A stretch of DNA of 64,000 bases from Antechinus flavipes (lineage: Eukaryota), in the NCBI RefSeq assembly GCF_016432865.1, contig NC_067399.1:48360001-48424000 (forward strand). The letters run 5' to 3'. Below the pieces are notes generated by a model. It did not search any database and was not told where the DNA came from. It saw only the letters and a program-made list of their open reading frames with translations. Positions 1 to 64,000 of the stretch are shown here, piece by piece (within the stretch, counting starts at the first letter, position 1; each line of letters starts with the position of its first letter). The position numbers and the translations under genes were made by a program.

Positions 1-384
1 AGAGAGGGCAAATAGTACTCATCATGTCTATTGATCCTTTTTTTAGTTCACCCAATCTGAAATTTTGGGTTAAACACTTCATAGCTTTTGTGGGTTAAAG
101 TGATGAAGAATACAACAGAAATTTCTCATTGATTTTGCAGTTTGATACCATAATTCCCCATGATTAGTCCCTAAATGTTTCATTATAGAAAGTTATGTGT
201 TAGCATTCCTAGATTCTAATACCAAGTTCTGATGCTATATCGACAATAAACTTAGCCCCATTCATTTGAGGTTTCTGACTCGGAAATAAAATTTGCCTTG
301 GGTTGAAAGTTGGCTGACAATATTTTGCCTAAGGTAACAATAGCCTTTTTCTGATGTAGTAATAACTTTTTTTAAAAATGCATT

Positions 385-510
385 CGGGGTTAAGTGACTT
401 GTCCAGAGTCACACAGTTAGGAAATATTAAGTGTCTAAGATCGGATATGAACGCAGGTCCTCTTGACTTCAGAGCTGGTGCTCTATCTGCTTTGCCTTCT
501 AGTTGCCCCT
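385..510 (-). mobile_element. Marsupial CORE-SINE (WSINE1/Mar1-like)
   Basis: Reverse complement of the tRNA-like head and core (ttaagtgacttgtccagagtcacacag...ggtgctcta...gcccc). Confidence 0.75.
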
Positions 511-583
511 GGAATGTGGTAAAAACTTAAAAGTGACATGATTTGAATAACTTGTTCATAATGGCTTAAAGAATTGTATGTGA

Positions 584-939
584 ATATACATATATTGTAT
601 TTAACTTATACTTTAACATTTTTAACATGTATTGGTCAACCTGCCATCTAGCGGAAGAGGTCTGGGGAAGGAGGGGAAAAGTTGGAACAAAAAGGTTTTG
701 CAATTGTCAATGCTGAAAAATTACCCATGCATATATCCTGTAAATAAAATAATTTTTTTTAAAATTTAATTTTATTTAATAATAACTTTGTATTGACAGA
801 ATCCATGCCAGGATAATTTTTACACAGCATTATCCCTTGAAATTACTTATGTTTCATTTTTTCCCCTCCCTCCCTCCTCCCCCCCCCCCAAGATGGCAAG
901 CAGTCCTATATATGTTAATTAAATAAAATAATTTTAAAA
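584..939 (+). mobile_element. L1 3'-end fragment carrying a nested opposite-strand L1 3' end (757-919)
   Basis: Outer TSD AAAGAATTGTATGTGA (568-583 and 940-955); inner TSD TAAATAAAATAATTTT (741-756 and 920-935). Confidence 0.85.
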
Positions 940-3900
940 AAAGAATTGTATGTGATTTGAGACTTTGTGTAGAAAGAACACAGACATGCTGCAAAGAAAG
1001 TCCAAGTAGACGACAAAGAATGAAGAAAAGAAGATGTTAACAATCCTATGAACAAGGTGAAGGGCATGGCCTGTGGCCTATAAGTGCAACCATTATGTTA
1101 GTTTTTAAAACCTCACTCAACACGGATATGTTGAATTATTTAGACTATAAATATCCATGTTAAATACACTCTAATTGTAAAAGCATCAGTATTGATGCTT
1201 TTTTAATAATTAAGACCTTATCAGATAACTTTTTGCTATAGATTGAATTCGGATTTTTCATTGTTGCCTTAAATTGGGGTGTTTTGGAGGGTACATAAAT
1301 GTAATTTTTGGTGTTTTTTTAACATGAAACCATGAATCTATTACTTATATTTGAAAAAATATGTAATAAATCAAACATGTTAGTTTCAAAGTTAAAAAAA
1401 AAAATCCCAACACAGGTACCAAGGCAATGATATCATCTAGGCTCTTGATGTAACCTAAATGGTAATGCTGGAGTCTTCTGACTCTGAATTTGACCCTCTT
1501 TTCATTTAACCAAAAATATTTGTTGGTAGAATGAAATTCAATATTTACTAGCTATTTTAAAAATATCTCCAAAGAGGTTTAGGACCATTAAATGTAAAAA
1601 AAAAAAAAAAAAATTTCCAAAGACTGGTACTCTGTAGGAAGCACTGTTATTTGACTTAGTCATGATAATGAAATTTGAAATGAAAAAAAAAAATCTGCTT
1701 CTCCTCTTAGGAAAAAATGAAAGTAGTATAAATATTCTTTGGGTCATGGCCATTTTTTCATCCATTTGAAAAACAAATGCCTGGGTATAATTCCAACAAC
1801 TTATCATTTATGTCCATCTTGACTCAACTGTACTCACATTATGGTGAGTAAAGAACATAAGAGTTATTCTTTTAAAATAAGGTTAGAAAAGCATTATCTC
1901 TAGTCCTACTTTCATTGATCTAAAATTCTAGGATCTACTTAACTAATGTATAAGCTTTCTGAGGGTAGGAAGGGTATTTTTTTTTTCCATTTCCTGAAAT
2001 GTTGCACATGATAAATTTAAGAGACAATTGAGTTTAGCAGAAAGACAGTTTACTTTGGAAACTCAAAAGACCTGAGCTCAAATACTGGCTCTGACATCCA
2101 TCATCTATAATACTCAGCTTCTCTGAGGCTATTTTTCATTGATAAAATAGTCATACTTCACAGGATTTTTGTTTAAAAAGTACCTTAAAGGGAATAAAAA
2201 CATATTTTAAATGTTTATTTCTTGCTTCTCGTTATGAATTAGAATAATGGATTTGAAAAGGAGGAAGATCTCCCATCAAGTTCCACTTGGACAATAATGA
2301 ACTGTGTGACCATGGATGAATCATTTAGTCTCTTGGACAACTCCCTAAGATAAGTTATATAAATGTTTGTTGTTAGAGGTCCTTGAGGCACTGAATAATG
2401 GACTTGACTGAGTTTCACCAGCATCAGTAAAATATAAGATTTAAGTATTGCTCCCACCCCCATCCCCTTTGCAAGCAGGACGCTGTACTTTATGTAGGAA
2501 GGAGCCTTTGCTGTAAGAACTCCATTTGATACTGTACATAGGTGGCAAATGGCCAAATTAATTTTGGTGACAAACAGCCCTTGTATAAGGCCATACTTTG
2601 GCCAAAACCTGTTTTATACTGCCAAAAACATGTCAGAAGGAGCTGGAGGATTTGGGGCTGGCTCCAAAGTTTGAATGTTATGCAACTCCTTAAGAAAGGA
2701 GGGCCCCAGGCAAAATTACAACCCCGAGCCAGCCTGAAGGTCACTGCCATGGAGGAGGCCTGATACAAAGGAAGGACAAGAAGCAGATCAGAGTAATTAT
2801 TACGAAAGATGCCAAAGGAGGAAACATGGTTTATAAGATAACACAGCCAATGTTGAGAAACTGGAGCTGAGGAAGAAGATAAACTACAGTGAGACAAAAG
2901 GGAACTTAGTTACCCCTTTCAACTGTTTTTACCAGACAGACAGAAAATGTCCTGAAAACATTTATTTTCTGCATTTTTGCGTACATTCTCCACAGGTACT
3001 GATGCCCTTAATAAGCCGATAGAAGGCCCTTTTTTTTTTTTCCTTCAGCTGATGCAAGCACATTTTTGATTCATCCCATCTAAATAAATCACTGTCCATC
3101 TGAAGCCCACAAGGGAAAAAAATGGATTAACCATCTCATATTATGACCATGAAAAGCCACATCTGCTTACCACATTTCTAATGATAAACAGCTGGTTACA
3201 GTTAGCTTTGTGGAACTGTGACTTTTCCTATTAACAACAGCAACAGCAGTAATAATAGCTAATAGGGCTTTGGGTTTATAAACAGCTCAGTGAAGATTAC
3301 CTATTGTCATTTTACAGATTAGGCAACTGAGGCTGAGAGAAATTGAGAGAGATGGGACCAGGGTCCTACAGCTAGTAAGCATTTTAGGCAGGATTAAAAC
3401 TCAGGACCTCTAGTCTCCAAGTGCAGTGCTCCATCCACCATGCTGCAATGGAGGAAAGATTAAATGAGTGGAGACTTTCTTGGTGAAGTCATTGAAATGA
3501 TAATCATTCATGGTTGATCACTGATCTAAAACCAGGTTAATAATTAAACCCCATCCCTGTTTCCCAAACTTAGGGCCCTGGAATTATGGTCAAATTCCTT
3601 CACTCCTTCCGTCCCCCCATGCAGTTTAAGACCAAATCAGGATTATTGCTAGGTTCTGATCAGCGGTCTCATTTCTTGGGATATCTAGATTGGATGCTCA
3701 GTAGATATTTTTAAGATTCATGTCTAAAATTAAATACTTTTATCTTTCTTCCAGCCTCCCACCCCCTTCCTAACTTTCCAAATACCAGCATCTTTATGGT
3801 GGGGTCCTTATAGGATTCCAAACTTGGAATCATCCTCAACTCCCTCCCTCCATTTCATCTTCCATAGCCAATCTCTTGCCAAGGCCTGTCATTTAAAATA

Positions 3901-4207
3901 TCCCCAAATACTCCCTCACCTCCTCTGCCACGACTGGGTGCAGACCATCAGCACCCATGCTGCCCACAGCGTTTTCTTGGTGGAAATATTGGAGTACTCT
4001 GCTATTTGTCCCCACAGTGGTTACGGCAGTTTAGGGGACTTGCCCAGAGTGACACAGCTAGTAAGTTTCTGAGGCTGGATGAACTCAGATCTTCCCGATT
4101 CGGGGTCCGGGGCTCTATCCAGCAAGTCATTTAGCTATTCCCCAACAGCTATCCTGTAATATTTCATAATTGTATAGTTTGCACCACAGTATGTAGACTG
4201 CGAAACT

Positions 4208-4385
4208 TGGGAGTCAGGGACTCATCTTCCTAAGTTCAAATCTGGACTCTAGCTGTGGGAGAGATACTTCACTGCTTGCCTTGGTTTCCTTATCTGTCAA
4301 ATGAACTGGAAAAGGAAATAGCAAATCACTCCAGTATTTTTGCCAAGAAAAGCCTAAATGGGGTCCCAAAGAATCAGAGAGTTGA
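4208..4385 (+). mobile_element. Mar1-like SINE with RTE-type tail
   Basis: B-box gttcaaatc, core ctcagtttcc-like segment, tail ggaaatagcaaatcactccagtatttttgccaagaaaa. A similar copy lies at ~6935-7143. Confidence 0.7.
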
Positions 4386-7300
4386 TAATGACAAGTCTGT
4401 TGTTTTCCCTATTAGAATGAGCTCCTTAAGAAATAGCATTTATTTTTTTCCTTTACTTTCTAACTCCAATGGTGCAATATCTGGCACAAAGCTAGCACTT
4501 AATAAATTTTGATTGATCAAGCTATGCTGAATGTCTCCCAACCTTTTCAAATATGAACTCTCTTTTAACATAAAAAAAATTCTGATAATCCCTCCTTCTG
4601 ACACTAGTTGTACTATTATCATGTTAATTTGAGAAAAGATAGGACTGGATATAGACTCTTTAAAAGAACTGCATAGACACTCAAGAATTTAAGGCCCACA
4701 GATCAAAAGGTGCTGATAGTCTTTAATGTAACTATGTGGTGCAGTGGATGGAGCACTGGGTCAAATCAGGAAGAGCAGAGTTCAAATCAAGCTTCAGCTA
4801 ACTTCCTAGCTGACACAATCTCTGCCTCAATTTCCTTAATGGTAAAATGATTATGTCACCTACCTTCCAGGGTTCATTGAAGATCAAATATTTGTCAAGC
4901 ACTTTTTTCAACTCTTAACATAGTGCCTGGCATATAGCAGGTGCTTAATAAGTGTTTTACTTTTTCTTTTTTGAAGTCTTTGCTGATTTCTCTTAGTTTC
5001 AAGCCTCCTTCTTCAATTACTTTTCTTTTACAAATAGGAGAATTTTACTATGTTAAACTCCTCCTTCAACCTTAAGATTCTCAACAGAACAAAGACTTAG
5101 AACACAAATACGTTGTGTTCAATTAAAACTTAAATCACCAAAATCACCCCGGTTGACGTTTAACTCAGTCAGCTGTTGTCATTTTTTCACAATATTATGA
5201 AGCAATTTGTCTCTTCTGCCCAATTCTCCTCCAAACCATTTCTTTCCCCCTATTTTTGGAAATTCCCTTTGTTCTAAAGCCTTTCCATGAAATTTTTCCA
5301 GATGAAATCCAATTATTTCTACTTACCATTATTCAAGCAAGCTATCATTACCATTGGGTCTTTCTACTTTCCCAACTAGATGGTTCTTAAGTATTCTGTA
5401 CTTGCTTATATACTAAAAACATACTAAAATTTGAATGTTTGTCTAACAATTATCTTTTAAGGATAAAATGGACAAGCCCATAGAGCTAAATGTCTTGTGT
5501 ACCAAAGTCAAATGCTCAGATTGTGCCTGAAATACTTTTCCTGGAGCAACAAATGTTTCTAGGATGCACCTTCTTCTTGGGGTATTAAATTTAAAACCTT
5601 AGTCCACTCTGGTTTGACTAATATTGGGATGCTTCTAAAAGGCCTCCTGGATGTGAAGTGTATGAATTAATAAAGGAATGGAAAGTGATTGAGGTTGTGT
5701 TATGTATAAAGTACTTGTTAAGTGCTGGAGAAAATTTTGAGGTAACTCCTGTTCTCAAGAAGTTCCCATTTTAATGTCTGGACATTTTCTCATTCTAGAA
5801 TTACAATCACTTAAAACATAGGAGAAGAAAAAGAAGAAAAAAATACAGCCTTTTAAAATATTAAAGTTAGACCAAGAAATTTAGGACACACCTATTCATC
5901 AAAATGATTTATCTTCTGCACCCAGTTAAAACTAGCAAAATGAAAAGTATGAGAAAATAAAAAGAAAACCCCAAAATATACTTTAAACAAACCACAAAAG
6001 TATGTATTTCACCTCAAACAGCTGATCTCTATTGAATATAGATTTGCCTACATTTCCTCCAGGTCACCCAAGAAACTTTCAAGATTTCCTCTGTATTCCA
6101 TTATCTGATTTAGGAAGGATTTCAAGGTCAAGAGCTGCTACTTCTCACCTCTTTCAAGTCATAAATCACCAAATGGAGGAAGAAGAGCTCACTTGCCTCA
6201 TGATTTAGAATGGAGAGAAGCAAGCTGAGTGCTTGCAGAGAACTCTGCACATCAGCAAATGAACTTATTTGTTCCCTGCTCCTTTCTCTCTGAATCCAGA
6301 GGGCCAAATCACCCACATCCAAGCCACCTGTTGTCGATAGGTAAAGAAAAGCTTTTAAACTGGAGACAGATATTGTACAACTTCCGGAATTAGCCCAAGT
6401 TCTGGCAAGTCAAGAATCAGTCCAAGTTCAAATCATCAAATTCTATCTTAAACCCTTTTCTATAGCAGAGGATGTGGTAGCAGGAGGCAAATCAACATTT
6501 AGGGGATTCTTTTCCCTTCCTAGGATACAAATATATCCTCCATAGGGAAGAGGTGCTGAAATTAGGTTTTAGTCATACAAAATACCATAGGAAACATGTG
6601 TAACCCAGGGCTGGAGGAAGCCTCTTCCCAAGCCTTATTTACCTGTTTATTATATTATGTGAATTATATATTAACCTACCAATAATTATTAACATATTTA
6701 TATGATATATAACATTCATATATCAAATGAATCAGAATGACCCAAACTGAAATACTGGAGCTAGATGGCATCTCAGGGATCCCATGGTCTAGGATACATC
6801 TGAGTAGGAATCCCTTCAAATGATCCAATGGGATCTGTATAGACCTTTGCACAGGGCTTGAAGGCCTCCAGCGACTAGGAACCCAACCCCTTCTAAGAGA
6901 GGCACCCCCAACCTCAGTGATGGAAAATAATCTAGATAGAGAATAGCACTAGATCTGGAGTCAACAAGATCTAATTTAAATGTAGCCTCACACAATATGT
7001 AATCCCAGACAAGTCACTCCACTCTGCCTCAGTTTGCCCATCTGTCAAATGAGTTGGAGAAGGAAATGACAAACCATTCCAGTGTCTCTGCCAAGAAAAT
7101 CCCAAATGGGATCAGAATCAGACATGATGGGAATGACTGAACCACAGGAGAGGGAGAAAGAAGCCATTCTTCATGAACCATAAAGAGCTAATAGATTTAA
7201 ATGAAGACAATCACCACTGGAAATAAGTGGAGCAAATTGAATTACTGGGTCTCTTTGCTCTTCCCAAACTGCCGGTTACCTAATCTCTGGATTTGTGTTA

Positions 7301-8201
7301 TTAGCCATCCTACTTTCCGGTCCATCCTACTCCAGGATAGTGGATGTGTTTTCCCTTTCCAGAACAGAGCCCTGGGGCAAGCTGCACATAAACATGACAA
7401 TCTAAAATGTTTTAAGCATTACTCCACCCAATGGTGTCATCAAGAAGCCTCACACCCTCCTGACCCCCATGGTGGAGGCCACGGTACAGACAGAAATCTA
7501 TTTGCTGAATTCAAATTACTTAGGGATATTCATTTTCTAGTTAGGAGAACAAATTCCAATGAGAAGGTTACTAGCATTCTGGGAATAAGAAGCCAGATCA
7601 GGCAGAGAAGAAAGAGGCAGAAATGAAATATACGGTCTGTTTTTCTTCCCTACTCCCTCTGCCCCTCCCCCAAATCTTTGGTCTCTGTCCAACACTCTGC
7701 TGGTAAATGAATGAGGAAACACTGTTAAGAGAGCTCACTTCCCAAAGTAATGTTTATATACTGGCATTTAAAAAGTTAACTCTGGGAAGGCCAGAAACTT
7801 TCATTTTCAGAAAAAAGCCCGTCTTAGTCAGTTTGGGAGCTGAACCCCAGACTGGAGTGAAACCCACCCGGCTCTCTCGGGAGCCTCACCAGCCTGCGGT
7901 AAGCGAGCACCGGGAGCCAAGGCGTCCCTTTTTGCAGAAGGACCTTGCAAGATGAAGCGGCTGAGAGTCGACAGAGGCAGGAGGACTCTGCACTCTCAAC
8001 CTTCCTGTAAGAGCCGAGGCAGCCCTCTTCTGCAGGGAAGAGGGGGCCCAGAGAGTCCCTTCATCAGGACCACAAAGCCTGCACTCGTGCACACTGGTCA
8101 CAACTTGAGCTTGAGATGCAAGTCTTGACCTTGTCTTCTGGCAGCTAAAAAAGGAGGGCAAATAACATTCGTGATGGCAGAGCCCTAAAGAATAACTTTG
8201 T

Positions 8202-8207
8202 TTTATT
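8202..8207 (-). terminator. UTP4: UTP4 polyadenylation signal AATAAA
   Basis: tttatt on the + strand, ~60 nt past the stop codon; first canonical hexamer downstream. Confidence 0.7.
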
Positions 8208-8268
8208 ATCATGATTTCTAGGAAAAGAACAGGTCAGCCAGTTCAGGGAAGGAACCACACAGCTCCAC

Positions 8269-8385
8269 TTAAGTTCCAAATTTCTTTCTTTTGATGGGTG
8301 GTGGAAGCTGAGCAATGATGTCTTCCAAAGGCCGTTCCACTGCCACCAATGTGCCTTCATCCAACAGGTCCATGAAGAGGAGGGG
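8269..8385 (-). CDS. UTP4: UTP4 last coding exon (117 nt incl. TAA)
   Basis: PLLFMDLLDEGTLVAVERPLEDIIAQLPPPIKRKKFGT*. The 15 exon lengths sum to 2061 nt = 686 aa + stop, the length recalled for human UTP4. Confidence 0.97.
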   Translation of the reverse strand, partial: PLLFMDLLDEGTLVAVERPLEDIIAQLPPPIKRKKFGT

Positions 8386-9376
8386 CTGCAAGTCATAGAG
8401 AGGACAATGATCCCGAGGGAAGCTCCCACCAGCCCCGTCAAAAGGAGCCCACCTAGTGAAATGTCTCCCAAGATTCCTCCTGCCCTAGGACTGAACCAAT
8501 TCCTCCCAAGACTAAAATGTCAGCTGTGGGGCACAGATTTACCCATAAGGGATTGCTCCCATTGAAATTTCGCCAGGTGAGAGGCAGCTGGTGGCCCAGC
8601 AGAGAAATGTGCTGGGCTTGGAGTCAGGAAGGCCCGAGTTCAAATTTTACCTCACTTAGGGAAATGTGAACTGAACAAGTCACTTAATCTCTGCCTACTT
8701 CCTCAACTGTTAAGTGGGAATACATGCCAGCCATCTGCCTGGTGACTTGGACAAAGTCAATGAACCTTTTTGGGGCTCAGTGTCCTTGTCTTTTAGTTAC
8801 AGAACTCTGAGCTCCCTCCTAGCTCCAAATTGAGGATCCCAAGAGGATATACCTACTAGAGAAAATTAAATGTTAACTGAGGAAGAAAACACCTTTGTCT
8901 GAGTTGTAAGGAGCCTTGGCGGAGGTAGACGGAAATCCTTAACTTCTTGGTTGCACAGGTATCGGACTCTGTGCCTAGCACTGGCTCACTGCAGGCCTCT
9001 AAAAAAAGTTCCTTTTTCCTATCCCAAGACCGCCAACTTTAAAAGGACTACATTAAGATAGATGCAACATCTACAACACCTTTAATTGAGGGCTTTGAGG
9101 CTTTTAGCCTTTGTACCACTCAGATACAAAGAAGCCAAAAATAAATAAAATAAAATTTAAATAAATAATTAAATAAATGAATTCCCGATCCTCCAGACAG
9201 TTTAAAAGGAGGGGGACGGACTGGATGATCTCGGAAGTTCCTTTTGCCCTAGGACCCTGAAATCTCACGTCTTGGAATAGTGTGTCAGGGTTTTGCTGCC
9301 TGGACTACAGCATCTTTACTTTCTTCATTAAATCATTAGCGCCCCAGCCTGGAGTCACTGCCCTGAAGAGACTCAC

Positions 9377-9487
9377 CTGAAATTTCTTAGAGATCTTGAA
9401 GGCGTGGGCATGGCGCCTTCTGACGTTTTCAGAGGCCTCCCGTAAGGAAAGCTGATTGAACAAGGGAGTTTTGTCATCTGGAAGTGG
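9377..9487 (-). CDS. UTP4: UTP4 coding exon (111 nt)
   Basis: PLPDDKTPLFNQLSLREASENVRRRHAHAFKISKKFQ; long poly-T tract then ctttag|; donor |gtgagt. Confidence 0.95.
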
Positions 9488-10464
9488 CTAAAGACCAAAA
9501 AAAAAAAAAAAAAAAAAAAAGCAATACATGTCAAGCCTTCATTATTCTTAGTTTCTGCTCGTCATCTCCTGAACAGGTCGGTGACCACACTGAATGTTAA
9601 TGACCCAACGGTCACATGCTTCTGGCCCCTCTTCCCAGGCTGTGCCTGAGAATGGCCGGACCCCCTAATCAGATCAAAGGTCAGCCTGGCCAGGGACCCT
9701 GTCAGGGAGAAAACTAGCGACCCCATGCTGCTGCCCCCCGGGAGAACCTGGGCGATCTCCTTGGGACCTAGCTGGGTCTGGGCCCAGCGGGGGAGTCCTT
9801 CCGGTCTCGCTCCCCTCCTGAGGCACTTGCCAGCCAGCTCTCCCACACGAGAGCCCCCCTCAGCCCCGGAGGCGGGCCTCTCACAGAAGTTGTAGTGAGC
9901 CACTCATTCCTGGCCATCTGCTTCCCCCACGTACCCCTCCCCCCCCGCCCGTGTTCACAGACACGACAAACCCCCGCCATGTGCTTCGAGCTTGCTCATG
10001 TGATGAGCACTATTTGCAGAATACCGGGCCGAGGGGCGGGCGTCTCCTTGAGAAAAGCGTGCCAGTGGGATGACTCAAGGCGGCAGCTGGCTGCGCCCGA
10101 AATACAGCCCAGCCCGCCTAAACCCTGGGGATGCAAAAGAGCATTCTGGGAGGCGGATTTCACAGCTCTGCTCGGCTATCCCAGCCATCTGCCTCTCACT
10201 AAGAAGGCTGTGAGGTTTCCAATTCCAGCAGCCGGAGAGCGTCCCTCGGGGTCACCCCGGGCCAAGCCAGTCCTGTCCAAGACATTAAAACCCTGCTCTG
10301 GTTTGCCCCCAGAAGGAGCCAGCTCAGCAAAAAAGCAAACCCAAGCTCTTTGCATTTACCCAGCAATCTCCAGGGCGTTCAGTCAAGTATCACTGCATCT
10401 GGCCCGTCCTGGGCCCCTTTTCGTAGGTGGGCAAAGAAGCTCGTGAAGGAAGGGAGGGACTCAC

Positions 10465-10650
10465 CATGGACTTATCAATGATGCAGAACATGTAGGTGTC
10501 ATGGAGGAGGATGTGGGTGGGCTTCTGGGGGTGGAAAGCGATGTGGGTGATGGGTGTGTCCCTCTCTAGCCAGAGGTAGTGCAGCCCCTGCTTCTGAACC
10601 TTCCGGCTCCAATCTGTGTACTGTTTTTGGGGGATGCTGAATTCAAAGAT
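10465..10650 (-). CDS. UTP4: UTP4 coding exon (186 nt)
   Basis: IFEFSIPQKQYTDWSRKVQKQGLHYLWLERDTPITHIAFHPQKPTHILLHDTYMFCIIDKSM; ttccag| and |gtgagt. Confidence 0.96.
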
Positions 10651-10816
10651 CTGGAAAAGAGCACGAGAAAAGAATCAAGCTTAGTCCTAATGAAGGACCC
10701 TGCACTTCCCTGGGTGCAAATCACAAAGAACTCAGACACCCGTGCAGAGTGGAGAAACGTCCCGAGTCCGAGCCCTTTGATGGTGGATGCTGAGGAAATG
10801 GGAGGGGCCCACCCGC

Positions 10817-10832
10817 TCCGCAGGGGGCGCTA
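10817..10832 (+). promoter_or_regulatory. CTCF-like motif
   Basis: TCCGCAGGGGGCGCTA: perfect 3' part (CAGGGGGCGCTA), two mismatches at the 5' end. Confidence 0.4.
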
Positions 10833-11241
10833 AGAAGGCCACAAGGGCTCTGGCTTTGCTGACCATTCAGTCTGCCCCCCGAGACAGCCAAACAGGAGGA
10901 AATTCGGATAGGATAAGGAGCAGCCATTTCAGAGAGCGCTCCCTCCCCCACCAGCCACCTAAGAATGAGTGTGGTCCGGAGGGCCGCCCCCATCACCGAG
11001 CCCTTTTGTGACATGAGCCAGTAATTTAACTTTCCTGCGTCTACGTTTGTCAAACACCAAGTGGTTGAAGAAGCAGGGATGGTGCAAAGTGAGGGAAGGG
11101 CTGAGATGGTCTCCCAAATCCTGCCCTATCTCATGCTCACCGATGCCGCACTCCAAGCCCACGGCCTATCTGTCCGCCACCAGGCCCCCCACGGGGTCAG
11201 CGCTGACCACCCCAGCCTCCCCGCCCCCAGGGGTCTCCCAC

Positions 11242-11337
11242 CTGTTGGTCTGCGTGCGCGATCACCAGGTTGTTGGTACCAGGTGCGATGGCCAGGGCTG
11301 TCACGGGGAAGTTGTAAGCAGGCACTGTGCAGTGAGG
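11242..11337 (-). CDS. UTP4: UTP4 coding exon (96 nt)
   Basis: PHCTVPAYNFPVTALAIAPGTNNLVIAHADQQ; cctcag| and |gtggga. Confidence 0.96.
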
Positions 11338-11755
11338 CTGAGGAAGACAAAGAGAAGGAGGCGGGAAGCGGCGTGAATGCCCTGCGCTCTCACTGCTCTG
11401 AAACCCCTGCCTGGATTCCGGCGCAGACCCCCATCCTGGGAGGCATCAGTCGGGGGCTGGACATGAGACACAGCCACGTGCAGCTAAAGGCTGACTTTCT
11501 TAGACTTGGCTTGAATTGTCCCTAAATTCTGCTCCCTGAGGTTCCGTGGGAGATGTGGGCAGAGCCGGCCCGAGTGTGGAAGACCTGGATCAGGCCCCAC
11601 TTCTGCCAGATACTGGCTGTGTGACCCTGGCCAGGTCACTTCGCTGCTCAAGGGCCCCTGGGCAGCCCACCACCAAAGACTCCTAAGTTGCACCAATAAA
11701 ATCCTAGGTCTAGACCAAAAATAAATTTATAATTAAAAACAAATCTTGAACCCAC

Positions 11756-11862
11756 CTTCAGATGCTTCAAATCATAGACACTGACTCCATTACTGGGGCC
11801 GGCTGCAGCTAACCAGCTCCCATCTGGGCTCGCTGCCAGCAGAGTCGTGGCCTCCGATGTCC
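11756..11862 (-). CDS. UTP4: UTP4 coding exon (107 nt)
   Basis: TSEATTLLAASPDGSWLAAAGPSNGVSVYDLKHLK; tcacag| and |gtgggt. Confidence 0.94.
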
Positions 11863-14441
11863 CTGTGAAGAGAGAAGAGCTTGAAGGAATCTCTCACTTC
11901 TCCAGTGAACTCTGCTCCCTTATGCCCAGGGAAAATTGCATTTCCCACGAATTCTGCAAATATATCTTCCAGGCTGGCCAGAGGGAGAAAAGAGAAACTG
12001 ACCCAAGGGGGCAGAGACAAGCTCCCTGAAACCCATACTGGCACCCCAGTGTCATATAGATCAATTGTGAAAATGCAAGTGGACAATTTTAACCAACTCC
12101 TTTCCCACCACTTTTTTTTTTTTAAATGAGTAGCAAACAAGTATTCAATTCTATTGACTTGAAGTATCACCAGTCATTTCCATGTCCAACTCTCTGTGAC
12201 CCCAATTTTTTTTTTTTGATAGAGATGCTTGGTCCTTCCCTAGCCCCTTTTACAAAGGAGGAAACTGAGGCAGGCAGGGCCAGAGTCACACAGCTGGTGA
12301 GCATCCGAGGACCAGACTTGATCTCAAGAAGGAAGCTTCCTGACTGAGCCCAGCCCTCTTCACACTAGGCTGTCATCAGGCAGCCCTGACTTCAGCTTTA
12401 CTTTTATTCAGACCATATACAATTAATACAAAAGCATCAACTCTGCAATGAGTTACAGTGAAAGAGAAGGTGGAATAATGCACGAATTAGGCAATAATGC
12501 AAAATGACAAATGTCAAACCGTGTCGCCTCAATAATGCTTCAGAATTTTGAGGAGAGGAATTATGGGTGATCAATTTATGAAGGAACTTTACAGAGGGAG
12601 GAGAGTCACACAGTTAGGAGGCCCTCCTGACTCAGGCTGGCACCCTGTCCCCCTCTGTACTCCCTATCTGGCTGTCCTTTGATGTGCACATCTGATGGGG
12701 TCCCTTGGGCCCCCTCCCCATAGCCTCCAACCCTCATCTCCAGCCTTACTGCATGGGCTTCCACATACCCTGAAATCTGCCCAACTAGACCCCGGCCCTT
12801 TGCCCCGGAGCCCCCAAAGGTGGGCTATGATCTCTTCTTTCCAGTGGTTCATTAGACTCCTCCTCTCCTCCTACAGGGAACCCTTTCTGATCCCAACTCT
12901 GGGGCCTTCCCTCACAGATCAACTTCTATTAACCACTTTGTTCCTATTCTCTGTGCATTCACACCCCACCCCTACTAGAACGGACGCTCCCCCATGAGCG
13001 AGAACTTTTCACTCATGTACTTGCACTGGGCAGGGCGAGCACAGTTGCTTGTTGGCCAATCTGGCTTCCAGGGCTCTTGGCAATCTGGTCAGTCCCATAC
13101 TGACCCTTTGACGTGCCTTAGGCTTCCCTGTGTTTCACTTCCAGCCGCCAGACCTTTCCCCCCTTTTCCTCCCATCCAATGCTCCTTCTGCCAGTCCTCC
13201 ATACCCACAATGTGCTCCCTCCTCTTAGAATTCTCTTTCCTTCAAAACTCTGGTGCCGTCTTCCACAGAAAGATGTTCCTGATTGCTTCCTCTAATGCCT
13301 TACCCCCACCACACCTTGTACTGACTCTGTTTATATACATGTGAATAAATGTGTTCCCCAATAAACCGCAAACTCCTTGAGGGCAGAGACTTGTATTTGT
13401 GTATACCTGGTACCTATCAACCATGCCCAGTTCAAAGCAAGTGTTTGCTGACGGATAAAGGTTAGACTACAAACAGAGGAACCAGAAAGAGATTATTCAC
13501 AGGTTGAGTAAATGGAAAGGAGGTGCTGAGGATTGTTAATATTATTAATAAATGGTCAGATGAGGTTGGGCTGAAGAGATTTGGTGATGGCTGGGTTCTG
13601 AATGACAGAAGAATGTGAATTTGGGGTACATCGTAGGGGCTCCTATTGTTGTTTGGCTTAATAGAAATCATAGGTTTTTAGGTTTACTGGCCCCACCCAG
13701 ATTGGGAAGAAAAACAAGGAATCTCAATCAACTACAAAATGGATGATCAGCCCTTTAAATCGTCCCTGCTGTCACACCTACCTACCCATGGTTTAAACAA
13801 AGTCATGGCTGCAAGAGGGGACCAGAGGGGGCCTCCAGAACTCTCCAGTCCTGCCCTCTGCCCCCCTTGGGAAGCCAGACCCCAAGCAGCATGCTCCTGC
13901 TGTTTCCTTTCCTGTATACATCACTAACAATCTCATAACACGTCCTGCCAGGTGTGTGAAATAGGATGTGGGTGAAAATGGAGCGGGTCTGAGCAGCCAT
14001 TTCGGAAGACCGAGCCAGAGGTCCTGCAGGACAGGCCATCTACTGAGTGAAGCACTGTGGGAAGCAGTTAAAGAAGGTCAGAGGCCACTGCTTTTCTCCC
14101 TAAACTTAAATGAGCTCATGAGTGTAACAGTTATTGAGTAAAACCAGTACACAACAAAAAACAACCACCACCGTGGTGCAAAGGAAGAGCTTTGCATCAA
14201 CTTAACTTTTCCTTTGGTTGAATCATGGAAGGAAAAAAAACCCACTGAGGAAGAAGGGAGAATGCTGCGGAATCTGTCCAATTCAGTCTCCATTCAGCAG
14301 AAATCTCCTCCCCCTCTAAATTGCAACCATCTGGGTGAGTGCTGGGGGGATGGAGCAGGGAGGGGCCCACAACATCTGGGACAGTGAGGAGTAGAAATGG
14401 GAAGAATTCTGACCATGCTCAAGCCAGCAACCAATCCTCAC

Positions 14442-14598
14442 CTGACTGAGGAGGGAAGGTGTGCAGGTGTTTCAAGCTCCCCTCTGACAGCTGGATCACA
14501 TGGAGAGAACCTTGGTTGGAGGCCACAAACAACTTTGTGGAGTCTGCAGAGAACAGAATCTGGAGGGCAGAATTCAGGAGCTTGGGCACTTTTGAAAC
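14442..14598 (-). CDS. UTP4: UTP4 coding exon (157 nt)
   Basis: VSKVPKLLNSALQILFSADSTKLFVASNQGSLHVIQLSEGSLKHLHTFPPQS-G; tctcag| and |gtgagg. Confidence 0.96.
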
Positions 14599-15621
14599 CT
14601 GAGAGCAGGCAAAAAGTAAGAGTCAGCAATCCATTCTCTAGAATTTCCACATCTGAAATAATACTTGGAAAGAAAAACTTTGCCACAGCCAATGAACTTC
14701 AAGATTTCCACAATGTATCTCGCCCTGAGGTGAGGCACCTGTTACATGCTAGAGCGTCCCTCTGCTAATTCATACTTGTCCTTCCTCAACTCTTTTGTCA
14801 AATGCTATCCTTAAGAGCTAGATGAGAATCTTGGCTCCACAATTCACTTGCAGACCAGCGGTTCCTAACTTGGGAGTCTCTGATGTTTTAAAAAACACTT
14901 TGAGGACGGTATTTTCTTTTGTAATCCCATGTATTTTATTTTGTGCCATTTAAAAACATTATTCTGAGGGGTCCATTGGCTTCCCCAGATGGTCAAAGGG
15001 CTCATGACATAAACATGTTAGGAAGCCCAATCTAGCGTGCTCTGGGGCATGTCACCACTCACAACAGAATGGGAATCATGGAAACATGACTGAATAAAGG
15101 AATGAAACAGCACTGAGTAACCTAACTAGGGATCAGGAGCATGAATACAGAGTTGGAATGGAACTCAAGACAAGTAGCACTGATTAAACAACTACTGTGT
15201 GCCAGGCACCTAAGCCCCATCTGTAAAAATGAGGAGTCCGAAGGAGCTAAGGGGCTCACCCGGAACTTTAGGCCTCCTGGGACTTAGCCCCAGGTTCTCC
15301 AATGAGAAGGATCTCTCCTTGTTTCCCCTAGCTTCCCATAAAAATATTCCTGGCCTGAATCATATCATGGGGAGGCTATAAAAACAAATGAGAAAATAAG
15401 GAGGGTAAAAAGTCTTTATGTAGATGGTGGAGGAAGAGAAAGTGGAGGATGACAATGATGAAAATAAAGAGGGGGAAGACAGGAAGAGACCCGAAGGGCT
15501 TCTCAGGGCCTCAGATGCCCACCAACATGCATAGGGCATCTCAAGGAGCCTGATAAGAAAGCCCACGATTCAAAGGTGGGGATTCCAACAAGACAAAGGT
15601 GTAGGGTTGAATCTCACTTAC

Positions 15622-15744
15622 CCTTTTGATGCTCACACTGTTATTTTCATAATTCATCCGGTAAAGATAAAATCTAGAAGCTGTAGAATAAGCTATCCAG
15701 CTTCCACATGGGGAAATACAGCTACAACAGATATTCTCAGGCCC
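15622..15744 (-). CDS. UTP4: UTP4 coding exon (123 nt)
   Basis: GPENICCSCISPCGSWIAYSTASRFYLYRMNYENNSVSIKR; tctcag| and |gtaagt. Confidence 0.96.
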
Positions 15745-17836
15745 CTGAGAATGGAAGAATCAGAGAAGACATTAAATAAAATGGTAACAGAAGGCTCACC
15801 TTGGCTTGGGGGCGCCTCAAGGAACTATCACTTGATCCCAACAAAGGGTCATTGCAGTTGGGAGGTCAAGACTTCTCAGGCAAAAAAAGAGGCTTGAAAA
15901 TCCCAGCAGCGCTGCTCCCCCAGCATCCAACAAAATGCACCGTTTCCCCTCGTTTGGGTAAAGAAGGTGGAGGTGGAGGTGGAGGGAGTAAATCAGAAAG
16001 AGGCCAGATCACTAACACATGCTTGCTGAATGAATGAATTCCTATCTCCTGTTGCAGAGGGGATTCCTGTAGAGTAATAGAGGAGGCCCGAAATCCCTTC
16101 CAACACTAAAATTCTATGGTTTTGGGAGGCTTTTAGAGCCATTTACTTTATGTTTTGGTAGTTATAAATATACTTTAAAGAATGATACTATTTGAAATGT
16201 AACTGGTGAAAACTATTCAATACCATTTTCTATGACTATAATGCATTCCATTACTGGGTTCAACAAACTGCACTGTTGCATGGGATTAAATGCTATCCTT
16301 CCACAAGCACCTACTAATCACGTAGCAGGCTCTGGGCCAGAGATGGGGACGCCGGGCTTAAACAATGAGGGACATAAACACAACTCACATAGAAACAAAC
16401 ACCAGGCCAACGGGCTTGGGATGGGGTGGAACGAAGAGGATTAGTCCCTGGGGACCGGGAAGGTTTTATGCAGGAGGAGGAAACGAAAGAAGAGGAAACG
16501 AAGAAGGACTCTGCGAAGGAATGTGGCGTTCTCTGCCAGGTCTGGTGGGGCGAGGCCTCCCCTGCATGGGGGGCAGTCAGGGAAAAGGTGCAGAAAGCAT
16601 GGAAGGGCAAAGGCCAGTCTGCAGGAGTGCAAAGTGGGGGGAGGGCAGGAGTGACCAACGGAAAAGCTGGCTGGAGCCAGGCCGTGAAAGGCTTTGAAGG
16701 CCACACAAAGCAACAGGGGAGTGACCTGGGCAGGCTCTGGGAAAGTCACCCTGGCAGCGGCAAAGGGGAGAGAACACAGCCGGAGATGATTCACAGGTTA
16801 TCCCCATAGCATCCGGGTGAGAGAGGAGGGACCCAAAGTGGGCTGGGGACATCTGAGTGTGCAGAAGGACGAGGGCAAACGAGGGGAGCCCAGCAGGTGA
16901 GAGAGGAGTCAGGGCTGCCACAAAATTACCTGAGGATCAATGTAAATGACACTGAATGAATGTAAACCAGCTTGCAGGAAAACCTGCCAGGGACTGCAAC
17001 CAACTGCAGCCCCCCCTTTCCCCTCAGGGACCTTGGACAACTCCAGCACCCCCCCCCTCAGGTCTGATTCTATCCAATACCAGATCAGGAGAAAAGGGCA
17101 GGGCGGGGATCCACGACAGGGTGCTCCTACAGCCAGGCCCAGTCCTGGGAGTAAAGCCCCAAACCCTCCCAAGCCTACACCTAGCTTCCTGGGGAGCCCG
17201 CCCGCTCGGTGGGCCTGTTCCTTGGGCAGAGTGCCTGCTTACAGTGCGACAGCTTCGAGGGCTAAGGCTCGCTATGTCATTTTGGTAAAGACAAGGTAAC
17301 CAAACCTGCAGAGACCCAGAAGGCCCAACAGCAAGGGTGCAGAAAGAAAGGGCCAAGACCAAGCCCCCGGGGAGAGAGTCCCCCAGTCAGGGGCTGCAGA
17401 GAGCTCAGGAGGGGCCCAGAACCGGGAGGGTTGGAGGCTGGACTTAATGATGAGCTCAGAGCCAGACTGCACAGGACTGAGGGAGCGGAGCCCACAGGCA
17501 AAGAGGGGAGCTTTTCCAAGATAGAGGCCAATTGGGTGAACTCTCATGCTGTAGAGAAAAAGCTCATAGACAAACAGATCTGAGAGAAAGAGGGAAGGAC
17601 TGTGGGAGCTTTCTGGGGACAGGACACATCGAAGTCAGTTGGCTCTGGTACACCACAGTGTCAAAGAAACAGAGGTCACACCTTGCCATTGATAAACCAG
17701 CTAACTGCACAGAGATGGCACTCAGTCTGTATTTGTTGGATGAACCAGTGAATCAATTAATGAATTACACGTAAAATGAGGTAATTTCCTACCCTGTATT
17801 TCTGGCCATGTGCATTAAGCTTAAGCTGTTTCTTAC

Positions 17837-17901
17837 CTTTTTTTTAAGCTGTAGCAAATGTTCTGCATTTCTAGAGAGTGGAAGGATGTCCTCATTCTTT
17901 C
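17837..17901 (-). CDS. UTP4: UTP4 coding exon (65 nt)
   Basis: KNEDILPLSRNAEHLLQLKKK (human recalled as KNGDTLPLSKNADHLLHLKTK); ttccag| and |gtaaga. Confidence 0.94.
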
Positions 17902-19012
17902 CTGGAACAAGAAATTCCACTAAGGATTTCCCTCTTAATGAAGTTACTCCCCACAGGATTGAAGTACACTTTCCTCCCTCAAACCACTTGATTATGTATG
18001 AGAAATACCTTGAATCCTCACCAGAGTGGGATGAGGCCTATGAGAACGAGGCAGCTGTTTGGCTGGCCCGCCACTGGCTAGGTCCCTCACTGGGGCTAGG
18101 GGAGAGGGAAGCTTTCTGCTCCGCCCTGGACCCTCTCCCAACCAATCATTAAACTGGAACAACTCCACCCATGATCTTGTATCAGGAGAATTTACCAGCC
18201 CTGCCTACAGAGTGGAAGCAGATTGAGCCTGTCCTCTCATTTACTTGTGCAGTGAGGGACCTAGATCATAACTGCTATTTCCATGATTCTTCAAGATTTG
18301 CCCTGTGAAAGTAAATACAATTATCCCCCTGCTTTACAGATGAGACTCTGAGAGCATAAGGAATCTGCTCATGGTCATCTTGCTAGTGTCCAAAGGCAGA
18401 ACTCTGAACTTAGGGGCTTCCGAAGCCCAATTCCTTTATTCTAATCAATGAGAAAGTCTTTGAGCCAGAAGCACTAAAAGCCCTTTTTATGGCTCCCCAC
18501 CATTGTGCACAATGTAAGCCAAGTCACTCCTGGCTCCTGTCCCTCCTCTGTAAAAAGAGGTGGCTCCTTTTGAGCTCTAAGTTTCTGGATCTGGTTTATG
18601 TCATTTCTCTAAATTTCAGCTACTTAAGATCTACAAAACAAGAGGGCAAGACCAGGTGATGTCCTGGTGACCCTGTCAATTTTAAAATTATGTATATATA
18701 AACCCTACACTGTCTCCATTTAACAATAGCAGGGCCAAAAACCTAGAGCAGGCATCTATATCAGCTTCCCAACCCTGCCTGGGACTATGGCTCAGCAGAG
18801 ACAGACTGGGGATTCTGAGTTCCCTACTCTTCCTGTGGCTAGGCTCTTGGGTCTGAAGGTGGGGGCCAGGACATGGGGCACCCAAGAGTATGCATTTCGT
18901 AGAAATTTCCATTTTTCCAGATCATTCCAATGGACACTTTCTTTCCATGGCTCTGATTTGAGTTTTTTCTCCAGTCTATAACTTATTCCCAAGAAGAAAG
19001 GGCTCAGCTCAC

Positions 19013-19109
19013 CAGCTGCTTCAGTGGCTCCCAATCGCCAAAGTTCCAAACGCTGAGGAAACTGGAAGAGGAGGAGCTGCATCTTCTTAGCACAGGAGAT
19101 GAGATGCCG
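19013..19109 (-). CDS. UTP4: UTP4 coding exon (97 nt)
   Basis: RHLISCAKKMQLLLFQFPQRLELWRLGATEAA-G; ctacag| and |gtgagc. Confidence 0.95.
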
Positions 19110-19780
19110 CTGTAGCCAAGAAACAATCAGCATCAGAGTACTCTTTAAATTTCCCACATACGAGCTTAAGGAAAACATCTCAGTACGTTATACAAAGTTG
19201 GAACAAAAGGGAATTAACAAATTCACAAAATGTTTTTCTTTTTTGCTCAATTTAACTATTCTTCAAAACAGAATAATGTAAACAAGAAAAGGAAAAATTG
19301 GACTAAACAAAATAAATATTGGAGTTTGCCTAAAGGATAGATAATGGGCCTTCCAGCTCCATAAGTCTGAACCTGCAGAAGGGAGAAAACACCCATCCTG
19401 CTCACCTCCCCAGGTAGGGATCATAGGAATAGAGTATTAATTTAGCTGAAAAGAAATAGTTAACTGATAACCAAATAAATACTTTGTAAAAAGGGCCCGC
19501 AAACTAAAGATAAAGGAGACAGAAATGATCTTTGCTGTCATTATAAAAATCACTTTTTTTATATGTAGTCATAACAATATTTGGAATCTAACTCAAAGAA
19601 GGGAAGATGTCCAAAGTTCTAAAAGGATAGGTGGCATTTATTTTCTTATAATGGCAATTGAGAACACACTGACAACCTCCTCCATTCGCCTAATTTCTAA
19701 TGTCTAAAAAGTTTTTATAGGAATAGACACAGGCACGATGGGGAATGGGTGTGCAAAGGACGGGGGTTTCGGTCTCTTAC

Positions 19781-20044
19781 GTGTGGGAAGGTGATTTTCC
19801 GCAAGGCCGCGTCGTAATTCTTGACCTCCACCTTCTCCATGAGGGGGCGGATCACGAGGTGGGCGTCCACGCCTCCAGAGATCAGCGCCGTGGGGCTGTG
19901 AGCCACACAGCGCACGTCGTGCGTGTGATGCTGGAAGGGCTTTGTCCTCACCCACTGGCTCTGCTTGCCATCCGTCCTCGAGGCGATCAGCTGGAAGTGG
20001 AATATGGTCCCCTCGGCCGTGCCCACCACCATGCTGTCTTCTTT
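19781..20044 (-). CDS. UTP4: UTP4 coding exon (264 nt; appears to equal human exons 7+8 fused)
   Basis: KEDSMVVGTAEGTIFHFQLIASRTDGKQSQWVRTKPFQHHTHDVRCVAHSPTALISGGVDAHLVIRPLMEKVEVKNYDAALRKITFPH is uninterrupted; tgccag| and |gtaaga. Confidence 0.96.
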
Positions 20045-21414
20045 CTGGCAGGAGGAAAGAGTCGGTGAGCCCGGTCAGCACAGCTCAGGAAAGCTCGCCG
20101 CCATCAGCCGGCTCCTTTCTGCTGCGGCCACTCCAGCTTAGGACGTTGTGGTTACTTTCTGCCTTTGGTTCTTACGCGTTTATCTTTGACAGAAGTTAAA
20201 ATTTATGATAAAAATGTAGGGGCTGCTTGTAATGGAAGAGGAGGATGGAGGAGGAGGAAAGAGGAGGAAGAGAAGAAAAAGAGGAGGAAGAGTAACACCC
20301 AAGTGTACAAGGCCAATGGAGCCAGAGTCAACTGCAGAGTGTTCACCAACAGCCAGGTCACAGCACCCTCTGCTGGCCACTCATGCCCGCCGCGCTCCCC
20401 CTGCTGCTACTTCTGGAGCAGCCCTGGCCTGGCCTGAGGGCCCAAGCCCAGGGACCGAGTGCCCCGCTCAGACCCTGCAGCCTCTGCCTCTGTCCCCTGC
20501 TCTACCCGTCCTCCACACCCACACGGGTCATTCTTCTGCCTAGAGGAAGCCGGCCAGGGATCTCCGCAATACAAGACGAGCTGAATTACAAACGGGGCCT
20601 GGAAACTCTCAATGTTAAGTCACTGAGTTCTGAAGACCGTGGGCATGCTGGGAGTCAGTGGGCAACACGGCCCGAAGGCCAGACCAGGGCACACTAGCTG
20701 TGTGTCTCACCCAAGTCATGGAAGTCGGGAGCCTGAGCTTCCTCCTTTGTGAATGGGAGATTACCCCAGATGACCCTCAAGGTGCCTTCCAGCTTTAAAT
20801 CCTCTTATACACCTTTGGGGAGGGAGGATGAATGTTGGGGCAGGTGGCAGCTGTAAGTAGGCCGAAATCCCTGAGCGCAGAGCAGAGCTGGGCGGTGCCA
20901 TCCCCAGCACCTGCAGAGGGCAAGCCCGAGGCTGCTGGGCACAAAGGAGTGAATGTAGGGTGGAAGTGATTTCTGAGCTAATTTTCATTTTATTGCTCAA
21001 AACCCCACCAACCACAGCTCTAAAGAACGCAACTCCCTTTCTTCTCTGCTTGGTGAAGAGCCGGCAGGGCCCCACTGGCCTGGGACACGACAGAGGGAGC
21101 CTGTGGCCGGCGGCTGGAAAGCCTGAGATCCAAGCCGAGGGTAGACACTTGTGGGGTGACCTCTGGCAACGGCATTTGGCTCCCGGAGCCTCAGTCTCCT
21201 CGTTTGTAAAAATGGAGATAATATTTCTTGCCCCCTTGTTGTGAGACATTGTGTCACACAAAACATAGCACAAACCAGATAACACAAGATAAACCTGAGT
21301 TATTACCAATAGGGAAGGAAATCATCCCCACGAGTCTTCCTATAGGTCACTGCCCTGAGAGGAGGCAGACGCACAGAAATCAGGTGATCAGCTTAGCTAA
21401 GTTTATTCCCTTCT

Positions 21415-21565
21415 CACTCAGCTAGACAGTGCAGTGGACAGAGCACCAGCCCCGGAGGCAGGAGGACCCGAGTTCAAACCCAGCCTCAGACACTTAATTA
21501 TCACTAGCTGTGTGGCTTCGGGCTAGTCCCTTAACTCCAACTGCCTCACCAAAAGGGAAAAAAAA
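21415..21565 (+). mobile_element. Marsupial SINE (WSINE1-like)
   Basis: A-box/B-box head (gcagtggacagagcacc...gagttcaaacccagcctcagacactta), core, A-tail. Confidence 0.8.
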
Positions 21566-22487
21566 TGCCTCAAGACCTCACAATAAACTGTCTGGTTGAC
21601 AGGCCCCATCTCTGCCTAGAGGCTGAACCAGCAGGGAGTATTAAAAAAAAAAAAACAGCAAACTCTTTAAGTCCCAACTCAAATCCCCCCTTCCATAGCA
21701 GCCTGCCCTAAGCTCTCTGAATTCCAGCACTTTCCTTCTTTTAATAATTTCCAATTTTTCCTGTAAATAGCTTGCTTTGTATATATGCGTTAGCACTGGC
21801 TTCCCCCATTAGACTGTAAGCTCCTTCAGGGCAGGACTACCTTGGGCCTTTTTTTGTATCCTTACTGCTTAATGTGCAGCGCCTGGCCCACTGGTCCTTG
21901 CTGCTCAGGCATTTCAGCTGCATCGATTCTTTGTGAACCACTTAGGGTTTTCTTGGTAAAGATACTAGAGTGATTTGCCTTCTCCATAATAAGCACTTAA
22001 TAAATGTTTAATGATTCTTATTGATTAGGTCTTCAAATAATGGAAAGCATGAAAAGCAAAAGGCTTTGAAAAAACTTTGTGAAACTCCAAAAGGGAAAAA
22101 GTTTGAAAGTGGGAAAATTGGCGAAATACATGTATGTGGAAATTTCAATTACATCACATGGCAAGCAATGTACTGAGTTCATCCTACATAACTTCAAAGA
22201 TGACTTAAACCCAACCATTTTATAGAGCAATTTGGAACAAAGTCCAAAGGGTTATAAAATCATGCTTACTCTTTACCCCAACAATACTACTACTAGGCAT
22301 GTATCCCAAGAAACCCAAAAAAGAAAAAAAAAAGAGGGATAAGAGGGGGAGAGAAAGGACCTATATGTACAAAAATATTTATAACAATTCTTCTCAAGAC
22401 CAAGAATTGGAAATAGAGGGGATGTCCATCAATTGGGAATGGCTGAATAAAATAGAATATGTAATTATGATAGAATACTATTGTTCT

Positions 22488-22678
22488 TTTTTTTATTTTA
22501 ACATCAATCTCTCCCCTAGACAGCAAGCAATCCAATATAGTTAAGCATGTGCAATTCTTCTATACATCTGTCCCCATTTATCATGCTGCATAAGAAAAAT
22601 CAGCTCAAAAAGGAAAAAAATGAGGAAGGAAAAAAAAAGCAAACAACAAAAAAGGTGAAAATATGATGTGATTCATGA
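22488..22678 (-). mobile_element. L1 3' fragment nested in an older plus-strand L1 (~22250-23010)
   Basis: 14-bp TSD AATACTATTGTTCT (22474-22487 and 22679-22692); host L1 sequence on both sides. Confidence 0.8.
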
Positions 22679-23662
22679 AATACTATTGTTCTATAAGAAG
22701 TGAGGAGCAGGACGCTTTCAGAGAATCCTCCAAAGTCCTCCATAAGCTCATGCAAAGTGAACAGTACGGTGTGCAAAGTAATAGCAATGTTGTGGGATGA
22801 TCACCTGTAAATAACATTGCTATTCTCAGCAATTCGGTGTTCCACGACTACTCTGAAAGATTTAAGATGAAAAATGCTATCCATATGCAGAGCAAAAAAT
22901 TGATTCTGTCTGAATACAGGTTGAAGCATACTTTTTTTTTTTCTTGAGAGTTTTGTGGAGGTTTTTTATGGGGGAAGAGGGAAAATCTGTGTTATGGGGG
23001 AAGAGGGAAAATCTAAGAATGAAAAGATAGGCCCAGATAAACAAAATTGCTCAAGCTACTTTAACACAAATCTATTCAAATCCATTTTCTAAACCATCAC
23101 TTCAAAGAGATGGGAAATGAGGAGTCAGTCCTCCAAGAAACCTCACAGACTCTTGATCTCCTTCCAGAAACAGGAGCTTCTACGTTGCAAGATCTGGGGG
23201 AAAGTCCTCTACAGATGAACTAGCCAGGTCGGTGAGGAGTGAGAAGGCACAGGTGGCTGACATCAATCCTGGATGTACCTCCCTAGGCCTACCCTCCAGA
23301 ACTACCCTTAATGGCAAGACTGTTTACAAACCAATTCCGCAGGTATTATCGCCTGTCATGTGTCCCAACAAAGAACATCCTGCTAAGTATCCTTGCCTTC
23401 ATGAAGGTGACAATCAGCAGGGAAGATAGGATATACTCTTCAAGGAATAATATCATACAACAGTCGTGTAAGAGCATCCAGTGGGAAGAAATCTCATTCT
23501 AGCCAACGCTGAGGTCAGTAAGAGACAGAAGCTGAGGCCCCGAGAGGCCAGAGGGCCTGCCCAGAGTCCCACAAGAGCTAAGCCTGGGTTCTGGCCCTCC
23601 GACCCCATCTTCCCCGCACCATGGACTTCATGCACAAACTGCATCCGCAGGGATGCACTCAC

Positions 23663-23874
23663 CTCCGCCACAGCTATGGACAGCACGTCAGAATTGGAGA
23701 GGGGATGTGTCTGCATCAGGGTGCCGGTCTCCGAGTCCCAGAACTGGACCACGCCAGCCGAGTCCGTGCTCACGACGGTCCCGTCTGACAGGAAGGCCAC
23801 CCCCCACACGACACACCTGCGCCGATGCGGGCCCGGGTGCCTCCGATCCATTAGCATCTTTTGGGTGGTGCTGC
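23663..23874 (-). CDS. UTP4: UTP4 coding exon (212 nt)
   Basis: STTQKMLMDRRHPGPHRRRCVVWGVAFLSDGTVVSTDSAGVVQFWDSETGTLMQTHPLSNSDVLSIAVAE; tctcag| and |gtgagt. Confidence 0.96.
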
Positions 23875-24207
23875 CTGAGAAACAAGCACCCCAAGAGTCA
23901 GAGAAAAGACCCTCTGGCCTATGGCCCTTCTCCAGCCCCACCACCCCAACAGTGAAAAGTCTGAGCTACAGCCAGGGATGGTGAGACAAGAATGAATCAT
24001 GACCACTTCAGAGATGATGAGTGACGAGGGGGAGCCTCAATGAGCTTGGTGGGCTAGCTCTCCATTGCTAGTCTCCCAGATTGAAGGGGGCTCACCCATT
24101 ACTGCCCATGAGAGAGGATGCTCATGAATTAGTTCTTTGGGCCCAATCTGTGAAGGGAGGGTGCCTCAGTACAAACATAAGAGAAGTGGTTATAAATCAT
24201 GAGTTCT

Positions 24208-24345
24208 TCTTTTTGGCAAGGCAATTGGGATTAAGTGACTTGCCCAGGGTCACACAGCTACTAAGAAGTATCAGAGGAAGGATTTGAACTCAGGTCTTCC
24301 TGGCTCCAGGGCTGGTGCTCTATCCACTGCAGTCCCAAGTGCCCC
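24208..24345 (-). mobile_element. Marsupial SINE (WSINE1-like)
   Basis: T-tail, then ggattaagtgacttgcccagggtcacacagc...tttgaactcagg...ggtgctctatccactg. Confidence 0.8.
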
Positions 24346-24727
24346 AATTTCTAAGAAATTATAAAGGAAGAGAGCTCATGAAGCAGCTGCTAAAAAGGTC
24401 AAAGGGAGGCTGAGCTATAAAGGCATTCAAAATGCTTTATTCCAAGGCCTCAAATTGCTAAGATTTGTGCTTATTTTTCAGCTTACAGCACAAAATTTCT
24501 TTAAAGCAAAAAATAAAGTCAGGTAGAATAAGCCAGACAATTGTCATGTTTTATGACATACCCCCAGACCCAGCTTCCACCATGAGCTGAGAGAAACGCC
24601 TCGCCGATAATGCTCTGAAATCACAATTGGTCACAGCATTCACCAGAGTTTGGAAACCTGTTCGTGAAGCCCCCAAACCTTGCTCCAAACACAAGAGATG
24701 TGCAACCTGAACTGAGAACAACAGTAC

Positions 24728-24817
24728 CTGATTTAACATCAAGCACAGCAACATAATCTATGGAGCCAGCTGCAATGTGGGTACCAGATGGATGCCAGCT
24801 TAATGAGAGTATTCGAC
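24728..24817 (-). CDS. UTP4: UTP4 coding exon (90 nt)
   Basis: RILSLSWHPSGTHIAAGSIDYVAVLDVKS; tgccag| and |gtactg. Confidence 0.96.
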
Positions 24818-25318
24818 CTGGCAGGGAGAAAACAAAAAAGAATTTGGTTTTCAAAGAAACAGAGTCCCAGTTTTCTCCAACAACTAGCTGTGGCGTGAAT
24901 CTTCTATCACCTTACCCCTCCTTCTCTGTATTCTAGCACGTTATCTAACTCTAGTATCTCTGCCTTGAAGTCCTACATTCCTGTATAACATCCTCAGCCC
25001 TGAGCTGAGGATCTAATAGTACTAATTGAGGAATACTGGAGAGAATGTAACAAATTCCAGTCCTTATTTGTTAGGAGACGCCACATTAAAGCAACAAGTC
25101 ACATAAGCTACTGCTTTTAATAAATCTTAGGAATATTCTTGGGATTTCTGTTTTGGATTTGGTTTTCTAGTCTGGGGGACCTGACATGGATCACCTTGGA
25201 CATCTGCGGACAAGGGGGATAGTCCCTCTCAGAGACCAGATAAGACATCTCTTGCAACAAGCACAAAAGTAACAATTCCTGTGAGAGTCATTCATCAGAC
25301 CCCTAAAATGCCCTTTAC

Positions 25319-25403
25319 CTTTCTGTCGTTCTAAAGTCCGCTCAAGCTGGATTTTGTCTGGGGCAACATGGAACAGCTTCACAGACCCATCCTCACAACC
25401 TAT
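25319..25403 (-). CDS. UTP4: UTP4 coding exon (85 nt)
   Basis: IGCEDGSVKLFHVAPDKIQLERTLERQK-G; tgacag| and |gtaaag. Confidence 0.96.
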
Positions 25404-26659
25404 CTGTCAGGAGAAAAAGAGAAATAGAAAAGATGAACATATGTGAAAATAAATAAAAATGCTAAAGTTTTTTTTTTTAATTAAAGAAAATATTTTGAAA
25501 GAGAGAATTCTGGAGTCAGGAAAACCACATCCTGGTAAACAAAACAAGCTCATCAGTATTCTAAAGAGAAAGGTTACAGTGATGTCCATCAGGGTATTTG
25601 CTCAGAGCGAAGCACAACAGACACACTAATGGTTGAGCCAGAAAGACCACTGGGCTTGGGAGTCAGGAAGGAGGAGCTAAGTTTGGACCCTAATGATCAC
25701 TAACTCCTTAAATTCCTTAATTCCTCTGACTCAGCTTCCTAATTTCCTAGATGGGAAGAGAAAATGAAACTACTTACAACACTGTGACAGAATGCTCCAA
25801 ACCAGGAATCAAGGGGAGAGGCTTCTGGAAACCCCTGAAGCTCCCTCTCCTTTCTACCGAAGGTGACGAAGGGAGAGCTGTGACTGGGCCCAAGCATTCT
25901 GGAGAACAATGCGGCAGAACGCCAAAAGTCGATACATACTCCATGTGCTTCGTAATATCTTCACAGAGTGGCATTATTTTATGGTAGCAAAATACAGGAA
26001 AAATACAATTGTAGTACATGAATGGGCTGGACTTTTACTGACCATATTGGAAGATGACAAATACCAAGAATTCAGGGAAATTTGGAAGAGCACATATGAA
26101 TTAAACCAGAGAGAAGTAACTGGGATGAGGAGAACAAGTAGGTTACCAGACAACAGAATGTCCATCAATGTTATGATTAATCAAAGTTTTAGGTGAAATT
26201 GAAATATAACTCATTCTTCTTATAAAGGGGTGAGGCAATGACCTATAGTTAATAAATAAAACAAATACTAACAAATAAGGCCAACGTGTTCATTTATTTT
26301 GCTTAGCTATATTTGCTTTATGGGAGGATTTTAGGGGAAAAGTCATTGGGAAATAAAACTAATATAAAAAGAGCATTAATAGATATTTTTAATTTTTTAA
26401 GAAGACAATTAAGGAAAAATAAATGAATATAAATAGGCTAAAAACAAAGTATGAATAATCTCAATATGAGCTCCAATTCCATCACTGGGGATATTCCAAA
26501 AGCAGGATAGGGTAGAAATCTCTACCAAAGAACCATATTCTGAAAGAAAATTTTCCTTAATTCTCTATTGTTATGCAGAAAGAAACCTCAGTGAGCCTGA
26601 AAAAAAACCTCATAATATGTATTTATAGTAATAATCCCCTTTCCCCCCCATACACTAAC

Positions 26660-26851
26660 CGCAAGATATGAGCCACTTGGGTCAGCAGCCATGCTCCAAA
26701 TGGGACCACCAAAGCCATCAACAGAATATTTGACACTCAGCTTTTCCAAGTCATACTCAATAATGTCACCATTGAGTCCAGCACTGAAGAGCCGCTGTCC
26801 TTTTGCCCAGCACATAGCTTCTGTGGATCGACCCTCATGGCCTGGGAAATA
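26660..26851 (-). CDS. UTP4: UTP4 coding exon (192 nt)
   Basis: YFPGHEGRSTEAMCWAKGQRLFSAGLNGDIIEYDLEKLSVKYSVDGFGGPIWSMAADPSGSYLA; ttgtag| and |gttagt; phase 0/0. Confidence 0.96.
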
Positions 26852-27085
26852 CTACAAAAACACAGTAATACTTCAGTTGTTAAAAAATCATGATCATTTA
26901 TTAGCATCTACTGAGTAGTCAGACAATGCATAGAATTGCTATCACCCAAAGCAGATGAAACAATCTGATTTGTTTCTGAAAATATTTAGATGTTTTGTTT
27001 CTGTTCTTATCAGTGTATGTTTAGTTTTGAGAAGCACTGCCAACCCCTGCTTGAGATATCCTGGTTCTGTGATTATCAGGAGGTC

Positions 27086-27698
27086 CTATAACTTTATTTT
27101 CCAGAACATGTATGTGGACAATTCTTCAACATTAGCCCTTGCAAAACCTTCTATTTCAACTTTTCCCCTCCTTCCCTCCACCCCCTCCCCTAGATGGCAG
27201 TCAGACCAATACATATTAAATATGTTAAAGTATATGTTAAATACAATATATGTATACATATCCACAGTTATTTTGCTGCACAAGAAAAATCAGACTTAGA
27301 AATAAGGTAAAAATAACCTGAGAAGGAAATCAAAATGCAAGCAGACAAAAACAGAGGGAGTGGAAATGCCATGTTGTGATTCACACTCATTTCTCATTGT
27401 ACTTTCACTGGGTATAGCTGGTTCTATTCATTACTGCTCTACTGGAACTGATTTGGTTCATCTCATTGCTGGAGAGGGCCACGTCCATCAGAATTGATCA
27501 TCGTATAATATTGTTATTAAAGTAAATAATGATCTCCTGGTCCTGCTCATTTCACTCAGCATCAGTTCATCTAAGTCTCTCCAGGCCTTTCTGTAAATAT
27601 CCTGCTGGTCATTTCTTACAGGACAATAATATTCCATAACATTCATATACCACAATTTATTCAGCCATTCTCCAATTGATAGGCATCCATTCAATTTT
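27086..27698 (-). mobile_element. 5'-truncated L1 (3' UTR plus end of ORF2)
   Basis: Homologous to 28133-28760 over ~600 bp; AWRDLDELMLSE remnant; no clear TSD. Confidence 0.88.
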
Positions 27699-27893
27699 GT
27701 GGAAATATATTTAGAAGAATTGCACGTGTTTAAGCCATTCAATTATTTGCTGTCTGGAGGTAGAAAAATTTGGAACACAAGATTTTGTAAGGGTGAATGT
27801 TGAAAACTGTTTTTGTCTGTATTTTGAAAAATAAAAAGCTGTTGTTATTTTTTAAAAAATCTATACTATAATAATGAGAATAGCAACAACAAA

Positions 27894-27898
<5 letters not shown>

Positions 27899-27934
<36 letters not shown>
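27899..27934. repeat. (CA)n microsatellite
   Basis: About 18 CA units. Confidence 0.95.
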
Positions 27935-27939
<5 letters not shown>

Positions 27940-28132
27940 TTCTGAACGTTCCTATGGGGACTAAGGAATACTTTTATGGAAGCTGCTGGCCTAAACAGGG
28001 AAGAAAATTAAAAGTGCTTAAACAATCAATCAATCAGCAAGAATCTAGTTCTTTAATATATATAAGGCTCTGTGCCCAGTACTGGATAATACAAAAAACC
28101 AAAAGTAGTCCCTGCCCACAAGGAACTTAAAA

Positions 28133-29026
28133 AAATTTTTTTTTACTTTTTATTATTTTTTTTATTATAGTTTTTTATTTACAAGATATATGCATGGGTA
28201 ATTTTTCAGCATTGAGAATTGCAAGACCTTTTGTTTCAACTTTCCCCCTCCTTGCTCCCACCTCCTCCCCTAGACGGCAGATTGACCAATGGATGTTAAA
28301 TATGTTGAAGTATAAGTTAAATACAATATATGTATACATGCCCAAACAGTTATTTTGCTGTATAAAAAGAATCGGACTCTGAAATAGTGTACAATTAGCC
28401 TGTGAAGGAAATCAAAAATGCAGGCGGGCAAAAATAGAGGGATTGGGAATGCTATGTAGTGGTTCGTAGTCATCTCCCAGAGTTCTTTCATTGGGTGTAG
28501 CTGGTTCTCTTCATTATTGAACAAATGGAACTGATTTGGTTCATCTCACTGTTGAAGAGGGCCACGTCCATCAGAATTGATTATCATGTAGTATTGTTCT
28601 TGAAGTATATAATGATCTCCTGGTCCTGCTCATTTCACTCAGCATCAGTTCCTGTAAGTCTCTCCAGGCTTCTCTGGTCTCAGGCCTCTCATCCTGCTGG
28701 TCATTTCTTATAGAACAATAATATTCCATAATATTCATGTACCAACCATTCTCCAATTGATGGGCATCCACTCACTTTCCAGTTTCTGGCCACTACAAAC
28801 AGGGCTGCCACAAACATTTTGGCACATACAGGTTCCTTTCCCTTCTTTAAAATCTCTTTGGGGTATAAGCCCAGTAGAAACACTGCTGGATCAAAGGGTA
28901 TGCACAGTTTGATAACTTTTTGAGCATAGTTCCAAATTGCTCTCCAGAATCGCTGGATGTGTTCACAGTTCCACCAACAATGTATCAATGTCCCAGTTTC
29001 CCACATCCCCTCCAACATTCCGCATT
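28133..29026 (-). mobile_element. 5'-truncated L1
   Basis: T-rich tail at 28136-28170, ORF2 C-terminal remnants (HCWWNCEHIQRFW; AWRDLQELMLSE), 11-bp TSD GGAACTTAAAA (28122-28132 and 29027-29037). Confidence 0.92.
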
Positions 29027-29419
29027 GGAACTTAAAATTCTAACAGAGTAACTATATATAAACAAATGGGTAAATGCTGAATAGTTGAAAGGCAGCCATA
29101 GTAGGTAGAAGTGGCAAGGTCAGGGAGCAGCAAAGGCCTAGATAGAGAGACCAACAAAGATCTGGCCTTTTACCAATTTTATTATAATTTTTTAAATATT
29201 TCACTTCCCCCCAATTAAACGGAAAAACAATTTTTAACATTTGTTCTTCCAAATTTTTGAGTTCCATGTCCCACCCCCACCAACTAGTAAAGCATCAAAA
29301 TGCTTGAAGACAAGCCATTTGATATAAGTTATAAATGAGCAAAATGTATTTCCTAGTTAATCATGTTGTGAGAGAAAACACCAAGAAATCCCAAGAAAAA
29401 TAAAGAACATTTTATCAGT

Positions 29420-30976
29420 CTTAAAAGAAATCAGGAATTCTGAGAGTATATGGTTGGGAAAGAGCCTTTTAGGCAGAGGAAACAGCCAGCAACAAAGGCA
29501 CAGACAACAGTCCCTTTAAGGAACCACTGAGGAGACTGCTGTGGCTGACCAAGAGGCCTCAGAGGGGAGCAGATGGCAAGAAACATGGCCAGGCAGGAAG
29601 AGGACAGGCCGAAAGAGCCCAAGAATCTGTCCTCGATCCCGGAGGAAGAGGGAGCCAAAGGGTGGCACAGTCAGTGTGGAGAGTGGAGGTGGGGAAACCA
29701 AGGAGAAAGCTGCTCAACAACGGAAGTGAGGGGAGATGAAGGCCCCACAAAGGCGGTGGCCACATGCAAGAGATGTCGTGGATCAAAGATATGACCACTG
29801 GTTAGACATGAAGAGCAAGTGGGAAAGAAGAGCTGAGGTTTTGGCCCTGAGTGAGCATAAAATGATTCTATACCATCATGAGATAATTCAGAAGAGAGAA
29901 AAGTTTGGGAGGGAATACAACCAGTTTTATATTGGACATGATTACCTGGAAATGCCCACTGGCACATCCAATTCAAAATGTCCAAAAAGGAGATGGCAAT
30001 GTAGGATTGGAGATCAAGAGAGGAACCAAGACCTGTGACTCATCTGCATAACAGAAATAATAACTAGCATTTAAATAAATTTAATTTAAATTTAATAAAT
30101 TTAATTTAAATACTTTAAGGTTTGCAAAACACTGTACCCAAGTTACCTCATTTCTCACAATAAAATGAAGTGGACACTTTTATTATTCCAATTCACCAGA
30201 AAATTATGATTTTCATCATCAAGATGATGTATGTAATGAATACACTAATAATTTAAGTCTCTTAGAGCTGCCTCTCCTGGCCTGAGAGTCAGTCTTACAA
30301 TGCAATTTAGAGACCAAGACAGTAAAATGCAGTTACAGGTGAAATTTTAACTTAGCTCTTCCAAGTCCAGCACTGTTCACTGACCCCACTGAGAGCTCAA
30401 GAGGTCACTAAGTGAGAGATTAAAGAAAAGAGAACCAAAACAGAGCCTAGATTGGGTGGGCATGGCATAAGTGAGGAGTGAGCAAATTAACATTAGGAGG
30501 AATGCCAAGAAAAAGGAGGTGTCAAATGATGCAGAAAGAGCAAGAAAGATGAAGATTAAGAGTAGGTCTGGCATTCAATCACTGAGCACTGTAACGATGG
30601 GAGAGTAATTTCAGTGGAATGATAAAGTCAGTAACTAGATTGCACAGATTTTTAGATGAGTGTGGATGAGAAGAATTAGAAACACTGACTAAATACATTT
30701 TCCCCCTTTCCCTTCCCCTCAAGAGAGTTTAGCTGAAAGAAGAAAAGTATAGGCTGAGGGTTGAAGGTTCTGACAGAATCAAATGAAGGCTTTTTAAGGA
30801 TAAGGGAGAGGGGGCAATGTTTATAAGCATCAGAGAAAAGCATTAAGAGATAGGGAGAGGGGGCAGCTAGATGGGGCAGTGAATAGAGCACCAGCCCTGA
30901 AGTCAGGAGGACCTGAGTTCAAATGTGACCTTAGACACTTAACACTTTCTGCTTGTGCTTAGCAAAAAAGAGAGAA

Positions 30977-31017
<41 letters not shown>

Positions 31018-31330
31018 CTGAAAATAACAGAGAGAGTGTGCATGATGCTAGGGACAACTTGCAGGAAAAGATCAATGATCCATGGATTATCCTTGGCAAG
31101 CAAAAGAGCTGCCTCATCCTTAGGAGGAGGAATGAATAAAGGAGAAGACAATGGTAGACAAGAGGATGTGAGATGAAGAAGAGGGAAGAAGTGGTTCTGT
31201 GCAAATGGCCACTATTTTGCTCAGTGAAGTATGAGGGGAAGTCTTCAGTATAGATTGAGGGGTGGTGTGGAGGTGGTGAAGCAGCACAGGAAACTTGAGA
31301 GAAGTTACTAGTGAGAAAGACAGAATCATT
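29420..31330 (-). mobile_element. Fragmented ancient L2-like LINE with later SINE and microsatellite insertions
   Basis: Purine-rich degenerate sequence with recognisable L2-type phrases; boundaries approximate. Confidence 0.45.
30968..31016. repeat. (GA)n microsatellite, interrupted
   Basis: agagagaaagagagaaa(ga)n. Confidence 0.95.
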
Positions 31331-32275
31331 TAGGGAGGAGCACTGAGCTCCCTCCCCTCAATCTCCCCTGAATATTAATTAACTAGCAAATATAGAATGT
31401 GCTCAGAAAGTTACTAAATTGTGCCTGCCTTTTGACTCAAAAATATTTATAGATCTCATGGTAGTAAAAAATGGGAACTAAGTAGGTGTCCTATTAGGGA
31501 AACACATAGGAATATAAACAGAATACTACTGTATCATAAGAAATGATGAAATGGACAGCTTCAGAAAAAAACTTTATGGATTGAGATAGAGCAAAATGAG
31601 CAAAACTTGGAGAAAAAATGTATACAATAGTAACGTTACACAAAAAACAACTCAGTGCTATAAGAAATGATGAGCAAATTGACTAGAAAAACATGGAAAA
31701 AACTGCAAGACCAATGAAGAGCGAAATGAGCAGAACTAAAAGAAAGCTGTCCACAAGTAAGAATAATATTGTTCAAAGAATAACAGTGAATGACTAAGTC
31801 ATTCTGAGTATTATAAATACTCAAGTCAACTCCAAAGGACTTAAGAAAGAAGATGTTATCCTATCATCTCTGTGTCAAACAGTAGTGTTCTCTAGTGCAG
31901 GGTGGAGAGAGGAGAGAAGACAACTGGAAACTTAAAATATAACAAAAAATTAAATTTAAAAGAAAAAACAATTGAAAAAAGAAAAAAAAGCAAATTAAAG
32001 TCCAAAAGACTTCTTAGAACTTGGATGAACTTGATAATAAGCCAGGAATCCAAAAGAAAGCAACAAGCTACTCACCTTTCAACAGAGAGGTGATTAACTT
32101 AAAATGCAGAAAGAGATATATTTTCAGACATGGCTAAAGTGGAAGGTTGTTGTGCCAGCCTATGCTATGAATTGAAGGCGTTAAAGGGTTTTGACAGGAA
32201 GTTTTTATTTTTTGCTGGGGGGTGGGAGAGAAGTCTAGAGGGACACAGATTAATTTTTTTAAAATATTAAACTGA

Positions 32276-34005
32276 CCCAAAGACTCCAGTTTTTGGGATA
32301 AGAATTCACTATTTGACAAAAACTGCAGGGAAAATTGGAAACTAGTATGGCAGAAACTAGGTACTGCACACTTAACACCGTATATCAAGATAAGGTCAAA
32401 ATGAGTTCTTGCTCTAGACATAAAAAATGGTATTATAAATTAGAAGAACACAGAATAGTTTACCTCTCAGACCTGTGAGAAGGAATTCCTTGGTAGTGAT
32501 CAAAGAAGAACCAGAGATCATTATTGATCACAAAACAGATAATTTTGATTATATTAAGTTAAGAAGTTTTTGTACAAACAAAATTAATGCAGACAAGATT
32601 AGAAGGGAAGCAATAAACTGGGAAAACATTTTTACAATCAAAGGTTCTGATAAAGGCCTCATTTCCAAAATAAACAGAGAACTGACTCAAACTTATAAGA
32701 AATCAAGCCATTCTCCATTTGATAAATGGGCAAAGGATATGAATAGACAATTTTCAGATGAAGTAATTGAAACTATTTCTAGTCACATGAAAAGGTGCTC
32801 CAAATCATTATCAAAGAAATGCAAATTAAAACAACTCCGAGATACCACTACACACCTCTTGGATTGGCTGAGATAACAGGAAAAGATAATGACAAATGTT
32901 GGAGGGGATGTGGGAAAACTGGGACATTGATGCATTGTTGGTGGAGTTGTGAATACATCCAGCCATTCTGGAGAGCAATCTGGAATTATGCCCAAAGGTT
33001 ATCGAACTGTGCATTCCCTTTGATCCAGCAGTGTTTCTACTGGGCTTATATCCCAAAAAGATCTTAAAGGGGGGAAAGTGTAGAGGACGGAATTTTGGAG
33101 AAGTATACTTGAAACAAAGTGTTAACTCAGTGGAATTGATGAGATAATGGTTCTCTAAGTTCACACATAATCAGTATGCTATACTGATGTAATTAGAATA
33201 AGGTATATAAGGGCTAAAAGGGACTGCAAGAGACATTTTATCTTTGACCAGCCTCTGGTAGCTCTTCTGCCTTCTGCACTTCTCCATTGAGACCAAGGAC
33301 ATTCTGGAGATCCTCTAGAAAGCTAGCCTGGACATTACAGGAAAGGGACCCATATATGTTGTTTGTGGCAGCCCTTTTTATAGTGGCTAGAAACTGGAAA
33401 CTAAGTGGATGCCCGTCAATTGGGGAATGGCTGAATAAATAGTGGTATTTGAATATTATGGAATATTATTGTTCTGTAAGAAATGATCAGCAGGATAATT
33501 TCAGAGAGGCCTGGAGAGACTTACATGAACTGATGGTAAATGAAGTGAGCAGAACCAGGAGATCATATACACAGCAACAACAAAACTATATGATGATCAA
33601 TTCTGATGGACGTGGCTCTCTTCAACAATGAGATGATTCAAACCAGTTCCAATTGTTCAGTAATGAAGAAAGCCATCTACACTCAGAGAGAGAACTATGG
33701 GAATTGAATGTGGACCACAACGTAGCATTTTCACTTTTTCTGTTATTGTTTGCTTGCATTTTTGTTTCCGTATCAGGTTTTTTTTTTTTCTTTCTAGATC
33801 TGATTTTTCTTGTTATCAAGATAACTGTATAAATATGTATACATATATTGGATTTAACATATATTTTAGCATATTTAACATGTATTCATCTAGGGAAGAG
33901 GGTGGGAGGAAAGAGGGGAAAATTTGGAACAGGCTTTGCAAGGGGTCAATGTTGAAAAATTACTCATGCATATGTTTTGTCAATAAAAAGCTATAATAAA
34001 AAAAA
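32276..34005 (+). mobile_element. 5'-truncated L1 (ORF2 C-terminal part, 3' UTR, poly-A), interrupted by the solo LTR
   Basis: Degenerate ORF2 peptides (FDYIKLRSFCT, KGLISKI, HCWWSCEYIQPFW, WRDLHELM); G-rich 3' UTR and A-tail near 33990-34004. Confidence 0.92.
33079..33339 (+). mobile_element. Solo ERV LTR (261 bp) inserted in L1
   Basis: TGTA...TACA termini; 6-bp TSD GGAAAG (33073-33078 and 33340-33345); TATATAA at 33204-33210; L1 sequence resumes seamlessly on both sides. Confidence 0.85.
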
Positions 34006-34679
34006 TTTAACTGAAACAACAAAAGTGAAAATCAAACATATATTAGCTGACATAAAAAAAGGAGAGGTAAGAGAAGAAAGATCTCTCAGATGCTAATTCA
34101 ATTAAAAGTTCATCACTTTTTAAACACTTACCAAATATTGGGCTGCCAGTTTTTATACTAAACTATTCTACTTCCTTAATCTTCATATAGCATCAGCAGT
34201 CCTTGACCTTTTCTGTCATAACCTTGGGGCAGTTTGGGACAGATCCCTTCTCAGAATATGTTGTTAAATGTATAAACTAAAATACATAGGATTACAAAGA
34301 AATCCCATTCCACTGAAATAAAGTTATCAAAATATATTTTTAGGAGTTCATGGACCCTCAAACTTATGCCTTTTAAGTTTTCAGTGCTGAACAGGACTTT
34401 AGAATCAATCTGGTTCAATCCCCTTATTTCAGTGAATAGAAAGTTGAAGCTTAGAAGGGCTAAGTCAGACAGCCTGACATCAAACAGTGACAAAATCAGG
34501 AACAAAGCTCAAACCTGTGGGCAACAAGCTCATCACTCTTTTCCATTCTGCAATTGCCTCTCAGCATGGTCAAAATGGGGATAAAAGGGGGAATCCCCTC
34601 CCATAGCAGGATTGCAAACAATCCATGACATGGAATCTTATCAATGATCTTTGAGATACATGCTGTAAACAATCTAGAG

Positions 34680-34869
34680 CAGGGATCCTCAAACTTTTTA
34701 AAAAGGGGGGTCAGTTCACTGTCCCTCAGACTGTTGGAAGGCCAGACTATAGTAAAAACAAAAACTTTGTTTTGTGGGCCTTTAAATAAAGAAACTTCAT
34801 AGCCCTGGGTGAGGGGGATAAATGTCCTCAGCTGCTGCATCTGGCCCGGCCGTAGTTTGAGGACCCCTG
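34680..34869. mobile_element. hAT (Charlie/OC1-like) MITE, 190 bp
   Basis: 16-bp TIRs CAGGGATCCTCAAACT and AGTTTGAGGACCCCTG (one mismatch). Left flank atctagag fits the Charlie target NTCTAGAN; right flank atagag looks like the same 8-mer minus 2 nt. Confidence 0.88.
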
Positions 34870-35408
34870 ATAGAGAATGAACTAGAGATCTTCCTTTTAA
34901 TATGTGACAAACTTCAGAATACCACCCAGGCTACCTGTCATTACCTACCTGACATAAAGGCAACTGTGTCAAGTTCCTAAGCATTTATTAAAGGCCTGAT
35001 CATGTGTCGGGTAATGGACTACCTCTCGAGGTCCCCTCTCTGACCACAATGCCCTTTTGTTTCTATCTTTGATTCTCTCTCTCTTCATCTTCATCTCATC
35101 CCTCAGCGTGTTCATCCTTTCCCCCATGTTGCCAATTTCTTACCTCTGTTCCTGCTATAACTTTCATCTTTAATTTCATTGTTATATACACATATGATCT
35201 TCTTCCCTTGCGAACCTTTAAGGGCACTCACACCAGATCATCAGGTTCATCATCCATATGCTCTGACCTAATCTTGAGCTATAAACACCAAAGGGTGAAA
35301 CCCCACTATTGCACCTAATTCCAACAGATGCTGCCTCTCTGCTACATTCCTCTTTATTTTTTATTTTTTCCCTTCATTGTTGACCTTTAACTTTATTAGA
35401 GCACATTT

Positions 35409-35536
35409 TTTTAAAAATAACTTTTTATTGACAGAATCCATGCCAGGGTAATTTTTTACAACATTACCCCTTGCACTCACTTCTGTTCCGATTTTTCCCC
35501 TCCCTCCCTCCAGCCCCTCCCCCAGATGGCAAGCGC
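35409..35536 (-). mobile_element. Very short L1 3'-end insertion
   Basis: Same family as 757-919 (ataactttttattgacagaatccatgccagg...); 8-bp TSD GCACATTT (35401-35408 and 35537-35544). Confidence 0.85.
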
Positions 35537-36927
35537 GCACATTTAACAGAGCCCACACCCCACTGTCCCCAGGAGCTGTTCCACATGCTCTGTTGTTCTC
35601 CCTCATTCCGGACCCTCCTGACCATTGATTGTGAGCTCCCTCATCCCTCTGTGGCACACTTTAAATGTCTTCTGCCTTTTTACACCTTCCCTGGCTCTCA
35701 GTTGAATTCTAACCCATATGGGTCCACCAACCTTCCTTCTCTGCCCCTCCCTGTAACACATTACTCACACAGCCCCTGTCCTCATTTAGGCCATTATGAG
35801 CTCTCCCCTCAACTGCAGAAGTAGCTTCCTAATTGGGCCTCCCTTTTCCAGTCTTTTTCTTCTCCATGATCTCCTACAAAGGAACCTTCCTGGTACAGAT
35901 CTGATATCAGCAGAGGCACTACTTGCCCTGCCCCTTCAAGCTGAGACTCTTCCTCCCTGAATTTTCCTGGTACTCAGTTAAGGGAGTTGTCTCCCCATCC
36001 CCTGGAGAATTTAACTTCAGTTTCTAAAGATGGGGGTTGTTTCATTTTGGTCTTTGTACCCCCCAAAGTCAAGAACAACACTGTGCACATACCAGGTGCT
36101 TAGGGAATTCTGAATTCAGATGGCTCAAAGGTCAAACATTACCTCTTTGCACTCACTATTCATCACTGGTAATAAGCCATAGGTACTCATTTCCCTTAAG
36201 TGCCCCACTCTTCTCTGCCCGGGCAGTCCCTGGCTGCTGTTATCCTCCTGAGTTCATGGTGCTCTATGATTCAAAGAAAACAGTCCTGTCCTGATGCTTG
36301 AGTTTCGTCAACAAGGTACACTGGTGGTCAGGCTGTCCTATTACTCAATTCTGGTCCTAGATCACTGCTCCTCAGCAATAAATAAGGAGCCATTTCAACC
36401 CAAACAGAGCAGTATGTGTTCCTGTACCCGCCAAGGTTTCTCCAAATGGGCGACCAGTCCAATCTTTTTCACATAACTTAGGATTTTTGTTGAAACAGAG
36501 ACTGACTGGCAGGAATCCCCAAATAGTAACAAAACTGAAAGAGAATTGGCACTTTTCTCCCTGATGTCCTCATAGGGATTTGGCCCAGATAAAATTCTAC
36601 AATTCTGCCCCGGAAAGGTTACAGGCACTGAAAAATTTATGGCTCTGAGGCAGTAGCCTAAGGAGCCTCTTGGTCAAGCTAAACAGCCCCAAATGAGTTG
36701 CTGTGAAAGGTTTGGGGCACTTTAGCCCAATGAGACCATAAAGTACAGCATGTGCTTATTACAGGGGAAAGCCATTTCTTAAGGGAACAGAGGCTCCTTC
36801 TTAACAGCAGGCACAGCAGGGGATGGGGCAGCCCTGGCTTTGCCCCCTCCCTCCTAGGACCAAAGTTTCTTCATCCACAAAAGGAAGCGGTCAGCCCAGA
36901 TGACCCAGGAAGCGACAGCACACCAAC

Positions 36928-37086
36928 CTTCTCCTGAAAGCTGTTGGCTGCCAGGTTGTAGATCTCCACTGTGCCATCCGACCGGGAGACAGCCAGCCTG
37001 TTGGACTGGTGATTGTAAGCCATACATCGGATCCCCACGGGGACATAGTTGAAGAAACGCACTCGATGAACCTTAAATTCACCCAT
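36928..37086 (-). CDS. UTP4: UTP4 (cirhin, U3 snoRNP t-UTP/UTP-A WD40 subunit) first coding exon (exon 2, begins 37088)
   Basis: Encodes MGEFKVHRVRFFNYVPVGIRCMAYNHQSNRLAVSRSDGTVEIYNLAANSFQEK, matching the recalled N-terminus of human UTP4. Acceptor ctctag|GA-ATG; donor AAG|gttggt; 159 coding nt. Confidence 0.97.
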
Positions 37087-38997
37087 TCCTAGAGACAGAA
37101 ATGTAACTTATTATTAAGTTCCTATGTCCTGATCAACCGTTCCCTTGGGAGGAATCAAAGGCAGCTTTTACTCTGTTTTACTGTTTACTGTGCCTCCTCA
37201 TCCCAGGAGTGAAGGGGAATTATTTTTTATTTATATGGTAATAATGTTAAGTCCTACATACTGTAGAATGTTCTCAGAATAGACTAGATAGTCTTTTACT
37301 TTTCTTTGTATCCCCCTGCACAGTCCCTGGCACACAGTAGGTACTTATCTTGGTCTGAAGGAACAACAAACAGAGGATCCATTCAGCAAGCAATTCTAAA
37401 GTGCCTACTATGTGCCAAGGACTGTGCTATGTACCAAGGAGGGAGACAAAAAGTAGCTTACAGTAGATTAGGAGAGGGGGAGAAGACCACATGTGTAACA
37501 TGAGCACAGAAAAATAATATATCAAACTTGCAAAATGAATACAAAGTAGCCTCTAGGATGAGGTAAGGATGGGGGAAGGGGGGAAAGGCCATACCAAGTA
37601 CTCCACTCCACAAAGTAAAGGCCAGGAGACAGCATTCCAGGGTTAGGCCCAATTCAAAGATAAGGAAACAAAAGGTGAGAGTGGCCCAGAGCAGCTTGGC
37701 TAGGAAGGTAGAATTGTTTTATCTCCTAGGTTAGGTTATCCTTCCACCATGAGGGAAAAGGAGGGGAGATGAAGGATGTCAGAGACCAAAATGTTTAAAA
37801 AAAAAAAAAAAAAAAAAAGGCAACATGCTAAGGAGTCTAGAGATCCAGATTCAAATCCTGCCCCCTGAAACCGGTCCTTGAAATTGGCAAGAATTGTCAC
37901 CAGAGGCAAAGTCACTTCTGGTCCTCTGCACTTCAGTATCTGAAAATGGGGACAAGGATCCTTGAAGGACTCTGCTCATGGGGCTGTCTGTGAGGAAAGC
38001 TCTTTGTAAACCTTAGAACACGTAGGAAAGGATTTTCCAAAGGATTTTCGAAAACAACCAAGTGAAGAGAAGGAAGTCCTAAGAAGACCCACAGTAGTGC
38101 CTTTCTGGTGGAGCTCAGGGTCTGGGGAGGTCCAAAGCACACCCCAAATTCTGTTTCCACAAGCTTTTGCACAGGTGATAGAATCAAAGACCACCTCCCC
38201 CGCCAGGGGACTCACAAGGGCTCCGCCTCTCCTGTCAATTTCATACCAATCTGTTAAACGTAGGAGGTGCTGGCCACGGGGGTGGGGGGGGGAGGGAGGA
38301 GCAAAGGTGAAAAGTGCCATTTGTTCACTGAGACGTGCCTACTTTTCAGCTCAAAATTCAAGGGTGGGTGTCCCCCTTGTAGGTAAGTAGCTCAGTCTAA
38401 TAAAGGGGACAAATGATGGGTTTCATTCACCCGGTTCTGCGAACCTCGGTTTCCCCTCCTGGATGGGTTGCGTTAGTTGACCCTTAGAACGCTTCCCTGA
38501 ATCCTGCGGCTCGGACACACGAGTCCCTCTCCAAGAGCCCTAAGCAGCCTGAGAACTCACTAGAGGGGAGTGCTGGGCTGGCGAGTCAGGAAGCCGAATT
38601 CAAATTCCGTGATAAACGCTTCCGGGTTGGGTGACTCTGGTCAAGTCAATTTCCCCCTCTGTACAACGTGGGTAACGACAGTACCCTCCCCCTCCCCCCG
38701 GGTGATCAAGAGATCAAAACTACTTTTGCAAATCTGATTACCTCGGTATTGAGTAACAGGGAGTGCCAGCTAGTAACGTACCCCGGCAAGGGCTTAGTAG
38801 GTGCCTCCAGTATGCCCACTAGAAGAAAGAAACGTTCCCTAGAAGCAGATCTAAGGGGCTAGACACAGGAGACATGAGGGACCTCCCGCCGCCCCTCGAC
38901 AATTTTGGGGGGTGTCTCGGAGCCGGATCCCCCCACCCTATAGAGGGATCCTCCAACGATGCAGGGCTGCTCCCGTCCTCCCATCGCCCGCACTCAC

Positions 38998-39080
38998 CTC
39001 CGCCGGCCTCCAACCTCCGGCCTCTGGTCTGGCTTCTCCCGCAACTCGCGCTCCCCTCCCCACCCGGCCTCGACCTCGCA
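38998..39080 (-). other. UTP4: UTP4 non-coding exon 1 (5' boundary approximate)
   Basis: Strong donor GAG|gtgagt at 38998/38997 inside the CpG island; exon 2 has only 2 nt of UTR, so an upstream exon is needed. Confidence 0.7.
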
Positions 39081-39139
39081 CCACGTGCGCGCGCTTTGAC
39101 CCCGGAAGCAGTTGTTGGCCCCACGGAGCCGGAAGTGCG

Positions 39140-39232
39140 CAGACAGTGTTAGCGGCGGCGGACGGTGGCGGCGGGAGGTTCGGTTGTCGCCCGTTGGCCG
39201 CGAGGCGCCGCGTTCGGCGGCCGCCATTGCAG
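39140..39232 (+). other. CHTF8: CHTF8/DERPC non-coding exon 1 (5' boundary approximate)
   Basis: Donor GCAG|gtcagg at 39232/39233 just downstream of the ETS pair. Confidence 0.6.
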
Positions 39233-42200
39233 GTCAGGCCCCGGGCGGGGAGTGCGGGAGGGGGAGCGGAAGGGGCCCGCGAGGCGAGGGCCGGGGCTTG
39301 GGGAGGCGCGGCGGCGGGAGGGCGAGAGTGAGGGAGCTGGCGGCCCGGGGAGGGAGGGAGGACGGCGCGGGAAGAATGGCGGGCTCGGGGAGGCGGGAGG
39401 GGCCGGGGCTGAGGCGAGGCGGCGGAAGCGAGCGCGGGCGGGGGCGAACGCGGCGGAGCCGGGGCGGGGGCGGCGGAGCCGATTTCGCAGGCCGCGTCGG
39501 GCCAGGCCGGGCATCCGTGAGCTCAGGAGGGCGCAGGGAGGGGGGTCGAGGCGGAGCAGTGGGGGCCGGGCCCGGCGCGGGTCTCGCGGGCAGGCGGGCG
39601 AGCGAGCGACACGTGGGTCGGGGGAGGATGAGTGCGTGGGAGGGTGGCGGGGCGTGCAAGGCCGTGTGACCGAGGCGCAGACGGGGAAGAGACCGGGAAC
39701 CCGCTTGGACTGGGGATGCAGGAAGTGGAAGACGAGGGGAGGAGAGTGGACTCAGGAAGTGGAGGGGAAGGGAGGAGGGGGCCAAGAATCTTCCCCCCCC
39801 TCCAGGGGATTGGGACAGTTGTCTGAAACTGGGGAGGGACGAGCTCTAGGTTCGGGGCGTGGGGATCCTCGGGTGGAAAGTAAATTCTTCTAGGAGGAGG
39901 CAGAAGCTTGGGAGGGAAAAGGGAGCGGGGGGAGAGGGTCAAGGACTCGGAGCTAGTCCGACTAATGGAAGGTTTGGGCAAATACTGAAGTAAAACTGTT
40001 GAACTGAATCGGCTTGGACAGCCCGGGGCCTGCCAAGGCCGTAGTTGATCCTGAGGAGAAGCAGAATCATAAATGTTCCCACAGTGTGTTGTGAAAAATA
40101 ACACGTGTATGCATAGTGTCCACACACATTTTTGAAACCATCCCTCCCTGATGAAAAGTTCTGAAACATCCAGCTCCACATGTACATCACAGCCCTTATG
40201 GGGGAGGGGGGACAGGGTCTGCCCCTCCACTTTTAGCTCCTATAAACCTGTCAGTAGACAGGATGCCTTTTGATGCTCAGGCAGCCTATTTCCAGTCACA
40301 GTACCATGAAAACACTGCTAATAAAATCTTCTCATCTGTATTTTTAAACCACGTGGATTTTTCATTTTTGGAGGAAAGCACATGGAAAAATTCCTAATAT
40401 TTAGAGTAGAAATCCATTTTGACCTCTTTCTGTGATGCAATCTGGTAGTAATGCAAGTTTCAATTTTCTCTTTAACTATTTCTCAGTGTAATCCCATCAT
40501 TTTACTGCTGAGGAAACAGACACAAGTTCAATAATTTGCCCAAGGTCCCACATATAGTCAGTGAGGTGAGATTCAAATCTAAGCTCTGACTCTAAATCCA
40601 GCACCCTTCAAACTACTCATCACTATATTCTGAAACTACTCTAAACATGTTAAATGAAGTAACTAAAGAAAGTTCTTTGCAAGGTGTCTTTCATATAGTA
40701 AGCACTATATAAATGTTAGCTATTTTAAGGAAGTTTCTAGAGAAGTACAGGGAAAGTTATTAAGATTAAATTCATTTGCTCCTCCAAGTAACAGCTTAAG
40801 GTGAAGCCAACATAAAGTGTTATATACAAAGTTTTTTCAGAACAATAAAATTGGAGCATGTTTTCCATGAGAGATGTATTCTAAAGCCAAGATTTTTTCA
40901 TGAACTTTGTAGGGAAACCCTTAGAGTTAAAAAAATTTGACTTGACAAATAATTGAAAGTTAAAGTTGGTAGTAGGGAAAGGGATGCCTAAGAACAGGAA
41001 GTGAATGAAGGATTATCATGTGAATAATAAAGCAGAATTTTCTCTAAGGATTTCTTTTAAAATTTGTCCTTCAGGCTTTGTGTATAGCACCTTTTCCTCC
41101 AGGGCAATCTTTAACTTTTAAGTGCCTGTTAATTCTTGATGAACTCATTGACATGAATTTTTATTTTACTTTTTAGTGTTCTCATTTAAAAATCTGAAGT
41201 TGAGAGAGAGTAAGGGGCAGTTTATAGGTATTGTCTATTCCTTAAGTCCACTTTGTCCTAAGAAACCATATATTTTAGATTGAATAATTTTAGGGAACAT
41301 GTAAATATAGAACCATTTTCTATGATAGCTCGCTTCTATGGTTTTTCAAATGAAATAAACAATTTGCTAGAATTTAATGAACCAAGAACAGTTTGGTATT
41401 TTAGTCACCAGGAAAGATGAATATTGTTAGGTCTTGATTGCTGCAAAGAATAAATCTCCTAAAGTGATGACATGTATTCGTGTTCATAATATTTGAAATT
41501 ACAAATATCTAAAATATGGCTTAGGATTTTTTTCTCCTGGCCAACCGACAAAAACAGTTAACTGTTTCACTGTCCTTGGGCACATCAATTAATCTTAACT
41601 TGGACATTAATTCCTTATAGCCACAATCTTTAAGATTTTTTTTTTATCCTCTCTCAAAACATCTAGCATAAGTATCTTGCCTTCCTTTTAGTGCCTTAGG
41701 TACTCAGTAAATGATCCATAAATGAATAACATGAGAATGAAGTTAATGTTTATAAAGCATATTGAAAATTTAAATATCAGAAGGAAATAGAGAAATGAGT
41801 AATGGTTCCTAAAGTATAAGTTTATTGTAATAATCTTATCCAGTATACTCGAAAGCCTTTTTTTCTTTTTAAATAATAGGTTCTTTAAACTGCTTTTTAT
41901 TATTTGATATTTTTTTTATCTCATATGAACTGGATTACTTATGTTGGCTTGAATGTTTTTATCTTTAGTTCAAGGAGTGAAACTTAAGTTATATGCTTAA
42001 CAAAACTGAATTGCCACTCCTAATACAATAGATTTATGCTTATATTTGCTTTGTAGGGAAAAACTAAAGTGGATTTGGGGGTACTTCCACTGACTTGTTT
42101 TTAATTCAGTTGTATAACTTAATGGGCCTTTATAATGGTGCATCAGTACCTGTGAAATATTGTCACTTTGCTATCACACATTTCTGTATAGATCAAATTT

Positions 42201-44664
42201 TATATGCTTCAAAAGCTAGAGTTTATTTTCCCAGGTTGAATAAAGTTTGAAATATAATTAATTTGGGAATTAGAAATCTTTTTTTGTCAGTTGGTTTTTT
42301 TTTAAACAAGATTTGACTTATACTCTATTCTCTGTGCTTTTTTTCTTTAGATATACCTTAATATTACATTCTCCTTTCTAGAGAGGCAGAAATTCAACTC
42401 CTTTTGTTCTTCAGCCCTCCCTTCTCATCACACCCTAAGCAATTGAGTAAATGAGCTATGAGCTTTTGGGCCTGCCCAAACCCCAAAGAGTAAAATATTT
42501 AGGTACCAGAAGTAACAGTAGATATCAAGAAATAAGGAAGGGAATAGACAACATAGTTTTATGATCACAGGAGATTTCTGTATTCTGAAAGAGAGAATAT
42601 TCTTTGCCAGGTAACTGTATATATGTCCTATTATTTTGGGTAACAGATAGTATGCACAGGAATGTTCCCACATCAGACTTGGTATGCAGTAATTCTTGTG
42701 ATCTGTTCTAGACTAGCTGGAAATGACAAATGCTAGAATACCCAAGCTGAGTTTTAGTTTTTAGTATTACTTTTGCCGGTCCATTGCAGATGTCTATCTG
42801 TGACAATGATATATAGAGAGAATGGGGACTTCGAGGTTTATGTCAGAATGTGTTCATCCCAATACCACTTAGCTTCCAAGTCATAAATGAGATAGTAAGG
42901 GCCAAATTTGACAATGAGTAGTACACTATAATTTCAGTATATTTAAGTGCTGCTATGTACCTACATAGTCTTGACCAAGTCATTAAATTTCTGTGAATCT
43001 CAGGTTCTTCATCGGCACAAGGTAGAGATTGTTTAGATTTTTAAAATTAGGGAATCGTGAAAAATGCTCTTTTTTCTGACTAAATCCTGTGATTTCTTTT
43101 ACTTTCTTTTGAATACAGTTGTAATGGAAAGTTAATCTTTCAGAACAGATGCCTGGATTATTTCTATGCTATAGTCTCTGACGTTATTTATAGTTGCTAG
43201 CCAATAGTTTAACGGTTTTTGTCTATTCCTCATCCTGATCCATTCAGTGACTACTGAGGACATCCATAACATCTTCCCAATAAGCAAGTGTTAACAAAAT
43301 ATTCTTTCTGGGTTGCTATTCAGCCAAGAAGGAGGGCAGATTAGGACTGGCCTCACAAAGTGTGGTGCATACTATATCTTGTATGCTTGCCCACAGTCTT
43401 CTTAAATATGCACATTTGCCTATTAGGAACTGATTTTTGTTTCATTAGGACCCCACTGATTTCCAAAATATCTGGTAATCATATATTTTGAATTCCAAAT
43501 CTAGTCACATGGTTTGACAGACCTTTTCACCATCATTGTCAGGTAGTCAACATTGAAAAAAAACACCCAGAAATCTGGAACATAGAGTTGTCTTATCTGG
43601 CTGCAGAAAACAAAATGTTAGTTGCTGCATTTTGAATTGAAACAGCTCAGTAGATTGTTAAAAGAAAATTCTTTTGTTTTACCCTCTGAATACTCCGCTG
43701 TGAATACATCTGCACAGATGTTTTCTCATACTCTGACTTATAGACATTTAAGGTAAAAAAAAAAAATCATCAATCATCATAAAGTTATTTAGTGGCTGGA
43801 TAATAAAGTTGAGTATTAGACCTAGAGTCAGGAAGTCCTGAGTTCAAATCTGGTTTTACACACAAGCTGGATGAGTCATTTTATTTCCCACCCAGGATGG
43901 TTGTGAGGATCAAATGACATAAGATTTGTAAAGCTCTTTGCAAACATAGCATGCGCTATGTAAATAATAACTATTAAGTACCTCTAATAAATATAGACCT
44001 TGATGAGCCCATAAATTTTAGGAACTCCTCTTCATCAAGTATGTGACATTTAGGCTTTTAATTTGTGAGGATGTTTTCTCCATTTCCACAAATCTATAAT
44101 AATAAGAATAATAACTTTAGAGAGTTAAATTTTTCTGTAATTTATAGAAAAGGAGTGTTTCTGTAGAAATAATGAATTGCTTTTCAATTCAGAAATTTTT
44201 TTAGGACTTACATTATTATTATTTTCTTGCCTTTTAATTACCTAAGAATATATTAATCCTACTAATTAATTGCCTCATAAGTTTTCTGGGTTGAATTCCT
44301 TCTTATTCCTCAGAAACTAGTTTTAGTTAAAGTCCCAATCAGATTGTTAGATGTTTTGTAGTGAAAGGAAAGATAGACCTGGAGTCTAGAGACTTGGTTT
44401 GAGTTTGAACAATTAATAATTGTGTCATCAGGGGCAAAAGCCTTTACCCTCTCAGACTCAGTTTCCTAATACATAAAAAGAAGGTAAAGCTTGCACTACC
44501 TGTTGTATAGGGTAGTTATAAACCATGCAATATTATTTTTCTCTGTTGTACTTACTCTTATTTGTTGTCAGTGTTTACCCCTAATAAGTCCTTTTCATGG
44601 TCCCTTTTCTCTTGTGTTTGCAATTTGAAATTTAATGAAATTGCATGCATCAGTTTCAAAAACA

Positions 44665-44740
44665 TTTGTTTGCAGAACTAATGAGAAAATGTACAAAGTT
44701 TTTGAATTTTGTCTGTTTTCTCATTAGTTCTGCAAGCAAA
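44665..44740 (+). other. Long inverted repeat (25-bp stem, 26-nt loop)
   Basis: TTTGTTTGCAGAACTAATGAGAAAA (44665-44689) pairs with TTTTCTCATTAGTTCTGCAAGCAAA (44716-44740): 20 contiguous Watson-Crick pairs, one G.U, four more pairs. Confidence 0.9.
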
Positions 44741-45282
44741 AGTTTTGTGATTTTAGAAGTTGATTCTTAAATTTTTTTTGGTCCCCTCCTCCCCCTCAAA
44801 TAAAACATAGTAGATAAATGTGTGGGATGATTAGGCTATCCATTTCAAAATGTGTTGTTTATTCTCATTGTCATTTAAACATACTCTCGAACAGTACACA
44901 AATTTGCCACAAGATGACACTGTTGTATAAGACAAATCTCAGTACAGTACATTTGGTTTCCCTTGTCTGTGGGAAATGACCTTAGATGAGATGAGTACCT
45001 AAAATATGTGGCAGACTATTTTAAATGATGCTACAGACATTTTTGTAACTCAACTTTTCCTGGAGACCTTTTGTGTTCTAAAATAATCTTTTCTGACTGT
45101 ACAAAGGAGGGAAGTCAATGAAGTTTACATTGTATCTCCTGGGAAAAGTCAAAGTGGTATTTTTTTTTTTTAATTCTTCCTATTTGGCCAAGAAGAAAGC
45201 TTCAAGTTGTCCTTATATAAATTTTTTTTTTCCTTTCTCTTTTCAGCTTCTCTTCAGTTTGCTTTTCTGAGAGTAAAAGCTG

Positions 45283-45305
45283 ATGGTGCAAATTGTGATT
45301 TCCAG
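45283..45305 (+). CDS. CHTF8: CHTF8 first coding exon (exon 2, probably starts 45247)
   Basis: ATG GTG CAA ATT GTG ATT TCC AG|gtgagt = MVQIVISS; polypyrimidine tract and tttcag acceptor at 45246. Confidence 0.93.
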
Positions 45306-45565
45306 GTGAGTGAATCCATGTTGATGATTTTATTCCATTGTGGGATGAATAGTTGGGGTTGGATAAGTTTGATGATTTTCTCAAAGAGCTAAGATCCCAG
45401 AGTGCATCTGCGCAGATCCTTGCATTTCAACCTTTAGTTCAGTGCCTAACACTACCCACTTTCCAGTAAACTTGATCAAAAAGAATGGCTGAGCCTTTTA
45501 TGGGAGGTATACTGCCCATCCTTCACCCCTCAAAAATATTGTAACCACCAGCCCTTTGCTTGCAG

Positions 45566-45683
45566 TGCTGGGGCTGGAGGCTTGGCAGAATGGGTGCTGA
45601 TGGAGCTACAGGGGGAGATCGAGGCTCGCTACAGCACTGGATTAGCTGGAAACCTCCTGGGAGACCTACATTACACCACCGAG
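45566..45683 (+). CDS. CHTF8: CHTF8 exon 3 (118 nt)
   Basis: [39 protein letters not shown] (Ctf8 family motif); ttgcag| and |gtgagg. Confidence 0.96.
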
Positions 45684-46122
45684 GTGAGGGGGCTTTCTTT
45701 ACCCTGCCTAACGCCTCAGAAAAACAAGCCACAGTAAGGTGGCCCTCCCAGAGCCCACAGTGGGGACTGCCCTAAGGTTTGTTATGTGAGGTCTGGCTAA
45801 TGTCCTCAGGAATCCAGTCGTGCTCCTACCCTACCTCTGAAGCATCAGAGAAGTTTTATTTTGGGGTAACTGGAGAGGTTGTATCTTTAAAAATGGAAAA
45901 TGTATTTTTCTTTGTGACTGGGAAATGCACAGGGCTGGGGAGGTTGTCAAATGTAGCATCTCAGAGAGATGTTGTGAGAAATGCCAAGGAGTAAGGCAAA
46001 GGACTTGAACAGGTTGATAGGGTTGCCTGAGTTTTCTCTTACCCTGAACCTCAGGTATCTTGTGTTTTTTTTTTTTTTTTTTTGTTTTGTTTTTTGTTTT
46101 GTTTTTTTGTTTTTTCTTGAAG

Positions 46123-46347
46123 GGAATTCCTGTGCTGATTGTGGGGCATCATATCCTATATGGGAAAATTATCCGTTTGGAGAAGCCATTTGCTGTCCTG
46201 GTAAAAAGTGGTTCTGGGGAACAGGAATGTGATGAAAGTGGCAAACAGACAGCAACTCGGTACCTAGTGAAAGCACTAATAAAGAACAAGATTCTCTTCA
46301 AAACTCGCCCAAAACCTATAATCACCAACGTTCCCAAGAAAGTATGA
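46123..46347 (+). CDS. CHTF8: CHTF8 last coding segment; total 121 aa (Ctf18-RFC subunit Ctf8)
   Basis: [74 protein letters not shown]; acceptor ttgaag| after a long T/TTTTG tract. Confidence 0.97.
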
Positions 46348-48389
46348 AAGAACCAAGGATTTTTTCTAGAGAGCGGCCAACTCCCTGGACTCGTGCCCCA
46401 TTTCCACCCCGAGGACGGATGGACGGTTCCCTTGGTTCACCAATGGCTCCTGTTTTGAATGCAGGCAACACAATGGGGGTAAACCCTGATCCTTTTCTTT
46501 TGGCCAGTGTTCTTGGTGGAAATCTGACTCGATTCCCAGCTGGCCCCCTCGCCAGAAATCCAGCTCCTTTTCCAAAGCCATCTGGCCCGTTGGCCTCATG
46601 TCCGCCTTCCTTCCCAGCTGGTGCCCGTGACTCAAATGTGGTTCCTTTTCCAAGAGGGATGAATCCTCCAAGCACAAGCTCAGTTCCTTTCCCAAGGTCA
46701 GGTGGCCCACTTGGCTCAGGTCTAAACCCTCGAGCAGGTATTGCCACGGGTGCAGGTCCTATGTCTAACCCTAGGCCAGGTGGGCTCCCGGGCACAGGTC
46801 CTATGCCTAATCCTAGGCCAGGTGGGCTCCCAGGCACAGGTCCTATGTCTAACCCAAGGGCAAGTGGTCTTCTGGGTGCTGGTCTTGATCCCAGAGCAGG
46901 TGGTCTGGGCTCAGGTCCTGGTCCTGACCTGAGACCAGGAGGTTCGCTAGGCACAGGTCTCGGCCCAAACCTAAGGACAGGTGGCCTTATGGGCACGGGC
47001 TCTGGTCCTGACCCCAGAGGAAGTGGGTTCTTGGGTACTACTGGCCCAGGTCCTAATTCTAGAATAGGTAGCCTGGGACCGGGCGGCCTGGGCGCTGGTG
47101 GCCTGGGACCGGGCGGCCTGGGCGCTGGCGGCCTGGGAGCAGGTAGCCTGGGCGCGGGCGGCCTGGGCTCAGGTGGTGTTGGCACCAACAGCCTGGGTGC
47201 AGGTAATGTTGGTGCAGGTGGCCTAGGCACAGGTGGCCTGGGTGCAGGCAACCTGGGAGGAGGTGGCCTGGGTGCGGGTGGCCTGAATCCAGGCCCAGGC
47301 CCAGGCCTCAACCTAAGAACCAGTGGTCTCTCAAACACAGGGCATGTCCCTGACCCCAGGGCAAGTGGATTTCTGGGCACAGGGCTTGGTCCTAACTCTA
47401 GAGTTAGTGGCCTAGGCACAGGCCCTGGTCCTGGTCCTAACCCAAGAGCAGGTGCCCCGGGACCAGGCCCTGGTCTTAACCCAAGAGTAGGTCTGGGAAC
47501 AGGCCAAGGTCCTAATCTGGATCCCAGAGCAGGTGGTGTCTTGGGTTCAGGAGCTGGTCCCAATTTGAGAGCTGCTGGTCTCATAGGCTCAGGATCTGGT
47601 CTTGATTTGAGAGCCTCTGGATCTCTAGGTATGGATCTTGCTCCCATTTTAAGGGCAGCTGGCCTCCTTGGAGCAAATTCAGCCCCTTTCTCACAGTCAT
47701 CTGGAAATATGGGTCCAAATCCATCTTCCATGACAAGAGCAACAGGTCCTATGGGTCCAAACTCTGGTCCTGGTTCTAGGATAGTTGGCCTTGCAGGTCC
47801 AAACTCTTCTCCTATGCCAAGGGCTAGTGGCCCATTAGGTCCTAATTCAACTCCTTTCTCAAGGCCAACTGGCCCCTTAGGTGTAAACTCGACTCCCTTT
47901 CCAAGGGGGACAAATCCTGCAGGCTTGAACCCAGCTACATTTTCCCAGTCCACCAGCTCAAACCCACCTACTTTTCCACGTTCCACTGGTCTTCAGGCAC
48001 ACAGTACAGCAATTTTCCCAAGGTCATCTGGTCCCTTGGGCCCAAACCCACCTAATTTCCCAAGATCAGCTGGACTGCAAGGCCCAAGTCCAGCTTCTTT
48101 CCCAAGATCCACTGGCCCACTCGGTCCTAGTCAAGTCCCTTTCCCCAGGTCTGCTGCTGGTTCACTAGGTCCCACATCAGCAAGTGCTCCAGGCATAAAC
48201 CAAGCTCCTTTTCCAAGGCCATCTGGTCCCATGGGTATAAACCCATCTTTTCCTAGGGTCAATGGCCCTATAATGAAGACTGTGGTACCATTTCCTAGGA
48301 GTGGAAGCCTTTCTGGTCCCGGTCCAACTTTTCCTAGACCAGGAGGCCCGTTGGCTGCAATGTACTCGAATGGAATGCTGCCACCCTAG
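46344..48389 (+). CDS. DERPC: DERPC proline/glycine-rich nuclear protein (681 aa), second ORF in the CHTF8 last exon
   Basis: Intronless 681-aa ORF. N-terminus [19 protein letters not shown] and C-terminus [11 protein letters not shown] match recalled human DERPC (~524 aa). The ATG overlaps the CHTF8 TGA. Confidence 0.92.
46755..46858 (+). repeat. Coding 42-bp tandem repeat (GPM[S/P][10 protein letters not shown] x ~2.5) in DERPC
   Basis: ggtcctatg(t/c)ctaa(c/t)cctaggccaggtgggctccc(g/a)ggcaca repeated with a 42-nt period. Confidence 0.9.
47067..47291 (+). repeat. Coding 15-bp tandem repeat (15 x G-G/S/N-L/V-G-x pentapeptide) in DERPC
   Basis: [75 protein letters not shown]; 47071-47098 is identical to 47101-47128. 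Confidence 0.95.
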
Positions 48390-49139
48390 AGACCACCCCC
48401 TCCCGCCTAGGCTACATTGGCTGCAAGGTACCACGGCTTTGGGCAAGATGGAACGGCTGTGTTCTGAAGGCCAGAAAGGCTTGACTTGATGGCCATTTCT
48501 TTTCACGGCTTATTTCTCCAATGAAGATGGAGTCTTCGATTTGCTTGTGAGACAAGGACTCTGGCAGGCAAGCTCAACCCTAAGGATGGGGAGAAAGACT
48601 CCCAGTGTCCTGTAGCCTGTGGTGCTTTCTCACTGCTTTGTGCCGACTTCTCTCTTTCTTACTCATTTCTTGGATTGTTCTCCTGGACTTTTCCTCAGGG
48701 ATGCAAAGGCCTGCCAGTCCCAGCTCATTCTGTACTACCATCTTCCCTATCAGAGAAAACCCGGGTAGCTGCTTTTGTTAATTGTGTTCCAGTTTTCAAA
48801 CATTACTCAGTAACTTTGTATAGAGCAGCTCTGACTGGATAGTCCTTTTCAGTTCTAAGTAAAGCTTATTTCTTTATGCCACAAACTGGACATTGGCCAC
48901 CTCTGGAATTCACAGGAGGCCAAAGTTGTGAAGCAGCTTCTCGCCTGCCCTTCTTGCTACTGTTAACTCCCAATCAAAGAACCTCAAGATTTTGAATTTG
49001 ATGTTGGCTCTGGGACCTAGGGGGTGGGGGGGATGGGAGGTAAAAGGGAGGGGGAGGGGAATAATCACTGCTTTTCAGCCTGGTATGAAGGCATCGTTGG
49101 TGTTTCATTCTACAATATATCATTTCTTACTGTTTCTTT

Positions 49140-49145
49140 AATAAA
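49140..49145 (+). terminator. CHTF8: Likely CHTF8/DERPC polyadenylation signal AATAAA
   Basis: First AATAAA I found after the DERPC stop (~750 nt downstream), in U-rich context. Confidence 0.55.
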
Positions 49146-49812
49146 TGGGATGGGAGGTTGCTGATTTTGAGCCCATTTTGTTACCTGGCCCAGGGGTAAG
49201 GAACCTCACCTTTGAGTTTTAATTGTTTTAGCTGAAGTTGGCTGTGAGCCTACATTCTCTTCTGTGTAGCTTGTCTAGCTGCTTTTGCTGTAGGAATAAG
49301 AAAGCTTACATTTGTGTTCACAGCTGGAGCTTTCTTACTCATCTGCCTGATAATTCATCAAGGATTTTGACCCAAATTACAATCTGAGTTAGGACCCACT
49401 TGTATATAACATCTTTAATATTGTTCCTGGGCTAAATGCACAATCACCTTTGACAGTTTTGTCAGTTAAATGGACTGAGTTTATGTTGGAAATTATCTGG
49501 GAAAGTGGTTGGATGGCAAATAAACCAGAGAGATGGAAGTTAAATTTCAGTTCTTGTTCACTTAAAGACTCAAGACTAGTATCAAGCACAGTGAACCCTT
49601 TATCTTTGGGAAACTGCTTTGCCGAGAGATCAGTGTCATCCTGTGAGATGTATTGAATGGTATATTACCTGGCATACCAGTATCTTTTAGCCCCATTTCA
49701 AGTTCCAGGTTTGGGGCTTACTGAGACACACCTAAGTTTTTTACACTGATTAAAAACAAGGGGGATGAGGACCTCTAAGAAATAATAAGACTGCTATTCT
49801 CGTGTGCAAATT

Positions 49813-49818
49813 TTTATT
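49813..49818 (-). terminator. HAS3: Likely HAS3 polyadenylation signal AATAAA
   Basis: tttatt on +, ~2.1 kb past the HAS3 stop, preceded on the mRNA by AU-rich sequence including TATTTAT (49885-49891). Confidence 0.5.
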
Positions 49819-51947
49819 TTGACAAATACATCATAGTATAAAAACTTTGACCTTTTTGAAAAGTGAAAAAAATGCAGGTAAAAAATAAATACATTTACAA
49901 ATCATTGTAGAAATAAGTAATTACAAAAGATCAGAAAAACCCTCATTAAAATGGGATTTAAGAGAAAAACCAAATTTTTCATTAATATAAATTCTCTTCC
50001 CTTGCACGAAATAGGGATAAAGCAGATGATGTTTGGTTTTGTGTTTTACAGAAAATATAAAAAATAACTTATAAAAACCAGTCGAGGTTGAAAGTTGTGA
50101 GCCCACTTATCTACCTCTGCTCCTTTTCTATCTGGGAATCTGGCAACAGTAGCAGGATTGGAGGAACTCTGATAGTAGGACAGCTAGGAAAAACCTATTT
50201 TTTCCTTAACCATTTTTAGGTAAAATTGAGAAAAGTAAGCCCTTAGTTTTACATCTGAACCTTGCATTGGCTGGCTGGATTTCCTCCATTATTTAGCTCA
50301 AAAGCTCACTCATTAATAAGCAAAACTTTGGAATGAACTAGAGCTGGTACCTCTGGCCTCTTCCTCATCCATGATGGTCTACCTGCCAGGAGGAGTAGAG
50401 AGCTGCTGTGATGCCGCAACTGCTGGCAGCACGCACAAGACACAAACTCGTTTGAAAAGAAAAGCACCATAAGTTGACCCAGTGGCCATTTGGAGCACAT
50501 TTCGTTCTCTTGCAGGAAACAACAGGTGTCCTAGAGGTTTTTCCCCTCCCCCCCCCAATTTGCCTTTTGGGTATTAGAGACTGATTCAGTAGTGAAGAAT
50601 AAAGTCAGGAATATTATTGTGGTCTTGCTAATAAACAAGAGATGCTCAAAGTCCCAAAGATGAGTTTAAACTAGTTCATGTTAACTCAAGAATTGAGAGT
50701 ATACAATTTATGGTGATTCAGCCAATGAGATGTAGAAAGAAGTGAGGAAAAAAAAAAACCTTAGGAACTGGAAACGCCCCATTTCCTGATTCTGTGTTGC
50801 CTAGAAATAAGCAAATATAAAGCTGAAAAATTTGAAACTTTAGCTGTGAGAAAACTGAAAAATGCCTAGGGGATAAGATGGAGAAACTTAAGGGCATAAG
50901 TGACAACTAAGAGACAAAAATTGCATCTGTAAACTATAGTAGAATCTAAGACAGCAGGTTGTAGTGGAGGGCAGGAGGCTGGATTTCATATAATAAGCAA
51001 CAGCTTGTTGGAGTTGACCTGAAATTCAAGTCTAAGCAGCTTCATAAACATCTACTTGCCCTCAGTCACCCCAAACAGTTATCTACCTGTCTTGGGCAGA
51101 CTTTTCTGCCACTTGAAATACTAAACAGTGCTATGGAGGAAAGAGAAGTGGTTCACTTAGAAACCCCATGGATTTAGAAGACTTCATAATTTCCTAAGCT
51201 TTAAATGATTGTGTTATAATTTCTTGAGTTGTTGCACATGGGAAGCCTTAATCCCAAACTCCAAATTTAAGAATTCCATCCATCATATGACTAAAATTTA
51301 CTGTGGCCTGTAGTATACTAAAAGAACATAGATGACTGACATGTGTGCCCTCTTCCTGGTATAAATTCACCTTCAACTGCTACTGGAAGTTTCTCATCCC
51401 TGCTGGTTTGGTCACTTTCTGGGTATTCAGGAATACTTGATCTTCAAACTAAAGCCCCATTCTCAGACCCTGTTCCCTGATACCCAGAGGCCAGTCCACT
51501 TCCTTGGGACAATCATAGGGATCTAGCGATTGGAAGTGTGGGCGGAGCTGGCTCACTCACCAAAAAGCTGCTGCTAAATGGAGGCCATTCTCAGATGTGC
51601 ACAGCACACTTGGTTCTGGATTACTCCTGGGCTTCAGGGAAAGGAAACAATCTCCAGAATCATTGTCAGTGCAGAGGTACAGGAGCCTCAGTGTCCAAGG
51701 AATCTAGTGACGGTTTCATTTGAATCCATGGTCTGTGTAATGGGATGGTTGCTCCAGGCCATACTGCAGGTCAAACTCCTTTGCACTGAAACTTGTCCTT
51801 TGGACGACAGTTAATAAAACAAGGACACAGCCCGCCCGCCCGCCCGCCCCATTTCTTTTCCTTAAACTGGTAGGAGTCAAGTTTGCCCCTTCCCCTCCCT
51901 GGCCCATTGCACTTTTCCCACGTTGCTCAGAGAGCTGCCCTTGCCCG

Positions 51948-52871
51948 TCACACTTCAGCAAAGGCTAAGCTGTATTGCTCAGGTTTCCTTCCACAGCGTC
52001 GGGCAATGATGGCCAAGTACAGCATAAGGAGTGCTACCCAGTAGCAGGCATACAAGATGGCCCCAGATACTAGGAAGGCCAGCTCTGTCTCACTGAATAG
52101 GTCCTGGCAATAAGCTGTGTAGGCCAACCCTCCCAGAAGGACTGCCACCCAAATAGACACGGGAATCAGTCCAATGAAGTTCACGACAATGGTTTTTCGG
52201 CCTGAGGTGCCCCATCCAGACTTGTTGATGGTGGCAATGGCAAAGATCTTGGCTGGCAAGAGACTGGACATGTAAAGGAGAGAATAAAGGGACATGAATA
52301 TCATTTCTGCATTGCCCCGAAGGAAGCAAGCATAGGTAGCCTTGATGATGCCCACAAGCTGCACTGTTAGCAAGAAGAGGAGGATGTTCCAGACACGGCC
52401 CCGATAGAACAACTGGATGACGGTAGCAATAAGAAAGAAGGGAAAGAAACCTGTCACCACAGACTCATAAGTCATCCAGAGGTGGTGTTTATGGAACCAC
52501 AGGGAGTTGTAGAGCCACTCTCGAAAGTAAGACTTGCTCCAGCGAGTCTGTTGGTTGAGCCAACGGAGGTACTTTGTAGGGGTCTCTGTGAGGCACTTTG
52601 AGCGTGCGGTATACTTAGTCTGGTAACCAAGGCTCAAAACCCGATTGGTAAGGTGCCGGTCATCTCCAAAGCTGCACTTGCTGCCTAGAAATTTCTGGTG
52701 GTACCAATCTTCTAGGAACTGCTGAAGAAGGGTGTTCCGGTACATGCCTAAGGGCCCACTGATGCACTGAACACAACCAAAATAGGACTGGCAGGCTCTT
52801 TCCACATTGAAGGCCATCCAGTACCGCACGCTACTCAAGAAGGAAATCCAGGAGTCATATTTGTTGAGGAT
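51948..52871 (-). CDS. HAS3: HAS3 hyaluronan synthase 3, last coding exon (924 nt incl. TGA)
   Basis: [18 protein letters not shown]...GDDRHLT...QQTRW...[10 protein letters not shown]2 synthase GDD and QxxRW motifs, C-terminal TM helices, HAS3-type C-terminus; acceptor ttttag| at 52872. Confidence 0.98.
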
Positions 52872-53040
52872 CTAAAAAGGAACAAGAGAACTCTTGTTAG
52901 CTTCAACACACACTCCATTTCTCTGACAACTAGAGGCTACAGACAGAAGCATCTGGAGCATTCTGGTATTCGTGAATTTTCTAATCCAAAGCATCTTTAG
53001 GTCTTCTGCCTCACAGAACAGCCTAGGGGATAAAAGAGAT

Positions 53041-53422
53041 GTTGCTAAAGGGCTACCCTGGTTCCCTAGGAAAATGTCCAGCTTCCAGTTCTGAGCTAGC
53101 TAATGAAGGAAAATTTGAGGGTAGCAGGAAATTTTAATTTCCTAGGTACCTAGTTCCAACTCCACACTGTTTAACCCCCACCCCCCCTTACTCAATTCAA
53201 ATTTTGTCATTATGTTATCAAATGGTTAAAAGTTGCTAAAGGGCTACCCTGGTTCCCAAGGAAAATGTCCAACTTCCAGTTCTGGGCTGGCTAATGAAGG
53301 AAAATTTGAGGGTAGTAGGAAATTTTAATTTCCTAGGTACCTAGTTCCAACTCCACACTGTTTAACCCCCACCCCCCCTTACTCAATTCAAATTTTGTCA
53401 TTATGTTATCAAATGGTTAAAA
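53041..53422. repeat. 191-bp direct tandem duplication in HAS3 intron 3
   Basis: Copy 1 53041-53231, copy 2 53232-53422; 5 substitutions seen, no indels. Confidence 0.95.
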
Positions 53423-54215
53423 GCCAGTACTTAATGTTACGAGGAGATAGCAGCTGAGGGTCATAACAGACTGACAAAATGGGAGATTTGCTTGAGCCTA
53501 GAATGTTCTCTCCTCATCTCTGCCACCTTGCTTCCCAGCTAAAGTTCCACTTTCTGCAAGAAGCCTTTCCTGGTCACTCTTAATATGAATGCCTTCCCTT
53601 CTTATCTCCCATTTATCTTCGTACTTAGTAGTTTATATTTTGTGTCCCTTATTAGAAGATCAGCTTCTAGAGAGCAAGGACTATCTTTTGTCTTTCATTA
53701 GCTTTCCAGCACTTAAGTACAATACTTGGCACATGACAGGTGCTGAATAAATGCTTTATTTTACTGATAGGCTTACTGTCCTGCCCAAGAGGTTTCTCTT
53801 GGCTTTTCTCTATAAATATCTCTTAGAAGAGAATCTGGACCCCAATGTCATTAACTGAATGATGGATCTCTTAGAGATTTTTAGTCCCCAAAAGGAATCC
53901 CTCAAAAGGAATCCCCCAAAAGGAACGTCTGGATTTCTTGAAGAGTTACTCAGAAACAAAGTTTATCTTGAAAATTAGCCACTGACCTTCTAGGAAACTC
54001 ACTTGTCAAGAGGTCCAGATTTTCTCCACTGCAATCTTTTAGTCTTCTAAATTCTCAGCTCTCAATATCCCATTCTTTTCCCTCCAAAGCCACCAAGGGA
54101 GGGGGGGAAATTCCATTCTTCCCACCCCAAGCCCAGTGCTCTACTCCAGCCACAAGAAATTAAAAATAACTGTACCATAGGGCACTCTCCAGGAAAATCC
54201 CTAAATGTGTCTTAC

Positions 54216-54317
54216 TTGGACATCTCCCCCGACTCCACCCACTCGGGGATCCTCCTCCAGAACTCGAAGCATCTCCACAGTACACGCTGGATCCAGCACT
54301 GTGTCCGAATCGCACAC
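54216..54317 (-). CDS. HAS3: HAS3 exon 3 (102 nt)
   Basis: [34 protein letters not shown] (DxD motif); tgtcag| and |gtaaga. Confidence 0.97.
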
Positions 54318-57300
54318 CTGACAGAACAAGCATACGGTCAGCGTCTCTTAGGCTCAGATCCCCAGATCCCACGAAGTCCCTTTGGCTATCTGTCACTATC
54401 TCTTGCAACACTCCCCTACTTTTCCTGCTGTACCATTTTGCATTAGGATGGGGGAAGATAGATTAAAGAAAAGTTCCGGGTCTCCTAGGCAGTGTCTGGT
54501 TGACTTGAGTAAAGGGCACTAAACATGTAAAGAGGTGGGTGGGAGAGTCCCTATGCAGGGAAAGAAGGATAAGAGTTTGGGTTCTAGGTTTCACATCAAA
54601 CAAGTCTTGGCCCTCTCCAAGGCTATCGATATCCTTGCAGACAAGGAGGAGAAATGCCAAGCAGAGGAGCTAGTTTAAGCTCTTATAGTACAGCTCCTAT
54701 GTACCAACATTTTATTTATCTGGGGAGGAGGTGTTCGGGAACAAGTCACAACAATGGAACAACGGTTTTTCAGCCTGAAGTGCCGAAGCAGTGGCAGATC
54801 TGCCCAATTAACTCAGACCCCCAAGAAAACTGTCTCTGTCACATCACTTCCATCCACAGTCAACATCAGTACACCAGGAGATTACAAGGAAAGTCTAGTA
54901 TGTTTAGCAGTTCAGACAAGTCCAATCATCAGAGAATGGAGCAATCTGAAGCTAAATAAAAGGGGGAAAAAGCAATCCCATATCTGCATGGTGAGGGTTA
55001 GAGCTTCAAAGGATTTAAGAACTGCTGAAGCATGTATAAATTATATCTGATTGTTTACCATTTCAGGAGAAGTGGGGGGGGGGTTGGTTGGTAGAATCTG
55101 GAACTCAAAACTTTAAATAAAAATGTTTAAAAGTAGGAGAGAGAAAAAAAAAATACTTCAGCTAAAGAAAGGCCCTGAAGAAAGCAAAGGTGGAAGGGGC
55201 TTAGCAGGAGCTTGGGAACTGTGAGGCTAGTGTAATGTTCTATTAGGTTTTTTCCCAGGAAAAAAAGGCTATGTAATCGGTACTCTTGGGAATAATCTGA
55301 CATGGACAAGACCAAACTCCATAGATTATTTTTTACCATACCCATGCCTTTTCTCTTTTTTCTTAGGTTCTCCTTCATGTAATCCAGGGCCACTTGAAGG
55401 GCAGTTGCCTTCTCTTGTTATTTGTGAACCAATACCTATGGCTGAAACCCACAAACTTCATTTTGAGAAGTTAAATTGAGCATTATTATAATCTAAGAAT
55501 GAAGGGAAAGCATTTATTAAATGATAACTATATGTAAAGCAGTCCTTGGGCACTGAAGACATGTACAGAAAAGCAATCTCTCTCTCAAGGAGTTCCCATT
55601 CCAATGGGAGAGAGAATTAAGGTTTTACCTGTAAGCTAGATAGATCAGAGAAGCTGTCAAGGGTCAACTAGTCCATTTCATTTTATGGTAAGGAAACTAA
55701 GGCTCAGTTCAGTAGGTATTAAGTGATGCGTTTAATGTCACAAAACTCCCTAAAAGCCAGTGTATTTGTGATCAGAGTATATCCACACTTGGGATCTTGA
55801 TAAAACCTATCAGTCTGCCCATTCTGCCTTCTGCCAACTTTTATTGGGTCTATATTCTTAGGACCAAAGATTATATTCTAGGTGGGTCAATAATCCAGTT
55901 TCTGGCTTTCTTACTTAATAGAGTGACATATAGAACCTTTTCAGTCTGAAATAAGAAAGCAAGCAGGGTAAGAATAATTCGCTAACATGCTTAAAATTCC
56001 AAGTAATTCTTCTCAAAATTGAAAAAGAAATGCCTAGATCTAAAATTTTTGCTATTCCTAAATTTTAATTCCTGAGTTTTTTCCTAAAAACAGCTAACAT
56101 TTATATTGTGTGCTAAGTGCTTCACAATTATCTCACATTATCCACATTACAATAATTCTGGGAAGTAGGTGCTAGTATTACCCCATTTCACAGATTGCCA
56201 CAAATTGAGGGAAACAGAATTTATGTGACTTGGCCACATTCACCTAGCCAGTGAGTGTCTGAGACCTATTTGAACATAGATCTTCCTGATTTCAGCCCAG
56301 TGCTCTATCCAGAAGCATGTGACTTTAGTATGCCCTTTTTATTTTTCATTCAGCCTGGAATAGAGATATTAAGCAAGATATTAAGAGAATAGCCAGCAAG
56401 TGGGTTGTTAGAAATACAATTTATAGTTAATTAGAATAAAAGGAGTCTGGGTAATCCACAAATGCAATCCAAAGCATGCTGATATCAGTTCCAGAGGAAT
56501 CTCCCAAACTAAGAAGAGATTCCCAGAATAATCCTCCCTGGACTCTAAGGATATCTTACTTAAAAGCAATCATTCATTCCTACTTTTCCCCCTTATTCTT
56601 CGAATTCAAATAATTCCCCTCTCTTCTCCTATTGTCAATTTTCCTAAAGGGATCCATTCCTGGGTGAATAAGGATACTAAGGTAGGGAGCAGCTTCTATG
56701 GAGTGGACCGCATAGAGAGCACAATAGTGTTTTCTCCCTCTCTGGGAAGATTTAAATCTTGGATCAGACAGAAGGATTCACACTACATTTATAACTCATC
56801 ACCAATTATCTTTTGCTGATTATGCCTATAGGCAGTTATCCCACAGCAATAAAGTGGAGGGAGTCGGGCACCTGGAGCACAGCTGCTCATTGATCCAACA
56901 AAACACACAGGAAGTAAGATTTCTTTTTAGCTAGTTTTCTTTAGGAATTGTTGAAGGAGGGAGTGGCTTTTGTGGTGACAACAGAATAGATCAACATATA
57001 TTTCTAAAGAAACTTTCAACTGGAGTAACCATGTCCTATTTGAAATTCTGGACTCCTGAGCAAAAACAAAAGAACAGTTTGATAAAAAGCCCCGTGATAA
57101 ACCACAAAAAGCTAACTTTTCCAAAACCCAACTTCCCTCTCTAAAATATAGGGTTAAAACCATGAAGAGAGAAATTGGAGATTTATGAGTAATTCATTTG
57201 CACTTAGTAAATATTTGCTAAATATCCAAGCACTCTGCTAGATGATAGGGTCTCTGTCCCCACACATCTTAGATGGTATAACTTAAGTAGTTTATAAATA

Positions 57301-57785
57301 CTAACATCCCTGATCCTTTAATGAGTATTTGCAATATATAAAACTCTGAATTAGTAAAACCTTCAATCAGTGAATAGAACACCAAAGGAGCAGGACCCTA
57401 ACATGACTTTGATTGGTCTCTTCAGCCTGAAGTACCCCAAGCCTGAAGAAGGGGTATTCTCCCCACTTAATAGGGATACCTCCAGACATTTTCCCATTAT
57501 TATTTACCTATTACAAACTGGGAATACGATCCCAATTGATTACCTTCCAATTCAGGCACCTGGGTAAAGGTTTCCTCAGGGTGGGGAGACCTTACAGGCA
57601 GGAAGACAGATATTGGGGGAAGGATCATTTTAGAGTCAGAGGATCTGGATTAAAATCCAGTCCTTGCAATTTACTAGGGTTTATGAGGTCCCTATTGTGT
57701 GCCAGACACGCCAGTCACTGCATGAGCCCGCCCAGATAATGTCTAAGCTGCTCTCCAGCTCCAACTTCAGTATCCTCTAGGCCTG

Positions 57786-57799
57786 CCACTAGGGGGCAG
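57786..57799 (+). promoter_or_regulatory. CTCF motif
   Basis: CCACTAGGGGGCAG matches the CTCF core consensus CC(A/G)(C/G)(C/T)AG(A/G)(G/T)GGC(A/G). Confidence 0.65.
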
Positions 57800-58206
57800 A
57801 GGGATAGAGCTTAGAATCAGGGAGACGAGTTCAAGTTGCACATTTCCTGGCTCTTGCCCAGGCCTGAGAGGCAGGCTCAGAACGGTAAGGTTTTAAGTGG
57901 AGGTTGTTGAGAGGTTTCATGATGTTGGGGTAAGGGGGGGATCCTGAGGCAGATAAAGCGTCCAGTGCATTCCTGGGCACAGCACTGGACCTCTCTGCCT
58001 CAATTTCCTCAACCATAAAATGAACACAATAGTCGCCCTGGGTTGTAAGAATCCAATGAGAGCATGTGTGTAAGGCTCTCAGCACAAAGCCCAGCATGAA
58101 GCAAGTGCTACATAAATTCTGACTCCCTGGCAGGAGGGATCAGGCCCCCAGGTTTCCCTGTCCCTCTTTTCTGACTCCCCGCAGCACCAACCAACTGTAC
58201 CCATAC

Positions 58207-58827
58207 CTGAATGTAGTCCACAGACTCTCCGAGGGCCTTGAAGGCTGTGTACATCACCTCCCGCTTGCCACCCCACTTCTGCATGATGCAGGAGAAGGTG
58301 CTGCCCCGAACCACCTCCTGGACGCGGCCTATCCCCTCCTCCAGACTGTCCTCGGTCTCTCCCTCTCCCACATCGTGAAAGTTGCTCTGCCAGACATAGC
58401 AGCCTGTCTGTTCGGAGCCCAGCACCTCATGGAAGATGTCCAGCATGTAAGTGTCCTCCTGCCTGTTGCCATCCACCACCATCACCACCTTTAGGTTGGG
58501 AAAGGAGATGCGCTGGGCAGAGCGGAGGCACTTGCGCAGGTAATCTGGGTCCTCCTGATAGGCAGCAATGCATAGAGCCACGGAAGGGGCCAGCTTCAGG
58601 GGCCGCCCCCCTCGCCGCATGCGCCGGTGCTCCAAGAAGGCGAAAAGACTCTGGATGAGGAGGTGCAGGCCCAGGATGGCGCCATATAGGCCGAAGGAGA
58701 GGTAGTGCTTCTCTGTGTGGATGAACTGGTACCCAGTCACATACGCCGCCAGGATTCCTCCCAGGACTGCCAGGGCAAAGAGGCTGGTGCCCACTACACG
58801 CAGGGCTGTGCTCAGGTGGACTGGCAT
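58207..58827 (-). CDS. HAS3: HAS3 exon 2 (first coding exon, 621 nt); total protein 548 aa
   Basis: MPVHLSTALRVVGTSLFALAVLGG...VVMVVDGN...KWGGKREVMYTAFKALGESVDYIQ; acceptor ggatag|ATG; donor CAG|gtatgg. Confidence 0.98.
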
Positions 58828-61399
58828 CTATCCAGAGGAAAAAGAGCAAAGGGAAAGTCAGTCAACATTTTTTAGGATTGGATCCACCACCCACTGGAAA
58901 CACAAGCCAGGCTCCCGGACTGACGGGCATGGGAGCTTTGCCCTGCTGTTTCCAATCAGCATAGGTTCACCCCTTCTTAGGCTGGTTGGTGCCAGACTCG
59001 TGTGGCCACTTGGTGTTTAGTGCACTGCAGCTCAAAACAACCCACTAGCCATGGCCTTCCCAGCAACAGGACCCTGCCAGGCCACTGGAAGCAGATGGTA
59101 AGTCCCCTCTTTGTGCCAGGCAGTGCACTAAGCTCTGGGGATCCCAAACCCCTGCCCTGGAAAAGTTCACATACTAGTGATGGAGACGACAGACAACTAA
59201 TTGTATAAGCAGATCTATGCAGTGTAAATGGAAGGTCATCTCAGAAAGAGAGGAGGAGAAGGGGCAAATGCCTCTTGTAAAAAGGGCAGAGCACCCTATA
59301 AAGGCAGCCATTTGTGTGTGGAGCCTAAGTGAGGGCAAGATTAAAAACAGATGAACCCTCTCCACCTTCAAACTTAATAAAGAATCTTCCTTTCATAGAT
59401 ATTTGCATTATACTCCATTACTTTAAGAAAAAGAACTAATAGCTACTGTCCATAAATATGTAGGAGAGTCTGGAAGAAGATGGAAGGCAGCAAACATCCC
59501 TTCCTTAGCATGGGCGGTGGGTAAATCCTATGTGGATTGGTCATAGGAAACCATCTTGCCAGTGCAAACCATGAATAATCTTCCACTGGACAGTTCAGTG
59601 CCCAGCGCACCCACCTAACAACACCAAGCTAGGGAGGTGGAAGGGTCCTGTATCAGAGATGGGTGCTTTTGGCAGGCAGGGAGGCATTGAACACCCCAGG
59701 GACTTCTGGTCCAGCTGCCCATCTCATCTGGGGATGGAACAAACTTGCTGGAAGAAGGAAAAGTGGAGAAAGAGCCTCATGGTGGGTATAGGTAAGGTGT
59801 AAGAAGAGTGAACTAAATGCTGGATCAGGAAATAATTCCTGAGTACTAGTTCTGTGCCAGGCAACACAGAGACAGGCAAGAGAATGTAACATGCAAATGA
59901 CCAGGGATAGACAAGCTCCCAAGAAGAGAGTCTCAGAAGTAAAAGGAATCAGGAAGGGGGGTGGGGGTGGGGGCCAGCTGGGATCCTTTTTATAAGGAAT
60001 ATTGAGAATAACTGGCTCCATCTCATGTCCAGCTTCACAGGACAGAATGACAGCTAGAAAGGACAGCTCTAGGGGTAGGGCTCCTGGCATGGGACAAATG
60101 GGTAGCACAAAAGGGGAGGTAACAAAGCACAAAAATTAAAATGGAGAGAAAGTTTCCCTGTGCCCTTTTACCCTCCCTTTTCCTGAAAAGGGGGCTGAGG
60201 CAAAGCAGAGAAAGTAAACAGGAAAACAGTCCTCGGGAGGGGAGGAGGAAATGGATGCTGAGGGCAGGAGAAGGTGAGCTGTGTGTAAAGCCCAGAAGGA
60301 AGCCGAGGAGAGCTGCAAGGACATGGGGCTGTCGGGGCCGCTGCTGCGGGCGCTGCAGCGGGAGGGGGAGCGGGCTGGCGGGTCCTGTGCCAAGCCGCCT
60401 CTGTGCCCATCCTTGCCATCGGCCCGCTCCCTCCTGGACAGCGGCTCCTGTAAAGTGCCCCCAACCCAGACTCGGCCCCTTGCTCACTGCCCTGGCCGCT
60501 CCCTCCCCAGTCCCTTCCAGCAGAGGCAGGACTCAGATCCTTAGCTCTCTGGGGTCTCCTCCTCCATTCCCCTCAGCCCCCTCTCCATCCCCAGGAAGAA
60601 ACAGCTTCATCTAAGAGTACTGAGAGTATACAGGTTTCTTCTCTTACTTGTCAGGGGCATCTCTGAGGCTCCTCCATTCCCACAATTCCAAAAAGGCTAT
60701 TGCCGTACTTTCCCTACACGAAAGTAAGGACTCTGCCCCCCTCCCCCCTGCCTAGCGGGAGGTCCAAGCAGGCTCTTCTCTGCAGTAAGGAAACTCACCT
60801 CCCCCCATGACCCACAGCGAGAGAACGGGCTAATGGGCTAGCACAATGCCCGAAAAAGCAGTGCCTTGGGGGAGGAGGATCGCCCTTTAAGAGCATATGG
60901 TTGAGAAGCATAAAGCACCGAGAAATCCATACCCCTTAGGGCTGGTCACTGCATTGACTCTTCCTTGGCATTACGCTGGGGGACGGACGGGCAGTGCAAC
61001 TGAAAGAGAGGGGGATGGCGGGCACTTCTTTTTAAAAATCCCAGCCCACCCTGGTAAGAATCCATGCTGGACAAGCCTCTGACCACCCACAGCTCCGTGC
61101 CTGCTTTACCCACCTTAGTTGGGGGACTGGAGCGTGCACAAAGAAAAAGGTTACAAAAGACAAAACAAAAAAGCTCCTTCCACCCCTAGCTCCCTTTCCC
61201 AAGTGGTAAAAGGCAAACAAAGGCACTACCTTTGAGGTCTCACAAAATCCCTTCCTCCCCCAAGGCCCTCCTCAAAGACACCCTGACCTGCCAAGAGTTG
61301 GGTGACAAGACCCGCATAGCTGCACCGCCCCCCTCCCCCCACTACCTGGTGCTCCCGACTTCCAAACAACCCTCTTCATCAAAGGACAGGGGAAAGCAC

Positions 61400-62700
61400 A
61401 TGGGGGGTGGCAACTACTTTCTCTATCCTTGCATTTCGGGCTCCAGAGCTTTCCAGACTGCAGTCCTGGCACTGCCCGGCCCCTGGCACCGGGGCAGCTC
61501 TCGCCGGCCCGGCCACACGATGGCCCGGCACAAACCGCCGCAACCCGCGGCTCTCGGATCTCCGCTCGGAGCCCCTCTCCCCGCACGGTCCCCGGAGCTC
61601 CGCGTCCGGACCGGCCCCCAGCAAACTTTCCACGGAGGCGGCGCGGGGCGGGGCGGGGCGGACAGGTGCGCCCGGCGCACTCGGGCCGCGGGCCCCACGT
61701 GCGGCCGCCGGCCCCCGGGCAGAGCCCCGCACCCGGGAAGGCGGCCGCTAGGGCTCGGCGGGTGGGGCACACTCCAGGCAGCCCGCGCCCCGGCGCTGCC
61801 GCCCCCTCCCATCCATCCATTCATTCTTCATTCATTCATTCATTCACAAAACGGGGCTCGCGGAGGAGGGAGGGGAAGGCGCGAGGAAGAAAGGGAGGAG
61901 GGGTCGGCGGGGAGGGGGCTGCGGAGCGCGGCGGGAGGCTGAAGATGGCGCAGCGCGCCGGGTCGGCAGCGGCGGCCCCCAGCTGCGCGGCCGGAGCCTC
62001 CCCGGGGGCCCCGAGCTCACCGTGCGGCCGGCTGCTCACTCTCCCGGCGGATCAGCGGGGCTGCGGCTGCTCCATGCCCCTCCTCCTAGTCCTCCTCCTC
62101 TCCGCCCCCGCCGCCGCCCGCACACGCCGACTGAGCCGGCCCCGCCGGGCCGCCGCGCTCTTAAGTACCCAAGGGCGCCCCCGCCGGGACGCGCGCCCGG
62201 CCCGGCCCGCGGCTCAGGAGCTCTGGGAGGGGGCATCCCCGGCGCGGGGCGCAGGGGCCGCAAGGCGGTGGGGGCCGCGCCCCGCTCCGCCCTGTTCCGT
62301 TCCGGAGCCGGCCCGGCGCAGCGGGCATCCCGGCCCCCGACGGCGACCGCCCCGGCTCCCCACGCGGGGCAGGGGCGCCCTCAGCCCTTCTTTCCTTCGC
62401 CGCCGAGCCCGCGGGGAATTACTCCTGTGGGCTGCCGGGGTCTGTGCCGGGACCGAGCCCGCTGCCCGGTGCCTCCTCCGGACACCACGTGAAAGGTCCC
62501 GGACAACCCCCCGGCTGCCCAGAGGCCTCTCCACGCGCAGGCTCTGCCCCTTCAGCGTTCTACACTCCCCCTCCCCCGCCCCGAAAGATGTGCTTCCCCA
62601 AGAGAAGCGGAGAACCCCGCGTTCTCTCCCAGTGCCATAAGGTCTTTCGGGCACCCCCTCCCCCAGCCCACCCCCCGCCTTAGCGCTCCTGAGCCCCTTA
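61400..62700 (-). promoter_or_regulatory. HAS3: HAS3 CpG island / promoter with probable non-coding exon 1 (donor at 62021 or 62040)
   Basis: Dense CpG and GC boxes. Minus-strand donors CACG|gtgagc (62021/62020) and AGA|gtgagc (62040/62039); TATA-like TACTTAAG at ~62160-62167; 3.2 kb upstream of the ATG exon. Confidence 0.8.
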
Positions 62701-62859
62701 CTTAAGCAAAGAGCAGGCGAGTGCTTGGGCTCTCGGGTCCACCTGAGAGATGGTCCTGAACGCTCCACTCCCAGCCACTCGACACCCAGTCCCCAGCATC
62801 TCCCTGCAAGGGTGATCTGTTAAACACTCCCCAAACTTTGGTGTCTGCTGCACAGTACC

Positions 62860-63210
62860 AGCCAAAAAGAACATGGCAATACCCTCCCTGCCAACGAGAA
62901 AAAGAGCCAAAACAGTCCTGCCAGAGAACACCCAGATAATCATCAGATTCCGGTTAACAACTGGAACGTGGGCTGTGATACACCGAGCCTCATCCCTTCT
63001 GGGGCACAATCTGGAACCGTGCCCACAGGGCTGTAAAACCGTGGGCCCCTCTGACCCAGCAGGGCCACGGAGAGATCCAAGAGACAGGAAAGGCACCCGG
63101 TGCATCAATATATGGATAGCAGCTCTTTTCGTGGTGGCAAATAACTGGGAATGGAGGGGATGCCCATCAGCCGGGCAATGGCTGAACAAGTGCAATTGGT
63201 TGTGATGGAG
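62860..63210 (+). mobile_element. Degenerate L1 ORF2 3' fragment
   Basis: Peptide remnant IAALFVVANNWEWRGCPSAGQWLNK, typical of the L1 ORF2 C-terminus. Confidence 0.7.
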
Positions 63211-63354
63211 TCCTACGGTGCTGTAAGAGAGGTGGCAGCCCGAAAATACAGAGGGCGGGAGAGAAAGTGTGACCTTGCAAGCAGAGGGATGCCGGGGAGC
63301 GCTGTCTGAAATCTCTCTGGCCTCTGAAAGAATTGAGGGAGAGAGGAAAAGGGG

Positions 63355-63555
63355 GAGTGGCAATTAGATGCTATAATGGATGCAGCACTGGACCCAGAGT
63401 CCACAAGACCTGAATTTAAAGCTATCATCAGGCCCTGACTAGCTGTGTGACCCAGGCAAGTCACTTACCCCAGTCTCCTCAGTTTCCTTAGTTGTAAAAT
63501 AGGAATAATATTACCTATGTCCCAAAATGTTGGGAGAATAGAATGACATATTTGT
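63355..63555 (+). mobile_element. MIR/Mar-type CORE-SINE
   Basis: ctagctgtgtgacccaggcaagtcactta...ctcagtttcc...tgtaaaat core. Confidence 0.75.
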
Positions 63556-63560
63556 TATTT

Positions 63561-63637
63561 GGTGTGTGTGTATATATGTATGTATGTATATATGTGTATA
63601 TATAATATATATATGTATATATATAGACATATATATG
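63561..63637. repeat. Compound (TG)/(TA)/(TATG) microsatellite
   Basis: gtgtgtgtgtatatatgtatgtatgtatatatgtgtatatataatatatatatg... Confidence 0.9.
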
Positions 63638-64000
63638 TTTTTGGTACATATATGCCAAACAATCCATTCTATTGTCTTTTCTTGAAGAGGACCAAAATGA
63701 CATCACTTAAGGTAGAGTCAAATTACAGTGTATCATCAGACTATGGCTGATAAAATCAATTCGAGCTCATGCTCTGTGAATAGGGCGTGCAGATAGTCCC
63801 AATGAACATTTGAGGTGGTTTCCTCTAAATCTGCACATCTCCAGTTTCTTCTGAGCTACTTCAATTCTGCTTCGCCGAGAGAGAGTACAGCACCCGCTCT
63901 GATGAGGGCCCACCATGCTGGGTGGTCCTGTGCCAGGGTCTCCCATCTCATAATCTCCAGAGACTTGAAGAATGTCCTTGTATCACTTTTTCTGACCATA

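What the first reader, a model, noticed from the sequence alone, without database searches (positions are those of the whole stretch)
19781..20044. Candidate precise intron loss in UTP4: one 264-nt exon where human appears to have two
Seen: this locus has 16 exons (1 non-coding + 15 coding) yet encodes the full 686 aa, and c.739-1002 is a single exon. Recalled, not verified: human UTP4 has 17 exons with a break at c.910/911 (172+92 nt). That point maps to 19873/19872 and reads GGAG|GC, an AG|G proto-splice context with no residual intron bases. Clean intron loss is rare in mammals and is usually ascribed to recombination with reverse-transcribed mRNA of germline-expressed housekeeping genes, which fits UTP4 in an L1-rich genome.
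Basis: partly seen in the sequence, partly recalled or inferred. Interest (0 to 1): 0.7.

Follow-up and report, generated by a model that had tools for sequence, protein, structure and literature searches.

The report
Marsupial UTP4 lost one short intron
This marsupial's UTP4 ribosome-assembly gene has cleanly lost one short intron that platypus, turtles, birds and placental mammals still carry; the loss is real and old but an ordinary example of a known process.

Summary
Window 20044..19781 (minus strand) is one 264-nt, phase-0 exon with AG/GT borders. It encodes UTP4 residues 247-334.

The window's 15 coding exons match the RefSeq UTP4 protein of Antechinus flavipes at 682 of 682 whole codons.

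- **Outgroups keep an intron here.** Platypus and leatherback turtle split the same 264 nt into 172 + 92 nt. The intron is short (118 and 102 nt), phase 1, and sits at c.910/911. A bird-like contig has a 150-nt intron at the same base. Read-through ORFs from placental-like, bird-like, squamate-like and more distant vertebrate contigs lose homology at the same residue.
- **Marsupials lack it.** Koala and Dromiciops carry the fused 264-nt exon.
- **Nothing else differs.** The other 14 intron positions and phases are identical in the window, koala, platypus and turtle; the 11 resolved in Dromiciops agree too.
- **It is not an assembly artefact.** Independent contigs from two related species cross the site without any insertion, and an RNA contig splices the exon to its neighbours.

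So this is a precise loss of an ancestral intron, older than the split of Dromiciops, koala and dasyurids.

Opossum DNA could not be reached, so a marsupial-stem loss and a later loss cannot be told apart. The mechanism (cDNA recombination or microhomology deletion) is unresolved. The lost intron is the shortest in the gene.

Notes from this scan report similar intron losses on other DNA of this genome (ARAF, COQ4).

The parts
19781..20044 (-). UTP4 coding exon 6, c.739-1002, 264 nt, 88 codons. It is the fusion of the ancestral 172-nt and 92-nt exons.
   Evidence: AG/GT borders. Open frame. Matches human UTP4 residues 248-334, E 1.9e-45. 88/88 identical to Antechinus flavipes UTP4 P0242. An RNA contig of run X14 covers 19781-20046 without gaps.
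19872..19873 (-). Site of the lost intron: c.910|911, inside Gly304 (G|GC), reading TCTGGAG|GCGTGG.
   Evidence: Platypus has TCTGGAG|gtaagt...ttttcag|GCATGG (118 nt). Dermochelys has TCTGGAG|gtatgg...tttcag|GCCTGG (102 nt). The bird-like L001 has TCTGGAG|gtgagg...ttccag|GCCTGG (150 nt). The window, koala and Dromiciops are contiguous here.
20045..23662 (-). Retained intron 5 (3618 nt), upstream of the fused exon.
   Evidence: Exon table. The contigs of X4 and X10 run from the exon into this intron up to 20202.
19110..19780 (-). Retained intron (671 nt), downstream of the fused exon.
   Evidence: Exon table. The X4 contig spans 19156-20202 without gaps. The X14 RNA contig skips this interval.
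23663..23874 (-). UTP4 coding exon 5 (c.527-738, 212 nt).
   Evidence: The loose end of the X14 RNA contig at 20046 reads as the reverse complement of coding sequence for VLSIAVA (residues 240-246), which lie at the end of exon 5.
19013..19109 (-). UTP4 coding exon 7 (c.1003-1099, 97 nt).
   Evidence: The X14 RNA contig lies on 19012-19103 and is joined to exon 6.
8269..37086 (-). The whole UTP4 coding region: 15 coding exons, 2061 nt, 686 codons plus stop.
   Evidence: tblastn chains and splice refinement. 682/682 whole codons identical to P0242, the Antechinus flavipes UTP4 isoform X1.

Best explanation
The 264-nt exon is what remains after a precise loss of an ancestral short intron, about 90-150 nt long and in phase 1, between the first and second base of Gly304 of UTP4. 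The loss happened in the marsupial lineage before Dromiciops, Diprotodontia and Dasyuromorphia diverged, and it became fixed. The protein did not change in length and no intron bases remain. That much is shown; I put the loss itself at about 0.97.

The mechanism is inferred. The reading I think most likely, at about 0.5, is the classical one. A spliced UTP4 transcript, from a housekeeping gene presumably expressed in the germline, was reverse-transcribed. The cDNA then recombined with the gene over a short tract covering only the exon 6/7 junction. This erased the smallest intron and left both neighbouring introns in place.

The confidence figure below is for the event and this mechanism together.
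For: Shown:
- Platypus L004 and Dermochelys L007 have 16 coding exons, with a 172 + 92 nt split by 118-nt and 102-nt phase-1 GT..AG introns. The window and koala L006 have 15 coding exons with a single 264-nt exon; Dromiciops L005 has the same single exon, with its last exons unresolved by my script. The other 14 intron positions and phases are identical in the window, koala, platypus and Dermochelys, and the 11 resolved in Dromiciops agree.
- The junction sequences show a clean excision.
- The bird-like L001 has a 150-nt intron at the same base.
- Read-through ORFs whose exon parts match ruminant, bat, carnivore, rodent, bird, turtle and gecko UTP4 break at residue 303/304. They imply introns of 90-150 nt.
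- Contigs of X4 (19156-20202, no gaps) and X10 (19461-20202, all 15 gap letters lie in introns) cross the site. The X14 RNA contig is spliced exon 7 to exon 6 to exon 5.

For the mechanism:
- The excision is exact.
- The lost intron is the shortest of 15 in both outgroups.
- Mammalian intron losses are conventionally ascribed to recombination with L1-made cDNA or retropseudogenes (PMC7605268).
Against: - There is no 3' bias: this is intron 6 of 15, at 44% of the coding sequence.
- No neighbouring intron was lost with it.
- I could not search for a UTP4 retrocopy or measure germline expression.
- A preference for small introns and exact excision are equally expected from deletion during double-strand-break repair (PMC3698931 and PMC3020277).
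- No didelphid DNA was obtained, so 'marsupial stem' is not shown.
Confidence: 0.5

Rival explanations
1. The same real, fixed intron loss, but made by a genomic deletion. A double-strand break in or near the ~100-nt intron was repaired by microhomology-mediated end joining between the AG|G at the donor and the AG|G at the acceptor. Only the exact, in-frame deletion survived selection.
For: - All outgroup junctions read AG|gt...ag|GC, a 3-nt direct repeat (AGG). Dromiciops now has GGT at the wobble position, which would have made it 4 nt.
- The lost intron is the smallest in the gene, 118 nt and 102 nt, rank 1 of 15 in both outgroups.
- It is a single-intron, mid-gene loss with both neighbours kept.
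- The model is published for flies and worms, and was suggested for galliform birds (PMC3698931; PMC7605268).
Against: - The microhomology is not exceptional. Eight other introns in platypus and ten in Dermochelys have an equal or longer junction repeat and were all kept.
- The process has not been demonstrated in mammals (PMC7605268).
Confidence: 0.4
2. The intron is not ancestral. It was gained independently, or once followed by complex history, in monotremes, eutherians and sauropsids, and marsupials keep the original uninterrupted exon.
For: A paper argues for intron gains in the placental ancestor (PMC3257199, listed). I did not obtain a named non-amniote locus.
Against: - The same base, the same phase and a similarly short length are seen in platypus, turtle, a bird-like contig and placental-like fragments.
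- This reading needs at least three parallel gains at one nucleotide, against a single loss.
- Fragments only 47-62% identical to the named tetrapod and coelacanth proteins also lose homology at residue 304.
Confidence: 0.02
3. It is an artefact or a non-orthologous copy: an assembly error (for example cDNA-guided polishing), or a partly processed retrocopy rather than the true UTP4 locus.
For: The best index holder, run X1, laid nothing on the exon.
Against: - Fourteen other introns are present at conserved positions.
- CHTF8 is a neighbour both here and in the bird-like L001.
- Independent contigs of organisms C and E carry flanking intron sequence and a contiguous exon.
- The koala and Dromiciops assemblies agree.
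Confidence: 0.01

Closest known systems
Precise intron losses catalogued in mammals (Coulombe-Huntington and Majewski 2007, known to me only as cited in PMC7605268, PMC3698931 and PMC3020277; Churakov et al. 2020, PMC7605268, 87 verified cases)
   Same: Exact excision with the flanking exons fused in frame. A very short intron. A housekeeping gene. The loss is shared by related species. No sign of gain.
   Different: This case lies on the marsupial lineage, which those screens barely sampled: only 1545 opossum RefSeq introns were used as targets. No paper in the searched library links intron loss with UTP4 or CIRH1A. The 2020 supplementary table is not held, so prior listing cannot be excluded.
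Reverse-transcriptase-mediated intron loss (cDNA or retropseudogene recombination model)
   Same: Base-exact removal. A therian genome with L1 activity (established knowledge). A presumably germline-expressed gene.
   Different: Neither of the model's classical signatures, 3' bias and co-loss of adjacent introns, is present.
Microhomology-mediated intron loss (van Schendel and Tijsterman 2013, PMC3698931)
   Same: A small intron. An AG|G repeat at both junctions. A single isolated loss.
   Different: The junction microhomology is ordinary for this gene. The model was established in nematodes and flies, not mammals.
Other marsupial intron losses noted by this scan in the same genome (ARAF s1-180307, COQ4 s1-189908)
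   Same: A short intron present in platypus, placentals and reptiles but missing in marsupials. Those follow-ups judged their cases routine.
   Different: A different gene. Those notes report every marsupial checked, whereas here no didelphid could be checked. I did not re-test those notes.

Membership tests
UTP4 / cirhin (t-UTP component of the small-subunit processome) | Sequence orthology to UTP4 over the whole protein. | tested here: met
   The exon matches human UTP4 residues 248-334, E 1.9e-45. All 15 coding exons match Antechinus flavipes UTP4 P0242 at 682/682 whole codons. Named UTP4 orthologues align along their full length.
Precise (exact) intron loss | An intron at the homologous position and phase in outgroup lineages. 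| tested here: met
   Platypus 118 nt, Dermochelys 102 nt and the bird-like L001 150 nt, all phase 1 at G|GC of Gly304.
Precise (exact) intron loss | Flanking exons fused in frame, with no inserted or deleted coding bases. | tested here: met
   172 + 92 = 264 nt. The junction is TCTGGAG|GCGTGG. The protein alignment has no gap here.
Precise (exact) intron loss | The locus is the orthologous multi-exon gene, not a retrocopy. | tested here: met
   Fourteen other introns lie at conserved positions and phases. The CHTF8 neighbourhood is shared with the bird-like contig.
Precise (exact) intron loss | Absence seen in at least two related species or independent assemblies (the criterion used in PMC7605268). 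| tested here: met
   The koala and Dromiciops assemblies. Contigs of organisms C and E.
Reverse-transcriptase-mediated intron loss | A bias towards the 3' end of the gene. | tested here: not met
   The lost intron is number 6 of 15, at c.910 of 2061.
Reverse-transcriptase-mediated intron loss | Concerted loss of adjacent introns. | tested here: not met
   Both neighbouring introns (3618 nt and 671 nt) are retained.
Reverse-transcriptase-mediated intron loss | Germline expression of the gene and a source of cDNA or a retrocopy. | not testable with these tools
   Only one RNA contig of unknown tissue was seen. The marsupial genomes could not be searched for retrocopies.
Microhomology-mediated intron loss | Raised microhomology at the exon-intron junctions compared with retained introns. 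| tested here: inconclusive
   The score is 3 of 4 with a 3-nt repeat. That equals or falls below eight (platypus) or ten (Dermochelys) retained introns of the same gene.
Microhomology-mediated intron loss | The lost intron is small. | tested here: met
   It is the shortest of 15 introns in both platypus and Dermochelys, and 90-150 nt in all fragments.

The most novel reading that the evidence does not exclude
Didelphids (Monodelphis, Gracilinanus) and perhaps shrew opossums still carry the intron. The loss would then be a homoplasy-poor rare genomic change marking Australidelphia, including Dromiciops. Together with the other marsupial losses seen in this scan, it would add to a little-catalogued wave of short-intron losses that could separate the cDNA and microhomology mechanisms in an amniote.
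Probability: 0.2. Interest if true: 0.35.

Novelty: new member of a known kind. Interest (0 to 1): 0.25.

Why it matters
Precise intron losses are rare in mammals; the largest screen I could read verified 87 cases. They are nearly free of homoplasy, so each well-dated case is a useful clade marker and one more data point in the unsettled debate between cDNA recombination and break-repair deletion.

This case has clear polarity: monotreme, reptile, bird and placental outgroups all keep the intron. It is shared by three marsupial orders, and it removed the shortest intron of the gene.

It changes nothing in the UTP4 protein, and the public gene models already imply it. Its value is as a catalogue entry, not as new biology.

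Tried and rejected
**Opossum and other loci that could not be reached**
- The Monodelphis protein P0172 is not on record as a gene.
- Its 686-residue core, P0172:11-696, is not in the collection.
- A second listing of the marsupial protein cluster showed the same 15 members.
- Macrotis, Latimeria and Myotis proteins are not on record. The Tenrec and Microcaecilia loci came back without DNA.
- As a result there is no didelphid, no peramelemorphian, no named placental locus and no named non-amniote locus.

**Other dead ends**
- Run X1, the best index holder, laid nothing on the exon, probably because of the filter.
- The protein-atlas look-up meant to name the fish-like fragments gave only generic WD40 clusters.
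- Rfam found nothing in the window or the outgroup loci, so the lost intron hosted no known RNA.
- The Pfam scan of the exon alone gave only sub-threshold WD40 hits.
[quoted passage not shown] A search for the human exon count found nothing.

**A correction to my own working**
- My first identity estimate of about 90% to dasyurids was distorted by alignments running into introns. The exon-by-exon check gave 682/682 to Antechinus flavipes.

- I did not build or search a joined spliced model; exons were handled one at a time.
- I fetched no human contig. I did not follow up the Homo sapiens proteins P0179 and P0182 or the primate-like fragment P0027.
- I left the third word-based protein search unused, because no contig look-ups remained to exploit it.

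Full report
**1. The observation**

On the minus strand, window 20044..19781 is a 264-nt stretch preceded by a polypyrimidine tract and AG, and followed by GTAAGA. It is an open 88-codon frame in phase 0.

Pfam sees only sub-threshold WD40 propeller matches in this piece. A phmmer search of solved structures aligns it to residues 248-334 of human UTP4 (7mq8 chain LN, 686 aa), E 1.9e-45. That fixes the numbering: the exon is c.739-1002, and c.910|911 falls at 19873|19872, inside Gly304, where the window reads TCTGGAG|GCGTGG.

The window contains no N.

**2. The gene**

tblastn with marsupial UTP4 proteins gave 15 colinear pieces between 37086 and 8269. I refined their borders with a script that requires GT/GC..AG and agreement with the guide protein.

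The result is 15 coding exons summing to 2061 nt, all with AG/GT borders. Checked exon by exon, 682 of 682 whole codons are identical to the RefSeq UTP4 isoform X1 of Antechinus flavipes (P0242). The figures are 674/682 for Sarcophilus and 667/682 for Sminthopsis.

So the window is, or is nearly identical to, the yellow-footed antechinus, as earlier notes of this scan say, and the gene model is already public. I built and searched no joined spliced model.

**3. Is there an intron at this point elsewhere?**

A word search with the exon returned short ORFs called on genomic contigs. These read ...ALISGG, then 30-50 unrelated residues, then xDxxLVIRPLMEK...FPH. That is what read-through of a short in-frame intron looks like.

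The exon parts of these fragments are identical or close to named UTP4 proteins of ruminants, bats, carnivores and others, a hamster, a rabbit, ducks, eagles, a turtle and geckos. Homology stops at residue 303/304 of those proteins. The implied introns are 90-150 nt long.

More distant fragments, only 47-62% identical to the coelacanth or other named proteins and of unknown taxon, break at the same residue.

None of these fragments is human, judged against the human sequence. I did not follow up the one primate-like fragment (P0027).

**4. Named loci**

The profile-free search and a second word search gave full-length, named orthologues. A cluster listing gave eight marsupial species. Gene loci with DNA were obtained for four species:

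| Species | Locus |
|---|---|
| Platypus | L004 |
| Dromiciops | L005 |
| Koala | L006 |
| Leatherback turtle | L007 |

The same script produced their exon tables.

- Platypus and turtle have 16 coding exons. The 264 nt are split 172 + 92 by phase-1 introns of 118 and 102 nt.
- Koala and Dromiciops have a single 264-nt exon, like the window.
- The other 14 intron positions and phases are the same in the window, koala, platypus and turtle. One downstream Dromiciops exon was missed by my script, so 11 of the other 14 junctions were resolved there, and they agree.

The junctions:

| Source | Sequence at the site |
|---|---|
| Platypus | TCTGGAG\|gtaagt...ttttcag\|GCATGG |
| Turtle | TCTGGAG\|gtatgg...tttcag\|GCCTGG |
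| Bird-like contig L001 (CHTF8-like ORF, weak Pfam hit, about 2.7 kb from the exon) | TCTGGAG\|gtgagg...ttccag\|GCCTGG, 150 nt |
| Window | TCTGGAG\|GCGTGG |
| Koala | TCTGGAG\|GCGTGG |
| Dromiciops | TCTGGAG\|GTGTGG |

One ancestral intron and one loss explain this. The alternative needs at least three gains at one nucleotide.

**5. Not an artefact**

- A 1047-nt contig of run X4 (organism C, about 1% different) covers 19156-20202 with no gaps.
- A 760-nt contig of X10 (organism E, about 7% different) covers 19461-20202. All 15 of its gap letters lie in the flanking introns.
- Both contigs carry intron sequence on both sides of the exon, so they are genomic.
- A 1448-nt RNA-like contig of X14 lies on exon 7 and exon 6 and skips the 671-nt intron. 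Six diverged letters sit at the joint. Its loose end reads as the end of exon 5.
- Run X1 laid nothing on the exon. The tool says a filter removes some records, so this is not evidence either way.

Together with the koala and Dromiciops assemblies, this excludes an assembly error or a retrocopy.

**6. Timing**

The loss predates the common ancestor of Dasyuromorphia, Diprotodontia and Microbiotheria.

No didelphid, peramelemorphian or caenolestid DNA could be obtained. A marsupial-stem loss and a loss after the didelphid split therefore remain open.

From branch lengths (my own knowledge, not a test) I put about 0.8 on the marsupial stem and about 0.2 on the later branch.

**7. Mechanism**

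Nothing here shows the mechanism.

- The lost intron is the shortest of the 15 in both outgroups: 118 nt against a next-shortest of 161 nt in platypus, and 102 nt against 303 nt in the turtle. The chance of that at random is 1 in 15.
- Its junction microhomology (AG|G, 3 nt) is ordinary for this gene.
- The loss is mid-gene, and both neighbouring introns are kept, so the classical signatures of cDNA-mediated loss are absent.
- The preference for short introns is reported for mammals, and both models predict it (PMC3020277; PMC3698931; PMC7605268).
- There is no burst of marsupial-specific substitutions next to the junction. Conversion from a diverged retropseudogene might have left one.
- Rfam finds no RNA family in the outgroup loci or the window, so no known RNA was lost with the intron.

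I put about 0.5 on recombination with a reverse-transcribed spliced transcript and about 0.4 on microhomology or end-joining deletion.

**8. Comparison with what is known, and verdict**

This is a textbook precise intron loss of the kind catalogued in mammals. PMC7605268 lists 87 verified cases, and its marsupial sampling was minimal.

I found no paper in the searched library that links intron loss with UTP4 or CIRH1A. The relevant supplementary table and the 2007 catalogue are not held.

The scan's notes report similar marsupial intron losses in this genome, at ARAF and COQ4. I did not re-test those notes.

It is an ordinary new member of a known kind.

Noticed in passing
window 39001-40000: A CpG island (GC 0.65-0.78, CpG observed/expected 0.8-1.06) lies 2-3 kb upstream of the UTP4 ATG exon, between UTP4 (minus strand) and the CHTF8/DERPC genes further on. 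It may hold the UTP4 promoter and non-coding first exon, and could be a shared bidirectional promoter.
   Followed up: no
window 20234-20297: A purine-rich (GA/GAA-type) low-complexity stretch in the intron just upstream of exon 6 attracted hundreds of unrelated contigs in every run laid, with summed depth up to about 14,000. It is a common simple repeat and not part of the finding.
   Followed up: no
L001:111-299 and L001:3001-3444: In a compact bird-like contig, a CHTF8-like ORF (weak Pfam Ctf8 hit) lies about 2.7 kb from the UTP4 exon. If the hit is real, the UTP4-CHTF8 neighbourhood seen in this marsupial window is conserved in sauropsids.
   Followed up: partly
L004 (platypus) and L007 (Dermochelys): There are small in-frame length differences in otherwise conserved exons. 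Platypus coding exon 2 is 189 nt rather than 192, and exon 10 is 126 rather than 123. Dermochelys exon 11 is 160 rather than 157.
   Followed up: no
window 18950-20350, run X1: The run that holds 94% of the sampled words of this stretch in the index laid no contig on the exon or its flanks, only on the simple repeat. This is presumably the silent human-likeness filter, and it means the same-species read check is missing.
   Followed up: no

What the first reader, a model, noticed from the sequence alone, without database searches (positions are those of the whole stretch)
46338..46352. ATGA stop-start overlap couples CHTF8 and DERPC: a bicistronic mammalian exon conserved to marsupials
Seen: AAA GTA TGA AAG, where the CHTF8 TGA (46345-46347) overlaps the DERPC ATG (46344-46346). 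As recalled, human has the same junction, implying long therian conservation. Established: AUGA/UAAUG overlaps drive termination-reinitiation in RNA viruses and translational coupling in bacteria, and are very rare in mammalian genes. No calicivirus TURBS-like TGGGA lies 40-80 nt upstream (the nearest is 46161), so any coupling would use a different signal. This is the strongest candidate for an under-described system in the window.
Basis: partly seen in the sequence, partly recalled or inferred. Interest (0 to 1): 0.75.

Follow-up and report, generated by a model that had tools for sequence, protein, structure and literature searches.

The report
CHTF8 stop overlaps DERPC start codon
The four letters ATGA really do end the small replication-factor gene CHTF8 and start the large DERPC protein in this marsupial, but the gene pair is already annotated, and nothing in the sequence shows that the overlap works as a virus-like stop-and-restart signal.

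Summary
Observation confirmed. ATG 46344-46346 (DERPC, 681 codons) overlaps TGA 46345-46347 (CHTF8).

It is already known. The window is identical to part of assembly GCA_016432865.2, whose gene calls hold both genes with this overlap. A 2015 paper reports ribosome footprints and peptides for the human and mouse ORF. A 2026 preprint figure shows the overlap.

New here:
- The same ATGA plus a long ORF occurs in a second marsupial, echidna, mouse and a turtle, so it dates to the amniote ancestor, older than therians.
- Xenopus, pigeon and alligator have GTG-TGA and no ORF.
- DERPC is under purifying selection (dN/dS 0.14-0.22 in mammals).

The coupling idea is not supported, though not excluded:
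- No TGGGA lies nearer than -129 or -183.
- There is no stable or conserved RNA structure.
- Synonymous sites vary freely in the last 25 CHTF8 codons, except the last four.
- The CHTF8 tail has no Asp runs.
- CHTF8 ends KKV-TGA (KRV-TGA in alligator) at the same place in species without DERPC, so conservation follows from double coding.

Skipping the 118-nt exon turns CHTF8 into a 12-codon upstream ORF ending 205 nt before the DERPC ATG. A mouse isoform joins exon 1 straight to the last exon. My best reading (0.5) is translation mainly from such isoforms.

The parts
39000..39999 (.). CpG/GC-rich island, likely the shared promoter and non-coding first exon of CHTF8 (head to head with the UTP4-like gene)
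   Evidence: GC 0.78 and 0.65 in the two 500-nt bins against about 0.33 around them. It is the only such island upstream of the ATG exon. A WD40 gene lies upstream on the minus strand in the orthologous loci. Exon boundaries are not determined.
45247..45305 (+). CHTF8 ATG exon (ATG 45283; coding part 45283-45305, ends in phase 2; donor GT at 45306)
   Evidence: MVQIVIS plus AG then GTGAGT. The 5' boundary 45247 is inferred from an AG acceptor and from similarity to the mouse exon in RNA contig L009. It is not shown by reads.
45566..45683 (+). CHTF8 118-nt coding exon (length is not a multiple of 3, so skipping it shifts the frame)
   Evidence: The encoded residues match Petaurus and echidna CHTF8. 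Nothing from that stretch was sent to a search tool afterwards.
46123..46347 (+). CHTF8 coding part of the last exon (74 codons plus TGA), after a long pyrimidine tract and AG at 46121-46122
   Evidence: Translation [10 protein letters not shown]...PKKV*. Pfam PF09696 Ctf8, E 1.1e-08. 93% identical to Petaurus CHTF8.
46344..46347 (+). ATGA: DERPC start ATG (46344-46346) overlapping the CHTF8 stop TGA (46345-46347)
   Evidence: Identical AAGAAAGTATGAA in L001, L002, L003 and L006.
46344..48389 (+). DERPC ORF, 681 codons, Gly/Pro/Ser-rich (G 23%, P 18%, S 11%), with repeated ...NPxxFPR... motifs
   Evidence: dN/dS 0.14-0.22 against mammals and 0.35 against turtle. Called as a gene with exactly this product in GCA_016432865.2. 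Atlas clusters are named DERPC / CHTF8 isoform X1.
46136..46138 (+). TGA that would end a 12-codon ORF (MVQIVISREFLC*) if the 118-nt exon were skipped; it lies 205 nt before the DERPC ATG
   Evidence: In-silico splice of 45283-45305 to 46123 onward. Length and distance are the same in echidna and mouse; in turtle it is 56 codons ending 73 nt before the ATG.
46160..46267 (+). Three tiny out-of-frame ORFs in the last exon (46160-46204, 14 codons; 46227-46232, ATG-TGA; 46232-46267, 11 codons), all ending before the DERPC ATG
   Evidence: In all five DERPC-bearing sequences every upstream out-of-frame ATG in this exon opens an ORF that ends before the DERPC ATG.
46230..46235 (+). Double TGA in the DERPC frame, which closes that frame upstream of the ATG

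Best explanation
This is the known CHTF8-DERPC gene pair. A Gly/Pro-rich nuclear-protein ORF (DERPC) occupies what would otherwise be the CHTF8 3'UTR. It sits in the same last exon, is driven by the same promoter, and starts at an ATG made from the A of the last CHTF8 codon (GTA) and the TG of its stop. That part is shown. Inferred: DERPC is translated mainly from splice isoforms in which the CHTF8 ORF is removed or cut down. One isoform would skip the 118-nt exon, leaving a 12-codon upstream ORF that ends 205 nt before the DERPC ATG. Another would join exon 1 directly to the last exon. Scanning or re-scanning 40S subunits would then pass one to three tiny ORFs and start at the DERPC ATG in the ordinary way. 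On this reading ATGA is the first place a new ORF could begin without disturbing CHTF8, and it is held fixed by two coding constraints. It is not a dedicated coupling signal. A minor contribution from post-termination reinitiation on the full-length mRNA is not excluded.
For: Identity. The arrangement is conserved with GTA-TGA plus a long ORF in a second marsupial, echidna, turtle and mouse, and GTG-TGA without an ORF occurs in Xenopus, pigeon and alligator. DERPC is under purifying selection from its first codons. CHTF8 ends at the same place with the same residues in species without DERPC (KKV in Xenopus and pigeon, KRV in alligator), so the stop position predates DERPC. The skip isoform gives a short upstream ORF ending before the DERPC ATG in all four lineages with data. 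Mouse protein P0015 is the translation of exon 1 joined directly to the last exon, as shown by matching it to the exon-1 sequence of RNA contigs L009 and L010. All out-of-frame ATGs in the last exon of DERPC-bearing species open ORFs that stop before the DERPC ATG. Xenopus and pigeon have an ATG 16 nt upstream (AAT GT), where all five DERPC-bearing sequences have AAC GT. This is a weak hint that the region is scanned. Literature: the human ORF is annotated as a splice variant (PMC4732427). Michel et al. state that the footprints need not mean a bicistronic mRNA, because alternative transcripts exist in human and mouse (PMC4832365). No CpG island or other promoter-like composition lies next to the last exon.
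Against: Mouse RNA contig L006 (2733 nt) carries exons 1-4 and the whole DERPC ORF on one molecule, so structurally bicistronic mRNAs exist. The exact overlap is what one would expect if the ORF was first expressed by ribosomes that had just terminated. The last four CHTF8 codons (CCC AAG AAA GTA) are invariant in all five DERPC-bearing sequences. The AAC/AAT contrast rests on 4 against 3 lineages.
Confidence: 0.5

Rival explanations
1. Termination-reinitiation. Ribosomes finishing the 121-codon CHTF8 ORF on the full-length mRNA stay on the RNA at UGA and restart at the overlapping AUG. This would use a signal unlike the viral TURBS and would be the main route to DERPC.
For: The 4-nt overlap is kept in every DERPC-bearing lineage sampled. 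Six AUGs precede the DERPC AUG on the full-length mRNA (45283, 45590, 45600, 46160, 46227, 46232), so leaky scanning cannot reach it there. Mouse contig L006 holds both ORFs on one spliced RNA. The junction region is A-rich and unstructured and the last four CHTF8 codons are invariant. An ORF born in a 3'UTR is most easily reached right at the stop (inference; see the review PMC10275272).
Against: In mammals, reinitiation after a long ORF normally needs a special element (PMC10275272). No TGGGA lies nearer than -129 (mouse) or -183 (all). The consensus fold is weak (-9.2 kcal/mol, covariation term +0.8) and the window sequence folds worse than its shuffles (z +1.32). Twelve of 22 conserved-residue codons in the last 24 CHTF8 codons vary synonymously, much as at the start of the exon (15 of 21). 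The C-terminus [15 protein letters not shown] has none of the Asp runs needed in the known cellular cases. Known efficiencies (about 1% for CASQ2, 10-20% for caliciviruses) sit poorly with the 'high ribosome occupancy' reported for human and mouse. Conservation of ATGA is explained by double coding.
Confidence: 0.25
2. DERPC has its own access: transcripts that start in, or retain, the last intron, or internal ribosome entry. Ribosomes would then never meet the CHTF8 start.
For: Many Logan contigs from mammals read from the 3' end of the last intron straight into the last exon (P0004, P0013, P0014, P0017, P0020, P0022, P0026, P0027; L001). About 20 nt of that intron (window 46039-46058) is conserved between marsupials and eutherians.
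Against: Those contigs may simply be genomic DNA or pre-mRNA; their library type is not known to me. No CpG island or GC rise lies in that intron. The conserved motif looks like a distant branch point ahead of a long pyrimidine tract. Such transcripts would add further upstream ATGs (45981 in the window).
Confidence: 0.1
3. Leaky scanning from the cap of the full-length mRNA past the weak CHTF8 AUG (C at -3).
For: The CHTF8 AUG has C at -3 in both the window and mouse.
Against: Five more AUGs, one of them in the CHTF8 frame, lie between it and the DERPC AUG.
Confidence: 0.03

Closest known systems
Human and mouse CHTF8-DERPC locus (16q22.1 in human)
   Same: Same genes, same last exon, same ATGA junction, and the same N-terminus MKEPRIF (mouse contig L006). 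Ribosome footprints and peptides are reported for the downstream ORF (PMC4832365). The overlap is drawn in the TOGA2 preprint.
   Different: Only lineage detail. I compared no human sequence.
TURBS-dependent termination-reinitiation of caliciviruses (VP1/VP2) and influenza B (M1/BM2)
   Same: The stop and start share nucleotides (AUGA or UAAUG), after a long upstream ORF (PMC10275272).
   Different: There is no UGGGA motif within about 90 nt, no flanking conserved stem and no synonymous-site constraint. The downstream ORF is 5-6 times longer than the upstream one, the reverse of the viral cases.
Coupled termination-reinitiation in cellular mRNAs (CASQ2 and four others; Gould et al. 2014)
   Same: A human-type cellular mRNA with an overlapping second ORF reached after ORF1 terminates (PMC3923131).
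   Different: Those cases need runs of Asp (GAUGAU repeats) at the ORF1 C-terminus and give about 1% output. CHTF8 ends [15 protein letters not shown] with a single AUG.
Dual-coding genes served by isoform switching plus short-uORF reinitiation (for example the TP53BP1 smORF, PMC10193022; MOCS2 and SNURF-SNRPN from general knowledge)
   Same: Two unrelated proteins come from one locus. The second is reached because an alternative transcript shortens or removes the first ORF (for the TP53BP1 title and abstract).
   Different: Here the second protein is the large one, and the two ORFs abut by exactly 4 nt. Isoform use is not shown in this species.

Membership tests
CHTF8-DERPC gene pair of amniotes | The upstream ORF is a Ctf8-family protein of about 121 residues ending PKKV | tested here: met
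   Pfam PF09696 E 1.1e-08. 93% identity to Petaurus and 84% to echidna CHTF8 over the last-exon part. Exons mapped.
CHTF8-DERPC gene pair of amniotes | The downstream ORF starts MKEPR..., is Gly/Pro-rich with FPR repeats, and lies in the same exon | tested here: met
   Atlas clusters are named DERPC / CHTF8 isoform X1 (scores 0.88-0.89, a lead only). dN/dS 0.14-0.22.
CHTF8-DERPC gene pair of amniotes | Synteny: a WD40 (UTP4-like) gene upstream on the opposite strand and a HAS3-like gene downstream | tested here: met
   Called genes in the loci.
TURBS-type termination-reinitiation | Stop and restart codons overlap or lie within a few nucleotides of each other | tested here: met
   ATGA at 46344-46347.
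TURBS-type termination-reinitiation | Motif 1 (UGGGA, complementary to 18S rRNA) within roughly the last 90 nt of ORF1 | tested here: not met
   The nearest is at -183 in all five sequences, with one more at -129 in mouse only.
TURBS-type termination-reinitiation | A conserved stem (motifs 2 and 2*) presenting motif 1 | tested here: not met
   RNAalifold gives -9.2 kcal/mol with covariation term +0.8, and 2 of 30 pairs compensatory. The window sequence has z +1.32 against shuffles. Only five sequences, so power is low.
TURBS-type termination-reinitiation | Downstream ORF expression depends on translation and termination of ORF1 at that site | not testable with these tools
   Needs reporters or Ribo-seq.
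Asp-run-dependent cellular coupled translation (Gould 2014) | Runs of Asp / GAUGAU repeats at the ORF1 C-terminus within the overlap | tested here: not met
   The C-terminus is ...[15 protein letters not shown] and the overlap is 4 nt with one AUG. The criterion comes from PMC3923131.
Isoform switch plus short-uORF reinitiation | An alternative splice form turns ORF1 into a short ORF that ends well before the ORF2 AUG | tested here: met
   In silico only: 12 codons ending 205 nt upstream in the window, echidna and mouse; 56 codons ending 73 nt upstream in turtle.
Isoform switch plus short-uORF reinitiation | That isoform exists and carries the ribosomes that make ORF2 | tested here: inconclusive
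Mouse P0015 shows an exon-1-to-last-exon form. The literature says splice variants are annotated. Nothing is available for this species.

The most novel reading that the evidence does not exclude
The ATGA is a working cellular termination-reinitiation site. After a 121-codon ORF, mammalian and turtle ribosomes restart on a 530-750-codon ORF without a TURBS, a stable structure or an Asp-rich nascent peptide. They would use only an unstructured A-rich junction (invariant CCC AAG AAA GUA UGA). The arrangement would have been kept since the amniote ancestor and lost, together with the GTA codon, in archosaurs.
Probability: 0.2. Interest if true: 0.75.

Novelty: already known. Interest (0 to 1): 0.3.

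Why it matters
If DERPC were made by restart after a long ORF, it would be the first deeply conserved cellular example producing a large protein. It would show that vertebrate ribosomes can do this without the viral RNA element. As things stand, the locus is a tidy, already annotated case of a new protein born in a 3'UTR. A single synonymous change (GTG to GTA) at the last CHTF8 codon separates species with and without it. The question left open in the papers I could search is simple and testable: which mRNA form feeds the DERPC start codon? The answer also matters in practice, because guides, siRNAs and expression probes aimed at 'CHTF8' hit DERPC too.

Tried and rejected
I sent nothing from that stretch to any search tool afterwards: Rfam was run on 39000-45500 and 45570-50000 only, and the exon-3 protein was taken from 45570.
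- The search for homologous proteins with DERPC, whole and then residues 1-110, returned only three mispredicted fusion or pseudogene-like proteins. The listing of cluster members found none of four DERPC sequences in that collection, so protein searches could not give the phyletic range.
- P0001 carries Alu-like peptide stretches and is from a primate chromosome. I could not tell whether it is human, so I did not fetch or compare its contig. I left P0019 alone for the same reason.
- The look-up of encoding contigs gave no record for mouse P0015, Latimeria P0050 or Amia P0059, and no DNA for Petaurus. There is therefore no fish outgroup and no squamate.
- tblastn of DERPC against the frog, pigeon and alligator downstream DNA with filters off gave only low-complexity noise. 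It was replaced by ORF-length and FPR-motif counts.
- Rfam: no family at gathering score.
- Sun et al. 2002, the original DERPC paper, is not held. The eight literature searches run found no paper that dissects DERPC translation.
- Leaky scanning on the full-length mRNA was rejected because of the six upstream AUGs.
- An N-terminally longer DERPC was rejected because of in-frame stops.
- The 554-codon ORF on the minus strand (46322-47986) was treated as a mirror effect of the stop-poor Gly/Pro-rich repeats, not as a gene.
Full report
**What is in the window**

The plus strand reads AAG AAA GTA TGA at 46336-46347. In one frame this is the end of an [13 protein letters not shown]...[15 protein letters not shown]. 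That ORF begins after a long pyrimidine tract and an AG at 46121-46122. In the frame one base earlier, the ATG at 46344-46346 opens a 681-codon ORF that runs to 48389. So is the statement that the nearest upstream TGGGA is at 46161.

**Gene structure**

- The upstream ORF matches Pfam Ctf8 (E 1.1e-08). Over the last-exon part it is 93% identical to sugar-glider CHTF8 and 84% to echidna CHTF8.
- Two more coding exons lie upstream: an ATG exon (ATG 45283, donor at 45306, phase 2) and a 118-nt exon (45566-45683).
- The only CpG island nearby is at 39000-40000, which fits a non-coding first exon and a promoter shared with the WD40 (UTP4-like) gene on the other strand.
- The downstream ORF is Gly/Pro/Ser-rich (23%, 18%, 11%) with repeated NPxxFPR-like motifs.
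- It has no Pfam match.
- Its nearest Atlas clusters are named 'putative DERPC proline and glycine rich nuclear protein' and 'chromosome transmission fidelity protein 8 homolog isoform X1'.

**It is already annotated**

An exact-product look-up with the 681-residue translation returned one place, GCA_016432865.2, record CM028218.1. The fetched locus is identical to window 39344-55389. From memory, untested, this assembly is Antechinus flavipes. In that record CHTF8 (121 residues) and the 681-residue product are both called, with coordinates overlapping by four bases.

Literature:
- Michel et al. 2015 (PMC4832365) show high ribosome occupancy over the 'CHTF8 3'UTR' in human and mouse and cite mass-spectrometric detection. 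They warn explicitly that this does not prove a bicistronic mRNA, because alternative transcripts exist.
- Ezkurdia et al. [quoted passage not shown] - I found no paper in the library that dissects how DERPC is translated.

**How old is it**

Loci fetched through CHTF8 orthologues show the same AAGAAAGTATGAA followed by a long ORF in these species:

| Source | ORF length |
|---|---|
| Second marsupial contig (L001) | runs off the contig |
| Echidna | 632 codons |
| Turtle, Carettochelys | 754 codons |
| Mouse RNA contigs | 533 codons |

The sugar-glider annotation has the same 4-nt coordinate overlap with a 758-residue product, but no DNA was available.

Xenopus laevis, a pigeon and the alligator end CHTF8 at the same place (KKV, or KRV in alligator) but with GTG TGA. 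Downstream they have no long ORF in that frame and no FPR motifs. In the pigeon only 1.1 kb separates CHTF8 from the next gene.

Given that turtles group with archosaurs (established phylogeny), the simplest reading is that DERPC arose by the amniote ancestor and was later lost in archosaurs. I have no squamate and no fish outgroup: three look-ups failed.

**Is the ORF real and does it start here**

- dN/dS is 0.22 against the other marsupial, 0.14 against echidna, 0.22 against mouse and 0.35 against turtle. The other two frames have stops.
- In the first twelve codons mammals differ almost only at third positions of the DERPC frame.
- Upstream in that frame there is a double TGA at 46230-46235 in the window. 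In echidna and turtle a TAA lies six codons before the ATG.
- The overlapping ATG is therefore the first possible AUG start.

**Does the overlap work as a coupling device**

I tested the sequence predictions of the known mechanisms.

1. TURBS type. No TGGGA lies closer than -183 in any of the five sequences, apart from one at -129 in mouse. The -183 copy is simply the Tyr-Gly-Lys codons of CHTF8.
2. Structure. The five-species consensus fold of -120 to +36 has -9.2 kcal/mol with a positive covariation term. The window sequence folds less well than its shuffles (-18.6 against a mean of -23.0, z +1.32).
3. Synonymous constraint. Among four independent DERPC-bearing lineages, 12 of 22 conserved-residue codons in the last 24 CHTF8 codons vary synonymously, compared with 15 of 21 in the first 25. 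Only the last four codons (CCC AAG AAA GTA) are invariant. That is what any start-codon context would show, and with so few lineages it could be chance.
4. The cellular Asp-run mechanism of Gould et al. 2014 needs GAUGAU repeats and poly-Asp at the ORF1 end. CHTF8 ends [15 protein letters not shown].

Two further points weaken the coupling argument:
- That paper counted 4368 human transcripts with overlapping second ORFs, so the sequence feature as such is not 'very rare'.
- The stop position and the final residues (KKV, or KRV in alligator) are the same in species that lack DERPC. The conservation of ATGA in species that have it therefore follows from two coding constraints and says nothing about coupling.

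**What speaks for coupling**

- On the full-length mRNA six AUGs precede the DERPC AUG, so leaky scanning is out.
- Mouse contig L006 is a spliced RNA (exon 3 joined to the last exon) carrying exons 1-4 and the whole DERPC ORF. Structurally bicistronic molecules therefore exist.
- An ORF born in a 3'UTR is most easily reached next to the stop codon (inference). I keep this reading at about one in four.

**The alternative route**

- The 118-nt exon is not a multiple of three. Joining 45305 to 46123 gives MVQIVISREFLC followed by TGA at 46136-46138, 205 nt before the DERPC ATG.
- Echidna and mouse give the same length and distance. Turtle gives 56 codons ending 73 nt before the ATG.
- A mouse GenBank protein (P0015) is exactly the translation of exon 1 joined to the last exon, as seen by matching it to the exon-1 sequence in RNA contigs L009 and L010. 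That form has no CHTF8 ATG at all.
- In either form the leader holds only one to three tiny ORFs. In the window these are 46160-46204, 46227-46232 and 46232-46267. All end before the DERPC ATG in all five DERPC-bearing sequences.
- Xenopus and pigeon have an extra ATG 16 nt before the junction (AAT GT), where all DERPC-bearing sequences have AAC GT. This is a weak hint that the region is scanned in species that make DERPC.
- The stop of the 12-codon ORF lies in the last exon, so the skipped form should escape exon-junction-dependent decay (inference from the usual rule).

Together with the database history of the ORF as a 'splice variant' and the caveat of Michel et al., I take isoform-dependent ordinary initiation as the most likely main route (0.5). 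The isoforms are not shown for this species.

**Verdict**

- It is already known, down to the overlap.
- The proposed stop-restart coupling is an open, testable idea for which the sequence offers no positive signal.

Noticed in passing
L006:1-165, L009:1-180, L010:20-205 (mouse RNA contigs); window about 45550-45602: Three mouse RNA contigs use an acceptor 14 nt upstream of the normal one for the 118-nt exon. This shifts the CHTF8 frame into a 23-codon ORF whose TGA overlaps the in-frame Met-20 ATG (TGATG), after which a 102-residue N-truncated CHTF8 is open (P0016). 
   Followed up: partly
window 46039-46122: About 20 nt of the last intron (46039-46058) is conserved between marsupials and many eutherians; it shows up as ...ALNLR(H/Y)L... 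in ORFs that read from the intron into the last exon. A 60-nt pyrimidine tract follows. It looks like a distant branch point, a layout common at regulated acceptors. It is less clear in echidna and absent in turtle, frog, pigeon and alligator.
   Followed up: partly
L005:6545-7667, L011:6566-9165, L004:13209-17441: Pigeon, alligator and Xenopus lack DERPC. The last CHTF8 codon is GTG, there are no FPR motifs downstream, and in pigeon and alligator the CHTF8 introns and the gap to the HAS3-like gene are strongly shortened.
   Followed up: yes
window 46322-47986, minus strand: A 554-codon ORF lies antisense to DERPC. The Gly/Pro-rich repeats are poor in stop codons on both strands, and I treat it as a composition effect.
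   Followed up: no
P0001, P0002, P0003: Database proteins that run from CHTF8-like residues into DERPC-like residues with frame changes at the junction (...PRKYER...). They are probably gene predictions on retrocopies or mis-joined models. P0001 is from a primate chromosome and was left alone.
   Followed up: no
window 47067-47291: A run of GGLGx repeats makes this DERPC about 150 residues longer than the mouse one.
   Followed up: no
(run table): Runs of organisms C and D hold 0.87-0.97 of the sampled words, while all runs of organism A hold 0.56-0.58 whatever their size. This fits about 2% divergence, so the only raw RNA runs on offer (X20-X22) are from a close relative, not the source species.
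   Followed up: no
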